Source: Anthoceros angustus (lineage: Eukaryota > Plantae > Anthocerotophyta). From it: a stretch of DNA of 64,000 nt. Below, piece after piece: positions 1 to 64,000 of this stretch. The DNA lies in contig MU008158.1 of the NCBI GenBank assembly GCA_010909165.1, positions 1,699,478 through 1,763,477 on the forward strand, read 5' to 3'. The first letter of the stretch is position 1. The number at the start of each line of letters is the position of its first letter. The translations under genes and the position numbers were made by a program. The notes beneath the pieces were generated by a model. It saw only the letters and a list, made by a program, of their open reading frames with translations, did not search any database and was not told where the DNA came from.

Positions 1-935
1 AGATTATCCTTTTCCTGATACTATTTATTCCAAATATTGATTCCACAAGAAGGATCATAATTGTGCATGGAAAATAAATCGATTCAATTTCGAGTGTGCA
101 CCAAAACGTAAATTTTTGTTGTCCAGATTTTTATTATTAGTTATAAGCCTAGAAAGGCCTTTAAAAGGTTTTGGAGGAGAAGTTTTTACAAGAATTTTTG
201 TTTGAATAAAAATTACTAATGAAGAGTTTTAAAAATTAATTATCATGATAATATATATTATATTATATATATAATATAATATTTTGGTCGGAAAACGATA
301 TTGGTGACACCATGCATAGGGGACTTACATGTTAAACTATTGCATCCTTGTTACTATTGACCAAGTCTCTCCTAGACACAAAACACATGTGTGTTTTCTT
401 ATGCGTATAATATCAGGAAAGTTTAGGTTACTAGCAAAAGGAATAGGGAATATGCTTTAGGTGAAGATCTTCTACTAGTTCGTAAAGGTTCAAGCGGATG
501 AAGCACAAGTAATAAGCTTTCTGCTCTAGTTATAAGCTTTAGGTTTTATATTACTAGTCTTTATCCATTTAACCATTTTTTATATATTTTATGATTGTAG
601 AAAAAAGCATAAAACATACATAATCCATAAATTCCTTCTTTTCCACAATCCATGTTTTGACTAATTATATAAATATGTCTTCCTATTTACAATAGTAATA
701 TATCTATAAAAGTTTTTAGGGATAAACAAACCCAGCTGAAGCTCAAAAAAAGAAACAAAATCATTTTAGAAAAGTGAAACTCACTTATGAGATTTACGGG
801 TTAACATAAGGAAGGTGAGTCTTGCGATAGAAGACTACGATCTCGGTTCTCCTGTCTCCGTTCCAGCATGGCTGTAAGGGCCTCCTCCTGGAAAGGAAAA
901 GCTCCAATCCTCTTTCGAACTCGGAAAGTGAACTT

Positions 936-1498
936 TCATACCTGGCTGCTGCATCCTGCCCACTTGCGTTTTCTGTTGCAGTCGTCTTCTCCCGCTTCCT
1001 GGAAGCTGCAAACGACCAATGACCAATGTAGCTGTATGTTACTCCAGTCCTCTGAACAGGATGCTAGGGGACAGGACATCCACCATTCTGCTAGAGAACT
1101 GGGACGGTGCCGAAAATGTGTGTTGCTACCTGGTGTTGACAGACGCATAACTGCAGGAAGGGACAATAATTGGAAGAGTATTCAACTGCAGGAAGGGACA
1201 ATAACCGGAAGAGTATTCAACGGGGTTGTGTTTCTGATATGGAAGTGAATTTGTGGGTGAACAAAGGTCCAGCTCAATACCTAGGAGACATCGAGGCCAA
1301 ACTATGGTCCAGCACCAAGGATGAGTCGTCCATGCTGCTCTTGCAGCTACATTGTCATCAGGAACATAGTGAGAAAAAACGACCATGAAGGCAACACGCA
1401 ATTTCAACTGCCTTTCGATGGATACTAAGTGGTTACCCGCAGCCACTGCCGCAGCGACAGTCGGCGCAAGAGCAGTTAGAATTTCCGCACCCAGACAT
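936..1498 (-). CDS. Metallothionein-like protein (4 exons: 1498-1437, 1346-1281, 1150-1130, 1005-936; ~72 aa)
   Basis: Manual splicing with canonical GT-AG phase-2 introns gives MSGCGNSNCSCADCRCGSGCGCKSSMDDSSLVLDHSLASMSPSYASVNTSFQEAGEDDCNRKRKWAGCSSQV*. This is an N-terminal CxC-rich domain plus a Cys-free spacer, as in plant MTs; the C-terminal Cys domain is eroded. Confidence 0.75.
1149..1218. repeat. 35-bp tandem duplication in an MT intron that duplicates the splice acceptor
   Basis: aactgcaggaagggacaataattggaagagtattc followed by aactgcaggaagggacaataaccggaagagtattc. Confidence 0.9.
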
Positions 1499-2681
1499 GT
1501 CTACCGACCGAGCCAACACCGTAGCAGAAAAGAAGGCGCTGAAGTTCCAAATGCTGAGGCATATCGTTCGTCTCAGTCAGCCAATTTTTAGGAAGGAGGT
1601 GCGTTGCTCGTCGCGGTTTTGTAGTACAATCCTGCAGTGTAAGGCACGAAACTGGCATGTGTAGTACACTCCTCCATGCCAGCTTTTTCGGTGTTCGCAG
1701 CTTACGAGTATCCGAAGTATCTGAAATCAGTAAACCAATGTTAGTCAGCTGCGCGTATGTGAGAATGCTGACCCGCATCAAACAACCCAGCTATGTGTAC
1801 TGCTATACTACTTTTGTACTACACGCTAGATAACCTCTGCAGCAATTTGGCTGAAATGTGGGTCATGTCCATCCAGCCTCGGACCTGATTCAGCCATTTG
1901 CCCACTAATACCATTTTGGAATCAGGATAGTGGGTGCATCACTGCATGTGTGCATAGGTGTTGACCACGTTATCATGATTCATGCCCCAATTCATTGGGA
2001 ATTTACGAGACTACTAGAGAGTCGCTCGTTTGTGAAGTGTTGGTCCATAACCGGACATACATTGATCCTATCCATGTGACAAAACCAAAATCTACTGCCC
2101 CTTTAGGATGGGATTCTACCCCCAGCTAGAAATTGAATGATAATATGACGTTCGGATACGTCACATACATCACGAGACTCCCCGAAGTGACCATAGTGCA
2201 CACAAATACTACACATCACGTAGAGCAACCTTATCGACCAGCAGGTGTCTGTGCCGTAGTACTACCAACACAGCAAACTTCTATGAAGTTGATAAGCGTA
2301 AGTGTCCATTATATCAAGTAAAGATACTGTCCAGATAAAGGGCTGTCTCCAAGTGCGACCTCAAGCAGTCGTCAGGTGCTTGGTGAGTTTCTGAGATGCA
2401 CACCGTCAATACTATCAATTACCAGTAGAGAATCATTGTTCTGAAATACAGAAGCCAATCTTTAGTTCAGCGGAGCACAATACAGCACCGATTAGTGCTC
2501 GCAAACAAGACAATTAAAAACGAGTTCAATCATGTGTGCCTTGCAAGATACCAGATACAAGAGACCCCCCCAAAGGTTGAAATATTTGAACTTACAGGAC
2601 AGAGTCACTTCCTTGTGCATGTAGGGTCATCAACTAAGTTGACACAGTTTGCTTGGCTGAGCTTCAACGAGATCATCCCCA

Positions 2682-3509
2682 TCATTTGAAATATCTCACC
2701 ACACGTCGAACATGGCGAGAGGAAGGCTCCTGAAGAGCTAACTCCAACTCTGCGCACACCGCCTTCAGAGTGGCATAGTCAGATTCCAGAAATGTCCCCT
2801 TGCAGTCACCGTCATTGTGAATTTCAGCAGGGAGCTCGCTTGACGGTGAGCTGCTTCCTTGCTTCGTCAAAAGACGAAGAAAGAAGGAAGGGGACGCCTG
2901 ACTCCTCAAATGTCTACTCGCAACCTGTCACACCGCATCCACGACAGCACGTGTCAGGTTCAGGTGTCAACGAACTACAAGAAACATGGGTATATGCTCC
3001 ACAGTTGGCTCCACTGCTCACTGTGCAAGGTTCACCTGGACATCAAGTCGCCAATCCAGACGTTTGTACGATGGCAGCTCCAACTTAGAAATTGCAACAA
3101 CATCCCTGATCCGGCCTTTCCTCAGCACAAAATATTGTGCCAAAGCCTCCCCTGCAACTTGCTCAAACCCCAAATCCGCAAGCAGCTCCAGCATTTGCTG
3201 GCCTGCGAGATCAGACCGAGCGGCCGTGGTGAAGATGCTGCAGAGGGAACTGACTCCCTGGTCGACAGCCTCCACCTTAACACCCAATACCTTTGCAGCC
3301 TTGCCATAACCTTTGGCAGCACCCTCACCCTTCAGAATGACCTCCACTGCCATTCTTGCGAACTCCTGAGCCACTGCCACCAAAAGACGTCAAGAGCTAA
3401 TGTCGCTCCCTGGAATTTCAATCTGGCATCCAAGCTTACCAGATGCCGGGGCCGCGAAAAGGAACGAGGCATCCTGAGCCGGCAGCTGCAGCGGTGGCAA
3501 GGTCGTCAT
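2682..3509 (-). CDS. COMMD2: COMM domain-containing protein 2 (Commander/CCC complex), 3 exons
   Basis: Spliced product MTTLPPLQLPAQDASFLF...VAQEFARMAVE...LPSYKRLDWRLDVQ|VASRHLRSQASPSFFLRL...LESDYATLKAVCAELELALQEPSSRHVRRVVRYFK matches the COMM domain (WRLDVQ.ASR..R) and the COMMD2-type C-terminus. Confidence 0.88.
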
Positions 3510-3823
3510 GGTCCTTCCTACTCTACGATATTTTCAGAAACTCGAGGTTGAGAACTTGGAGCTAGATTGAAAAAACCTACATACATACATGCATTTGTGT
3601 AGCAATATACGATGGGCTACCGGTCAGAAAGCATTACCGGTCAGTAAGCATTACCGGTCGGCTGACTGCCGCGAAGCTCCCGGACTCGGCCCACTCCAGT
3701 CTTTCCGAGTCCCCTGACGCTCAACAAGGGAGGACTTCCAGCTTCGTTATCGTGTTGTCCGGCGGAGCTCAGCATTGCGTGGCGCCGCACCGCAGATCTG
3801 GTTCGCCTCAATATTGTGAAGCC
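3510..3823. promoter_or_regulatory. Short bidirectional promoter/5'UTR region between COMMD2 and AP-2 sigma
   Basis: Divergent ATGs lie ~314 bp apart; the region contains three copies of TACCGGTC(A/G)G (~3618-3661). Confidence 0.6.
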
Positions 3824-4922
3824 ATGGTATGGCTGGTTCCTGCATTCGGTGATTGCGGAATGTAGGGGAGGTTGTGTCAATCACCTGATTTTTTGTGCTA
3901 ACCTTGTGATTCGTTCAACACTTCCGATCTGTGCAGATTCGCTTCATTTTGCTGCAGAACAGACAGGGCAAAACGCGGCTGGCAAAGTACTATGTGCCAC
4001 TGGAAGACTCGGAGAAGCACAAGCTTGAATATGAGGTTTGTTCCTTTGCTGCCACGGATTGTCGGTTCAGGGTCCCGACTTGTCCCTTCGAAGTATGACT
4101 GTTGTATTCCGGGCAGGTTTCCCGCCAAGTCGTTGTAGGTTTGTAGAACAGATGCGCCAAGTATGTTTGCCAGATTGTAGCTTGAACCCTAATTGTGAAG
4201 AACGAAGGTTTGGTCTCCAGCTGACCATTGCCGTGGACTCAGGTGCACAGATTGGTGGTAAACAGAGATCCCAAGTTCACCAACTTTGTAGAGGTTGGTT
4301 GTGCCACGTTCAGATTTAGTTGCAGCAATCTGTGATGGCCCTCAGTTTAGAAATTATGCTTAGGCACAGTTGCCTTTTGTCTGGAAAATGTTTTATTGAT
4401 GCAGAAGAACCTCATGAGCTGATTATTGACGGATGTTGCGTGCAGTTCCGAACGCATAAGGTGATTTATCGAAGATATGCAGGATTGTTCTTCTCTATGT
4501 GCGTGGACATAACTGACAATGAGCTGGCATACCTGGAAAGCATTCATCTCTTTGTGGAGATCCTTGACCATTTCTTCAGCAATGTTTGCGAACTGGACCT
4601 GGTCTTCAATTTTCACAAGGTCCTTCATCCTTCTGATGGTATCTCATTTTCCAATGCTTTTCCTGCCGTTCTTGTTATGCTTGACTCGTGTTCCTGTTCT
4701 TCCTACGATGTGGAATAGGTTTACTTGATACTGGATGAGTTCATCCTTGCTGGGGAGTTGCAAGAAACCAGTAAGAAGGTGGGTCTCATAGGCCGTCCAG
4801 TTCATCAGTCGTCGGCTTATCGGCTGTTGTCATCATGTGTGCTTCATGCGAAGTTGAACGTGCGACCGTTGTTCGTGCAGGCTATCATTGAAAGGATGAC
4901 CGAACTGGAGCGGCAAGAGTAG
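3824..4922 (+). CDS. AP2S: AP-2 complex subunit sigma (AP17), multi-exon, ATG-only first coding exon
   Basis: M|[33 protein letters not shown]|[17 protein letters not shown]|[58 protein letters not shown]|[20 protein letters not shown]|[13 protein letters not shown]. Confidence 0.95.
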
Positions 4923-5561
4923 TGCAGGCAGTGGCATTGTCGTTTGTAAAATAACTTCATTCATTCCTTGCGGTCTCACTTTTTACTGTCGCACCCAAGG
5001 TAATTGGTAGACTACTCTGAGAGCTAATGCGGCTCGTCTCGGAGTTTCTGGGGACAATGTGACTTACCACAGACGTCGCAATGTGTCATTGGAGAACATT
5101 CTTTTCACGCGTCACGCACGTTCGTTTGCCGGGCTCCAGTCCATCGTGTGTAAGTGAAAGTATTCCGGCCGGTACTAACGCCCTCTAGCAACCACCGTAT
5201 TTGAGACACCTACGTTGATACACCTACCCATCAGGCACCCCGCAAAGTAAAATACTTTGTAAAAGTCGATATTAAATATATATATAATTATATAAACGCA
5301 AAGTTTACAATTAATGCACATAATTTTTAAGCCACATATAAAAGTAATTATTCTTTATGGAATGGATATATATATTAAGTACGGTGCCTTGGTTTTCACT
5401 AATCTCTCTAATCCCATGAATGAAAACCAATGTCTCTAATCCCATGAAGCTGATTCATCTTCAAGTTGTTTCTTATCGTGTTGTTTAACAGTAACTTTGA
5501 TCCTTTAGTAGTAACCTAGAAGTGTTTAGCAGCAACCTTAGAAGTGGTTAGCAGCAGCCTT

Positions 5562-5625
5562 AGAAGTGAGGTCATGCAGAAGTGAGGTCATGCAGAAGTG
5601 AGGTCATGCAGAAGTGAGGTCATGT
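5562..5625. repeat. 16-bp tandem repeat (agaagtgaggtcatgc) x4
   Basis: Directly visible; preceded by degenerate ~22-bp tagcagcaaccttagaagtg units. Confidence 0.9.
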
Positions 5626-7087
5626 ATTTGTGATATATATTCATTCATGATTTATACTGAAATCAAATTTACTAATTAATATAAAATTTATACTTCACAG
5701 CTTTGAAAATAAATATTTTAAAATAAAATTATCTTTTAAATAAAATAATTTTGAATAATATCTATTTATGTCTTAAACGTAGGCCAACTACTTGGGCATC
5801 TTTCATAATACGGGTAGGTAATAATAATAATGGTGCCGAGCCATCGTAGATTTTTATTATATTTTCTACGGTACATGTTTATCATATAAAATGATTAGGT
5901 GTTATTCTGGGTTAATTGTTACTTGCCCATGTCGTAGGACAGGGAACCGACGTGGTTGTGTGTAACGGAAAGTGAGAGTAAATGTCTTCTTTTACTTGGT
6001 CATGTCGGGCGGGCTGCCTTGAACGCTGTCCTCGCCATTTCTTCCCTTGCACCGCTGCTCTTGTCAAAGCAAGTCGTTGGAGACCGAATGCGGAGCAGGA
6101 CTCGTGCTGCGTGCTTCCAATTTCAAATGATTCAGCTGGGCCGCTGCATCTCGTGACTCGCGCTCCTTTCCACCCGGCTTCATCGGCGCTCCCAGTCGCC
6201 GGCTCACGTTGCGAGGTCAGTCTCTATGTTGGGAACACGAGCAATTTCGACTGGGCCTTAATTCTTGTATCTCCCCGATGCACGAGCTGGACGCCACGTT
6301 TTCTCTGCTGCCAGATCTGTGCTGAGACAGGAGTTCAGCCCGTTGTTGCATGCTGCTTTCAATTCCCCTTCTTCTGTCACACGGAGGGAGCTGTTGTTTG
6401 ACACGTGAGGCCTCGTTGAAATTCTGTGCACCAGCCGTACTGTCGGATGGCAGGCGATGAGGCCGAGTTAGCTAGCTTGTTGCGCTTTCGAGATGGATGC
6501 TAGAAATCCTCCTCGAATGCTTGTGCTTCGCCTGTGTCTGATTTTCTGCTAAACTTTTTGATTCAGTGAGCGGATCTGTTGGTCGGAGTAGGTTGCGTTC
6601 ACTGCCACCCTTGTTTCAGCCTTCTGGTGCAGCTGTTATGAGCGTCCGTGACTTACTCTCCTCGTAGCAGGTCAGCCAGGAATTTGCCACTTTGTTTTGC
6701 CCTTTGCCAGCCGCAGCCTAGGGATCTGGTGGTTGGAATTCCTGGACTCGTTCTTTTAGCGGGTGACGGTGCCTCCACCTTGTGCTGACCATGAGCTCCA
6801 TGCCAACTGGGGGGGGACTGCTCAGGACGGATCGATTCCGGCGGTGCTGGTGCAGGTGTGCACACCGAGCTGAGGCGATGAAACGCTGTGAAGGAGGAGT
6901 GGTCATGTTTTTTGACAATGAAGGCCAGCAGGGTTAAGCGTCGTCTGCCCAGCTCAATGATGTTATCTGGGCTTACTTTACTAGCCCGATGAGAAGTTGC
7001 CAGACTACCTTGGATATGGTGAGGTGATGTTCAGTAACAGCAGATTGGGTCGTCCTCAGTCCCAATTGTCTTCTGAACTCCCTTTTC

Positions 7088-8787
7088 ATGCCTCATCTTC
7101 ATCATTCTGTGGGGCGGAAGAGTGAGAGGATGGAGAAGACCAGGTCCTCCTCCCTCGGTTCTCGGTGTTTCTTAATGGCGTTTGCAGCATTGGTTTGGTG
7201 GTTTCTTTTTGTGTTCCATTTCTGGGTCCTGGGCACTGAGAGAGATGCCACATTATCCTCCTCAAATGGCTATGCTTATAAAGACCTGACTGTCTCTCCT
7301 TCAAGAAATCATGTGACACCAGCTTCTGCAAGTTGGCTTGCAGCAATAAAGAGGTCAATGGAGAAAGGCAGCAGCCCGTTTGATCCATGTCGGGGACGCT
7401 ACATACATATGCACAAGATTCCAGATGTCTTCAATGTGGACATGCTGCAAAATTGCCGTAATCTTAGTCTGTGGACAAATATGTGCAAGTACCTGGTAAA
7501 TGATGGTTTGGGACCTCAAATCCAGGACAGTGACGGTATCTTTCCTACCAACGGATGGTTTGCAACTAACCAGTTTGCAGCCGAGGTTATATTTCACAAT
7601 CGGATGAAGCAGTATGTTTGTCTCACAGAGGACGCTGAGAAGGCAGCTGCATTTTACGTTCCCTTCTACGCAGGTACTGAATTAGTTGCAATTGTAGGAA
7701 ATAGGTGAGTTTTTTCTATCACCCTTTGAGTGCGACGGTGCTTGTGTCTTGCATGGCAGGTTTGGATATATCGAGATATCTTTGGGGTGCAAATATTACG
7801 ATGAGGGACAAGGCATCACTTGAGCTAGCAGAGTGGCTGCAGAACCAGCAAGCGTGGGCCTTGTTGGGTGGCCGGGACCATTTCATGGTGACTGGTAGGA
7901 TAACCTGGGATTTCAGGAGGGAGACAGAGAAAGAATCCGACTGGGGCAACAAACTGTTGAATCTGCCGGCAACACAGAATATGTCGGTGCTCTTGATTGA
8001 GAAGAGCCCCTTTCACACAAACGATTTTGGCATTCCTTATCCTACCTATTTCCATCCCTCAAAGGATGCTGACATCACTCAGTGGCAGGATCACCTGAGA
8101 CAGATCTCAAGGCCCAACTTGTTTGCATTTGCTGGGGCATCTAGGCCAGGTATATCTTCATCCATCCGGGGCCAGATCCTGGAGCAGTGTTCAAAGAGTA
8201 ACCGTTGCAAGCTGCTGGAGTGCCCAAAGATGGAGAAGGTACCAACTGTATGCCACAAGCCGAGCACAGTTATGAAGCTCTTCAAGGAATCTATCTTCTG
8301 TTTGCAGCCTCAAGGAGATTCTTTCACACGGCGTTCCATTTTCGACTCCATGTTAGCTGGGTGCATCCCTGTGTTCTTCCATCAGCATTCGGCTTATTCA
8401 CAGTATATATGGCATCTGCCTGAAAATCACAGTCAGTATTCTGTATTTATTCCGGAGGAGGACATCCGTGATCAGCATATCAAAATTGAGGCTGTCTTGG
8501 CACAGATTTCACCTCAGCAAATAGTTACGATGCGCAATGAAGTGATAAAGCTCATTCCTGGGCTGACTTATGCTGATCCAAGACATAGGTTGGAGAGCAT
8601 GAAGGATGCATTTGACATCGCTGTAGACGCCATGGTTAGGAAAGTCAACCTCCTCAAGACCCGAATTTTGGAAAGAGGTGGGGAAGATGGTGAGGAGTTG
8701 GACAGTGAGAATGATGGACGGATGCTAGGGAAGGACCAGAACACATTAAGGCGTTGGGAAGGTGACCGCAGAAGCGGCGAGCACTGA
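7088..8787 (+). CDS. Exostosin/GT47 xyloglucan galactosyltransferase (MUR3/KATAMARI1/XLT2-like), 2 exons (intron ~7674-7759)
   Basis: N-terminal TM helix, DPCRGRYIHMH, WFATNQFAAEVIFHNRM, FYVPFYAG|LDISRYLW, GGRDHFMVTGRITWDFRR, FCLQPQGDSFTRRSIFDSMLAGCIPVFF. The start may instead be the ATG at 7130. Confidence 0.93.
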
Positions 8788-9449
8788 GGCTGGCCCTTGT
8801 TTTGTGGTCCTGTTCTACGTACGCGTCGCCTATTTGGCCAGATGCTGCACACACTCTTGGTAGGTGCAAGGCCATCTCCTTTTTCCACATTGAAACCGCT
8901 CCCCTCTTCAAGAAACTGAGATCTCGTCTATGACCAGTCCAGGTGACGGATGCAAGCTCTACTACGATCCAGAGTTGCCTTGCAATATCAACGGGTGCCA
9001 TACCCACTATCTATCCGCTATGACTGCTGGCTCATAGAGTGACCGCTCCAAGATGCCGACTTATTTAACTTGCGGGTTCAGCAGACAAGTGTCCAACTGC
9101 CAACTGTGTTAACTGTTGGTCCCTCGAATGTGAAGGATCGTTCCCTGGCCACGGTGTGTGCTGCTGTCAGACAGTGGGTGAAACCATCTTTTTTACAACA
9201 CCTGAACCTGCCGGAGGCACGCACTTTAGAATATCTGCCAGACACTTGCCGCAAGCTGCTATGCAGGCCGTACGTCACACGTTCAGGTAGTTGCTGCGCA
9301 AAGCGTCCACCGTAGGTACAGGATGGCCATTGTCTTGTCATCAGAACAGTATGTGGGGTTTGAGATACAGAAAAGGCACCACCTAGCTACAGATCGCAGC
9401 TACCTACAAACATGGGCGCCGGGAGGAAAGTGGTGTGCCTGGGCTGACG

Positions 9450-10864
9450 ATGGCAGCGCTCCGGATGTGTGTCACAACCAGCTCCGGCCTGCAAAAGGAG
9501 ATGGCAGGCACCATCGCCGGCACCGGCAGCGGTGCAGTGCACTTGTCCACTTCCTTCGGGAGCCTGGCGGTGGCGAGCAACTCGGCAGCTAACATTTTGC
9601 GCAGCGACCCCAAGTACTCCAAGTTGGATGACTACGTGTGGAGGGAGGAGGACAGGCCTCGTGTCCCCCACGACGCCTTCTGCGAGGAGTCGGATCTGCC
9701 GTGCTTCGACCTCTCGGTGTTCAGATCGGGGGGGATTGCAGGAGATGGTGGCAGAGAAGCGGCTCTGCGGAGGCTGGTGGACGCCACCAAGGAGTGGGGC
9801 TTCTTCCAGGTGAGCAACCACGGGGTGGACCTATCGTTCATCGAGAAGGTGGAGGGGCTGGGTCGCAGGCTGTTCGCGTTGCCGCCGGATCGCAAGCTCG
9901 CCGCGCTGTGCAAACCCCTGACCTCGGACGGGTACTCTTGCGGGGCACTGGGGTCCCCGCTGATGGGCGCCCAGGACCAGGACACGAGGGTGCAGAACAT
10001 CAGCTGGATGGAGTCCTTCCATTTCCCTCAGACTCCCGAACTCATCCAGAGCTGGACAGACCTCTTGTTTCCGGGCGGGAACGAGGAGGTGAGGTGAGTG
10101 AGCCCCGGCCAGTCTCTCCACTCGGTTTCACATTCCCATGTGTGCTGTAGTGAGATTCCTATGTGTGACCGTTATAGGTCTGGCGTCCAGTCCTACTTCA
10201 CAGTGATGGAATCCTTGGGGAGGGAGGTGCTGGAGCTGCTGCTGGAAGGGCTGGGCTGCACGCCCCACGCCCTCACCCGGACCCACGGCAAGAGGAGCGA
10301 GCTCAGACTGGGGCTGAAGCTCAACCTGTACCCGCCCTTCCCCAGCCCCGACCTCACCATGGGCCTGGTGCCCCACGCAGACCCTGGCCTCATAACCATC
10401 CTGCACCAGGACCAGGTGGGAGGCCTGCAGATTAGCAAGAATGGGCAGTGGATTGCCGTCCGTCCTAAGCCAGGCTGCCTCATCCTCAACGTGGGAGACT
10501 CCATGCAGGTGTGTGCTACCACTACCACCACCACCACCGCATCCCCTGTCTTCTCCTTTATAATCTTGCAATGCCATGAACCAGTAAGTAACTTTGCCTC
10601 CAACCTTGGCAGGTTTACAGCAACGACGTGTACAAAAGCGTGTGGCACAGGGCGGTGGTGAACAGCTCCCAGGAGAGGTTCTCCATGGCCCTCTTCATAC
10701 GGTCCCCCATGGATGCCGTCCTCGCCCCTTTGCCCGAGCTGCTGCTCCAAGGCCAGCGGCCTGCGTACAGGTCCTTCACCTATGCTGAGTTTCGGAAGGC
10801 TAACTTGGAGAAACCGTTCGGAACCGTGGACAATCTGGCTCCGTTCCGCGCACCTTGTACATGA
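9450..10864 (+). CDS. 2-oxoglutarate/Fe(II)-dependent dioxygenase (DOXC class, GA20ox-like motifs), 3 exons (to 10093; 10178-10508; 10613-10864)
   Basis: DIOX_N motif (WGFFQVSNHGV), HxD motif HADPGLITILHQDQVGGLQ, distal His in WHRAVVN, RxS in RFSMA. Start codon uncertain. Confidence 0.92.
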
Positions 10865-11199
10865 ACAGGAAAGGGGAAGGTGACCCATTGCTTTATTCTC
10901 GGTATAGAAAATATAACATGTCCGCTCGTGCACCAAGTTGGTGAAGGTAGGCCCCGTGGAGTTCCAGCTCGCGGGGGGTGTGACGCCTTTACACGGAAAA
11001 CATGTTCAAGCAGCACATGCGAGTGAGTAGGTGCACGCCTGAATATCGTCGTCTAGAGCTAGCACCCCACTCGTGGCCATTGATTTGTACTTGATTTACT
11101 GAAGAGAAGCGTGGCAGATGGGTACGGTGTGGGTGTTTTCCATTGTGCAATTTTGAGGGGAAATGCGGGCGGTGCTTCATGATACATATACTAGCTTGA

Positions 11200-11320
11200 A
11201 GACATATGCGCAATGGTTTGAAGCATTGCAAGGCATACACTCCGTTGTAGGGACTGTGGATGGTAGTCATATCCCAATTATTGCACCTCACAAAAAAACT
11301 GCTAGATCACTATTGTTGGC
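11200..11320 (+). mobile_element. PIF/Harbinger (HARBI1-like) DDE transposase relic
   Basis: FEALQGIHSVVGTVDGSHIPIIAP resembles the G.IDG.HIPI..P first catalytic-Asp motif of Harbinger transposases; short fragment only. Confidence 0.6.
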
Positions 11321-11707
11321 CAGCCACTGGACGATCGGTCGAGCGCATAAAATATGGAAGGCTTCGAGAAAAGGGCCTGGAGGCTGGGGTCCGCAGTCCG
11401 TCGACCGGTCGCTGTAAACCCCTCCAACTTGTATGCATGTACGCCGGCTGCCGGCAAAGGGGTGCACGTTGCACGGAGAGGAGTTTGGTCAAAATATACT
11501 AGGGCTTATCTTCGTAAAAAACAAAGATACACTAACACTACTCAGCAAGTCGGTGGGGATTGAGGATTTCGGAGGCCGGCCGGCCGGCCGGCGCCCGAAC
11601 GGTGTTCACGCTTAGCATTTCAGGACTCCCATATCGCTCTCGCTCTCGCTCTCGCTCCAGGCAATCGAGCGACATTGTCGCTACGCAGGCTCTCGGAAGA
11701 AATCGAC

Positions 11708-13354
11708 ATGGGAGTGATGCGCAAGGACGATCGGCAGACCGGCACGCCGCAATCGCGGGCCGACGGCGTAAGTGTGCGCCGGAAGAAGGCGGAGTTGGTG
11801 TTCCCCAAGGCCTACGACACGGTCCCGGTGCCTCCCAAACGCACCATCCCGCTCTCCAGCATCGACAGGCTGCTCACCATCCCCGTCTTCACCGTCTTCA
11901 TCTACAGCCACGGGGGAGACGAGGCCTACGGCAGGCTCAAGGACGGGCTGGGGAAGCTCATGTGCACGTGGGACGCCCTGGCCGGGAGCCTGCAGCCCAA
12001 TCCCGTGACCGGGAAGCTGGAGGTTGCGTGCTGCAACCAGGGCGCGCCCATGGTGGAAGCCTCCGTGGGCATGGCCGTCCGCGACATCGGCGACTTCGGC
12101 GACAAGCCCATCTACGACTTCTACCACCACTTCCTGCCCGTGCATCTGCTGCCGCCGCCCGGCACTCCCGTCTCACGCATTCCACTCTTCCTCGCGCAGG
12201 TATCTGGATGGAATCGGGTAACCTGCAGCACTGAGATAAAAAACCCCCTCCGGACTCCCGACGATGACGATCCTGACGCGGTCGCTGCTTGAAATGCTTG
12301 CCTGCAGGTTACCCGATTCTCCTGTGGCGGATTCGCTCTGGGCATGGCCAACTCGCACTGCATCGCGGACGGCATCTCTGCCTGCCTGCTCCTCAACACC
12401 TGGTCGGCGATCTGCCGGGGGGTTCCTGCCTCCCAGCTCGCCGTCCCTCTCATGGACGGCAGCATTCTGTACCACAAGAGCAGGCACCCCGACCTGGGGA
12501 TCAAGCATATCGCCCACACCGACCACGAGGGCGGGAACATCGCGATGGGCAGCGCCTGGGCCGAGACGTCGATGTCGGAGACGGGGTCGGAATCGGATCC
12601 GGATCCGGATCCGGAGTCGGAGCTTCACGACCACCCAGATGTAGAGAAACCGGAATCGTCTGCACTGCAGCACTCGGCCGTCATCCCAGCGTCCGAGATC
12701 GTGTACTTCAAAGTCCCGCTCCCGGGCAAGGTGATCAAATCGCTGAAAGAGGAGGTGCGCAGCAGCGGCCACATGGACAGATTCTCCACCTTCGACGTGG
12801 TGGCAGCCCACATCTGGCGGTCCCGGGCCAAGGCAGTGGGCTTCGCGGATCCATCCGCCATCCTCAACCTCCGCTTCACGGTCGATTTCCGGCCGCGCGT
12901 TGTGCCGCCTCTTCCCCCGACCTACATTGGCAACGGGCTGTGGACGGCGACGGCCCGCTGCTCCGCCGACGACCTCACTCGGAATTTCTCCCTCCCTCAG
13001 ATCGTGGGCCTGGTGCGGCAGGCCAAGGCCACCGTCGACGATGCCTTCGTGCGCAACATGCTGGAAGCTCTGGAGGGTGCAGTGGACCTTTCGCAGCTGG
13101 TCTCGGATCCCCAAACCACCACGGTGATCACAGACTGGAGGGGGCTGCCGTTTGAAGATGTGGATTTCGGGTGGGGAGTCCCTGACTTCTTCACCCCCGT
13201 CAGGCTTCCGGGACAGGTCGAAACTCCCGTGCAGATTGCCAGGGGATCCAGATCCGACTTCCGCCAAGGAAGCCTTGTCCTCGGTTTGGGGCTCACGCCC
13301 GAGCAACTGCCTCGTTTCCAGCGGCATTTGATCGATGATGTTCTGTTTAACTAG
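11708..13354 (+). CDS. BAHD acyltransferase, 2 exons (11708-12199; 12308-13354)
   Basis: LAG.L N-terminal motif, typical 'Q|VT' intron, HXXXD (HCIADG), DFGWG (VDFGWG). Confidence 0.93.
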
Positions 13355-13759
13355 TTAACTTTTGCTTTAGGAACTAACTGTGTCTAACTCTGCGTCCTGT
13401 CTGGCTTTCTCGTGTCCAGGCTCCACTGTTTCTTGTTTTAGGCGAGCCGTTGAAATAGGTTGGGTGAAGTCATTTCCCTCATCTGTCTCTGTCTCCATTC
13501 TTGTGTTAAATTTACCTCCTGAATATTGGAGCTTCATGCATAAATTGTACAGAGCAACGCAAAAGAAACTCCTCCACATAAAAAGCCTCCCTCCCTGAAG
13601 ACTCCAACGCGAAGAGACTCTGCCCATGAAAAAGCTCCCTGGAGGCTCCTTCAAATCAAACCAAGGTTCAACCAGGGCGCCCAATGCTTTAGGGTTTAGA
13701 ATTTAGGGTTCAAGAGTTAGGGCATGTCTCCGATACCACACGAACATCGTTGGTGGAAC

Positions 13760-14910
13760 ACGTCTTCTAACCCTTACCCAGGCAGAGACAGAAATGACGG
13801 ATTGCCTGTAGGTAATTGCAACCTTGCAACGCTACACACGACATGGCAGTCGAGATAATTCCTTCTCTTGTCACGATGTACAGAGTCCAATTCTCCAGGA
13901 ATGGTGCGACTGCAGGCATAATCTCGGAGGCTGCAAGGTCAACGTTCAAGAGCACAACCCACAAGACACGCCAAGTGGGTGGAAGCTGGCATGTCTATCC
14001 AGTCTCAAAAGTGCGTCAGTCAACCAGTCACAGATCACGAAGAAGTCAGCTTGAGAGAACCTGGTGTCACTAGAACTCAACTGTAGTCCCCTTGCAATCC
14101 GTATGAAACGAGGACACCCCATGTTTCAACATCAGACCAACACGTTTTGAAGCTCAGACAGTTCAATGCAAGGCTCTAAGTGTTTACCACGCGTTGGTAA
14201 CCTTGATTCTGCCACGCTGGTTTATTCTCCAACTGTGATCTCCACAGCCCCAACTTTCAACAGCTCGTATGATTGACAGTAGCTACGCTTACCACCTGTC
14301 AAATCAATTCTAATAACCATTTTCCATCGCCAGCCTCGGTGACAACAAGCAACCATCCCCAGCCACAACGAAAACATAGTCCTTCCAGACTTGCAAAAGT
14401 GGGATCTTCATCCTTCAGCTCTAAGATTCCACAACGTAATCCTGTGCCGTGCCATCGAGCCATTTTCAAGACCAGTTGCATTGCACACCATCAAAGTTTT
14501 CAAACCAGTGGACGTTTTAAAAGGGCCCACAGTCGGACACATCAGAACTTCAGACGCATACTCAAAATTCCAAACCGAAGTATCCTGAAGGTTCCAGATG
14601 AAGCAAGGTGGAAGAGGACAAACCTACGTGGTGAGTCCAGAACACCAAAAACAGGATTTGACTGTTACAAGGTCAGACAAAACACCAATACCCTATAAAG
14701 CAGCATAAGAGTTAGAATCAACGAAACAGGACGATAGTGTGCTCCTTTAAACGAGAAGGCGGAAGGTGGAATCAGCATCCTCGAAAACGGACAAGAATGG
14801 GAGCGACCACTGCTTAGATTCAAGAACTGGGCATCCTCCGCGCGTGCGCATCACGATGTGTCTGGATAGATAGGATTAGACATCTAGGAGCAGACATCGA
14901 GACCGAGGGG
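13760..14910 (-). pseudogene. Possible decayed F-box/LRR-type gene
   Basis: Broken minus-strand translation near 14800-14900 reads LDV-LLDV*SYLSRHIVMRTR...SKQW (F-box-like spacing), followed by Leu-rich fragments with many stops; weak evidence. Confidence 0.25.
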
Positions 14911-15805
14911 GGGGTTCCTGGCGCCGAAAACTACGGAAGGAGGACGCCAAGTTGCCTTTATGAGCCCCGCCATGGCTAACAAAATCGTTATCCTTTTTTC
15001 AGTTCCAAGGAGAACGATAAGGATTATCCTTATTACCAATCGTTATCCTTACTACTTTGTGTGTCTGGCGCCCATCACCTGGCAGCTGCCTTGGCCCAAA
15101 GCACCAAAGCACCAAAGCACCACTAGGGATCAGAGGTCGCAAGTTGGGCTTCCGAAAATGGAGATGTGTACACTCCCCGACCTGTAGGTACACGGCTACA
15201 CGCCCTAGGCCTACGGCTCCGAGCTCTGCACTGGATTTTCACTATCCAAGCACAGGCTCCAGTTCTTCCTTACTCTATTATCAGGTACAAAGTCTAACTT
15301 CCTCAAACAAGTAACTCATATCACTCATACCTCGGCACCCTGATTACACGATTACACGCCGCTCATTAGAATGCGTTAGGGCATAGGGCCCTAGGGACGG
15401 GTACCGCGTACGAGTGGCGGGTCCCATCTGGGAGTTTAATATGCGTGTTTGTATGATTAAGCTGCATCTTATACCTAGTAGGTAATGGCGCGGGATGCGA
15501 TTAGGATGCATCTTGTTAGATGAGGAGTGGTGGTTTCTCATGACCTTTGACCCACAGTGCACGCAAGTTTTTCAAGAGGTGTGATGCAATTTGAATGGAT
15601 GGGGAGACTTTAATATATATAAAAAAAGTAATAAAAAAGAGATAAAAATTCATCTACTCTAAGAGAAGAGGAAAAACCTTAGGAGGACACCAGATCAGAC
15701 CATGAGGGAATATCTGCAATCTTGTAAGTGCATATTCCGCCCCACTATCAACAATCTTGTAAAATGTCTATTCCGCCAAGGATATCAAAATCGGAGATAT
15801 GAAAA

Positions 15806-15927
15806 GGCCTACCCACCACCGATGCCAGGCCTACCCACCACCAGTGCCGCCAAAGAAGCCAGGCCTACCCACCACCAGTGCCGCCAAAGAAACTAGGCCT
15901 ACCCACCACCAGTGCCGCCGAAGAAGC
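15806..15927. repeat. 34-bp tandem repeat (ggcctacccaccaccagtgccgccaaagaagcca) x3 plus a 22-bp partial
   Basis: Units start at 15806 (partial), 15828, 15862 and 15896. Confidence 0.9.
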
Positions 15928-17046
15928 TGCCTGCCCTGCGCTTGCCGTCGCGTGCGAGTGTGGAAGTGTGATCCCATGAGTACGAGTATGGTGGCCCCTC
16001 GGGCCTCGGGGTACACTCGAGTTTGTTTGAGTGAAAATGGGGCACACTGATTGTGTTTCCTTTGCGCGCGGAATTAATGGCGGTGCTAAAGATATTCACG
16101 TGTTCGAATTTAAGAGGATTAATGAAATGGTCCTTCAGCTGTGCGGTGCGTATGGAGTAATAAAAGCAAGTATCGCGCCCTACGGTCCTGCACATGGCAA
16201 ACTTGCGTGCCCTTAATCGGAGCGGATCCACCCCATTTCCTAAATGGAGAGGATCCACCCAATTTGGGGCGATTTTCTTTTCTATGGAGTGAGCAAATGA
16301 GAGATCTGAAATCAAGTCGATTTTGAATTGAATCACTCCCTCCACCTACTCTATATTACTCAAGTATTTTATTATTAAATTTAAATATATTCTATAAGTA
16401 TATCACTACCTGCTCAAAGACACATGTACAATAGCCAGTGATGCCACATCAAATAACCAGGTACAATTGATAGGAGTTTGCTCTCTTCTTCCGGGACCCA
16501 ATACTTACCTCTATCCTCTTAAGGGTCTCCCGCCACACCTCTATGCTGTATCAAAGGCCGCTGGCCTACACTTCCACGCTATAGCCAAAAGCCTTCGACC
16601 TTCTATTTCTCCTAATAGACGCTACAAACACACTTCACCGAGTTCTTATTGTAGGTTTTTTAGATTTCATACTTCCCGATTGTGCGTATTATTTTCCTTC
16701 ATATGGACTTCCTATAGCTCTACTTATGCTGGTACTCAGCATGGGCTTTACCAAAATACTGACAACTCTCTTTGTCAGGTATCACCCTACCTTACTGTCC
16801 TCATATCGAAAAACTTGAAAGATGAAAAGCAATGGTTACTTTACTACCCATTTACAAAGGCACTTTTCGTAGTAGATCTTTTTTTATCATTTAGATCCAT
16901 ACAAAATATATATCATGGATGTTGTTTTGGCGAAGGGTGGTTTTTACGTAAAAAGGATGGGTTGAGTATATGTATGCATCTTGGTATGCCACCTTGCACA
17001 ATTCTTTACATCATGTATGTATAGAAAGCAAGACCGGGGTATACGA

Positions 17047-17093
17047 TTTAGGGTTTAGAGACCAGTCCCTAAACCTTAAACCTTAAACCCTAA
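17047..17093. repeat. Interstitial telomere-like repeats in inverted orientation
   Basis: tttagggtttag ... ccctaaaccttaaaccttaaaccctaa; another tttagggtttagaatttagggtt tract lies at 13688-13710. Confidence 0.7.
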
Positions 17094-17569
17094 GACCAAA
17101 TCACTTCTAAGACAAGGTTTTTCTTTATCATAAGACAAGTTTAATGATGCTGAAATATTTTAGTTCAAACGGTTTTTTCCTTCAACATTATAAAAATTTT
17201 ATGATTTTAGTGGATCACATATTTCAAATTATGTATTAAAAATGAGCACCATTTCTCTTGTGTTATGCATACTGTTTGAAGAGCCTTACCAAAACAAAGC
17301 CTAATGACATTGTTGTTTAAGATACCTTACATCAAAGTCCTATTAGGAACCATACAACAAATAACTTTATGACCTAGAACATACATAGTAGGCCCATACA
17401 TCAGAGAGCTCACTAGGAACTAATTCAGTTTGACAAAAGGCCCATACATTAGAGAGAGTAATGAGGACTAAGAAAGGTTGGGATAGTAACTCTATTCTAC
17501 AAATCCCACATAAATCATTAACCCCAGAATCACCAACCCACTCAAATCGAGTCTTTTGACACACATGCT

Positions 17570-17659
17570 TTTTAACAGTGTGCACAATGTTTGACCCACG
17601 TTCTTTACCAATGTGCACAATGTTTGACCCATGTTCTTTAACAGTGTGCACAATGTTTG
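17570..17659. repeat. 33-bp tandem repeat x~3
   Basis: The tgtgcacaatgtttg core recurs at 17579, 17612 and 17645. Confidence 0.9.
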
Positions 17660-17765
17660 TATGACACTATTTCATGTTGAGGTGGCCTTTAGAGGAGATT
17701 TCTGCCCTCTACATTACAAAAAGTAATTAAAAACTTTTGACCAATTTATCCAATCAAAACATGAG

Positions 17766-18005
17766 AGAATCTTCTAAAACACTTACAAACGCTTCAAGAA
17801 ACAAAAGCCATGAAAGAATCTTTTAAAACACTTGCAAATGCTTCAAGAAACAAAAGCCATGAAAGAATCTTCTAAAACACTTGCAAATGCTTCAAGAAAC
17901 AAAAGCCATGAAAGAATCTTCTAAAACACTTGCAAATGCTTCAAGAAACAAAAGCCATGAAAGAATCTTCTAAAACACTTGCAAACGCTTCAAGAAACAA
18001 AAGTC
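17766..18005. repeat. 49-bp minisatellite x~5
   Basis: aagaatcttctaaaacacttgcaaatgcttcaagaaacaaaagccatga; gaatc recurs at 17767, 17816, 17865, 17914 and 17963. Confidence 0.95.
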
Positions 18006-19137
18006 ATTACCACCATATACAGATCTAATGGTCAAGGGTTTTAAAGCGTTGAAAAGGCCTTTTTTTGGACTATGTTCCTTATTTTTTAGAAAAAATGATA
18101 TATTTTGAGGAAGTATAATAAAATATTAATTTATTTTTGACATAAAAAATTCATAGATTTTTTATATTGATAATATTTTGATGATATTTTGATAAATATA
18201 ATATTTTGATAATATTTCTATAAATATAAGTTTTTGATAATAAAGGGCTAGTGTCGCTTGGCTTGATGTGGGCCCCACAGAGTTGTTCTTTTCATGCATA
18301 TTTATAAAGTCTTTACGTTCTCTTTGAATAATAAAATAAAACTGTATATTTACAAAGTCTCCACCTTTTCTTTAAATAAATAAAAAATAAAAATGTTTTA
18401 TTTCACTATATCAATAAAATATTTTAAGTTTTAACTTAACTACCTAGGTAGGTACGAGGTACCTATATTGTAAGAGATCGAAATTAGGCCGATCGAAATT
18501 TGAACAGAACGGGGATGTTGTCGGAGAACAGAACCGGGATATCGACAACTGAAACTCAGACACCATCGCGTATCGAAATGTACAGAGGTAGTGCATTTCT
18601 TCTAACCACTTGTGCTGCAAGCTTCCAGGACTTCCTGGAGCAGTGGCTGTGGAGGGAATTCGCTGCCTGTTCGGTGCAGCCGTCAGCGCTGAAGCCCCCC
18701 GCCTGGCTGCCCGCGTCTCCGTCTGATTGCTCTACGCTCCGACTCGTATCTTGGTCCAATGTCCGTCTCCTGCAGCGCATCACGGCGGGGCGCCTCCGTG
18801 TCGGCGCCGCTCGCTTCGCTCCTGTGACGATCTCCTTTCGCCTGTCTGCCGCTTTAATGTGAGGCACTTACGGTAGGCTCTTGCTCCCCGCCGCCAATGT
18901 CTGCTGCCTGCGGCATGTGGCCGTTTCTTGGCCAATTGCACGCAATCACGGAGGAAAGAGTTGCTTTGCTGTCAACATACCGTGTACATGCATTTGAAAT
19001 TTGTGTGTCGTGCCGCAGGAGCCATGGAGAGTGAGAGGAAGCGTTGCCGAATGGAGCGTTTTGTGCCGCCTGTGCTTCGCCACCTGCTCCGCGCTCCACC
19101 GGCTTGAGGTTTCAAGAAGTTCTGTTAGGTTTTGGAT

Positions 19138-21282
19138 ATGGATCGGATCAGAGACCAAGAATCTGTTGCCGCGGCGTTGGCGCGGCAGCAAGGTGTGCCG
19201 GATCGTTGGCGTTATATCCCCCCCTACTGCAATGGCTATGGGTCAGTGACTGGTAGGGCGTATGGTGTGCCCTTCCTTCATGCGCAGGCTCCGCAGAACT
19301 ATGTTCTTTATAGTCACCTTCGGGCTCCTCCCCCTCAGTATCCTTCAATCTCGCCTCTTCACCAGGTTCCTTCATACTTATCTGTTCCATCGTATCCTGC
19401 GTCACCCTTCCAGCCACCTCTGTCAACACTACAGGTGCCACCGCCTCCGCCTCCGCCTCTTCAAGGTTCCCCTCAGTTCCCTGCTGTTTCGCATCTGCCC
19501 GCGTCCTCTCTCTCTCAACGTGTCAATCATTTTGTGGCAACAGCTTGTCCACATCCTTCCTACTCTCGGCCTTCATATGCTTCACCTAGCCTGCCGTTTG
19601 TCTGTAAGATGGAAGAACCAGTGTCTAGTATCTGGGCCCGAGATTACGTTTCATTGAGTCCTCCTCCTCCACTGGCGGAGTATCCGAGTTGTGTGAAGGC
19701 GGAACCTGTGACTCTTTCAGATGTTGTCAAGACAGAGCCTGTGAGTTTTCAAGCTCCATTGACTGTCAAGACGGAACTGGTGGAAGTGAAAACAGAGAAG
19801 CAGGAAATTATGTATGACGACGACATGGAGTTGGAGGAGGATGAGGATTACGACGATGTTCGTCTGCTGGACCACCTGTGTGACGGGATGATTGTACATG
19901 GCGTTTGTCAATGCCAGGCACAGCCTGCAGATGCGGCAGGGGTATCACCCAGGCCACACCCTCTTGTGGTGAAGAGCTCAGTGGTATGTAAAGAGGAAGT
20001 GATAGACCTTTCAAGTGGCAGTGTTTCTCCTGCCAGTGCTGCATCGTCTCCTCCCAGCTCTCCGGGAGAGATTGCCTCCCACTTGCTCAAGAAGTTGGAA
20101 GAGCTTGTCTCTGATTCAGCGGCAAGAGACCCTAGCAGTAGTGCTATTGTGATGGCACCTTCTGGTGGTGTCCCCGCAGACGAGCCATCGGTGGAGCCTA
20201 CAGTTCCGTGTCTTCCAGCTGCAACGGATACTGCTGAGGCTGTTTCTCAAGGGCGTCCTGGCTACGCAAGAAAGGCCAGGCGTCTTCTCAAGGGGAGGGA
20301 AGGAAGAGTCATTCAGCGGGCTTCGATGTCCGGAGGCAACTCCGATCTTGATGTACCGGCGCTTGAAGGAAAGCACCCCAGGAAGCGCAAGGAGATTGTT
20401 GCAAATGGATCTCCTGTACCAGTGGCCTCTCAACTTTCTACAGTAGACAAGATGCTTGAAGAAGGCTCGCTGGACCGTGCCATACGCTTGCCGAAGCTTG
20501 AGAAGGAGAACGAGATTACCGTGGACGATGCTTTCCGACAGGTTATTGAGGCGACCCGGGAGAATTTCGATAGGGTTCGGACGTTGATCCAGAAGGAATG
20601 TCAGGAAAACAAAGTGCAGATCAGAAGACCCGATTTGAAGGCGGCCTGGTTCATGAGGCGGAAAGGACTCTGGCTCAATTACAGTGATGTGGAGGGGCAA
20701 ATCAAAGGAGTGCGCGTGGGTGACGCATTCCCCTTCCGTATTACTCTGTGCGTCCTTGGATTGCATCGACATATTCGCGCCGGTATTGGCTACGTACCAG
20801 AGAAGGACTCGAAACACAAGGAGGCCTATGCTACCAGTGTAGTTATCGGGAAGGATAAGGTGTACAAAGATGATGTGGACAATGGCGAGACGGTGGTGTA
20901 CACGGGCCAAGGAGGACTCCTCGGCCGCGGAAAGGAGGCGTCGGATCAGAAGCTGGTCAGGGGTAATCTGGCACTGTGGAACAGCCACAAATTGAAAATC
21001 CCCATCCGCGTCATAAGAGGGCACTCCTGTCTCAGCAGTCCGTCGGGTGTTATGTATACTTACGATGGATTGTATGGGATAGTGGAGCGCTCTTTCGAGA
21101 GAGGGTTGAACGAAAGAATGGTTTACAAGTTTACGCTTCAGCGGCTGATGGACCAAGACCCACTGGTCCCTTTTGCTCCGGATGCTACACCTTTGCGGGC
21201 AATAACCAGCGCCAGCAGGGTGCAGTCGCTGCCTAATGCTATCTCGAGCTCGCTCTTGCTTAAGGGAACCGTGGAAGACTGA
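19138..21282 (+). CDS. SRA-YDG domain protein (SUVH-type SRA without pre-SET/SET), intronless ORF
   Basis: RRPDLKAA, G.I.GV.VGD.F, GLH....AGI.Y, YKDDVDNGETVVYTGQGG, DQKLVRGNLAL, PIRVIRG, YTYDGLY, VYKFTLQR; the stop follows ~40 aa after the SRA domain; long Pro-rich N-terminus. Confidence 0.9.
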   Translation: MDRIRDQESVAAALARQQGVPDRWRYIPPYCNGYGSVTGRAYGVPFLHAQAPQNYVLYSHLRAPPPQYPSISPLHQVPSYLSVPSYPASPFQPPLSTLQVPPPPPPPLQGSPQFPAVSHLPASSLSQRVNHFVATACPHPSYSRPSYASPSLPFVCKMEEPVSSIWARDYVSLSPPPPLAEYPSCVKAEPVTLSDVVKTEPVSFQAPLTVKTELVEVKTEKQEIMYDDDMELEEDEDYDDVRLLDHLCDGMIVHGVCQCQAQPADAAGVSPRPHPLVVKSSVVCKEEVIDLSSGSVSPASAASSPPSSPGEIASHLLKKLEELVSDSAARDPSSSAIVMAPSGGVPADEPSVEPTVPCLPAATDTAEAVSQGRPGYARKARRLLKGREGRVIQRASMSGGNSDLDVPALEGKHPRKRKEIVANGSPVPVASQLSTVDKMLEEGSLDRAIRLPKLEKENEITVDDAFRQVIEATRENFDRVRTLIQKECQENKVQIRRPDLKAAWFMRRKGLWLNYSDVEGQIKGVRVGDAFPFRITLCVLGLHRHIRAGIGYVPEKDSKHKEAYATSVVIGKDKVYKDDVDNGETVVYTGQGGLLGRGKEASDQKLVRGNLALWNSHKLKIPIRVIRGHSCLSSPSGVMYTYDGLYGIVERSFERGLNERMVYKFTLQRLMDQDPLVPFAPDATPLRAITSASRVQSLPNAISSSLLLKGTVED

Positions 21283-22591
21283 GGAGTCCGTCCCGTCATT
21301 GTTACGGTCCACTCAGGTTCAGACCTACTGTGGAGACGCGGTGTCCTGGGTATTATCTTTGCTGGTTATGTAACAACATAGCAACGCCGACAGACTGTAG
21401 CAATTTAGGTAACCTTTTCTGTCATCAAACTTTCGTCTGCCTTGTAAAGTATGTCAAATGCATGTACACTTCCAGATTTTGACGTTTTGTCGCGAATTCA
21501 CTTACAAACTTTGTTATTGGGCGCCGAGCTCTTTGAATGTTTGATTATGGCGACATGTACGTTTTCAAATTCCATAAGTGGGCAACGAGCTCTTGAGTGA
21601 CTCCTCCTCCCATGCTTTAATGTGCATTCATAAACATTCGCCCAAGGGCTCGAACGTTCATTTATGGCGAATTGAGAAGGTACATCTGCGTGAAATCCCC
21701 CACGCTGGTGGGCTGGTGAGAGAAGAGAGAGAAACGTAAGTCACTGAGGCACATGGGATGCCCATGCGTGCCCATGCGCGGCCGCGCGGGTGACATGCGC
21801 AGCACCGTGCGGCCAGACATCCTCCACATAGTCCGATGTTGCGGCCATGCCATAGGCGGGGGCGGCGGCACTGGCATCGCTAGCGAACGGTGAAGATAAC
21901 TTTACCAAACCTGGAGATTGGTAGCGCAAATGTATGTGGTCGTTCTTGATTCTTTATCGCCATTTTCGTGCTTGTTTCTTCATTCGGCTGTTTAGAATAG
22001 ATTATTCTATTAGGGAGAGTTTAGGATTTAAAATAAATCTTTTAACAGTTATTTGGTAGACCTAGATCTAAGATTTTGACATATTAAACAGGAAGACCCG
22101 AAGCTGGACACGTTTTATATTTTATAGATGTTAAATATTTCTTTGAAAAATCTACCCAAAAATCTATGCTATCGAGAGTTGTGTCAATGGCACTGCTAGT
22201 AGGTTGTTGTCCCTGACGATGATCGGTGGGAGTGGTTAATAGTTACAGGTTGCAGGTGAAGCAATGTGTGAGTTTCCTCACTAGGTGCGATTGACGCAAG
22301 AGTGAGCACGAATTTTATTATTGCCCTTTCGCTTTTACTATTTCGCATACCTTCTTTAGATGGCTGAGGGCCTTCCATGCACATGGCCTTATTTGGTATA
22401 GATGGCGTTTCCGGGAAGCCTTTTGGTTCTCTTTTGTTTGTGATGCCATTGGATGGATGAGGTGTATGGGAGGTGGTCTTGTTCACGCCAAATGCTCTTC
22501 TATGTCAAGTTTGGCAACATGTCCTTTGAGCAAAAGAAGCATTGCGTAAGTGGAGGCCTAAGAGTAGTTTTGAAGTGTTAGATAGTGGTTA

Positions 22592-23984
<1,393 letters not shown>

Positions 23985-26900
23985 GTTAGGGAAGCTCCTG
24001 TATCGTATATGCTATGGAGCTTTTTGATCCTACGTTGGCCGTATTACTAGGCTTGGCTGGTTGGTACCACGTAAGGTTGCGCAGGAGATGGTTGTTTTTC
24101 TTGTGAGTCTCATGGGCCTTTCACATATAACAAAAAGGACAACCTCAATACAATATTTGCAATGAGTCTTGTAAAGAGTGATCAAGCCGTAATTTAAGGT
24201 TTCTCTTCGTTCACCACACGCTCCATCACAACGCACTCTTGACTGCTACATACCCATGAAAAACCTCACTATTAACATGGTATAGGCCCTGGTTCCTTTA
24301 GCCTTTCCGATATTCGTAATATTGAAATTAAGTATCATAAATGATATCATGACAGGCCATACCTCTTGCCCGTCATCAAGCCTTGCACGCCTAGGTTGCA
24401 TCCCGCGACCTTGGCTATAGCTAGATTCAAGTGAGTGCATTCTCATGCACCCTTCCTCCTTTTGCTCCATGTGGTGGAAGTAAAGTGAGGAGCTCTTTCC
24501 AGTAGACTATCTATATCATCACTAGGGATTACAAGCTTATGTATTACAAGTATGTTTTGCAAAGTGATGGAAGGGTCTTGAGGAAGCTTGGTTAGTGTTG
24601 AATTTCAATGATGTATGAGTGAAGGGTCATGTGTTTTGCCCTTAAGTGAAACGACATCTCAGTTGGGACCCTCGGCGGGACTTGTTGTAGTGTAGCAAGC
24701 TGGCTTAGTTCATCGATCCTATGTGGCATGTGTAGATTGCTTAGCTAACCTCTTTGTTTATCGGTTGGGTCGAACTTGCAATTTCTTGATAAGGTGTGGT
24801 GATACGATTCTGGTGGTGTGTTTAGGCGCTGTTTAGGGCTGAAACAAAGGCTCGGAGCATGCTGCCACGCTGAACACACACTCACTAGCTTCAAGTTGTT
24901 GTGTCTGTGTCAGGATTTCTTGCATGGATTGAAGTTTTGAAGGAGAACATGTTTGCAGGAAGGTCTATTGTGCATGTATTGAGGTTCAAAAAGTACCACA
25001 ATATCTCCAACTTACGAGGAAGCTTGTCCAAAAGGGGATGACGAAGAGATTTAGCAGCTGTTGACGTGGGCTTCCGTGCCCAATGAGTGAGCTCCTTGTC
25101 TTGATTAGGGGATCTACGGGCCCAGGGCGCACAACATAGGGTGTGCCAACTGTGAGGCAAGGGCACCTCACAAACGTAGGAGGAGGTGGTCAGCCATCTT
25201 TAGCACTCTCCTCTAGAAACAATAAGTGCCTCTCAGCAAACAGGATAATTTGGGAAGATAGGATTTGCATGAAGGGATCAGCCCTACGATCCAAGCAAGC
25301 CATGATCCCTTCTGCCCAAGCTGTGACTTAAAGCCAGGAGCCGCATATGCTTGCTCAAGCGGAGAGTACCAACCAGCTCCTCTTCCTCATGTTGGTGTGA
25401 TTGGAAGTTGTCCTACCATCCTATTGTGGATGCTCCTCATCACGTCCTACTAGCGTGTGCTGTTGTCTCACCCGCATGCCTCCTTGCCGGTGGGCAAACA
25501 AGGTTGCCCAAGTGGGCAAACAAGGTTGCCCAAGTGGGCAAACAAGCTTGCACAATCTCACGTTGGGTGCTCAAACTTGTTTGCACACTCATCTCGTGCT
25601 GACTGTTTTGTAACAAAAACGCTTGTATGGGATGAGTGGCGAACATGCACAAATAGTATACAAATCAGCCCGATTATCTTCACCTCTTCAAAGCGCGGTG
25701 CTCTACCATGGATGCGGCACATTGTGACCAAATGAACATGTAGGGTGTGGATTTGAACACCACATTAAAATTAGCAAACACCCTTAAAAAAAAGCCTAAA
25801 AAAAAGCGAATACATATTTTTGCCCAAAAAAAAATGGGATTTCAGCCATAACCCTTTTTGCGGAGAAACTACTTTCTACCGGATGTTTGTTAGGAAGCTC
25901 TGTATCGATATGCTATGGAGCTTTTTGATCCCTCGTTGGCCGTATTACTAGGCTTGGTTGGTACCACGTAAGGTTGCAGAGATGGTTGTTTTTCTTGTGA
26001 GTCTCATGGGCCTTTCACATATAACAAAAAGGACAACCTCAATACAATATTTGCAATGAGTCTTGTAAAGAGTGATCAAGCCGTAATTTAAGGTTTCTCT
26101 TCGTTCACCACACGCTCCATCACAACGCACTCTTGACTGCTACATACCCATGAAAAACCTCACTATTAACATGGTATAGGCCCTGGTTCCTTTAGCCTTT
26201 CCGATATTCGTAATATTGAAATTAAGTATCATAAATGATATCATGACAGGCCATACCTCTTGCCCGTCATCAAGCCTTGCACGCCTAGGTTGCATCCCGC
26301 GACCTTGGCTATAGCTAGATTCGAAGGCTGGGTAGCTGCATTCTCATGCACCCCTTCCTCCTTTTGCTCCATGTGGCTGGAGAAGTAAAGTGAGGAGCTC
26401 TTTCCAGTAGACTATCTATATCATCACTAGGGATTACAAGCTTATGTATTACAAGTATGTTTTGCAAAGTGATGGAAGGGTCTTGAGGAAGCTTGGTTAG
26501 TGTTGAATTTCAATGATGTATGAGTGAAGGGCTGTGTGTGTTTTGCCCTTAAGTGAGAACGACATCTCACAGTTGGGACCCTCGGCGGGACTTGTTGTAG
26601 TGTAGCAAGCTGGCTTAGTTCATCGATCCTATGTGGCATGTGTAGATTGCTTAGCTAACCTCTTTGTTTATCGGTTGGGTCGAACTTGCAATTTCTTGAT
26701 AAGGTGTGGTGATCGATTACGGTGGTGTGTTTAGGGTTAGGGCTGAAACAAAGGCTCGGAGCATGCTGCCACGCTGAACACACTCACTAGCTTCAAGTTG
26801 TTGTGTCTGTGTCAGGATTTCTTGCATGGATTGAAGTTTTGAAGGAGAACATGTTTGCAGGAAGGTCTATTGTGCATGTATTGAGGTTCAAAAAGTACCA

Positions 26901-27052
26901 CAATATCTCCAACTTACGAGGAAGCTTGTCCAAAGGGATGTGAAGAGATTTAGCTTGCTGAGGGCCGTGTGCCCAATGAGTGAGCTCCTTGTCTTGATTA
27001 GGGGATCTACGGGCCCGCACAACATAGGGTGTGCCAACCGTGAGGCAAGGGC

Positions 27053-29811
27053 ACCTCACAAGCGTGGAGGAGGTGGTCACCATCTTTAGCACTCTCCTCT
27101 AGAAACAATAAGTGCCTCTCAAGCAGGATAATTTGGGAAGATAGGATTTGCATGAAGGATCACCCCACGATCCAAGCCATGATCCTTCTCGCCTAAGTTG
27201 TGACTTAAAGCCGAGCCGCATGCTTGCTCAAGCGGAGAGTACCAACCAGCTCCTCTTCCTCATGTTGGTGTGATTGGAAGTTGTCCTACCATCCTATTGT
27301 GGATGCTCCTCATCACGTCCTACTAGCGTGTGCTGTTGTCTCACCCGCACAGCCTCCTATCCGCTTGCCCATGAGCTCGTTGGAAGGAATGCTTGGTTGA
27401 TTAGTGGTCTTGTCAGATAGGTATATGTGTGGGCTTTAGTCGCAAGTTGGATAGCTGCATTCTCATGCACCCCTTCCTCCTTGTGCTCCCTGTGGCTAGA
27501 GAATTAGAGTGAGGAGCTCTTTCCAACAGCCCATTTGTATCATCACTAGGGATTACAAGCTTATGTATTACAAGTGTGTTTTGCAAAGTGATGGAAGAGT
27601 CACGAGGAAGCTTGGCGGTGTTGTCGCCGTGTTGAATTTCATTTATGTATGAGTGAAGGGCTGTCCCTTAAGTGAAAACGACATCTCACATATATTTTTA
27701 ATAGAATTTTCACTACACTAAAATCTTAATACAAGGAGGTAGGCATTCTGAAATTAATCAGGTGTATATTTTCAATAGAATCCTAATTACACTAAAATCT
27801 CAATTCGAAAGAAAGACGAAGAAAAGAATTTTATTAAAGTCCATTAAAGACGGATTTCCGTCATGGGACTTGGTACTTAACAACTTGTACCATGGTATGC
27901 CTAAGCTACTTGCACCAAGGGCATCCATTCCTTTTAAGTACCCCATCTAAGTACCGATCAAAGCGCAGCATGCTTAATAACCATGCTTATAAATGTGTGT
28001 CCATTTGGCCTAAGCCATTTGGACACACAAAGGGTTGGGGCCGGTTGGCCGTTCTGGGATAAACCAAGTACATATTCGCGGCGGCGGCGGCCGCGGCCTC
28101 GACCAATTATAGACCCCTGCGCTGTGGAATGAGGTGCTTTTAACTTCCTTTTCATCGTGAGTTAGAATTGAATGTAGATGGATGTCTCGTCAAATGAGGC
28201 GCGTTCTGTATGCGCCATGTGCTGTCCTCGACTCATTATGTGCACTGTTACGACTTAAATATGCGGCCGGCAGCAAACTTCCACGGAAACGCTTGGCAGA
28301 GTACGATGCTGGATGAGGTGCCAGGCCTGTGCAACGTACCGCATCTGGCTGCAAACTGGACAAAAACGGGTCTTGAGGTGGTGGCGAGCGGAGGACAAAA
28401 TGGTTTGCGGCGGTGTTGTCACGCTCGACCTCACAAGCGTGGGAGGAGGTGGTCAGCCATCTTTAGCACTCTCCTCTAGAAACAATAAGTGCCTCTCGGC
28501 CAAGCAGGATAATTTGGGAAGATAGGATTTGCATGAAGGATCGCCCTACGATCCAAGCAAGCCATGATCCTTTTAAGTGACTTAAAGCCAGGAGCCGCAT
28601 ATGCTTGCTCAAGCGGAGAGTACCAACCAGCTCCTCTTCCTCATGTTGGTGTGATTGGAAGTTGTCCTACCATCCTATTGTGGATGCTCCTCATCACGTC
28701 CTACTAGCGTGTGCTGTTGTCTCACCCGCACAACCTCCTATCCGCTTGCCCATGAGCTCGTTGGAAGGAATGCTTGGTTGATTAGTGGTCTTGTCAGATA
28801 GGTATATGTGTGGGCTTTAGTCGCAAGTTGGATAGCTGCATTCTCATGCACCCCTTCCTCCTTGTGCTCCCTGTGGCTAGAGAATTAGAGTGAGGAGCTC
28901 TTTCCAACAGCCCATTTGTATCATCACTAGGGATTACAAGCTTATGTATTACAAGTGTGTTTTGCAAAGTGATGGAAGAGTCCTGAGGAAGCTTGGCCAG
29001 TGTTGTCAGGCCGTGTTGAATTTCATTTATGTATGAGTGAAGGGCTGTCCCTTAAGTGAAAACGACATCTCACATATATTTTTAATAGAATTTTCACTAC
29101 ACTAAAATCTTAATACAAGGAGGTAGGCATTCTGAAATTAATCAGGTGTATATTTTCAATAGAATCCTAATTACACTAAAATCTCAATTCGAAAGAAAGA
29201 CGAAGAAAAGAATTTTATTAAAGTCCATTAAAGACGGATTTCCGTCATGGGACTTAACTTAACAACTTGTACCATGGTATGCCTAAGCTACTTGCACCAA
29301 GGGCATCCATTCCTTTTAAGTACCCCATCTAAGTACCGATCAAAGCGCAGCATGCTTAATAACCATGCTTATAAATGTGTGTCCATTTGGCCTAAGCCAT
29401 TTGGACACACAAAGGGTTGGGGCCGGTTGGCCGTTCTGGGATAAACCAAGTACATATTCGCGGCGGCGGCGGCGCGGCCTCGACCAATTATAGACCCCTG
29501 CGCTGTGGAATGAGGTGCTTTTAACTTCCTTTTCATCGTGAGTTAGAATTGAATGTAGATGGATGTCTCGTCAAATGAGGCGCGTTCTGTATGCGCCATG
29601 TGCTGTCCTCGACTCATTATGTGCACTGTTACGACTTAAATATGCGGCCGGCAGCAAACTTCCACGGAAACGCTTGGCAGAGTACGATGCTGGATGAGGT
29701 GCCAGGCCTGTGCAACGTACCGCATCTGGCTGCAAACTGGACAAAAACGGGTCTTGAGGTGGTGGCGAGCGGAGGACAAAATGGTTTGCGGCGGTGTTGT
29801 CACGCTCGACC
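27053..29811. repeat. Tandem duplication of a ~1.38 kb unit (27053-28430 / 28428-29811)
   Basis: Near-identical copies; each includes the 3' flank and last codons of the adjacent PPR gene (tcacgctcgacc). Confidence 0.92.
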
Positions 29812-32800
29812 CTTACAACTGCAACAACCAGCTGCAAATCGATGTACACGGTACCCATCCCTTAAAACAATATCTCTCTTTTCAACCCTTGACATAATCT
29901 CCGTGGAAGTGTGGCAGTCACTGCACATGCGTAGATTCTTCGTTACCAGAAGAGGTGCTCCACTTGGAGTGTTCAAAAGACCAAAAGCCAGAGCCAGCTT
30001 TTCAGCATGCCCGCAAAGCGCATCTTCCTTTTCCTTCTCACACACAGGCTTCAACACCAACTTTGTGTGTGGTGCGTGGCCCCCTTCCTGCTTCAGACGT
30101 GCATTCATGCGCTCCACCTTAAACGCAATATCATCTCTGTTTTCTCCCACCACAAATGTATGCACCTGCTTCTTCACCTCAATGCTGGCTACTGCAGGTT
30201 TCTTGTTAGCTCCTGCTGCCGTCCTTTGTTTTTCAATCCTCTCTACATCGGTCCACCTACCTGCATCTGCAAAGGCATTGGCCATGAGCACATATGCCGA
30301 TGCACCCTGAGGTCCAGCTAACAATGCTTTCAAAACACCACATCGCCCTCTCTATATCCCCGTGACTCTTGCAAGCATGCAGCAAAGACGTCAACCCCAC
30401 AACATTGCTTTGGCTCTCACATGATAATAGCATGTTCTCCGCGTCATCTAAGTGGCCTGCCCGCCCAAGAAGATCAATCATGCAATTGTAATGCTCAACA
30501 GTAGGTATGATGCCATGCTGTTCAGCCATGGAATCAAAGTGCTTGCGACCCTCATGCACCAGTCCCTCGTGACTGCATGCTGCTAACAGGCAAGTAAAAG
30601 TAGCATCATTAGGCTGAACACCGGCGATTAACATCTCGTGAAAACAGGCTAGTGCATAGTGACCATCATCACACGTACCACACCCAGCAATGAGGGCATT
30701 CCATGTCACCACATTCTTTGTGGCCAAGCTGTCAAAAACCTGGCGTGAATCTGTCAGTTCTCCACATTTTGCATACATGTCCACCAGGCCGTTGCCCAGC
30801 ACTATGTTATCCAGCTGTCCCATTTCGACAATCTGTGAGTGGAGCTGCCTGCCCTTCTGTAAGGCACCAACGCTTGCACAGGCCTTCAGAAGGCAAGCAA
30901 AAGTAACATGGTTAGCCAAAATCAGGCCCTCTTGCTCCATTTGTGCGTACACAACAAGCGCCTCTTGGCCAAGCCCTTGCTGTGCATACCCACCAATGAG
31001 GGCATTCCATGTCGCCACATCCTTTGTGACCAGGCTGTCAAAAACCTCGCGTGCATCTTTCAGTTCACCACATTTTGCATACATGTCCACCAGGCAGTTG
31101 CCCAACATTACGTTATCCAGCAGTCCTCTTTTCAACAATCTGTGAGTGCAGCTGCCTGCCCTTCTGTAAGGCACCAGTGCTTGCACAGGCCTTCAGAAGG
31201 CAAGCAAAAGTAACATGGTCAGCCACAATCAGGCCTCTGCTCCATTTGTCCATACAGAACAAGCGCCTCTTGGCCCCTTGCTGTGCATACCCCAATCAGG
31301 GCATTCCATGTCACCACATCCTTTGTGGCCAATCTGTCAAAAACCTGGCGTGCATCTTCCAGTTCACCACATTTTGCATACATGTCCACCAGGCAGGTGC
31401 CCAACACTATGTTATCTAGCTGTCCTCGTTCCACAATCTGGAAGTGCAGTTGCCTGCCCTTCGATAAGGCACGAATGCTTGCACAGGCCTTCAGAAGGCA
31501 AGCAAAAGTAACATGGTCAGCCAAAATCAGGCCCTCCTGCTCCATTTGTCCATACAGAACAAGCGCCTCTTGGCCAAGCCTTGCTGCATACCCAGCTATC
31601 AGGGCATTCCATGTCACCACATCCTTTGTGGCCAAGCTGTCAAAAACCTGGCGTGCATCTTCCAGTTCACCACATTTTGCATACATGTCCACCAGGCAGG
31701 TGCCCAACATTACGTTATCCAGCAGTCCTCTTTCCACAATCTGTGAGTGCAGCTGCCTGCCCTTCTGTAAGGCACCAGTGCTTGCACAGGCCTTCAGAAG
31801 GCAAAAGTAACATGGTCAGCCAAAATCAGGCCCTCCTGCTCCATTTGTCCATACACAACAAGTGCCTCTTGGCCAAGCCCTTGCTGTGCATACCCACCAA
31901 TGAGGGCATTCCATGTCGCCACATCCTTTGTGACCAGGCTGTCAAAAACCTCGCGTGCATCTTTCAGTTCACCACATTTTGCATACATGTCCACCAGGGA
32001 GGTGCCCAACGCTATGTCACCTAGCAGTCCTCTTTCAACAGCCTGTGAGTGCAGCTGCCTGCCCTTCTGTAAGGCACCAGCACTTGCGCAGGCATTCAGA
32101 AGGCAAGCAAAAGTAACATGGTCAGCCAAAATCAGGTCCTCTTGCTCCATTTGTCCATACAGAACAAGCGCCTCCTGGCCAAGCCCTTGCTGTGCATACC
32201 CTCCAATTAGGGCCGTCCATGTGACCACATCCTTTGTGGCCAAACTGTCAAAAACCTGGCGCGCATCTTGCAGTTTACCACATTTTGCATACATGTCCAC
32301 CAGGCAGGTCCCCAACATTACGTTCTTCAGCTGTCCTCTTTCCACAATCTGGGAGTGCAGCTGCATGCCCGTCTGTATGGCACCAGCGGTTGCACAGGCC
32401 TTCAGAAGGCAAGCAAAAGTAACATCGTCAGCCATAATCGGGCCTTCCTGCTCCATTTGTTCATACAGAACAAGCGCCTCTTGACCCAGCCCTTGCTGTG
32501 CACAACCAGCTATCAGGGCATTCCATGTCACCACATTTTTTGAGGCCATGCTCTCAAACACTTGGCGTGCATCTTCCAGTTCGCCACATTTTGCATACAT
32601 GTCCACGAGGCAGGTGCCCAACATTACGTTATCTAGCAGTCCCCTTTCCGCAATCTGTGAGTGCAGGTGCCTGCCCATCTGTATGGCACCTGCCTTTGAA
32701 CAGGCCTTCACAAGGCAAGCAAAAGTGACATGGTCAGCCACAATCAGGCCCTCCTGCTCCATTTGTCCATAGACAACAAGTGCCTCTTGCTCAAGCCCTT

Positions 32801-34229
32801 GCTGTGCGTATCCTGAAATCAGGGCATTCCATGTCACCACATCCTTTTTGGGCAAGCTGTCAAAAACGTGGCGTGCATCTTTCAGTTTGCCACATTTCAC
32901 ATACATGTCCACCAGGCAGTTGCCAACCACTATGTTATCCAGCTGCCCACTTTTGACAATCTGTGAGTGCAACTGCCTGCCCTTCAGTATTGCACCAGTG
33001 CTTGCACAGGCCTTCAGAAGGCAAGAAAAAGTAACAGCGTTAGCCACATACAGGCCCTCGTGCTCCATTTGTCCATACAGAACAAGCGCCTCTTGGCCAA
33101 GCCCTTGCTGAGTATACCCAGCAATCAGGGCCGTCCATGCCACTACATTTTTTGTGGCCAAGCTGTCAAATACCTGGCGTGCATCTTCCAGCTCGCCACA
33201 TTTTGCATACATGTCCACCAGGCAGCTGCCAACATACAAGTTAACAGGAATGCCAGTGTGCAACAGATCCGAGTGCACTTGTCTGCCAGACTCCAAGTCG
33301 GTGGCAAATGCACAAGCTTGAAGGGCAGCTGTGAAGACGGGACCATCGGCCTTCACACCTGACCTGCGCATCTCATGGTAGAGTCGTATGGCCTCATTTG
33401 GTTTCCCATGCTTAGCATAAGCAGAGATTATGGAAGACCACATGAAGGCATCTGGTTTGCCTACCCTGGTGAACACATCCATGGCCTCCTGTAGCCTACC
33501 TCCACATGCATACATGCGCAGGATATGGTTCCCCAAGTATGCATTCGACTCGTACCCCAGCTTGACAGTGAGATCATGAACTCGTTTCCCCACGACCAAA
33601 TCCTTCTTAGCTATACACAGCTTTAGCACATCATAAAACAGAGACGGAGCAATAGGAAAGTCCGTCTGCGCCAGAGATTCCAGGGCTCCAACGGCCTCGA
33701 TAAGCTTGCCCTGCTGACATAGCGTGCTCACGGTTACGACCCACATTGCCGATCCTGCAAGCCTGCCAGGCTCAGGCTTGTACGGAGGGCTCGACTTGGA
33801 AGGAGAGACACCATGACCCATCTGCATGTCCAAGGACCTGAGCTGCTCATCCACCCAAGCTGGCTTGAACAAGTTGTCTAACCACAGGACCTCCCCGCCG
33901 CAGCCCTTACGCCGGAAGTCAGGCGAACGGGAGCTCTTCTTATCTCGCCTGTTGTCCCACCACATGCTAGGGTCCAGAAAAAATTGTTGCCACAAGAGCT
34001 CCTGGTCCTGCTCCTTTCGATGCCCATCGCTGGAGAATCGTTCCCCGCCCACAGATTTTCTCGGAAGTGGAAGTTCTGGGTGCTTTTCACTGCTGCCCCT
34101 GGAGGCCTGGTTGTTTTCCAGCGGTTGACTCCCTAAGGCGAGATGAGCGGCAACCCCTCGGACAGTCCCTGCATACCCACCAATTTGTTGGGTCCACAAC
34201 GGGTCCGGTTGCCATATTGTGGCCATCAT
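29800..34229 (-). CDS. PLS-class PPR protein A with N-terminal PDF-like motif and DYW:KP (GRP-type, ends GRA) domain; ~32 PPR motifs; several frameshifts as assembled
   Basis: ORF pieces 31794-34262, 31219-31737, 31113-31295, 30257-31186 and 29800-30333 are collinear PLS repeats followed by E1/E2, KPAVASIEV, HAEKLA, CSDCH and CCSCKGRA*. Confidence 0.88.
33840..34001 (-). other. PDF-like motif (OSB-type ssDNA-binding repeat) in PPR A
   Basis: ELLWQQFFLDPSMWWDNRRDKKSSRSPDFRRKGCGGEVLWLDNLFKPAWVDEQL. Confidence 0.8.
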
Positions 34230-34814
34230 CCTGTGACCGCTCTCGGAAGGTAAGGTGCGCAACGAACCAAAACTATTTGGACCGTGCTAGGATGGCTTGC
34301 ATGACCTCACCGCCATTTGCAATCGCAGTTTGGTTTTCCATTATCTACCGCTGGCAGGGATACCAGAAACGTTAGCAGTGTGCCCCAGTCAAAATCTCCG
34401 TGACATGTATGTAGACATAGAACGGAACTCGTTTGAAGCAGAAGCCCTGGTCTGCCTGATGGAAGCCAGCGAGTTAACTTTTCTGTTGAGGAAAATCGTG
34501 TAGTTGTAGAGACCGTGTAGTTCTACGGACCAGAGCCAGTTGGGGCTGGACAACAGAAACCACCACCTACACTATCACAAGCCTAGGCTTGCCTAGAACC
34601 AAATTTGGTGAACCATCTAAGAATCTCTTCAGAGGTCATGGCCGTCGAGCAGTAGGGGGATGCCAGATGCCTTACTCCTGGCGTTCTTCTGTGCAAGTGG
34701 ATTGCAGCTGGCTGCAAAGGCCCGGGGAGAGCCTGCCTGTGCCAGGGGCGCTGTCAAGAGCTTTAGCTTGTGCTGAAAGTACTGGACATGCCATGAGCAG
34801 GCCCAGAACCTCCG

Positions 34815-37160
34815 TCAATATCCGTCCCTACATGAACAAGACCCATTTAGGAACCGATGTACCCGATGTGCGTCTCTTACTATGATCTCTCGCTTCTCAA
34901 CGTGTGACATTATCTTGGAGCTATCGTGACAGTCATTGCACATGCGAAGATTTTTGGTGACAAGCAAAGTTGTGCCATCTGGTGTATTCAGCAGACCATA
35001 GGCCAAGGCTAGTTTCTCAGCATGCCCACACAGTGCGTCCTCCTTTTCCTCCTCAGAAATGGGCCTCAACACCAGCTGCGTCTGTGGCACGTGGCCCCCT
35101 TCCTCCTTCAACCTCATATTCATGCTCCTCACCTTGGATGATATGTCAGACCTGTCTTCCCCTACTGTAAACTCGTGCACTTCACTCTTAACTTCGATGC
35201 ATGCCTTTGCAGGCTTCTTCCTAGCACCTGCTGACTTTCTCAACCTCTCTATCCTATCCACATCGTCCCACATGCCTGCATTCGCATAAATGTTCCCCAA
35301 CAGCGAGTAAGGACTTGCATCCTCTGCTCGCAGTTCTACGAGATGCTCAAAACATCGTCTTCCACGCTCTACATCACCGTGGCTTTTACACGCGGTCAGC
35401 AACGCTGTCCAGCCTACCACCTTATCCAAAAACGATGTGGTTTGCAGAAGGTGTTCAGCCTCATCCAGCTTGCCTGACCGACCAAGGAGATCAACCATGC
35501 AGTTGTAGTGAGAATCGGTGGGCATAATCCCACAGTCCTCAACCATCATCTTGAAAAACCGACGGCCCTCATGCACCAGCCCAGAATGACTGCATGCCGC
35601 AAGGAGACACAGGAAGCTTGTCTCATTTGGCTTCACACCATCCTCAAGCATCTGCTCGAAACAACGAATTGCTGTCTCACCGTCACTATGTTCAGCATAG
35701 CCATTAAGGAGAGCGTTCCATGTCACCACATCTCTCCTAGGTAGGCTGTGGAACACTTTGTGAGCATGCTCCAAGCTCCCACATTTTGCATACATGTCCA
35801 CCAGGCAGCTGGCAATGAAGCCATCAGCTTCAAGACCGCTATCGTGGATCTGCGAATGAAGCTTCTGCCCTTGCTGCAGCGCCCCCACACTAGCGCATGC
35901 TTGAAGCAGGCACACATATGCAACACGATCACTGGGACTGATGCCCTCACGTTGCATACTGGCATACAGAGCCAGGGCTTCACGCCCAAGCCCCTGCTTA
36001 GAATAGGCTGCAAGCATGGATGTCCATGTCACCACATTTCTTATGGGCAATCTGTCGAATACTTCGCGAGCATCTTCCAGCCTCCCACATTTGGAGTACA
36101 TATCCACCAGACAGCTGCCAACAAAAACGTCAGCTTCAAGGCCTCTTTCACGAATCTGCAAGTGAAGCTGCTTCCCCTCCTGAAGGGCTCCCAGACTGGC
36201 ACAGGCTTGAAGAAGGCACACAAACGTGACATGATCAGGCCTCGTTGTGCCCTCCTGTTGCATACTTGCGTGCAGGGCCAGAGCCTCTCGCCCGAGCCCC
36301 TGCTGAGTGTATCCGGCCATCATGGTATTCCATGCCACCACATCCCTCCTGGGCAGGCTGTCGAACACCTTGCGAGCGTCACCCAAGCTGCCGCACTTAG
36401 CATACATGTTGAGCAGACTGGTGGCCACGAAAATATCCCCCTCTCCACCACTCGCCCTTACATCAGCATGCACCTGCTTGCCAGAGCACAGGTCATGTGC
36501 TGAGGCACAGGCCGTCAGGGCTGCCACGAAGATACGATTATCAGGCTCCACACTCGCAGCCTCTCGCATCCGCCGATACAGGATTATAGCCTCCTTAGGC
36601 TGTCCATGTCGGGTATGCGCAAAGATGATGGAGGACCACATGTAGACATCGGGGCTGGACACTTGGGTGAAGACCTGCACTGCCTCTTCCAATTTGCCAT
36701 GACAAGCATACATCCCGATCATGTGGTTGGCCAGGAATGCATTGCATTCATACCCACTAACGACAATAAGACCATGAACCCGCCTCCCCAACACGAGGTC
36801 CTTCCGCGCCACGCACCTCTTTAACAGTCGATACAGGAGACCGGTATTAACCCGGCATCCTCGCTGCTGCACCAGAACATCCAACGCATCCACAGCCTCG
36901 CCCAGCTCCGCCTCCTCGCATCGCTTAACCAAGGCCTCAACCGCCGAGCCTGGACTTGGTCCCTGCTCAATCCCACGCGGTAGCGCAGCATCCCACTGGG
37001 CAGGCTCCGAGTTGCTGAGCCCCAGCTGCTCCTTGAAGGCTCTATGGTTCTTCAATCCTCTCTTGTCCCAACAAACGTTGCGAGAAGAAGACGGGACCCC
37101 CAAGATGCGCGAGTCCGGAAGTGGCAGGCTGGGCGGAGGCAAAACCAGCGGCATCGCCAT
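34815..37160 (-). CDS. PLS-class PPR protein B with DYW:KP (DRH-like, ends DGY) domain; 14 PPR motifs; intronless
   Basis: PLS triplets, P2L2S2, E1/E2, KPAKACIEV, HAEKLA, CNDCH, CSCRDGY*; Ser/Pro-rich N-terminus compatible with an organellar transit peptide. Confidence 0.93.
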   Translation of the reverse strand: MAMPLVLPPPSLPLPDSRILGVPSSSRNVCWDKRGLKNHRAFKEQLGLSNSEPAQWDAALPRGIEQGPSPGSAVEALVKRCEEAELGEAVDALDVLVQQRGCRVNTGLLYRLLKRCVARKDLVLGRRVHGLIVVSGYECNAFLANHMIGMYACHGKLEEAVQVFTQVSSPDVYMWSSIIFAHTRHGQPKEAIILYRRMREAASVEPDNRIFVAALTACASAHDLCSGKQVHADVRASGGEGDIFVATSLLNMYAKCGSLGDARKVFDSLPRRDVVAWNTMMAGYTQQGLGREALALHASMQQEGTTRPDHVTFVCLLQACASLGALQEGKQLHLQIRERGLEADVFVGSCLVDMYSKCGRLEDAREVFDRLPIRNVVTWTSMLAAYSKQGLGREALALYASMQREGISPSDRVAYVCLLQACASVGALQQGQKLHSQIHDSGLEADGFIASCLVDMYAKCGSLEHAHKVFHSLPRRDVVTWNALLNGYAEHSDGETAIRCFEQMLEDGVKPNETSFLCLLAACSHSGLVHEGRRFFKMMVEDCGIMPTDSHYNCMVDLLGRSGKLDEAEHLLQTTSFLDKVVGWTALLTACKSHGDVERGRRCFEHLVELRAEDASPYSLLGNIYANAGMWDDVDRIERLRKSAGARKKPAKACIEVKSEVHEFTVGEDRSDISSKVRSMNMRLKEEGGHVPQTQLVLRPISEEEKEDALCGHAEKLALAYGLLNTPDGTTLLVTKNLRMCNDCHDSSKIMSHVEKREIIVRDAHRVHRFLNGSCSCRDGY

Positions 37161-38079
37161 GTGCCCCTCTCCCCTCCCTCACTCAGGCAGAAGAGAATCC
37201 CAGGCTGCGCTCCAGTGTGGGCGGCGTCCTGGAAACGATGCAGATACAACAACGGCCCAGCAAGCCAGCCTCATACCCCTGACTCTCCCGCCCATCCAGG
37301 ACGGTCATCCCGTGAGCAATCTTGTGCCACCGGGCATGGAAACCAGCAACTGTCTACTGGTAGGACAAGTGTGTCTCCATCCTACCACATTCCGATATAT
37401 CACAACCAAATACGAACGGTGGCCGGGTCTAGGCTGCAGCTGCTGCTGCCAACCATTCCCACGCTGCTCCTTGGAGCATCTCTTGCGGGGTGCTGGCTAA
37501 CCGCTTCCAGCTCTTGCTGGGCATCATAGACACGTTGAGTCCACACCTCCCGACAGAAGTCGACCTTTTGCATTTGGCATCGTTTGATGGACATACAAAG
37601 CATATACATATCTAAGGTTGCAAGCATGGTGTCACCTGAATGAGGCTTACTTTTCTTTCCGATACGATTCAGGTGACAAAGTAGGTACCTAGTCTGGTAG
37701 GTACTGCCAACAACGTACGTATGTATTTGCTAGGGCATGGTTTGACAGCATGGGAAGGTACAACAGATATCATCAGTCTTGATGGTTCCAAGCATGGTGT
37801 GCAGCATGGGAGGAGATCAAATGTCCGTTGTCTGTGCAAACGAAGTGTGTGAGCTGATGGCCGAACAATGCATCTGCGGAATTGAGGAATCATCACTTGT
37901 TCACGAAGAGCAGACATAGAATTCATCTGGGGCGCTACTTCAAAAAAAGAGACTTGTGGGTTAGAACTTGCTTACCGCGTCATGAAAGCGCGAGCTGTGA
38001 CCTCGTGACTGACCGGCCGCACGTCCGAATCATCTCGTCAAATAGACTTGCGGAAAGCTGGTCGAATAGGAGCGCAAGC

Positions 38080-39525
38080 ATGGGAGGATGGATTCGGCTT
38101 CTGGTCGGGGCCCTGGTGTCCTTTTGTTCACTGCAGCTTTGCGCAGCCTACGCCCCAGGGGACGTCGTGCCCATGTCGCGAAAGGGCCAGTATCACACTG
38201 TAAGTGTTTCTCTGAACGGGTCAGACGACCGAGCTTCCGAATTCGGCCCCAGTTTAGGACCTTGCTGAGTGTGTGCTTCCTTGCAGTACAGAACAGAGTG
38301 GCAGGATCAACTAGGACGGCACTGTCCGCGTTTTGGTATAAACAGGGAGGTCAGTCAGGCACCACATCGTCCAGCTGCGCAACCCTGAAGCGTCGCTCGG
38401 TCAAACTCGTTGCTCACTTGCTTTTGATGTGAACTCCAGGTGGTGGTGCCTGTTCCCAAGCCAGTCGGCTACACCGGATCGGATGAGGTCAAATTGTGAG
38501 TTAGGTTTTCCTTGTAGGGTAGAGGCAGTTCATGGTCGCAAGACGGATGGAAAATGCTGTTGTCTTTGATCTGTGACCTTCGCAGTTTTCTTTGAGTTTT
38601 GCAGAGCCCTCCAGTTTGGGACTGAGAAATTTTCCACACCTTGGCTGCTAGTCTATGGCCGGAGAAGCCCAAATGTAACTATGATAGATGTAACCCTGGT
38701 GAGTTTGTTCCTGTGCAGCCAGTTTTATCAGCACTCGCCGGTTATGCTTTCTAGTCCAGATTGTCGGAAGCTCATGGTCATAACACATGCAGAAACACAC
38801 TGGAGGAGACTTGGTAGGTGTGACAGCAAAAGTTGGGGACGTGCCTGAGAAGTGTATGTCCCTAATGTACCGGATGTTCTGGACTTTGCAAGCTTGTGAC
38901 ATGACGTATTCTTGTGAGCTACTAGTACGTCTTTGAACTGGTTCCACTCGATGGTTGCAGATCTTAACGAGCATCCAGACGTGAAGATGGAATTTTGGGA
39001 CTCGAACAGGTGGCCCAAGCACCTTCTCGTTCATTACGTCTGGTAATATACGCTTTCCTCCCTCGGTCTCCAGGGTGTCCATTGCGGTGATCTATGCTGC
39101 TTACTCACTTCTGTATCCTGGGCTCCCCATGTAGGGAGGATAAATCGGAAATCGATGTGGAGGGTGGCTTTTACGTTCTTTTTGGTTCTGGTAAAGAGAT
39201 TCTTGCCTCATCTTTCAGTTAAGTTCATTTTGAGAGCAATATCGGAGGGCACCTGGGAATGTGCCTTGCTTATCTTATTCTAATAGTCTTGTGAACTTAC
39301 ATTGCAGCGTTTGTTTTCTTCCTAATCACTTCACTCACCATACTCCAGTCGTCACAGGAGAAACTAGCCAGGTTAGAAGTGTTTTTATATATTGTCACAC
39401 TGAGAATGTGCTTGTGCTTCCTCTGCATTCTTCCATTATCGATGCTTGCTCTCTCCTCTTGCAGATTTGTGAAGGACAATGTGATAGAAACGGGCATGCC
39501 GGTGCCCGTCGAGAAGGTTGAATAA
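38080..39525 (+). CDS. Conserved plant membrane protein, NPU-like (No Primexine and plasma membrane Undulation), multi-exon
   Basis: Signal peptide + AYAPGDVVPMSRKGQYH..RTEWQDQLGRHCPRFGINREV..PKPVGYTG...FWDSNRWPKHLLVHY.WE.KSEIDV..GFYVLFGS..TM..LQSSQEKLARFV, recalled as similar to Arabidopsis NPU. Confidence 0.75.
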
Positions 39526-40138
39526 GACTAGTTTGCTGCCGAGGTGTTCACGTATGCGTACCTGTAATCTGCATGGTGACAAGCTCTTTCAAATGCATTG
39601 GTCTCCTGCACTGGGAGCTGTGCGTTCCCCGCATCCTCTTTCTCTGATTTTGCGATCAGGGACACTGGCACGTTACGTGGAACATCCGGATCAAAGTCCT
39701 CTAATATTTTTGCTCGTTTAAAATATGAGAAAACATCGAAATTCCTTTGTACCGGACCTGCCGCAACCACTTCGGCCGGCGGCTGTTCCTTTGGAAGGCG
39801 TTGTCCCTTCGAGCTTATCACGTGCTAAGACAGGGCGACAGTTGAGACCAGCAAAGGGAGATGAGCTTGCGAGAATCGATGTGTCGGTTTGAAACTTTTC
39901 TTGTGTTACATGAATTGCAATACGGCGGGCATTCCCCCCTGGAAGGTGTTGGAGTATGTAGCTATACAGTACAATCAATACATACCTATCTGTCCAATCC
40001 TGTCGACCCCAGCCGCAGCCAATCGGTTAGTTGCCATGCTGATCATTGTTCACAGTCCCTGTCTGACGGCGCCCACATCCGGTGAAATGACACCATTTCA
40101 CCTTTAAGGGCCCCGGTTGTTTTTCTAGATCTTCGTGC

Positions 40139-42739
40139 TCACGGTCGGCCCTTACAACTGCAACAACCAGCGGCGAATCGATGCGCACGGTACCCATCCC
40201 TTACAACAATGTCTCTCTTTTCAACCCTTGACATAATCTCTGTGGAAGTGTGGCAGTCACTGCACATGCGTAGATTCTTCGTTACCAGCAGAGGTGTTCC
40301 ACTTGGAGTGTTCAAAAGACCAAAAGCCAGAGCCAGCTTTTCAGCATGCCCGCAAAGCACATCTTCCTTTTCCTTCTCACACAGTGGCTTCAACACCAAC
40401 TTTGTGTGTGGTACGTGGCCCCCTTCCTGCTTCAGACGTGAATTCATGCTCTCCACCTCCTGCGCAATATCATCTCTGTTTTCTCCCACCGCAAACGTAT
40501 GCACCAGCTTCTTCACCTCAATGCTCGCTAATGCAGGTTTCTTGTAAGCTCCTGCTACCGTCCTCTGTGTTTCAATCCTCTCTACATCGGTCCACCTACC
40601 TGCATCTGCATAGGCATTGGCCATGAGCACATATGCCGATGCACTTTGAGGCTCCAGTCTAACGAGACTTTCAAAACACCGTGTCGCCCTTTCTACATCC
40701 CCGTGACTCTTGCAAGCATTCAGTAAAGACGTCAACCCCACAACATTGCTTTGGCTCCCACATGACAATAGCATGTTCTCTGCCTCATCTAAATGGCCTG
40801 CACGCCCTAGAAGATCAATCATGCAAGTGTAATGCTCAATAGTAGGTTTGATGCCATGCTGTTCAACCATAGAATCAAAGTGCTTGCGACCCTCGTCCAC
40901 GAGTCCCTCATGACTGCATGCTACTAAAAGACAAGTGAAAGTAGCATCATCTGGCTGAACACCAGCGACTAACATCTCCTCAAAGTAAGCTAGTGCTTTG
41001 TGACCATCATCACAAGTCCCACACCCAGCTATCAGCGCCGTCCATGTCACCACATTTTTTGAGGCCAAGCTGTCAAAAACCTGCCGTGCCTCTTTCAGAT
41101 CGCCACATTTTGCATACATGTCCACCAGGCAGGTGCCCAGCATAACGTTACCTAGCAGTCCCCTTTCAACAATCTGTGAGTGCAGGTGCATGCCTGTCTG
41201 TATGGCACCAGCGCTTGCGCAGGCCTTCAGAAGGCAAGCAAAAGTAACATGGTCAGCCACAATCAGACTCTCCTGCTCCATTTGACCATACACGACTAGC
41301 GCCTCTTCCTCAAGCCCTTGCTGTGCATATCCCGAAATCAGGGCATTCCATGTCACCACATCCTTTCTGGGCAAGCCGTCAAAAACTTGGCGTGCATCGT
41401 TGAGTTTGCCACATTTCGCATACATGTCCACCAGGCAGTTGCCCAACACTATGTTATCCAGCTGCCCACTTTCCACAATCTGCGAGTGCAGCTGCCTGCC
41501 CTTATGTATGGCACCAGTGCTTGCACAGGCCTTCAGGAGGCAAGCAAAAGTAAGAGCGTTAGCCACAAACCGGCCCTCTTGCTCCATTTGTCCATACAGA
41601 ACAAGCGCCTCTTGGCCGAGCCCTTGCTGGGCATACCCACCAATCAGGGCCGTCCATGCAGCTATGTTTTTTGCGGCCAAGCTGTCAAAGGCCCGGCGTG
41701 CATCTGCCAGGTCGCCACACTTTGCATACATGTCCACCAGGCAGGTGCCAACAAACAAGTTGGGAGGAATGCCACTTTGCAAAAAATCCTGGTGCACTTG
41801 TCTGCCAGATTCCAAGTCAGCTGCGAATGCACAAGCTTGAAGGGCCGCTACAAAGACGTGCGCATCCTCCTTCACGCCTGACCTACGCATCTCATGGTAC
41901 AGTTGTATGGCCTTGTTAGGCTTCCCATGTTTAGCATGTGCGGAGATTATGGAACCCCACATGAACGCATCTGGTGTGCCTACCCTGGTGAACACATCCA
42001 TGGCCTCCTGTAGCCTACCTCCACATGCATACATGCGCAAGATATGGTTCCCCAAGTATGTATTGGATTGGTACCCGAGTTTGACAGTGAGATCATGAAC
42101 TTGTTGCCCTACAACCAGATCCCTCTTAGCTGTACATAGTTTTAGCACAGTGTAAAACAGAGACACAGAAATAGGACAGTGTGCCTGCGCCAGAGCCTCC
42201 AAGGCTCCAACGGCTTCAGTAAGCTTCCCCTGCTGACATAAAGTGCTCACGGTTACAGGAGTTAAGATGCTCATTTCCGATCCTGCACGCCTGCCAGGCT
42301 TGGGCTTATCTGCAAAGCTCCATTTGGAAGGAGAGGCACCATGACCCATCTGGACATCCCAAGAAACGAGCTGCTCATCCACCCAAGCTGGCTTGAACAA
42401 GCTGTTTAACCAGAGGACCTCGCGAGATCCTTTACGCCGGAAGTCAGGCGAACGGGAGCTCTTCTTATCTCTTCTGTTGTCCCACCACATGGTAGGGTCC
42501 AGAAAGAATTGTTGCCACAAGAGCTCCTGCTCGTGGCAACGCCCATCGCTGGAATGTCCTTGCCCACCTACAGATTTTTTCGGAAGTTGAACTGCTGGGA
42601 TACTTACACTGGAGGCTTGGTTGTCTCCCAGCGGTTGACTCCCTGAAGTGAGGTGAGCGGGAGCTGCTCGTAGAATCCCTGAACACCCACCACCTTCTTG
42701 TTGTGTCCACAACGGGTCCGGTGGCCATACCGTGGCCAT
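40139..42739 (-). CDS. PLS-class PPR protein C with N-terminal PDF-like motif and DYW:KP GRP-type domain; 14 PPR motifs; intact and intronless
   Basis: KPALASIEV, HAEKLA, CSDCH, CCSCKGRP*; close paralog of PPR A. The ORF is open to 42808; the ATG at 42739 aligns with the PPR A start. Confidence 0.93.
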   Translation of the reverse strand: MATVWPPDPLWTQQEGGGCSGILRAAPAHLTSGSQPLGDNQASSVSIPAVQLPKKSVGGQGHSSDGRCHEQELLWQQFFLDPTMWWDNRRDKKSSRSPDFRRKGSREVLWLNSLFKPAWVDEQLVSWDVQMGHGASPSKWSFADKPKPGRRAGSEMSILTPVTVSTLCQQGKLTEAVGALEALAQAHCPISVSLFYTVLKLCTAKRDLVVGQQVHDLTVKLGYQSNTYLGNHILRMYACGGRLQEAMDVFTRVGTPDAFMWGSIISAHAKHGKPNKAIQLYHEMRRSGVKEDAHVFVAALQACAFAADLESGRQVHQDFLQSGIPPNLFVGTCLVDMYAKCGDLADARRAFDSLAAKNIAAWTALIGGYAQQGLGQEALVLYGQMEQEGRFVANALTFACLLKACASTGAIHKGRQLHSQIVESGQLDNIVLGNCLVDMYAKCGKLNDARQVFDGLPRKDVVTWNALISGYAQQGLEEEALVVYGQMEQESLIVADHVTFACLLKACASAGAIQTGMHLHSQIVERGLLGNVMLGTCLVDMYAKCGDLKEARQVFDSLASKNVVTWTALIAGCGTCDDGHKALAYFEEMLVAGVQPDDATFTCLLVACSHEGLVDEGRKHFDSMVEQHGIKPTIEHYTCMIDLLGRAGHLDEAENMLLSCGSQSNVVGLTSLLNACKSHGDVERATRCFESLVRLEPQSASAYVLMANAYADAGRWTDVERIETQRTVAGAYKKPALASIEVKKLVHTFAVGENRDDIAQEVESMNSRLKQEGGHVPHTKLVLKPLCEKEKEDVLCGHAEKLALAFGLLNTPSGTPLLVTKNLRMCSDCHTSTEIMSRVEKRDIVVRDGYRAHRFAAGCCSCKGRP
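42369..42527 (-). other. PDF-like motif (OSB-type ssDNA-binding repeat) in PPR C
   Basis: ELLWQQFFLDPTMWWDNRRDKKSSRSPDFRRKGSREVLWLNSLFKPAWVDEQL. Confidence 0.8.
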
Positions 42740-45700
42740 TTCACAGACCGCTCTCGGAAAATGAGGCGCATAACATAGAAATGTACATACATACATATGT
42801 GTTTTCATGTCACCTGGTAGATATGTGAATATTTAGACCGTGGCAGGATGCCTAGGCAGCCCACGTCAACCTGCAAATCTCATCGGCAAATTCCAATGCA
42901 AACATGCGAACAATTTATGTCAATTTCATCGTACATAGGTATGTGGTCTCGCGCTTACCAACCCGTGAATATTTATAAAATCTTTGGATACCACTACTTA
43001 AATTTTCTCTGGATAATGTAGGGTGACTATCTTGGAAACATATGGGGCGATGGGGAAACATATGGGAAGAAGGAAGACGGAAGACGGAAGACGGAAGTAC
43101 TCTTTATCGCTCTCCTCCCATTATAGCTAGTGGTCGTCTTGAAACACTATATTTTGACAAGATAAAATTTGTGTGGAGGGGTAAGTCTCATGATCCGAGC
43201 AAAGGAGGATCCCTCATGCCCAAGTCACTTGTTGTGTCGCAATTTTCTCATTTGAGTTTGCAGCTTGAGTTTGTGTATGTTTAGAAATATTGGCAGGCAA
43301 CTCTTAGCCTGATTGTCTAAGACTGGGGTTGTTGTATTTTTTGTTTCTTTTTCGAAAATAGGCGTTTTTTGTGTTATGCCAAGCTCCCCCTTGCTTCCAT
43401 TCACGTAAGTAGTGTGTCATCAGCCGATTTGCTAGCTTGGACAAGCTCTTATTTGATTACCACATTCTAGCTAACGAGTGTATGTTGCACATGGGAGTGT
43501 TATACACAGTTGAGTGTGCTCGTACAAAGAGCTGTCACTAATCTTATTACTTGCACAATGGCCTGTCCTCTAGGTTGTGGCACAAGCACACTCTCCCCAT
43601 GAGAACAACACGCAAATTCCTCACGCATCACTCTCGGAGTCATAGCTTTGGCCTCCTCACAACACTCTTGTATTGCATATCTAGAGAACAAGGTATGATC
43701 TGAGCTTGTCCTTTGTGAAAGGGTCTATATATACTAGCCCTTGGCATTAGCCTATTCCTAAGATATCCTATTGGCATCAGCATATGCCAGAAATATCCTA
43801 AGAATACACTATAATATGTAAGGAATATCCTAAAGCATATTACTTTTGCTTATCCACTTAATTATTGCTAACCATGTTTAATTTACACTAATGAATGATA
43901 AATTAGCATAAGTATGTTGCATTAATTAATACTAATTACTTACTTAAAGATGAGAAATTAGAATAATTAAAACTCAACCCAAGCGCTCATTAGTGTCACA
44001 CGGCATGACAGCCATGTTCTTCACCGTCATGGTGTCGGCACGAGCCAAGCTCCTGCTACCTCTTATTCCGGTAACACTAATGCCATTCTGCTGGAAACCT
44101 CACATCCAGTCCCCTCGAACCTTAGCGTGTGCTTGCAAACTCAGTGCAGCTAGCCATGGCAACCCTCGGCCTATTGCGCCTCATCCCGTGCTCCGAGCAG
44201 TGTAGCAATGCAATGTCTTCTCCGGCATCTTCGGCACCATGATAAGGCACGGTAATGTGAGTAAGCGGATGCACGAGTGGCTACACCAAAAGGCGGTGCC
44301 GCGGCTGCCCATGGTGGGATTCCCGTAGCTACGCCACATTTGCTTGTAGCAGCGCGAGGTGGACACGCATGGGCGCGATATGTACATGGCACACCCCGAG
44401 CACATGGCGCTCCGCATAACATAGCTTTCGGGCGACAAGCGCGTGCTGGTGACGCCCGAGATGTTCTCATCGCGCGCACCAGCTCATGGTGCAGCACCAC
44501 CCGCACTTCTGCCACCGTTGCCTCTTACTTCCCAACTATAGCTATGCTGACATCCTAGTCGGAGAAAACGCTATATCAGAACGTGTTTCCCCACATCCTT
44601 TCGCACCTTGCAGCGCAACCTCAAGAATCCCATTCGGATCCCACGCCATTGCCGCCCTGGGACTCGGACCGGGGCTCGGTGTGTGCCATCACATTCTTCT
44701 TGCTTCTCTACTCACCTACATGTATCGGTTATGTAGCTAAGTACTTTGCCACTCGCTTTTTTCGTTTCTTTCTGATATATGTACATCTCGAGCCAAATTC
44801 CATATCTTGGGGGTAGGTTTGTTCGCCCTCGCCGCACCCTTCTTCACTTGGAATCATGTTACACTTGTGTGTGGCGCTGTCTCTTTATAATTTGCATTTT
44901 TCTAAGTTCATATCTGGCAAAGGGGGTTTCAAATTGGTATTCCCATAATTGTTTCTGAGTCGGTGCGAATAGGTGCCACTTAAAATCCAAGTAGAGAATA
45001 CCCATGCGCTCGATTTTAAGATATTTTTATTTTTTAGAAAGAATTAAAAAAATATTTTCATCATTTCTACTACATGTTGAAGAAAAAAGACTTTTCGCCG
45101 TCATGCTTCCGAAAAGCATTGTATCCACATTTAACAAAGCTCTACAAGTAAATATTGCTGCCACAAAGACTTATTTTTGTATGTTATCATTTTCCAATCT
45201 CCATGGAGTTTTTGAATACTTTCTAGACTTAGTATCCACGACTACTCCACATTGCATGTAAGGTGCTGAAGTTTCTGGTTCACGATGATGTCATTTGCTA
45301 CAAGAGCCACAAACTCCCCGCTCGGGGATTACTGAAGTAGGACATGAGATTGTCTCATATATCTAACAGAGTCCGATGTTGAATAAGCACAACATCCAAA
45401 ATATCTTCACGTTTGTCTCTAGATTTTCCAAATAACAAGCCTAGCAACTAAGCTTTCAACGTCACTAACTCGCTTGCGCTCAACTATTTGGCGAAAATTT
45501 TTGTCGAGCATAGCCAATGAGGAGCCGTGCACGTAATCACTTTCTCCGCTTGTGGCAATGCTTCAAATCCATGTATTTCTAGGGTATAAATTAGACTAAC
45601 ACATGTTCTAATTTTATTATCGCCTTGCACTCTTGTCGATTAACTTGTTGCACCTCTATCTCAAATCCCTCATCCGTCTTTATGGTTTCGTACATATGAC

Positions 45701-46101
45701 GTACAAGCCCCACCTTCCTCTCCGGCTCTCCCTTTCGCTCTTTCGTCTTTGTTTCGTTAGAGAGAGCATGACTTCAGGTTGGAGCGCGATGTATGAAAAC
45801 TTGTTCAGTACCCATGGTTGCGCATTTCTACTTGCGCCATCTGATTCACGCTTGCTTCTTCTAAGACTGTCTTGGCTTCAACCAATTCGAGATTAAATTC
45901 CCGAGTTTGCAGCTTAGATATCGAGATTACTGCAACCGCCCTTTCCAGGATAGGAACGTCCAGAGAAATGCTGTTTTCTCTTATCTTTACGAATGAAGAA
46001 CTAAACCATTTTGAGACAATGTAATTTTTTTTTTGACTTGTCAATAAGGTTTTACATGTAAAAAATGAGATTTTACTCTCCATTCTCTTAGTACGTCATA
46101 A

Positions 46102-47428
46102 TTATGAATATGCTAGCTCTTTTATACTTTTTATGCCCCAGTTTGAATTATGCGGAAATGTATGGTTCCAAAGCTTATGGGCGATTATCTTTTGAACAAT
46201 TTCACTTGGATGATATTGATCAAACCAAGGATATTTTTTTGTGCCAAGACACGCCAGCTTCTCACTAACGCAAGCAAATTGGCTATTGAGAGGTCCATCG
46301 CCACAACATGCTGCATTTTTTTCAAATCCGTGCTTTGTAATATTAGACATAATATCTTTTAATATGTTATATGTTGGTCCAAAGGAAAAATACAAGTCCC
46401 TAAAACCTTCACGACCAATGAATATCTCATTTAACTTACTCATAATAGCATCATTATAGTGCTCCATGTCGGCATTCACAAAATCTATGCATTCACCATG
46501 TGGAAGATACCTGAATCTGTATAATATATTTGGCATACATCCCATATTTGCAAGACCCATGATGGCAAACTTTATTGCGCCCATTTCATGTAGCTTCTTG
46601 ATCCCATCCGATAAATTTTGAAAAAGAGAAATAGTAAAATTGTTCCTAGTTTCTTCATAATTAGTAGCCTGCAACTGGCACCCTTCACTTGGATAATGCA
46701 TGAATGCCCAATCACTATAGCCAACTGAAATAAAAATGATTGATTCTTTCAAATGATTTTTAACCACATTGGAACCTAATATTTGTTCAAGATTTCGAAT
46801 TACTACTTGTTCCATTAATATTATTTGATCATGAAAGGGAATAACATCCCCAATTGATTAAGTCCCATTTTAAGCAATAACCCAGCACCAGCAGAGGCAA
46901 AATTTATGCCTAGTGATACGATACTGGATTGATTACGTGATTCGAAGGGAGATTGGTATCCACTCAACTTGAGATACTTGGTGGCTTATATGTCTATTGC
47001 AAGCTTACCATCAGTATATCTTCCAGTCGAAATATATGTATCAAAGTTTCTGCCATGTGGACCATGATTAGCTTTATAATCAACTTGACGATTTACATTA
47101 TTCCCAACATCTACTGATGAATCGTCAAATACGTAAAGTGCTTTAACGTTGTGAGAAGCATCATTATCATTATTCATAAGGTGATCTTGCGCTTTAGATC
47201 TTGCACGAGGAAGATTGCAAGAAGCATGTATATTTGGTATGCTGCTCAATATCATGCTAGAAAGTAACATATATATAAATAATTTGTAGAATGAGAAGCA
47301 TCAGTATCATTATCCATAAGGCGATCTTGCGCTTTAGATCTTGCACGAGGAAGATTGCAAGAAGCATGTACATTTGGTATGCTGCTCAATATCATGCTAG
47401 AAAGTATAAATAATTTGTAGAATTTCAT
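46102..47428 (-). pseudogene. GDSL esterase/lipase pseudogene, intronless, AT-rich
   Basis: ALYVFDDSSVDVGNN (block I, G->D), TGRYTDGK, in-frame stop at ~46986, GINFASAGAG, frameshift, GCMP, ACCGDGP, WFDQYHPSE (block V); a ~140-bp duplication of the signal-peptide region breaks the frame. Confidence 0.8.
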
Positions 47429-49585
47429 CCCATATTATATGTAAATAATAGGATACCCATGATTAGAAAATAACAAGCTACAGAAAATTATGATATAGCA
47501 CCATTCAATACATTCAAACGAATTAGACTACAAGAGTATAGTTTTTGTCCCTCTATTTATAATAAATACCTAGATATCTTAGATAAGTTTAACAACTTCT
47601 AATATGAAATTTCTCTAACATTTTCATCGTGGTTGGAGGATCCCAAGCCAACATCTTGCAATGCGTTTCACAAGGTCCCTGACTATCTAGTGGCTTTGGT
47701 GTTTGGTTTGACAAACAAGCCAAGCAAAGAAGATACGAATCTATAATATATTTGGTATATACTCTGCGTGGTCTATGATTTGTGACATGGGCAAACGCCC
47801 TTAGAAGACCTTGTTGTTTGGTGTTAGTGCTTCATGAGGAAGAGTTAATTTGGATGAGGCACATTGTACTCGGATAACCTCCCCCTCCAATTTTGTTTCT
47901 TTCCCTTCTTGCTCTTTACCTCTCTCATTCCAAAAAGACGCGTATCTACTTGCGATAAACAATACTCTTCCTACATTCTAAGAGATAATAAATACCTTAC
48001 ATAGTTTGGTTAGGAGGAGGGTTGATAACACCTTGATATACAGCACGCCTACCCTTGAGGAGCACATCAGCATTATTAGAGAAATAATCCTCCGATTATA
48101 TATGCGAATGCAAGTTTTACATTTAGCGAATGTATAAGTCACGAATTTGCAAGATCGGTAATAAGTTATTTTTCTAATTTACTAATTCGTTATAAGGATC
48201 ATATATTGCATATAACGATAATGAATTAAAGAGCAATAAAAGTTACATTAAAAAGTAGTTTTATGTTTTTGGATAAATGATGATTGAGTGTATCAAATGA
48301 GAGGATCAGCAAGAGTTGAGTTCAAGGAAAATGGTTCAAAGAACTCTTAGAGAGTGCAGATCCACAAGAGTGCTGCGCAAAAAAAAAAATGGCTACTTAG
48401 AATCGGCATAATAACCCACAATCACAGACCAAGACAAAAAACAGAAGATAGGTATATACGCGGCGAAGGCAAAACAAAAAGCAATGCCAATAGAACCCAC
48501 ACAGCTGACCTGACCAATCACACCACCGTAGAGAGTTAGGGCCAACTTTCTGAAGGGTCTTCAGCCAAAACTATCTTCCAACATAATTAAGTTACAGTTA
48601 AGAGTTGTATATTAGAGTAAGACTAAAAATCACAGTAAATGTATATTATGAAGCAATATTTAAGAGGGTCTGAGGCTGCTGCCGAAACCGTTACCCTATT
48701 GGTTCTGTTATTCATTCACTCACCAAGTGTTACGAATTTATGAAAATTGGAAAAACAGATGTCAAGACAAAGAAGAATTGGGGATTCGCTCTTCCCCAAT
48801 CCCAATGCAACTTGGTAGCGAAAGTCGGAGTGACATATAGTGTATGTTTTAATCGAAGTATAAACATTACACATTTCGTTTCGTGTATGGCGTCCTAGCG
48901 CTGGCAGGGCTTGCATTCAATTGGCTTCCGGTGTTGGATCCGCTGCGAAGCTTGTGCCGCTCTGGCGGGATGTAGCAGCACGGGCACCTCCTGGTCGTGT
49001 CTTCCCTGTGCCGGGTGCAGCGCAGTGGTTCCGTACGTGTCCGATTGCGGCCCTGCGTTCGGCCTTGTCGGTGGCGGTAGGCGGTGAGCTGTTGCGGTCC
49101 TCCGTTCCCCGTTCGCTTCCCTGCTTTCATCCTGGCTCGGTGGCCCCCAGCCTTCTTGTGCCAGTCTCCGGGCTTTGTATGACTTGCAATCGAGGGCCGT
49201 GGTGTGTGTCCCGCCCGTTTTAGAAGGTGAGCTTTTGGTGCACAGATTGTGTGGGTGCTGAGGTTTGAGTGGTGTGTTGCATGCGGGGCGAACTCAGGGA
49301 TGAAGGTAGCCTGTGGACTGACGCATAGGCGACTGATTTGGGGAGCTTCCAGCTGGGGCGGATCTGACTAGGCTGAGGGAGAAAGGAACGCTGGGAGGGT
49401 AATTTGGAACGCTGGCCGAGAGCACCAGAACTCGACGAAATTGCGGATGGCTCGTGGGCGCTAGATTGCCGATGGGTGAGCTCAGGGTCGTGAGCGTTAT
49501 CCATGGTGGCACACCTGACTACTGAGGCGGAGGTTGAAGTAGAAGGAGGGGCGGAGACAGAGGTGGCCGCTCCGAATTAAGCAGC

Positions 49586-50959
49586 ATGAATTGCTGTGTC
49601 AGCAATGGGAATCACGACCAGGCGAAGGGGGGGAACGGCGTGGCCTCCGTAACCAGTTTGTCCGCCCGGGGTCGGAGGGCTATCAGCCCGTTTTCGCCCT
49701 ACATCCAAAAGGCTACCGAGTCCAAGACGAACCTGTGGTCTCCTGAAAATGTGGACGGCTTCTTCAACATGGCGACAGCCGAGAGCGTGCTGTCCTTCGA
49801 CCTGATTCACAGCAAGATAAAGTCTTGCAGGGAGGTGCCGGCTACAGTAGGGCTTTATGCTAACTTCCAGGGAGGGCAGAGGCTGCGGCAAGCCATTGCA
49901 AAGATGATGGAGAGAACGTTCATGGGGGTGACGGTTGATCCCGCCCATATTTGCATTTCCAGCGGTGTGACTGCTGTTTTGGACCTCTTCTTCTTCGGAA
50001 CCTGTGATGTGGGAGATGCCTGTCTGATTCCCGCTCCGTACTTCCCTGCCTTCGACAATGACATGGACATCAGGAACCAGGTTAAGCCTATTCCCATCCA
50101 ACCTGCTGACACTTGCACCTACATCCCAACTGCCAAGGAGATGGAGGCAGCTGTGGCGGAGGCAGAGAAGAAAGGGGTGCGATCCAGAGTGCTCTTGGTG
50201 ACTAACCCCGGGAATCCTTTGGGCACTCTCTACCCTGAGGCTACTTTGAAGGAACTGCTAATCTGGGCTGTCAAGAGGGGCCTGCATGTGTTGTCTGATG
50301 AGATATATGCTAATTCTAAGTTTGGGGCTTCAGCGGAGGAGTTTGTGAGCATGGAGAAGGTGGCCAGCAATGCCATTGCTGAGGGTCTGTTGCCAGCTCA
50401 CCTAGTGGCAGAAAGAGTCCACACAGCTTATGGGATGAGCAAAGACTTTGGGATGAACGGGTTCCGTGTGGGATGTCTTCACACCAAGAACAAGGATCTG
50501 CTCAAGTTCTGGCAGAACATGGGTATGTTCTCTGCCGTCTCCAATGACACCCAGCATGCCCTAGCCGTGATGCTGGAGGATGAGGCGTTTGTGGACTCGT
50601 ATGTGGCTGAAAACAACAAGCGTTTGAAGCACTCGTATGAGGTCCTGACCGCAGCATTGGAGGCTGCCAGTCTCAAGTACATGCCAGCATGTGCTGCTAT
50701 GTTTTGCTGGTTGGACCTCAGGAGCTTCCTGAGAGAACCTACCTTTGAGGCAGAGTTTCAGCTGTGGGAGGAGGTCCACAAGGAGCAGAAGGTGGTGCTC
50801 ACTCCTGGTGAAGCTTGCCACTATGCCGAGCCGGGCTTTTTCCGACTTTGCTATGCATCCATGCCTCCTGACCACCTCAAGGTGGCCTGCTCACGGCTAG
50901 CTGCGTTTGTGGAGAAGAGGAGGAGAAAACGGAAGGCTGTTTCCAGCATAGACTTGTAG
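49586..50959 (+). CDS. ACC synthase-like PLP-dependent aminotransferase (class I/II), intronless CDS
   Basis: IPAPYFPAFD, LVTNPGNPLG, SDEIYA, PLP-Lys motif YGMSKDFGMNGFRVG, EPGFFRLCYA. Confidence 0.88.
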   Translation: MNCCVSNGNHDQAKGGNGVASVTSLSARGRRAISPFSPYIQKATESKTNLWSPENVDGFFNMATAESVLSFDLIHSKIKSCREVPATVGLYANFQGGQRLRQAIAKMMERTFMGVTVDPAHICISSGVTAVLDLFFFGTCDVGDACLIPAPYFPAFDNDMDIRNQVKPIPIQPADTCTYIPTAKEMEAAVAEAEKKGVRSRVLLVTNPGNPLGTLYPEATLKELLIWAVKRGLHVLSDEIYANSKFGASAEEFVSMEKVASNAIAEGLLPAHLVAERVHTAYGMSKDFGMNGFRVGCLHTKNKDLLKFWQNMGMFSAVSNDTQHALAVMLEDEAFVDSYVAENNKRLKHSYEVLTAALEAASLKYMPACAAMFCWLDLRSFLREPTFEAEFQLWEEVHKEQKVVLTPGEACHYAEPGFFRLCYASMPPDHLKVACSRLAAFVEKRRRKRKAVSSIDL

Positions 50960-51616
50960 TTCCTTGAGTAATTCAATCCAATCAGTCCCTGGCATGTTGT
51001 CTGAGGAATAAAACGCAGCTATGTACTTGTTTTGTGTGAAGGAGTTGTTATTGAGGGACTACATGGGCTGAAGGAATGTAATTTGGACACACAACATTTT
51101 GTTTGTAGTACAAACGTTCATCCATGATCATTAACTGATTTCTCATCTGAAAAGCGGTTGCTTGCACGTTTTTGACAGAATTAGGACTTTGAGCGTCCCC
51201 TACTAGAAAGGCCCTTTACCCTTTCCGTCCTAGTACAACTGCACAACGACGAGGTTGTGCTGACCTCATCATGGCGGCCCGCACGATGTCCCGGTTGAAA
51301 AACACCTGCACACGGGTTCGATCTTCGTCGATACCGGAGTTCAAGAGATTCTGACATAGGAATATCACAGCCGTGCAACTCATCACTAACAAACCATCAG
51401 AGTAACTGGGAGAATTTTCAACTCAAAAATTTCGGATAATGACATGCAGCTCCGGCAATCCTACTTATCTGCGTAATCAACTACATATAGGCATCCGCAA
51501 CAACCGCTCGTTCTCGGACATTAACTGCCAATGTCACAATCTAGCCAACTGAAGCAATTAACGAGTTCATTGCTGGACTCGATGTCAGAAGCCTCCATTT
51601 CCCCCTCTTCAAAAAT

Positions 51617-54600
51617 TTACTTGCTCTCAGGAAACTTCGTCTCATAGGTTTGACTTGTCTGCAGTGAGCCATTGGACTAATCAGAGGACAAAATCATAAG
51701 CACACACAACCAAAGCCACAGATGCATAACACAGATGCAGAACAGAAGGACTCACGTACCATAAATGTTGCGGTTATCATCTTCCCTGCAAACCACCGAG
51801 TGTGCAGCGCACCTTGGGCAGAAACCGCTGCAGCCGTAGAATCGAATCGCAGGTACACATGGCCTGGACTATTCCTGCACTCACCGAACACTCAAACCAG
51901 CAAAAACGCATCAATACCCCGGACAAATCATACACACACATGATGCTGTCCAACGCGTGCAACCTAAGGGTGGTTAGTCAGCCAGCCAACGTATTAGTGC
52001 ATCACATCTTACATCTATCCTACACCATGATCCTGTATCCTTCCCTACTAAATCGCTTACTCCAGGGTTTTGGACATGTCATGGTACACTTCAGACGAAC
52101 ATTAGGCAGAAGAAATGGCAGGCAAATATGTGAATCAAACGGTTGATTCACCCGGAATACATGACCTGCAAGGGGTGCCCTCTGCACATTCACAAGACGA
52201 TTTGTGAACAGGGGACCGTGGTAGGGATCTCAAACCAAAATACCAGCACCAAGCCCCCTCTGGAAGATGTATGGCATCCTCAGGAAGTCGCTGTAATCAA
52301 GAAAATGACTCCTACTTCTACTTCACATCCCACTTGACACTTTGGGCATGCCTGAAGACACAAAACAGGGACAGGTGGGTTCTACCATTCTGTCTACAGT
52401 CTCAGGTGCACAGGCTTAGTTTCATGGCAAAATGTCGGTTTCAATGACATTTTGAGAGATGATGCCATATCACAGCAGCAAAGGCATCTGCAACAGGCTA
52501 GGCTTGCACAACAATCCAGGGTTCCACGGTTAGAAACACAAGGCTATGTCGAAGGGCGCAATTTTGTGGTCGTGTTGAGCATGATGAACACTCTTCAGCT
52601 AGACATCCAGAGTCCCTGGAATAGTCCAATCATGTGTTTTGATTAGCATGCCTTAAGAATGACTACGATGGATATCCTACTCTCTTCACCCAATGCATAC
52701 ACTTCCTAGAGATCAAGGGAGGCATTCGATGTGAACAGAGTCCCTGCTCCACTTACTTATCAACGTGAATGTGCTTGACAACTCCAAACTTTGAACACTC
52801 CTCTTGAACATCCTCCTTGATATCAACATCAAAGTCTGCTTCCGTCTGAAACAAAAGTCACATCAGTGAGTGGCAACACCAAATGGATAATAAAGAGAAG
52901 CAATGTGACTGAGGAGAACTAAAATAAGTTACCTCTGTCTGTGGATCAAACATGTTCTTCAACAGCAGAAACTCGCTGGGTGTCCCGATAGGTTCTGCAA
53001 TAGGAGGTGCAAGACCGACTGCTGCAATCCCTGGGCTCTGAACGCCTGGGAGACCTATCCCAGCAAGTGTGGACTGCCCTAGCAGTGGAGTTGGTACTAA
53101 GGGTGCAACAACAGGGGAGACAGCTGCAAGACCCACCGACGTGCCCAACAAACCCAGTGCAGGAGTTGCTACTGCACTAACAACTCCAGCAGCCCTGCCA
53201 ACAAATTCCACACATATTGATACAGCACTACCATGTGCCAAACGCAAAAGCCTTCAAACAAAATGTGGGAAAGGGGGGATACCCTGTGGCTGTTCCACTC
53301 CGGTCCAGTTTTTGCATCAGGAGTGCTCTTGATCTCGCATTTAGTGACTGCACACAAGTGACGGTAGGTGAACAGATTCATGTTTTCCAACAATCAATTA
53401 ATACCAACCATAAGAACAAGCCATATACCAGGCCACCTCCTTCGTCATCATCTAGTTCCCCAGGGTTCACACCCATGTCCTGCATGCCAATCTGGTCGGA
53501 AACAGCTGAAACCTGCAGACCATACAGCAACACTTTCAGGACCAACGATCTGCTTGATCAGCAAAGACTATGGACTGCCAGACACATTGACAGAGGTCTC
53601 AGACCTTAATTGGACGTCCTGCCAGCTCCAATACACCATTGAGATGTTGTTGTGCTGCACGGGCATCTTCAAGTCGGGCGTACTGGAAGCAAGTTCACAC
53701 AAGGAGACAAAACATGAGGTGAGTACAGGAGCTGAGCTGCACAAACTTTACATCACAATAAGAGCTCAAGCAGAGGCAGACTTACTTGGACAAAACCAAA
53801 TCCTTTACATTGCCCTGTTTCTGGATCTGTGGGTAACTGGACAAGCTCCACTGGGCCAAAAGGTTCAAACACCTAAATCACAACAAGGTGAAACAATTTA
53901 GCAGATTCCTTGCCATAAAATCCAAAGGGAAACCGCAGAAAACACACCACCAGATGCATGACATCAACTACGGGCATCCAATGCAGCACTAGACTAGGAT
54001 TTGTCTTCCCTCTAAGCAGTGTAGTGCACAAGCACAAATTCAACTCTCTACACAGAGGCATGTAAAAGGTGTATTCTTACCTGTCGCAACTGATCTTCAT
54101 TCATATTAAAATGTAGATTCCCAACATACAGACGCCTGGCGCCACCAGAGTAGGGCCCAATGTAGTTAGCACCTCCGGCAACTGCAGTTGTCGAAGGCAC
54201 AAGATTCTTTTCTGCTTCTGAAGGCTTAACCATGACTGGTTGTCCGAGAAGAAGCTGACCAGAAAGAGCAATTGCCATTGGCACAGACATGGCATCATAG
54301 AACTCAATATACCTGTGACGAAGGCATACCACTATCAGGTGCCGCCCATCTTACAGCAGCATGTTCTGACAGCGCCTACATGCAATGTACTGAGACAGGT
54401 GCACACAGGTTGAACTAGAGCTATAGAACCTACCCAACACCTTTTGAACGCCTAGAGTTGCGATCCATTATGAGACGAACATCCCGGACCTGGGGCAAAT
54501 GAAAAGATATACCTCAGAAGAATGCAGATCATATAAAACACAAATTAATGGTGTAACACACTGAGCAAAGAAGCTCAGTCTATGGATATATATACATGCA

Positions 54601-56266
54601 GGAAGAAACTGATATGAAGGGCCCAACAGACATCACCTTTCCAGCTCTGGAGAAGAATTCATATACGTCCCTTTCATCTGCCTTCAAGCATATCTACACA
54701 AACAAAGACAGTGCACAATCACAAGAGGATTAATCATCTTGAAAGGCCCAGGTTGAGTGACGGGTGCAACAAGACACGGACCAACCTCCCATCAACTCAC
54801 TACAGACACTCTAAGCGTTCATCCAGTCCTCAAGACCAGAATCATCCTCTTCATGGGACAGGAGACAAAATGCAGATGCTACACCAAGCAAAGTGTCTGA
54901 TTGAAAGATCTGCCAAATCTTATGACAGCCCCAGAAACTGTGGGGTCCATCGGTCTGAGAAAACTGCTGTCATGGCAAACCAGTTAGCAAGTTGCTTATA
55001 ACAGCAAGAGATAGAAGCTTACACTGCAGAAGAACAGCTAACTTTTCTGACCAATTAGTAAAACCTGCATAAACCAAGATTACCCCCACCCCCCAATCCG
55101 CTGTGCCTAACAAATAATCTCCTGGCGCTTAAGCCCTTAAGTTCAACTCAAAGTGACCAGGAGCGTATTATAATCCAAAACCACATCAACCGAGTCCTGC
55201 ATATTTGGAGTAAATGCAACTACGATCAGTTCCTGTCAGCTTCAGGATCGCCTCGGTGATTGGATAGACACTGGACATCGTGACTCTTTGACATATCCAT
55301 CGACAATGTCCATCAGAAGTGAGAGGCAGCTCTACCTGATATGCGAAGACTGTGCGCTGGTCACGCTCAGGGTCAGCCTCAGGTTCAGTTGCAGCAGCCT
55401 CCTCCTTTCTGTCCTTGCCCTCTCTGGATCGTCTGCAGATAACCCAAGGTTTGACAACAATGAGGGACAGAAACCGGGCAGTCTGAGGTAAAAATTTCAG
55501 GACTAATAAAGCTCATCACTGAACAGAATCAAGCCAGCACCGAGCCTCACCTGTACTCCCTCTCACGATCTCTTTCTCGATCCCTTTCACGATCCCTTTC
55601 ACGATGTGTTTCCCTTTCTTTTTCCCTCTCCTTGTCCTTGTGAGCTTCTTTCTCCCGCAGCTCCCTATCCTTCTCCTTTTCCTTCTCCTTCTCACGGTCG
55701 CGGTCCTTATCGCGGTGACGCTCTCCATCTCTTCCACTTCTTGCACTTCTATCCCGCTCTCTCTCTCTTTCCCCTCTATCTTTCTCGCGCGGCCTGTCTC
55801 GGTCCTTCTCAGATCTTTCCCGTTCTTTTTCTCGCTCCCTGTCTCGGTCCTTGTCCCCTCGTTCACCACGCTCCCTGTCTTTCTCCATCCTTTCTCCCCT
55901 ATCACGGTCTCTCTCCCTGTCAACCCTTTCCCGATCCTTCTCAGCTCCTCGATCCCTGGACCGATGCTCGGGTGACCTATGTCCTGGACCCTTCCGGGCC
56001 CTCTCTCGGTCGCTACGATCTCTATCCCCTCGTTCCCTATCTCCCCGTTCTCTCTCACCCCGATCCCTTTCCTCTTCCTCTGGCCGGGTCCTTTTGCTTC
56101 TGTGATCATGCGCATGGCCATCATCATCATTCCTCCTCTTTGAACTCCGGGACCGATCTCTTCCATTCATTTCTCTGTCGTCTGGCCGACCATCTCCATT
56201 CGATTCCTTGAGTCCTTCGGGGTTCTCTACAGTCTTCTCCAGGTACTCATACTCATCGAAATCCAT
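51617..56266 (-). CDS. RBM39: RBM39/CAPER/CC1-like splicing factor (RS/RD-rich N-terminus, 2 RRMs + UHM), many exons
   Basis: MDFDEYEYLEKTVEN, RE/RD-rich tract, ERDQRTVFAYQ, YIEFYDAMSVPMAIALSGQLLLGQPVMVKPSEAEKN, RRLYVGNLHFN, LLLKNMFDP, RWFAGKMITATFM|TSQTYETKFPESK*. Confidence 0.93.
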
Positions 56267-56948
56267 CTTCTGTCCGAAGAGCGCAAAGGCCCGAAAAAAA
56301 AAAGGACCAGTTACAGCCCGCCTTTGCTTCCTTGGCAGCTACAGTGCCTCAAATTCGAAACCGCACTTTCCAGGAGGGGACGACCTTCAGCGCGTGAGGA
56401 AAACAAATTCATCGTGCCTGATAAGCAACGCTCCCATGACTGCAAATTGGAAACAGAAGGAAGGGGTCATTGGCGGTAGGAAGCGGTGTACACCATAAGG
56501 AAAACTCCTTCACGGAACAAGAAGACAAGTTCCTGAAAAAAAAAGTACTTGCCAACACAGTCACCAGCATCCCATGACCGATGCACCCAGCCAGTAGGCG
56601 TTCCCCAGACTACCAAACACCTTTGCAGCTGGAGGGCCAACGAAAGGTAGCCCTGTCCAGAAAAAAAATCCTGGACAAGGATTCTCCATTTAACCAAGAT
56701 GGGCGCGTCTCGGAAACGGGAAGACATGAGGGAGCATTGCGCTAACCTGGAGACAGCACACCCAGCCTGCAACAAGTTGTCGCAGCCGACGTGCCGATGG
56801 CACGAATTTTAATTTGAGACGCAACCACCACAGCCAAGCGACGGCGCCACCTCCTGTTGGCTCATCAGCAGTGTTCGAGGGCAGTCTTCCGCGCCGCGAA
56901 CCCTGAGTGCTCTGGCGCGAGCTCGGAGGGAGAGATTATCGAGTTGCC

Positions 56949-56957
56949 AAACCCTAA
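56949..56957 (+). promoter_or_regulatory. telo-box (AAACCCTAA) in the divergent RBM39/YIF1 promoter
   Basis: Exact motif in a ~1.1 kb head-to-head intergenic region. Confidence 0.45.
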
Positions 56958-57350
56958 AGTATTCTTTCTCCCGTCACCGCGTACTGTATGTATATATGTA
57001 GACATATTCGAGTGCTATACCTTGCGAGTGTGAAACAGGGTTTTCTGTGTCCTCGCTCCATTCCTTTCGATCTTGTCTCCACAGTTGTTTTTGTGCGCAG
57101 TGTCCATTAACTGGGGCGCTTCCTATGCGGCAACAAGTGTTGCGGTCGGTAGTTGCAACGGAGAGTAACCCGGCTGTACTGAAGCAGTTGGGGTGGATTT
57201 GTCTGGTGAGCCTCTCTGCAACAGGAAGTAGCGGTAGAATTGGCGAGTTCTAGTTCGTTGGAGCCAAAGGTGGTGTAAATTCCAGCTGAAACGGCCGGTT
57301 TGAGTTGACACGACTGAGTGTGCTTCTTCCTCGGATATCCTTCGGCCAAG

Positions 57351-58627
57351 ATGGTAAGATGGTACTCTATTGACTGTGCCCCCTTCAAGTCTCCATTTTG
57401 ATTGTCACCGGATGTCCGCGACGGTTTTTCTGAACTGGATTACACGCTTGGTTTTGGCCCAGAGACCATCTGCATATGACGACTTTGGTGCGCAACCAGG
57501 GATTCAACGACCCGCAGATTTGAATCCTGCTTCTCTCGATGCTCTGTATGGGGCTGGATCTGGATTTATCCGAGGCGGGCTTGGCGCGTATGGAGAAAGA
57601 ATTCTGGGATCTGGCAGGGAATATGTGCAAAGCAATGTGGGTTAGCCATTGAATGAATGACCTAATGTTTTGGGTTGCTGCTTTGGGCTGATGCACCAAA
57701 AACTGGGCAGCATATTCAAGAAACTTAACTATTTGTTTGTGTTCCTGCAGATGAGCAGATATTTTTCCGGTCATAATGTTCAATACTATTTTCAAGTCAA
57801 CGACCTTTACGTGAAGAACAAGCTTAAAGTAGTTTTGTTTCCATTTCTGCACAAGGTATTAGCATACTTGGGGATTACAGCCCCAGCTTGTTTTGCTTGG
57901 TAATTTTGTCCATCTGCCAGCTTGGGAATTCTCGCTATTTGAACTGGATGCTAAATGGGACTCGTCCTCCTGCAGGGACACTGGACTAGGATAGCAGAAC
58001 AGGTCGTTGGAGGTGGTTTGAAGTATACACCTCCCCATTACGACATCAATGCCCCGGATTTGTACATTCCTCTCATGGCATTCGGCACTTACATTGTGCT
58101 TCGCGGAATTTGGATGGGGCTCACGGATAGGTGTGTTGGCTCGACTGGTATTCCGTACCTTGAGAGGTTCTTACAGCCGAAAGTTTGCTGCTAGGAGCTA
58201 TGTAGCCTGCGCAGTGACATGTACTGACTGATTGATCCCTCTTCGCAACAGGTTCAGTCCGGAGGTTTTGAGCGAAGCCTTTACCAAGGCGCTGCTCGCT
58301 TGGTTCGTTCAATGGGTCCTTTTAAAAATGTCTTTAGTGGCATTGGGCGGTGCTGAGGCTCCTATTCTCGACTTGGCAGCATACGGTGGCTATTTTTTCG
58401 TTGGAGTATCCCTCTCCGTCTTGGGTCGAATTTTGTGGTGGCCCTCCTACTACTTAATATTGATCTGGACTAGTTTTTGTATGGGAGTATTCCTAGTCAA
58501 GACCATGAAGAGGATTTTGTTCGCGGAGGCTAGAAGTTATGACAGGGATTCTAGCAGGCACCATTACCTACTACTGTCTCTGGCTGTCGCGCAGTTCCCA
58601 CTGTGTCTGTGGTTGGGGCTTGTGTAA
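57351..58627 (+). CDS. YIF1: YIF1 (Yip1-interacting factor) ER-Golgi membrane protein, multi-exon, probable ATG-only first coding exon
   Basis: [71 protein letters not shown]. Confidence 0.92.
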
Positions 58628-58951
58628 GGTACCTTCACGTTGCAATCTAATTCGGGTCGGCCCCGAGAACAATGAACTGGATCCACTTCACGAAGGTTTC
58701 ACAAAACTTCGGCATCGCTTCCCGGTTATTCTGAATCTCGTACACTTTTCAAGGTCTTGGAGACGAGCGCTGTGGACATTTTTGGCGGCTGACTACCTAC
58801 TTACTTGATGTTCGTTGGGTCCAAAATTTTATTGCCAGACCTATGCGGGGTAAATCGCAACATGTGGCAGCTGGAATATTGGAACAGTGCATCGACTCTT
58901 GAACTAACTTCACCAAACTTTGGAGGCATAGGCCAAGTACCTTCGAAAGTT

Positions 58952-61900
58952 TTAGTAAATCTCCGCCATGATGAGAAGAATAAGTGCAGTCCATCCTGTG
59001 AAAGGATGAGACCCCTTGCCTTTCCCTTCGGCTGAATTGTCGTACTGCTCCCATAGGTACCCAGTCTTGTAGTACTGGTCAACGATGTTTCTGAAACGAG
59101 GCATTTCACCATCAGACACAGCGCTCCAATTCTGTATACAAGGGGAACGGAAAAAGAGTGATCTTACCGTATTAGATTGCTTCGGAGTTCTTGGTACAAG
59201 ACACTTGCGGCATCTTTGAACGGGCCCGCTTCTGCAATGCAGAGTCATAAGAAAACAGATTCGACGAGAACCAAGAGTCGAAAAGAAACATCCATACCTG
59301 TAGAGTAGTGATAGGTTGCAGATAGCACAAGGTAGTTGAGGTTGATCCAAACAGGCCCTCGCCAATACGGTGCGTCGTGTTCAGTGTTGCGTTTCATGTA
59401 TAAAGAGCTGCAACACAGGAACGAAACGTAGAATTACTTTCCAGAAGCCAAAACTACTATGAACCAGGTCATTGAATGCTTGAGAGTCAAGCACAGGTCA
59501 TCCATGGTTACCCAACTCGAGAGTTGCTTATTCACCTTGTAGTTGCCAAAGACCGAAGGCCAAAGCTCGTCCATAGCAGCTTTTCGTCCCGAATAAGCTC
59601 CAGCTGCCTCTTCAAATTTGGTGAATCCTGTATTTACATGGCGCCGAAGTGCATTGAGGATACTTTCCACGACTTGCAGGAGCCAGTCACTACAAACTTC
59701 GTACTTACCGGAGGAATTAATTGCATCAGGTAAGGGAAGAAGTTAACATATCCAACATGTGGAATCCAGCCCAGAGCTGGTTCGGCGAGTACTGCCCTTC
59801 GAAGGATACGTTGTGGCTGACCGTTCGTCGAGTCCCGAATTATCTCCCATTGTAATCTCACCTGCCGCACAGTTATTCAGCCTACCTCAAGTTTCACATG
59901 GTTGATCCCGTATGAGCTTTAAGTGAGAGAATCGGGGTGGAACAGACCTCCTCAGTATGGTTTCCAAAATCGTAGTACAGGCCTGACTGGTCATCGTAAT
60001 GCAGCTGTATTACGACCAAACACCAAACAGTATCAAATAGTTGAGCAAGAAGTTGAAGATGAATAAACCAGCTGAAAAGAGTGTGAAGGAAGAAAGAAAG
60101 ACCCACTTGATTCAGAAGCTCAAGGTTCAAGAGCTTGTTTGCTGTCGCCTCATATTCCTGCTACTCAATCAAGGACACTCAGTTGAGACAAGAGATGCCA
60201 TGCAAATGCAGTCTGAGATGGCATGGAAGTCGATTAGGGATTGCCTGATCTGATTTTCCAACAATTGTCGAGATGAGAGACATTGTTTTTGCAGCAAGAG
60301 CCATCCAGCAGCGGAGGTCAACATGGCGTTCATCACTGCTTGGGTGTGAAGCTCGAGGATAATCATCCAAGCCTGAAGTCAAGGTCTACCATCACACAGC
60401 CGTGAGCTGTCAAAGTATAGCTCAAATGTACATTCAGGTCCCGCTGACAGTAGACTTGTGCACCTAACCTGTGGGTTAAGCTGTCTGTCAGTTTTGTCAT
60501 CTCTTCCATGCCAGAAGTAGCTTCCAGGTGCTTTACCTGCAAAAAAAAATCGTGGAGGAACCAAAAAGGTTTCTCAGGATGAGAACCCCAACAAAACAAG
60601 CCAAAAGTTATATCAAATGTTGTATGTCAAATGTCACTGCACCTATCTGTGTCGTGTTGAACCACCGGAACCAGGCATTAAGCCGTGGAAAACTCTTTTC
60701 GAGAAATTCTAGTTCCTCCAGTGCCTTGTGGCCTTGCGCTTGCCTAGCCATGACTTTCTTGGCTAGGTCTACGGACAGTAAACAGAAAACAGCTTCAGCT
60801 TGAAAGGGCTGAAAATGAAGCTACTGAGTATCATTGTAGAAGGCTCGAGATAAAACCATACCATGTAGGACCAAAAACAATGCAGGAGGATTGGCATTGT
60901 CTGTATGTTGAAGGACGAAGTCATCTGGTACCTTGCTGTACGATAAACCCAATATTACTAAAAGAGGTTTAAGGGTGGTTTGACTACGGAGCTTACCACA
61001 CACGAACTGTAATACCTGCGAGCTTCATCTCCTAAGATTTGCTCACGGGGTATCCAGCCATTGATGTTTATTAAATCCAACCAATGAGCTATAATGTCCA
61101 TACTTATTCTGGTGTCCCACCGGCTGCAATCAATGCGCACGATTAGTGAAGGAATACTGTGACATCTTGCACCGACAGTCATAATCGGGGCTACGGAAAA
61201 ATCCACACCGTTGTCCTGTACCCATCTGCACTTAAACAACTAAAATGACTCCATGAATACACGACCCTAAGAATTCAGGCATATTTGATAGGCTGCTCAA
61301 TACCTAATCACAAGCTGATGGAAACCTTCATCCCATAGGAAACCCCGAGGGAAGAAGGAGCGACTGGGAACAGCAGTTGTAAGCTCTGCTGGCCAATAAA
61401 GTAGATAGGGTTCCTCCTTGACCCTCTTCTCCTGCATTAGAGACAAGGTGCTGGGTGCTGAGAGCACACAATCTCTGACTAGAAATCAAGCAGCATTTCT
61501 TCTGAACTAGAGGATAAGAACAACGACTGAAGGTCTAATCAGAACATCACAAGAAGACACTTCAGAGCAACAAAGCTTACTGTCGAATTTGGTGGAAATG
61601 CAATGCGCGATTGACCATAAAAGTAGCCAATACCTCCAAGAAGATTGCTCAGTGCAGCCTTACCGACCTCCACAGTCCTCTCATCCACCTGACACCAAAT
61701 GATCACACAGTCAAGAACGCCAACTCAAGTTGCCACCAGCAGATGTAGTGAGTTTCAGATTTTGCTGCAGTTTTACAGTTTGACCACCTAGAGATAATCT
61801 TCCCAGAACTAGCAGGTGGCTCTCAAAATCAACCAGATAATCAGCAAGAGACTTACCTTTGCATTGAGATGAAAAATGTCCGTGAACCGCTGCTCAAAAT

Positions 61901-63801
61901 CATTATCTTGCTTAGATAATATATTGCTGAGTTCCTCACCTGAAAAAAAAAGTCAACGGTTCTAGTGGTAGAAACGGATAACCAATGCAAAATCGAAGCT
62001 TCTTAAAACAGTACCTGAAAGTCTGTTGACCCTAGCCTGAGCTTCTGCTCGTTCAGTGACACCAGAGACAAACGTAATATCTAACTCTAACGGTGTCTTT
62101 CCTGTAATCTGTGAACCGGTAAATGGTACCCAACAGGACAGGACAAGTTTAGCACAGGACACTTACAAGTAAATCAAGACTGTGCTGGTAGACTTACAAA
62201 GCATGCTAAGACCCAAAAGAAATGCTTGTTGCATACGACCACAACCAACCTGGAAGATTGCCGTGTTGGATGCCTGATGCACTTCGTTAGGAAGTTGTAA
62301 GCGCCCATTTGTTTGGACCTGATATCAGACTGCTTGTGAAGGTCATCCAGATTCTAAAAGACACAAGGTCGTTCAGGCACAACAAAGAGCAAGGTCCAGT
62401 GGCTATTAGTATACCTGTTCGTGCAACACTGCCAAAACAAGCTGAGTAAAATTGTGCATGTGATTGGTATTTAAACCCACGTAATTTATGACCGGTGCAT
62501 CCTGTTCACATACAGGAGTACAAAATCAGCAATGTAATAACTCGGTCACACCCCTAAGATTCAAAAGGACCAATAGATTGCCCTACTGCCGTCATATGCG
62601 AGCATTATAAGTGAGAACCTCTCTTATAACAACGAGCCAGATATCACAGATACACAGGGGTAACCCCTATCACCTGTACCTTCTGCTGGATATGCAGTTC
62701 CCAGTCGTTGATTTCTTTGGAGGAACCAGAGACAGCAGGCCCGCCATGCTCATCTCCCTGCCTAGGCCACAGATTCAAGATGCCTCCTTGTTCATCGTGA
62801 ATATATAAGAACAATGAGCTGAAGCTTTCCTCCCTGAAAAGGACAAGTATGTCAGCTCCAACACCTGACTTGAACAGGTTCTCAGGTAGGGACAGCTGAT
62901 TAGCAAAACACAATACCTCAGACCTTCGACCTTGATGCGGGCAGCCCAGTCACCACCATACCCTGCCCCTGATTCCAAGCTTTTTATGAAGGATGTAGAA
63001 AGTAACGTGGCCTTATCTACCAATTCCTGCTCCACTCCCCCAGAGAAGCTCAACTTATCACATATACAACACTTCCTGCACAGCTCAAAATGGCAAACCT
63101 CCAGACTTCCAGAAGGTGAACCGACAAGTTGCACACATACCTGATGCCCATACGTGACACCATCATGCTTTAACCATCCATATCTCTCCAACCCGTCAGA
63201 TTCCTCACACGTATGCCGCAGAGAAAACTGGCCATCTTTTATTCCGACCCACATCAAGCCAACCAACAACGATTTCGGGGACCTGAATTGCCCCATCATC
63301 AGGACGACAAATGTCGGCAATGAGCTATGCTGTAAAGAGATGACGCCTTAAAACCTGCTGCCTGCAGAGACACCAACCTGGTGCGAAGGCCAAAGTAAAG
63401 ATGTGGTCGGTAAGTGCCCCAAAACAGCCGTTCCCGATGCTCACCTTGAAACTGCCACATGGTTGCAGAACTCAGCACAAAATTTGCAGTTGTGCAAGGC
63501 ACAGGAGCATTCGTTCACAATCTGTACTGACCTGTGGCAGATCTGCAACCCGCTCTGCTGGCAGCGGTGTAATTGCTGTAACTTCTGGTGCACTATGGAT
63601 ATCTGCGTACCAGGATTTCACAAACGTCCTCAATGCTAGCACGATTAGCGATGCCAAAATCCCGTACATGGGAATTCTGATGTAGGCAGGGCGCTGCTTG
63701 GCAGCCTTGGGCGGTCTTCTGGGGGGCTTGATCTGTCCAGACTGCGATGCAGCACCCTTGCCGGGCCTGCGCTGCTTCATGGTGCCTTCCACCTGATCCA
63801 T
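58952..63801 (-). CDS. GCS1: Mannosyl-oligosaccharide glucosidase (ER glucosidase I, GH63), many exons
   Basis: Basic N-terminus + [96 protein letters not shown]...HPFTGWTAL. The start could be 63801 or 63780. Confidence 0.95.
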
Positions 63802-64000
63802 AACTCAATGTTCACTCCTTTGAGCCTGAGTCGGATCCTGAGGTCTAACAAGTCATCACGTAGCACTGCATGCAGCGTGCGTTTTCTCACGACTTGCCAT
63901 GTGTCTAGGCTAAACCCAGGATGCACGGGACCTCTAAAACCCCAGGCCCTAGTGTGTGAAGTCTGTGTGTTTGGAGCTTTCCTATTCGAGGTCGTTCAAT

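What the first reader, a model, noticed from the sequence alone, without database searches (positions are those of the whole stretch)
33840..42527. ssDNA-binding PDF motif fused to DYW:KP (U-to-C-type) PPR editing factors
Seen: PPR A (33840-34001) and PPR C (42369-42527) each carry, in frame and without an intron, a ~54-aa block W..FF.DP..WWDNR.DKKS.RSPDFRRK....VLWL....P.WV..QL ahead of the PLS array. Paralog B lacks it. The block is almost invariant between A and C while its flanks diverge, which suggests purifying selection. Established: this pattern matches the PDF motif that mediates ssDNA binding in plant organellar OSB proteins, and DYW:KP domains are associated with U-to-C editing. Inference: the protein joins an ssDNA-binding module, a sequence-programmable RNA binder and a deaminase-fold catalytic domain. 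It could tether editing to nucleoids, transcription bubbles or R-loops (co-transcriptional editing), or even act on DNA. I am not aware of this architecture being characterised.
Basis: partly seen in the sequence, partly recalled or inferred. Interest (0 to 1): 0.9.

Follow-up and report, generated by a model that had tools for sequence, protein, structure and literature searches.

The report
OSB-type PDF domain on PPR editors

Summary
Observation confirmed. Genes A and C carry an in-frame 54-55 aa PDF domain ahead of the PLS repeats; B lacks it. A profile built only from OSB-type proteins scores it 64 and 60 bits (shuffles at most 3.6), dN/dS is 0.15 against 0.93 and 0.64 in the flanks, and it folds (pLDDT 92) on a disordered linker. 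Gene C is an intact 866-aa PDF-PLS-E-DYW:KP (GRP) frame with all catalytic residues; A is frame-broken as assembled; reads could not be checked. The scan noted this fusion before on other DNA of this genome (124 notes; in the eight I could read the copies were called broken). Added here: the same PDF-PLS front end occurs in Marchantia MpPPR_60 and two Riccia proteins (no E/DYW; lineage without organellar editing), in a Sphagnum canonical DYW protein, and in lycophytes and ferns. PDF domains also occur in phage-like proteins beside exonuclease genes. So the module is not specific to U-to-C editing, or to editing at all. Best reading: a single-strand-binding tether that holds PLS proteins near nucleoids and nascent transcripts (inferred, untested). 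No paper found; three key papers were not available.

The parts
40139..42739 (-). Gene C: intact single-exon ORF, 866 aa from the ATG shared with A (an in-frame ATG at 42808 would add 23 aa, not conserved in A): leader - PDF - linker - PLS array - E1/E2 - DYW:KP (GRP)
42530..42739 (-). C leader, 70 aa, Ser/Gly/Pro-rich, near-neutral evolution (dN/dS 0.93); presumed organelle targeting region, not predicted with a tool
42368..42529 (-). PDF domain of C (54 aa), helix - strand - PDF - strand - helix
42257..42367 (-). Linker of C, predicted disordered (pLDDT under 50 over 23 residues); length varies widely among homologues
40745..42256 (-). PLS array of C: N-cap helix pair plus 14 motifs (L-S-P-L-S-P-L-S-P-L-S-P2-L2-S2) with ordinary code pairs (TN, ND, TD)
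40544..40744 (-). E1/E2 motifs of C
40139..40543 (-). DYW:KP domain of C: KP box, HAE, the lysine equivalent to K88, CxxC, GRP end
   Evidence: motif definitions
29800..34229 (-). Gene A: PDF-PLS-E-DYW:KP (GRA end) with an expanded array of 306-nt repeat units; reading frame broken as assembled by seven frame-changing indels and one 3-nt loss (near 31800, 31586, 31290-31130, 30317, 30312)
33840..34004 (-). PDF domain of A (55 aa)
29800..30204 (-). DYW:KP domain of A, out of frame with the PDF as assembled
34815..37160 (-). Gene B: intact 781-aa PLS-E-DYW:KP gene (HAE, KP box, DGY end) without a PDF domain; a natural control

Best explanation
Gene C encodes an organellar RNA-editing factor of the hornwort GRP subtype: the PLS array picks an RNA site and the DYW:KP domain most likely converts U to C (established for designer proteins of this subtype, inferred for C). 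In front sits an independently folding PDF domain on a flexible linker (shown by sequence and model). The PDF is an old accessory part of a lineage of PLS proteins in seedless land plants, present with or without a deaminase (shown). Its most likely job is a sequence-independent single-strand tether, probably to ssDNA as in OSB proteins, that concentrates the protein at organellar nucleoids where its transcript emerges, so that the PPR array finds its target early (inferred). It is not part of the editing chemistry and can be lost.
For: Family membership: 601 proteins at E<=0.001, among them annotated OSB1 and OSB3 proteins with SSB folds; OSB-only HMM 64/60 bits; all 19 columns conserved in at least 85% of the OSB-type rows are identical in A and C except one K-to-R change; model matches an SSB+PDF Atlas cluster at TM 0.91. 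PDF of AtOSB1 is sufficient for ssDNA binding, and OSB1/2 prefer ssDNA to dsDNA or RNA (PMC6963530; PMC4166229). Two phage-like PDF proteins follow exonuclease genes, one with DnaB downstream. Selection on the block. Disordered, length-variable linker; pTM falls from 0.75 to 0.58 when the PPR part is added. Many PPR proteins associate with nucleoids (PMC10226603). Independent of editing: Marchantia MpPPR_60 and Riccia proteins keep PDF (79% identical between genera, PPR part 72%, leader 28%) with no E/DYW, in a lineage lacking editing. Dispensable for catalysis: designer KP2/KP3 edit U to C with a synthetic array and no native N-terminus (PMC9478123); B has no PDF.
Against: No binding or localisation data exist for any PPR-linked PDF. 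A single PDF may bind weakly (OSB2 works as a tetramer). The loop before the PDF tripeptide departs from the OSB consensus in A and C (NP to SS, KH to RR). Targeting of C to an organelle was not tested and its leader is not a textbook transit peptide. Expression and the reading frame could not be checked with reads.
Confidence: 0.5

Rival explanations
1. The PDF acts on the RNA itself: a non-specific single-strand binder that adds avidity or melts structure next to the PPR site, doing in cis part of what separate helper proteins do in seed plants.
For: It sits at the N-terminus of the array, which faces the 5' side of the bound RNA, on a flexible linker. Found in seedless plants, which lack MORF proteins (PMC11094755; PMC13386178); no seed-plant PDF-PPR appeared among the hits whose source I could name. 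Fusions of RNA-binding helper domains (RRM, MORF) to PPR proteins are known.
Against: The only measured preference of PDF-bearing proteins is ssDNA over RNA. Moss and designer editors work without helpers. The seed-plant absence rests on 150 + 120 listed hits, not a census.
Confidence: 0.27
2. The PDF is a protein-protein or self-association module (for example for oligomers or for recruiting a partner), not a nucleic-acid binder in this setting.
For: Many PDF-PPR proteins lack a deaminase and may need partners; OSB2 is a tetramer; PDF occurs in tandem arrays of up to 13.
Against: The aromatic and basic residues conserved in OSB PDFs are all kept; the isolated OSB1 PDF binds ssDNA; Marchantia has no editing deaminase to recruit.
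Confidence: 0.14
3. The protein acts on DNA: PDF and PPR array hold ssDNA and the DYW:KP domain changes a base in it (for example dU back to dC).
For: Designer PPR arrays can bind ssDNA with the same code (PMC11094755); PDF is an ssDNA binder in OSB.
Against: GRP-type domains edit RNA in designer proteins; PDF is kept in proteins with no deaminase at all; no report of DYW activity on DNA was found.
Confidence: 0.03
4. The PDF is a passenger copied along during the mass duplication of PPR genes and has no present function.
For: Lost in B and possibly in P0173; degenerate in P0096 (40 bits, PDF tripeptide changed); A and many other copies in this genome are broken.
Against: dN/dS 0.15 between A and C; more conserved than the PPR part between Marchantia and Riccia; kept across liverworts, mosses, lycophytes, ferns and hornwort-type genes.
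Confidence: 0.06

Closest known systems
OSB1-4 organellar ssDNA-binding proteins (OB fold + 1-3 C-terminal PDF motifs; Zaegel et al. 2006, as reviewed in PMC6963530 and PMC4166229)
   Same: Same ~54-aa PDF domain by profile (64/60 bits) and predicted shape (TM 0.91).
   Different: No OB fold; PDF is N-terminal and single; it is joined to a PLS-E-DYW:KP editor. Reviews describe PDF only in OSB and as confined to green plants; here it is also on PPR proteins and phage-like proteins.
Hornwort DYW:KP editing factors, GRP subtype (PMC9478123, PMC11845758)
   Same: PLS array, E1/E2, KP box, HAE, K88-equivalent, CxxC, GRP end; intronless, in a local cluster.
   Different: Carries an N-terminal PDF domain that these papers do not mention; designer KP2/KP3 used only the C-terminal part.
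RRM-PPR, MORF-PPR and similar helper-domain fusions (PMC13386178)
   Same: An extra nucleic-acid-binding or helper domain fused to a PPR protein.
   Different: Different fold; the survey of 364 genomes does not mention PDF or OSB (0 occurrences).
Marchantia polymorpha MpPPR_60 and Riccia orthologues
   Same: Leader - PDF - linker - PLS repeats (66-71 bits).
   Different: No E or DYW domain; lineage without organellar editing; no functional paper found.

Membership tests
PDF motif (OSB type) | About 50-aa motif with Pro-Asp-Phe signature and the OSB consensus | tested here: met
   OSB-only HMM 64.2 and 59.9 bits over positions 2-53 of 54; shuffles at most 3.6; conserved columns kept
PDF motif (OSB type) | Same fold as OSB PDF motifs | tested here: met
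   Predicted models only: TM 0.91, rmsd 1.2 to an SSB+PDF Atlas cluster; no solved structure of the family found
PDF motif (OSB type) | Binds ssDNA, in preference to RNA and dsDNA | not testable with these tools
   Shown only for Arabidopsis OSB1/2
OSB protein family | N-terminal or central SSB-like OB fold | tested here: not met
   No PF00436 hit in A, B or C, while OSB hits have it; these genes are not OSB members
PLS-class PPR protein | Array of P, L, S motifs ending P2-L2-S2-E1-E2 | tested here: met
   (gene C, gene B)
DYW:KP, GRP subtype | KP box in place of PG box; HAE; K88; CxxC; GRP end | tested here: met
   Gene C has all (definitions). A ends GRA and is out of frame; B ends DGY
DYW:KP, GRP subtype | U-to-C editing activity on an organellar transcript | not testable with these tools
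   Shown only for designer proteins; natural KP activity unknown (PMC11845758)
DYW:KP, GRP subtype | Expressed, organelle-targeted, full-length protein | tested here: inconclusive
   PDF with canonical DYW (P0105 Sphagnum), with E only (lycophytes, ferns), with no E/DYW (Marchantia, Riccia); KP without PDF (gene B)
PDF-PPR as one ancient lineage | PPR-linked PDFs form one clade | tested here: inconclusive
   26 of 27 fall in one branch (92/89) with 4 OSB rows; single clade not rejected (AU p 0.30 and 0.79) but not shown; only 55 columns

The most novel reading that the evidence does not exclude
A phage-derived ssDNA-binding domain was fused to PLS proteins at the base of land plants and anchors them to the displaced DNA strand of organellar transcription bubbles or R-loops, making editing and other RNA processing co-transcriptional; in the extreme form the DYW:KP domain could also act on ssDNA (that part about 0.03).
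Probability: 0.2. Interest if true: 0.85.

Novelty: new variant of a known kind. Interest (0 to 1): 0.6.

Why it matters
Natural U-to-C editors have never been shown to work; all assays used designer proteins without the native N-terminus. Gene C is an intact natural GRP-type candidate with an unannotated folded domain (no Pfam model, no solved structure), and gene B next to it is a PDF-less control. The Marchantia protein MpPPR_60 gives a genetic handle in a model plant without editing, so the domain's role can be tested apart from catalysis. If PDF tethers PPR proteins to nucleoids, it would give a physical link between organellar DNA transactions and RNA maturation, an open question named in PMC10226603, and a small part that could be tried in synthetic PPR editors.

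Tried and rejected
1) A degenerate PDF remnant in B (a WD-R-K stretch near its start): -3.7 bits, matched or beaten by 225 of 500 shuffles; rejected. 2) A solved structure for the domain: none by sequence, best structural Z 3.1. 3) Atlas feature search gave only a sub-threshold phage gp49 lead (0.80); not used. 4) Viral contig scans for more phage neighbours: alignment too variable, single protein found nothing; PHROGs has no family for the PDF proteins. 5) Widespread indel error in this assembly as support for 'A is an assembly artefact': the apparent splits in neighbouring GT47, dioxygenase and transferase genes are GT-AG introns, so no support; A's status stays open. 7) Zaegel 2006, Gerke 2020 and Gutmann 2020 are not held, so a passing mention there cannot be excluded. 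8) No target prediction was run, as the organelle genomes of this species are not available here.
Full report
What is there. The region holds three intronless PPR genes on the - strand: A (34229 to 29800), B (37160 to 34815, 781 aa) and C (42739 to 40139, 866 aa). Neighbours are ordinary intron-bearing plant genes. The GRP end marks a subtype described for hornworts (PMC9478123), so the genome is probably a hornwort; this is inference. C is one open frame: 70-aa leader, the block, a 37-aa linker, an N-cap helix pair, 14 PLS motifs with ordinary code pairs, E1/E2 and a DYW:KP domain with KP box, HAE, the K88-equivalent lysine, CxxC and GRP (definitions). A has the same front end but a longer array of 306-nt units, up to 96% identical to each other, and its frame is broken by seven frame-changing indels and a 3-nt loss, most within about 700 bases of the most similar units. 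The breaks are indels rather than base changes to stop codons, and dN/dS against C stays 0.21 and 0.46 in the 3' part, so A is either a recent pseudogene or an assembly error in repeats.

The block is real and selected. It lies in frame at 33840-34004 in A and 42368-42529 in C. It is 91% identical between them against about 61% in the flanks, with dN/dS 0.15 against 0.93 and 0.64. B has no trace of it.

It is a PDF domain. A search of 1.84 billion representatives with the block alone gave 601 proteins at E<=0.001. Of the best 150, 71 carry an OB fold; checked examples are annotated OSB1 and OSB3 or hit PF00436. A profile from their 164 PDF motifs only scores C 64.2 and A 59.9 bits, shuffles at most 3.6. 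The AlphaFold model has pLDDT 92 and matches an SSB+PDF Atlas cluster at TM 0.91 and three PPR clusters of 57-127 members at TM 0.84-0.94. No solved structure or Pfam model covers it. With the first PPR motifs attached, both parts stay confident but 23 linker residues fall under pLDDT 50 and pTM drops to 0.58; linker length varies widely among homologues. The domain therefore looks like a bead on a string, not a cap packed on the array.

The fusion is old and not tied to U-to-C editing. Sixteen of the 150 top hits, plus P0001 and P0172, have one to three PDFs before a PPR array. Named sources are Adiantum, Ceratopteris, Pteridium (transcript-derived), Diphasiastrum, Selaginella and Sphagnum. 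Their ends differ: GRP-type KP in P0096 and P0172 from independent runs, canonical DYW in Sphagnum P0105, E motifs only in most lycophyte and fern proteins. A profile search added Riccia sorocarpa, Riccia fluitans and, through its cluster, Marchantia polymorpha MpPPR_60: short leader, PDF at residues 37-89 (66-71 bits), PLS repeats, no E or DYW. Marchantiid liverworts are the one land-plant group without organellar C-to-U editing (PMC10226603), and U-to-C editing is confined to hornworts, lycophytes and ferns. Between Marchantia and Riccia the PDF is 79% identical, the PPR part 72%, the leader 28%. So the PDF is maintained where there is no editing at all. In a tree of 55 columns, 26 of 27 PPR-linked PDFs fall in one branch with four OSB rows; one origin is not rejected (AU p 0.30 and 0.79) but not shown.

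Outside plants. Two phage-like proteins of about 185 aa end in a PDF scoring 76-80 bits and lie directly after exonuclease genes, one with DnaB further down; two viral Atlas clusters match at TM 0.73 and 0.67. This is where phage recombination modules keep single-strand-binding or annealing genes (my knowledge), and fits a DNA-binding ancestry. A review states that PDF is confined to green plants (PMC4166229).

How it most likely works. Shown: architecture, family, selection, distribution. Established: OSB1's PDF is enough for ssDNA binding and OSB1/2 prefer ssDNA to RNA; designer GRP domains edit U to C without any native N-terminus; many PPR proteins associate with nucleoids. Inferred: the PDF is a weak, sequence-independent single-strand tether that keeps the protein near organellar DNA and nascent transcripts, while the PLS array and DYW:KP do the ordinary RNA job (0.5). 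Rivals: an RNA avidity or unfolding aid (0.27), a protein-protein module (0.14), a passenger (0.06), action on DNA (0.03).

Novelty. Ten literature searches found PDF only in the OSB context; a 2026 survey of editing-factor domain fusions in 364 genomes does not mention it. Three key papers were not held. Earlier notes of this scan reached the same identification on other DNA of this genome; I tested it again independently. What this window and session add is an intact copy (C) beside a PDF-less paralogue (B), the editing-free liverwort proteins, and the phage context. Verdict: a new variant of known parts, real, apparently undescribed, function untested; interest 0.6.

Noticed in passing
P0294 (Marchantia MpPPR_60), P0189, P0201 (Riccia): PDF + PLS proteins without E/DYW conserved in liverworts that lack organellar editing; a ready genetic test of the domain.
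   Followed up: partly
L003:5001-5558 and L004:691-1251: Phage-like 185-aa proteins ending in a PDF domain, directly after PD-(D/E)XK exonuclease genes (DnaB downstream in L003); no PHROG or Pfam family; candidate unrecognised ssDNA-binding or annealing proteins.
   Followed up: partly
P0003, P0007, P0010, P0011, P0016 and others: Proteins made almost only of 4-11 tandem PDF domains with no OB fold or PPR, from unnamed sources (leaders look eukaryotic); lineage and function unknown.
   Followed up: no
window 34815-37160: Gene B is an intact DYW:KP gene with an unusual DGY end, neither GRP nor DRH.
   Followed up: partly
window 29800-30309 vs 40139-40648: dS between A and C is 0.12 over E2-DYW but 0.31-0.42 elsewhere, which hints at gene conversion or a later swap of the 3' end.
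   Followed up: no
window 23552-29811: Non-coding tandem segmental repeats of about 1.9 kb and 1.4 kb at 94-97% identity just downstream of gene A.
   Followed up: no
L006:8001-10506: In an independent short-read assembly a PDF-bearing 162-aa ORF stops just before a PPR-E-DYW ORF, so split or broken copies may be real in related species.
   Followed up: partly
window 19132-21282: Intronless SAD/SRA-domain ORF (716 aa) with a long Pro-rich N-terminus; no SET domain hit in this frame.
   Followed up: no
window 7088-13354, 46102-46815, 49586-50959, 62775-63320: Ordinary plant genes: GT47 exostosin, 2-oxoglutarate dioxygenase, BAHD transferase, GDSL lipase, aminotransferase class I/II, glycosyl hydrolase 63.
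   Followed up: no
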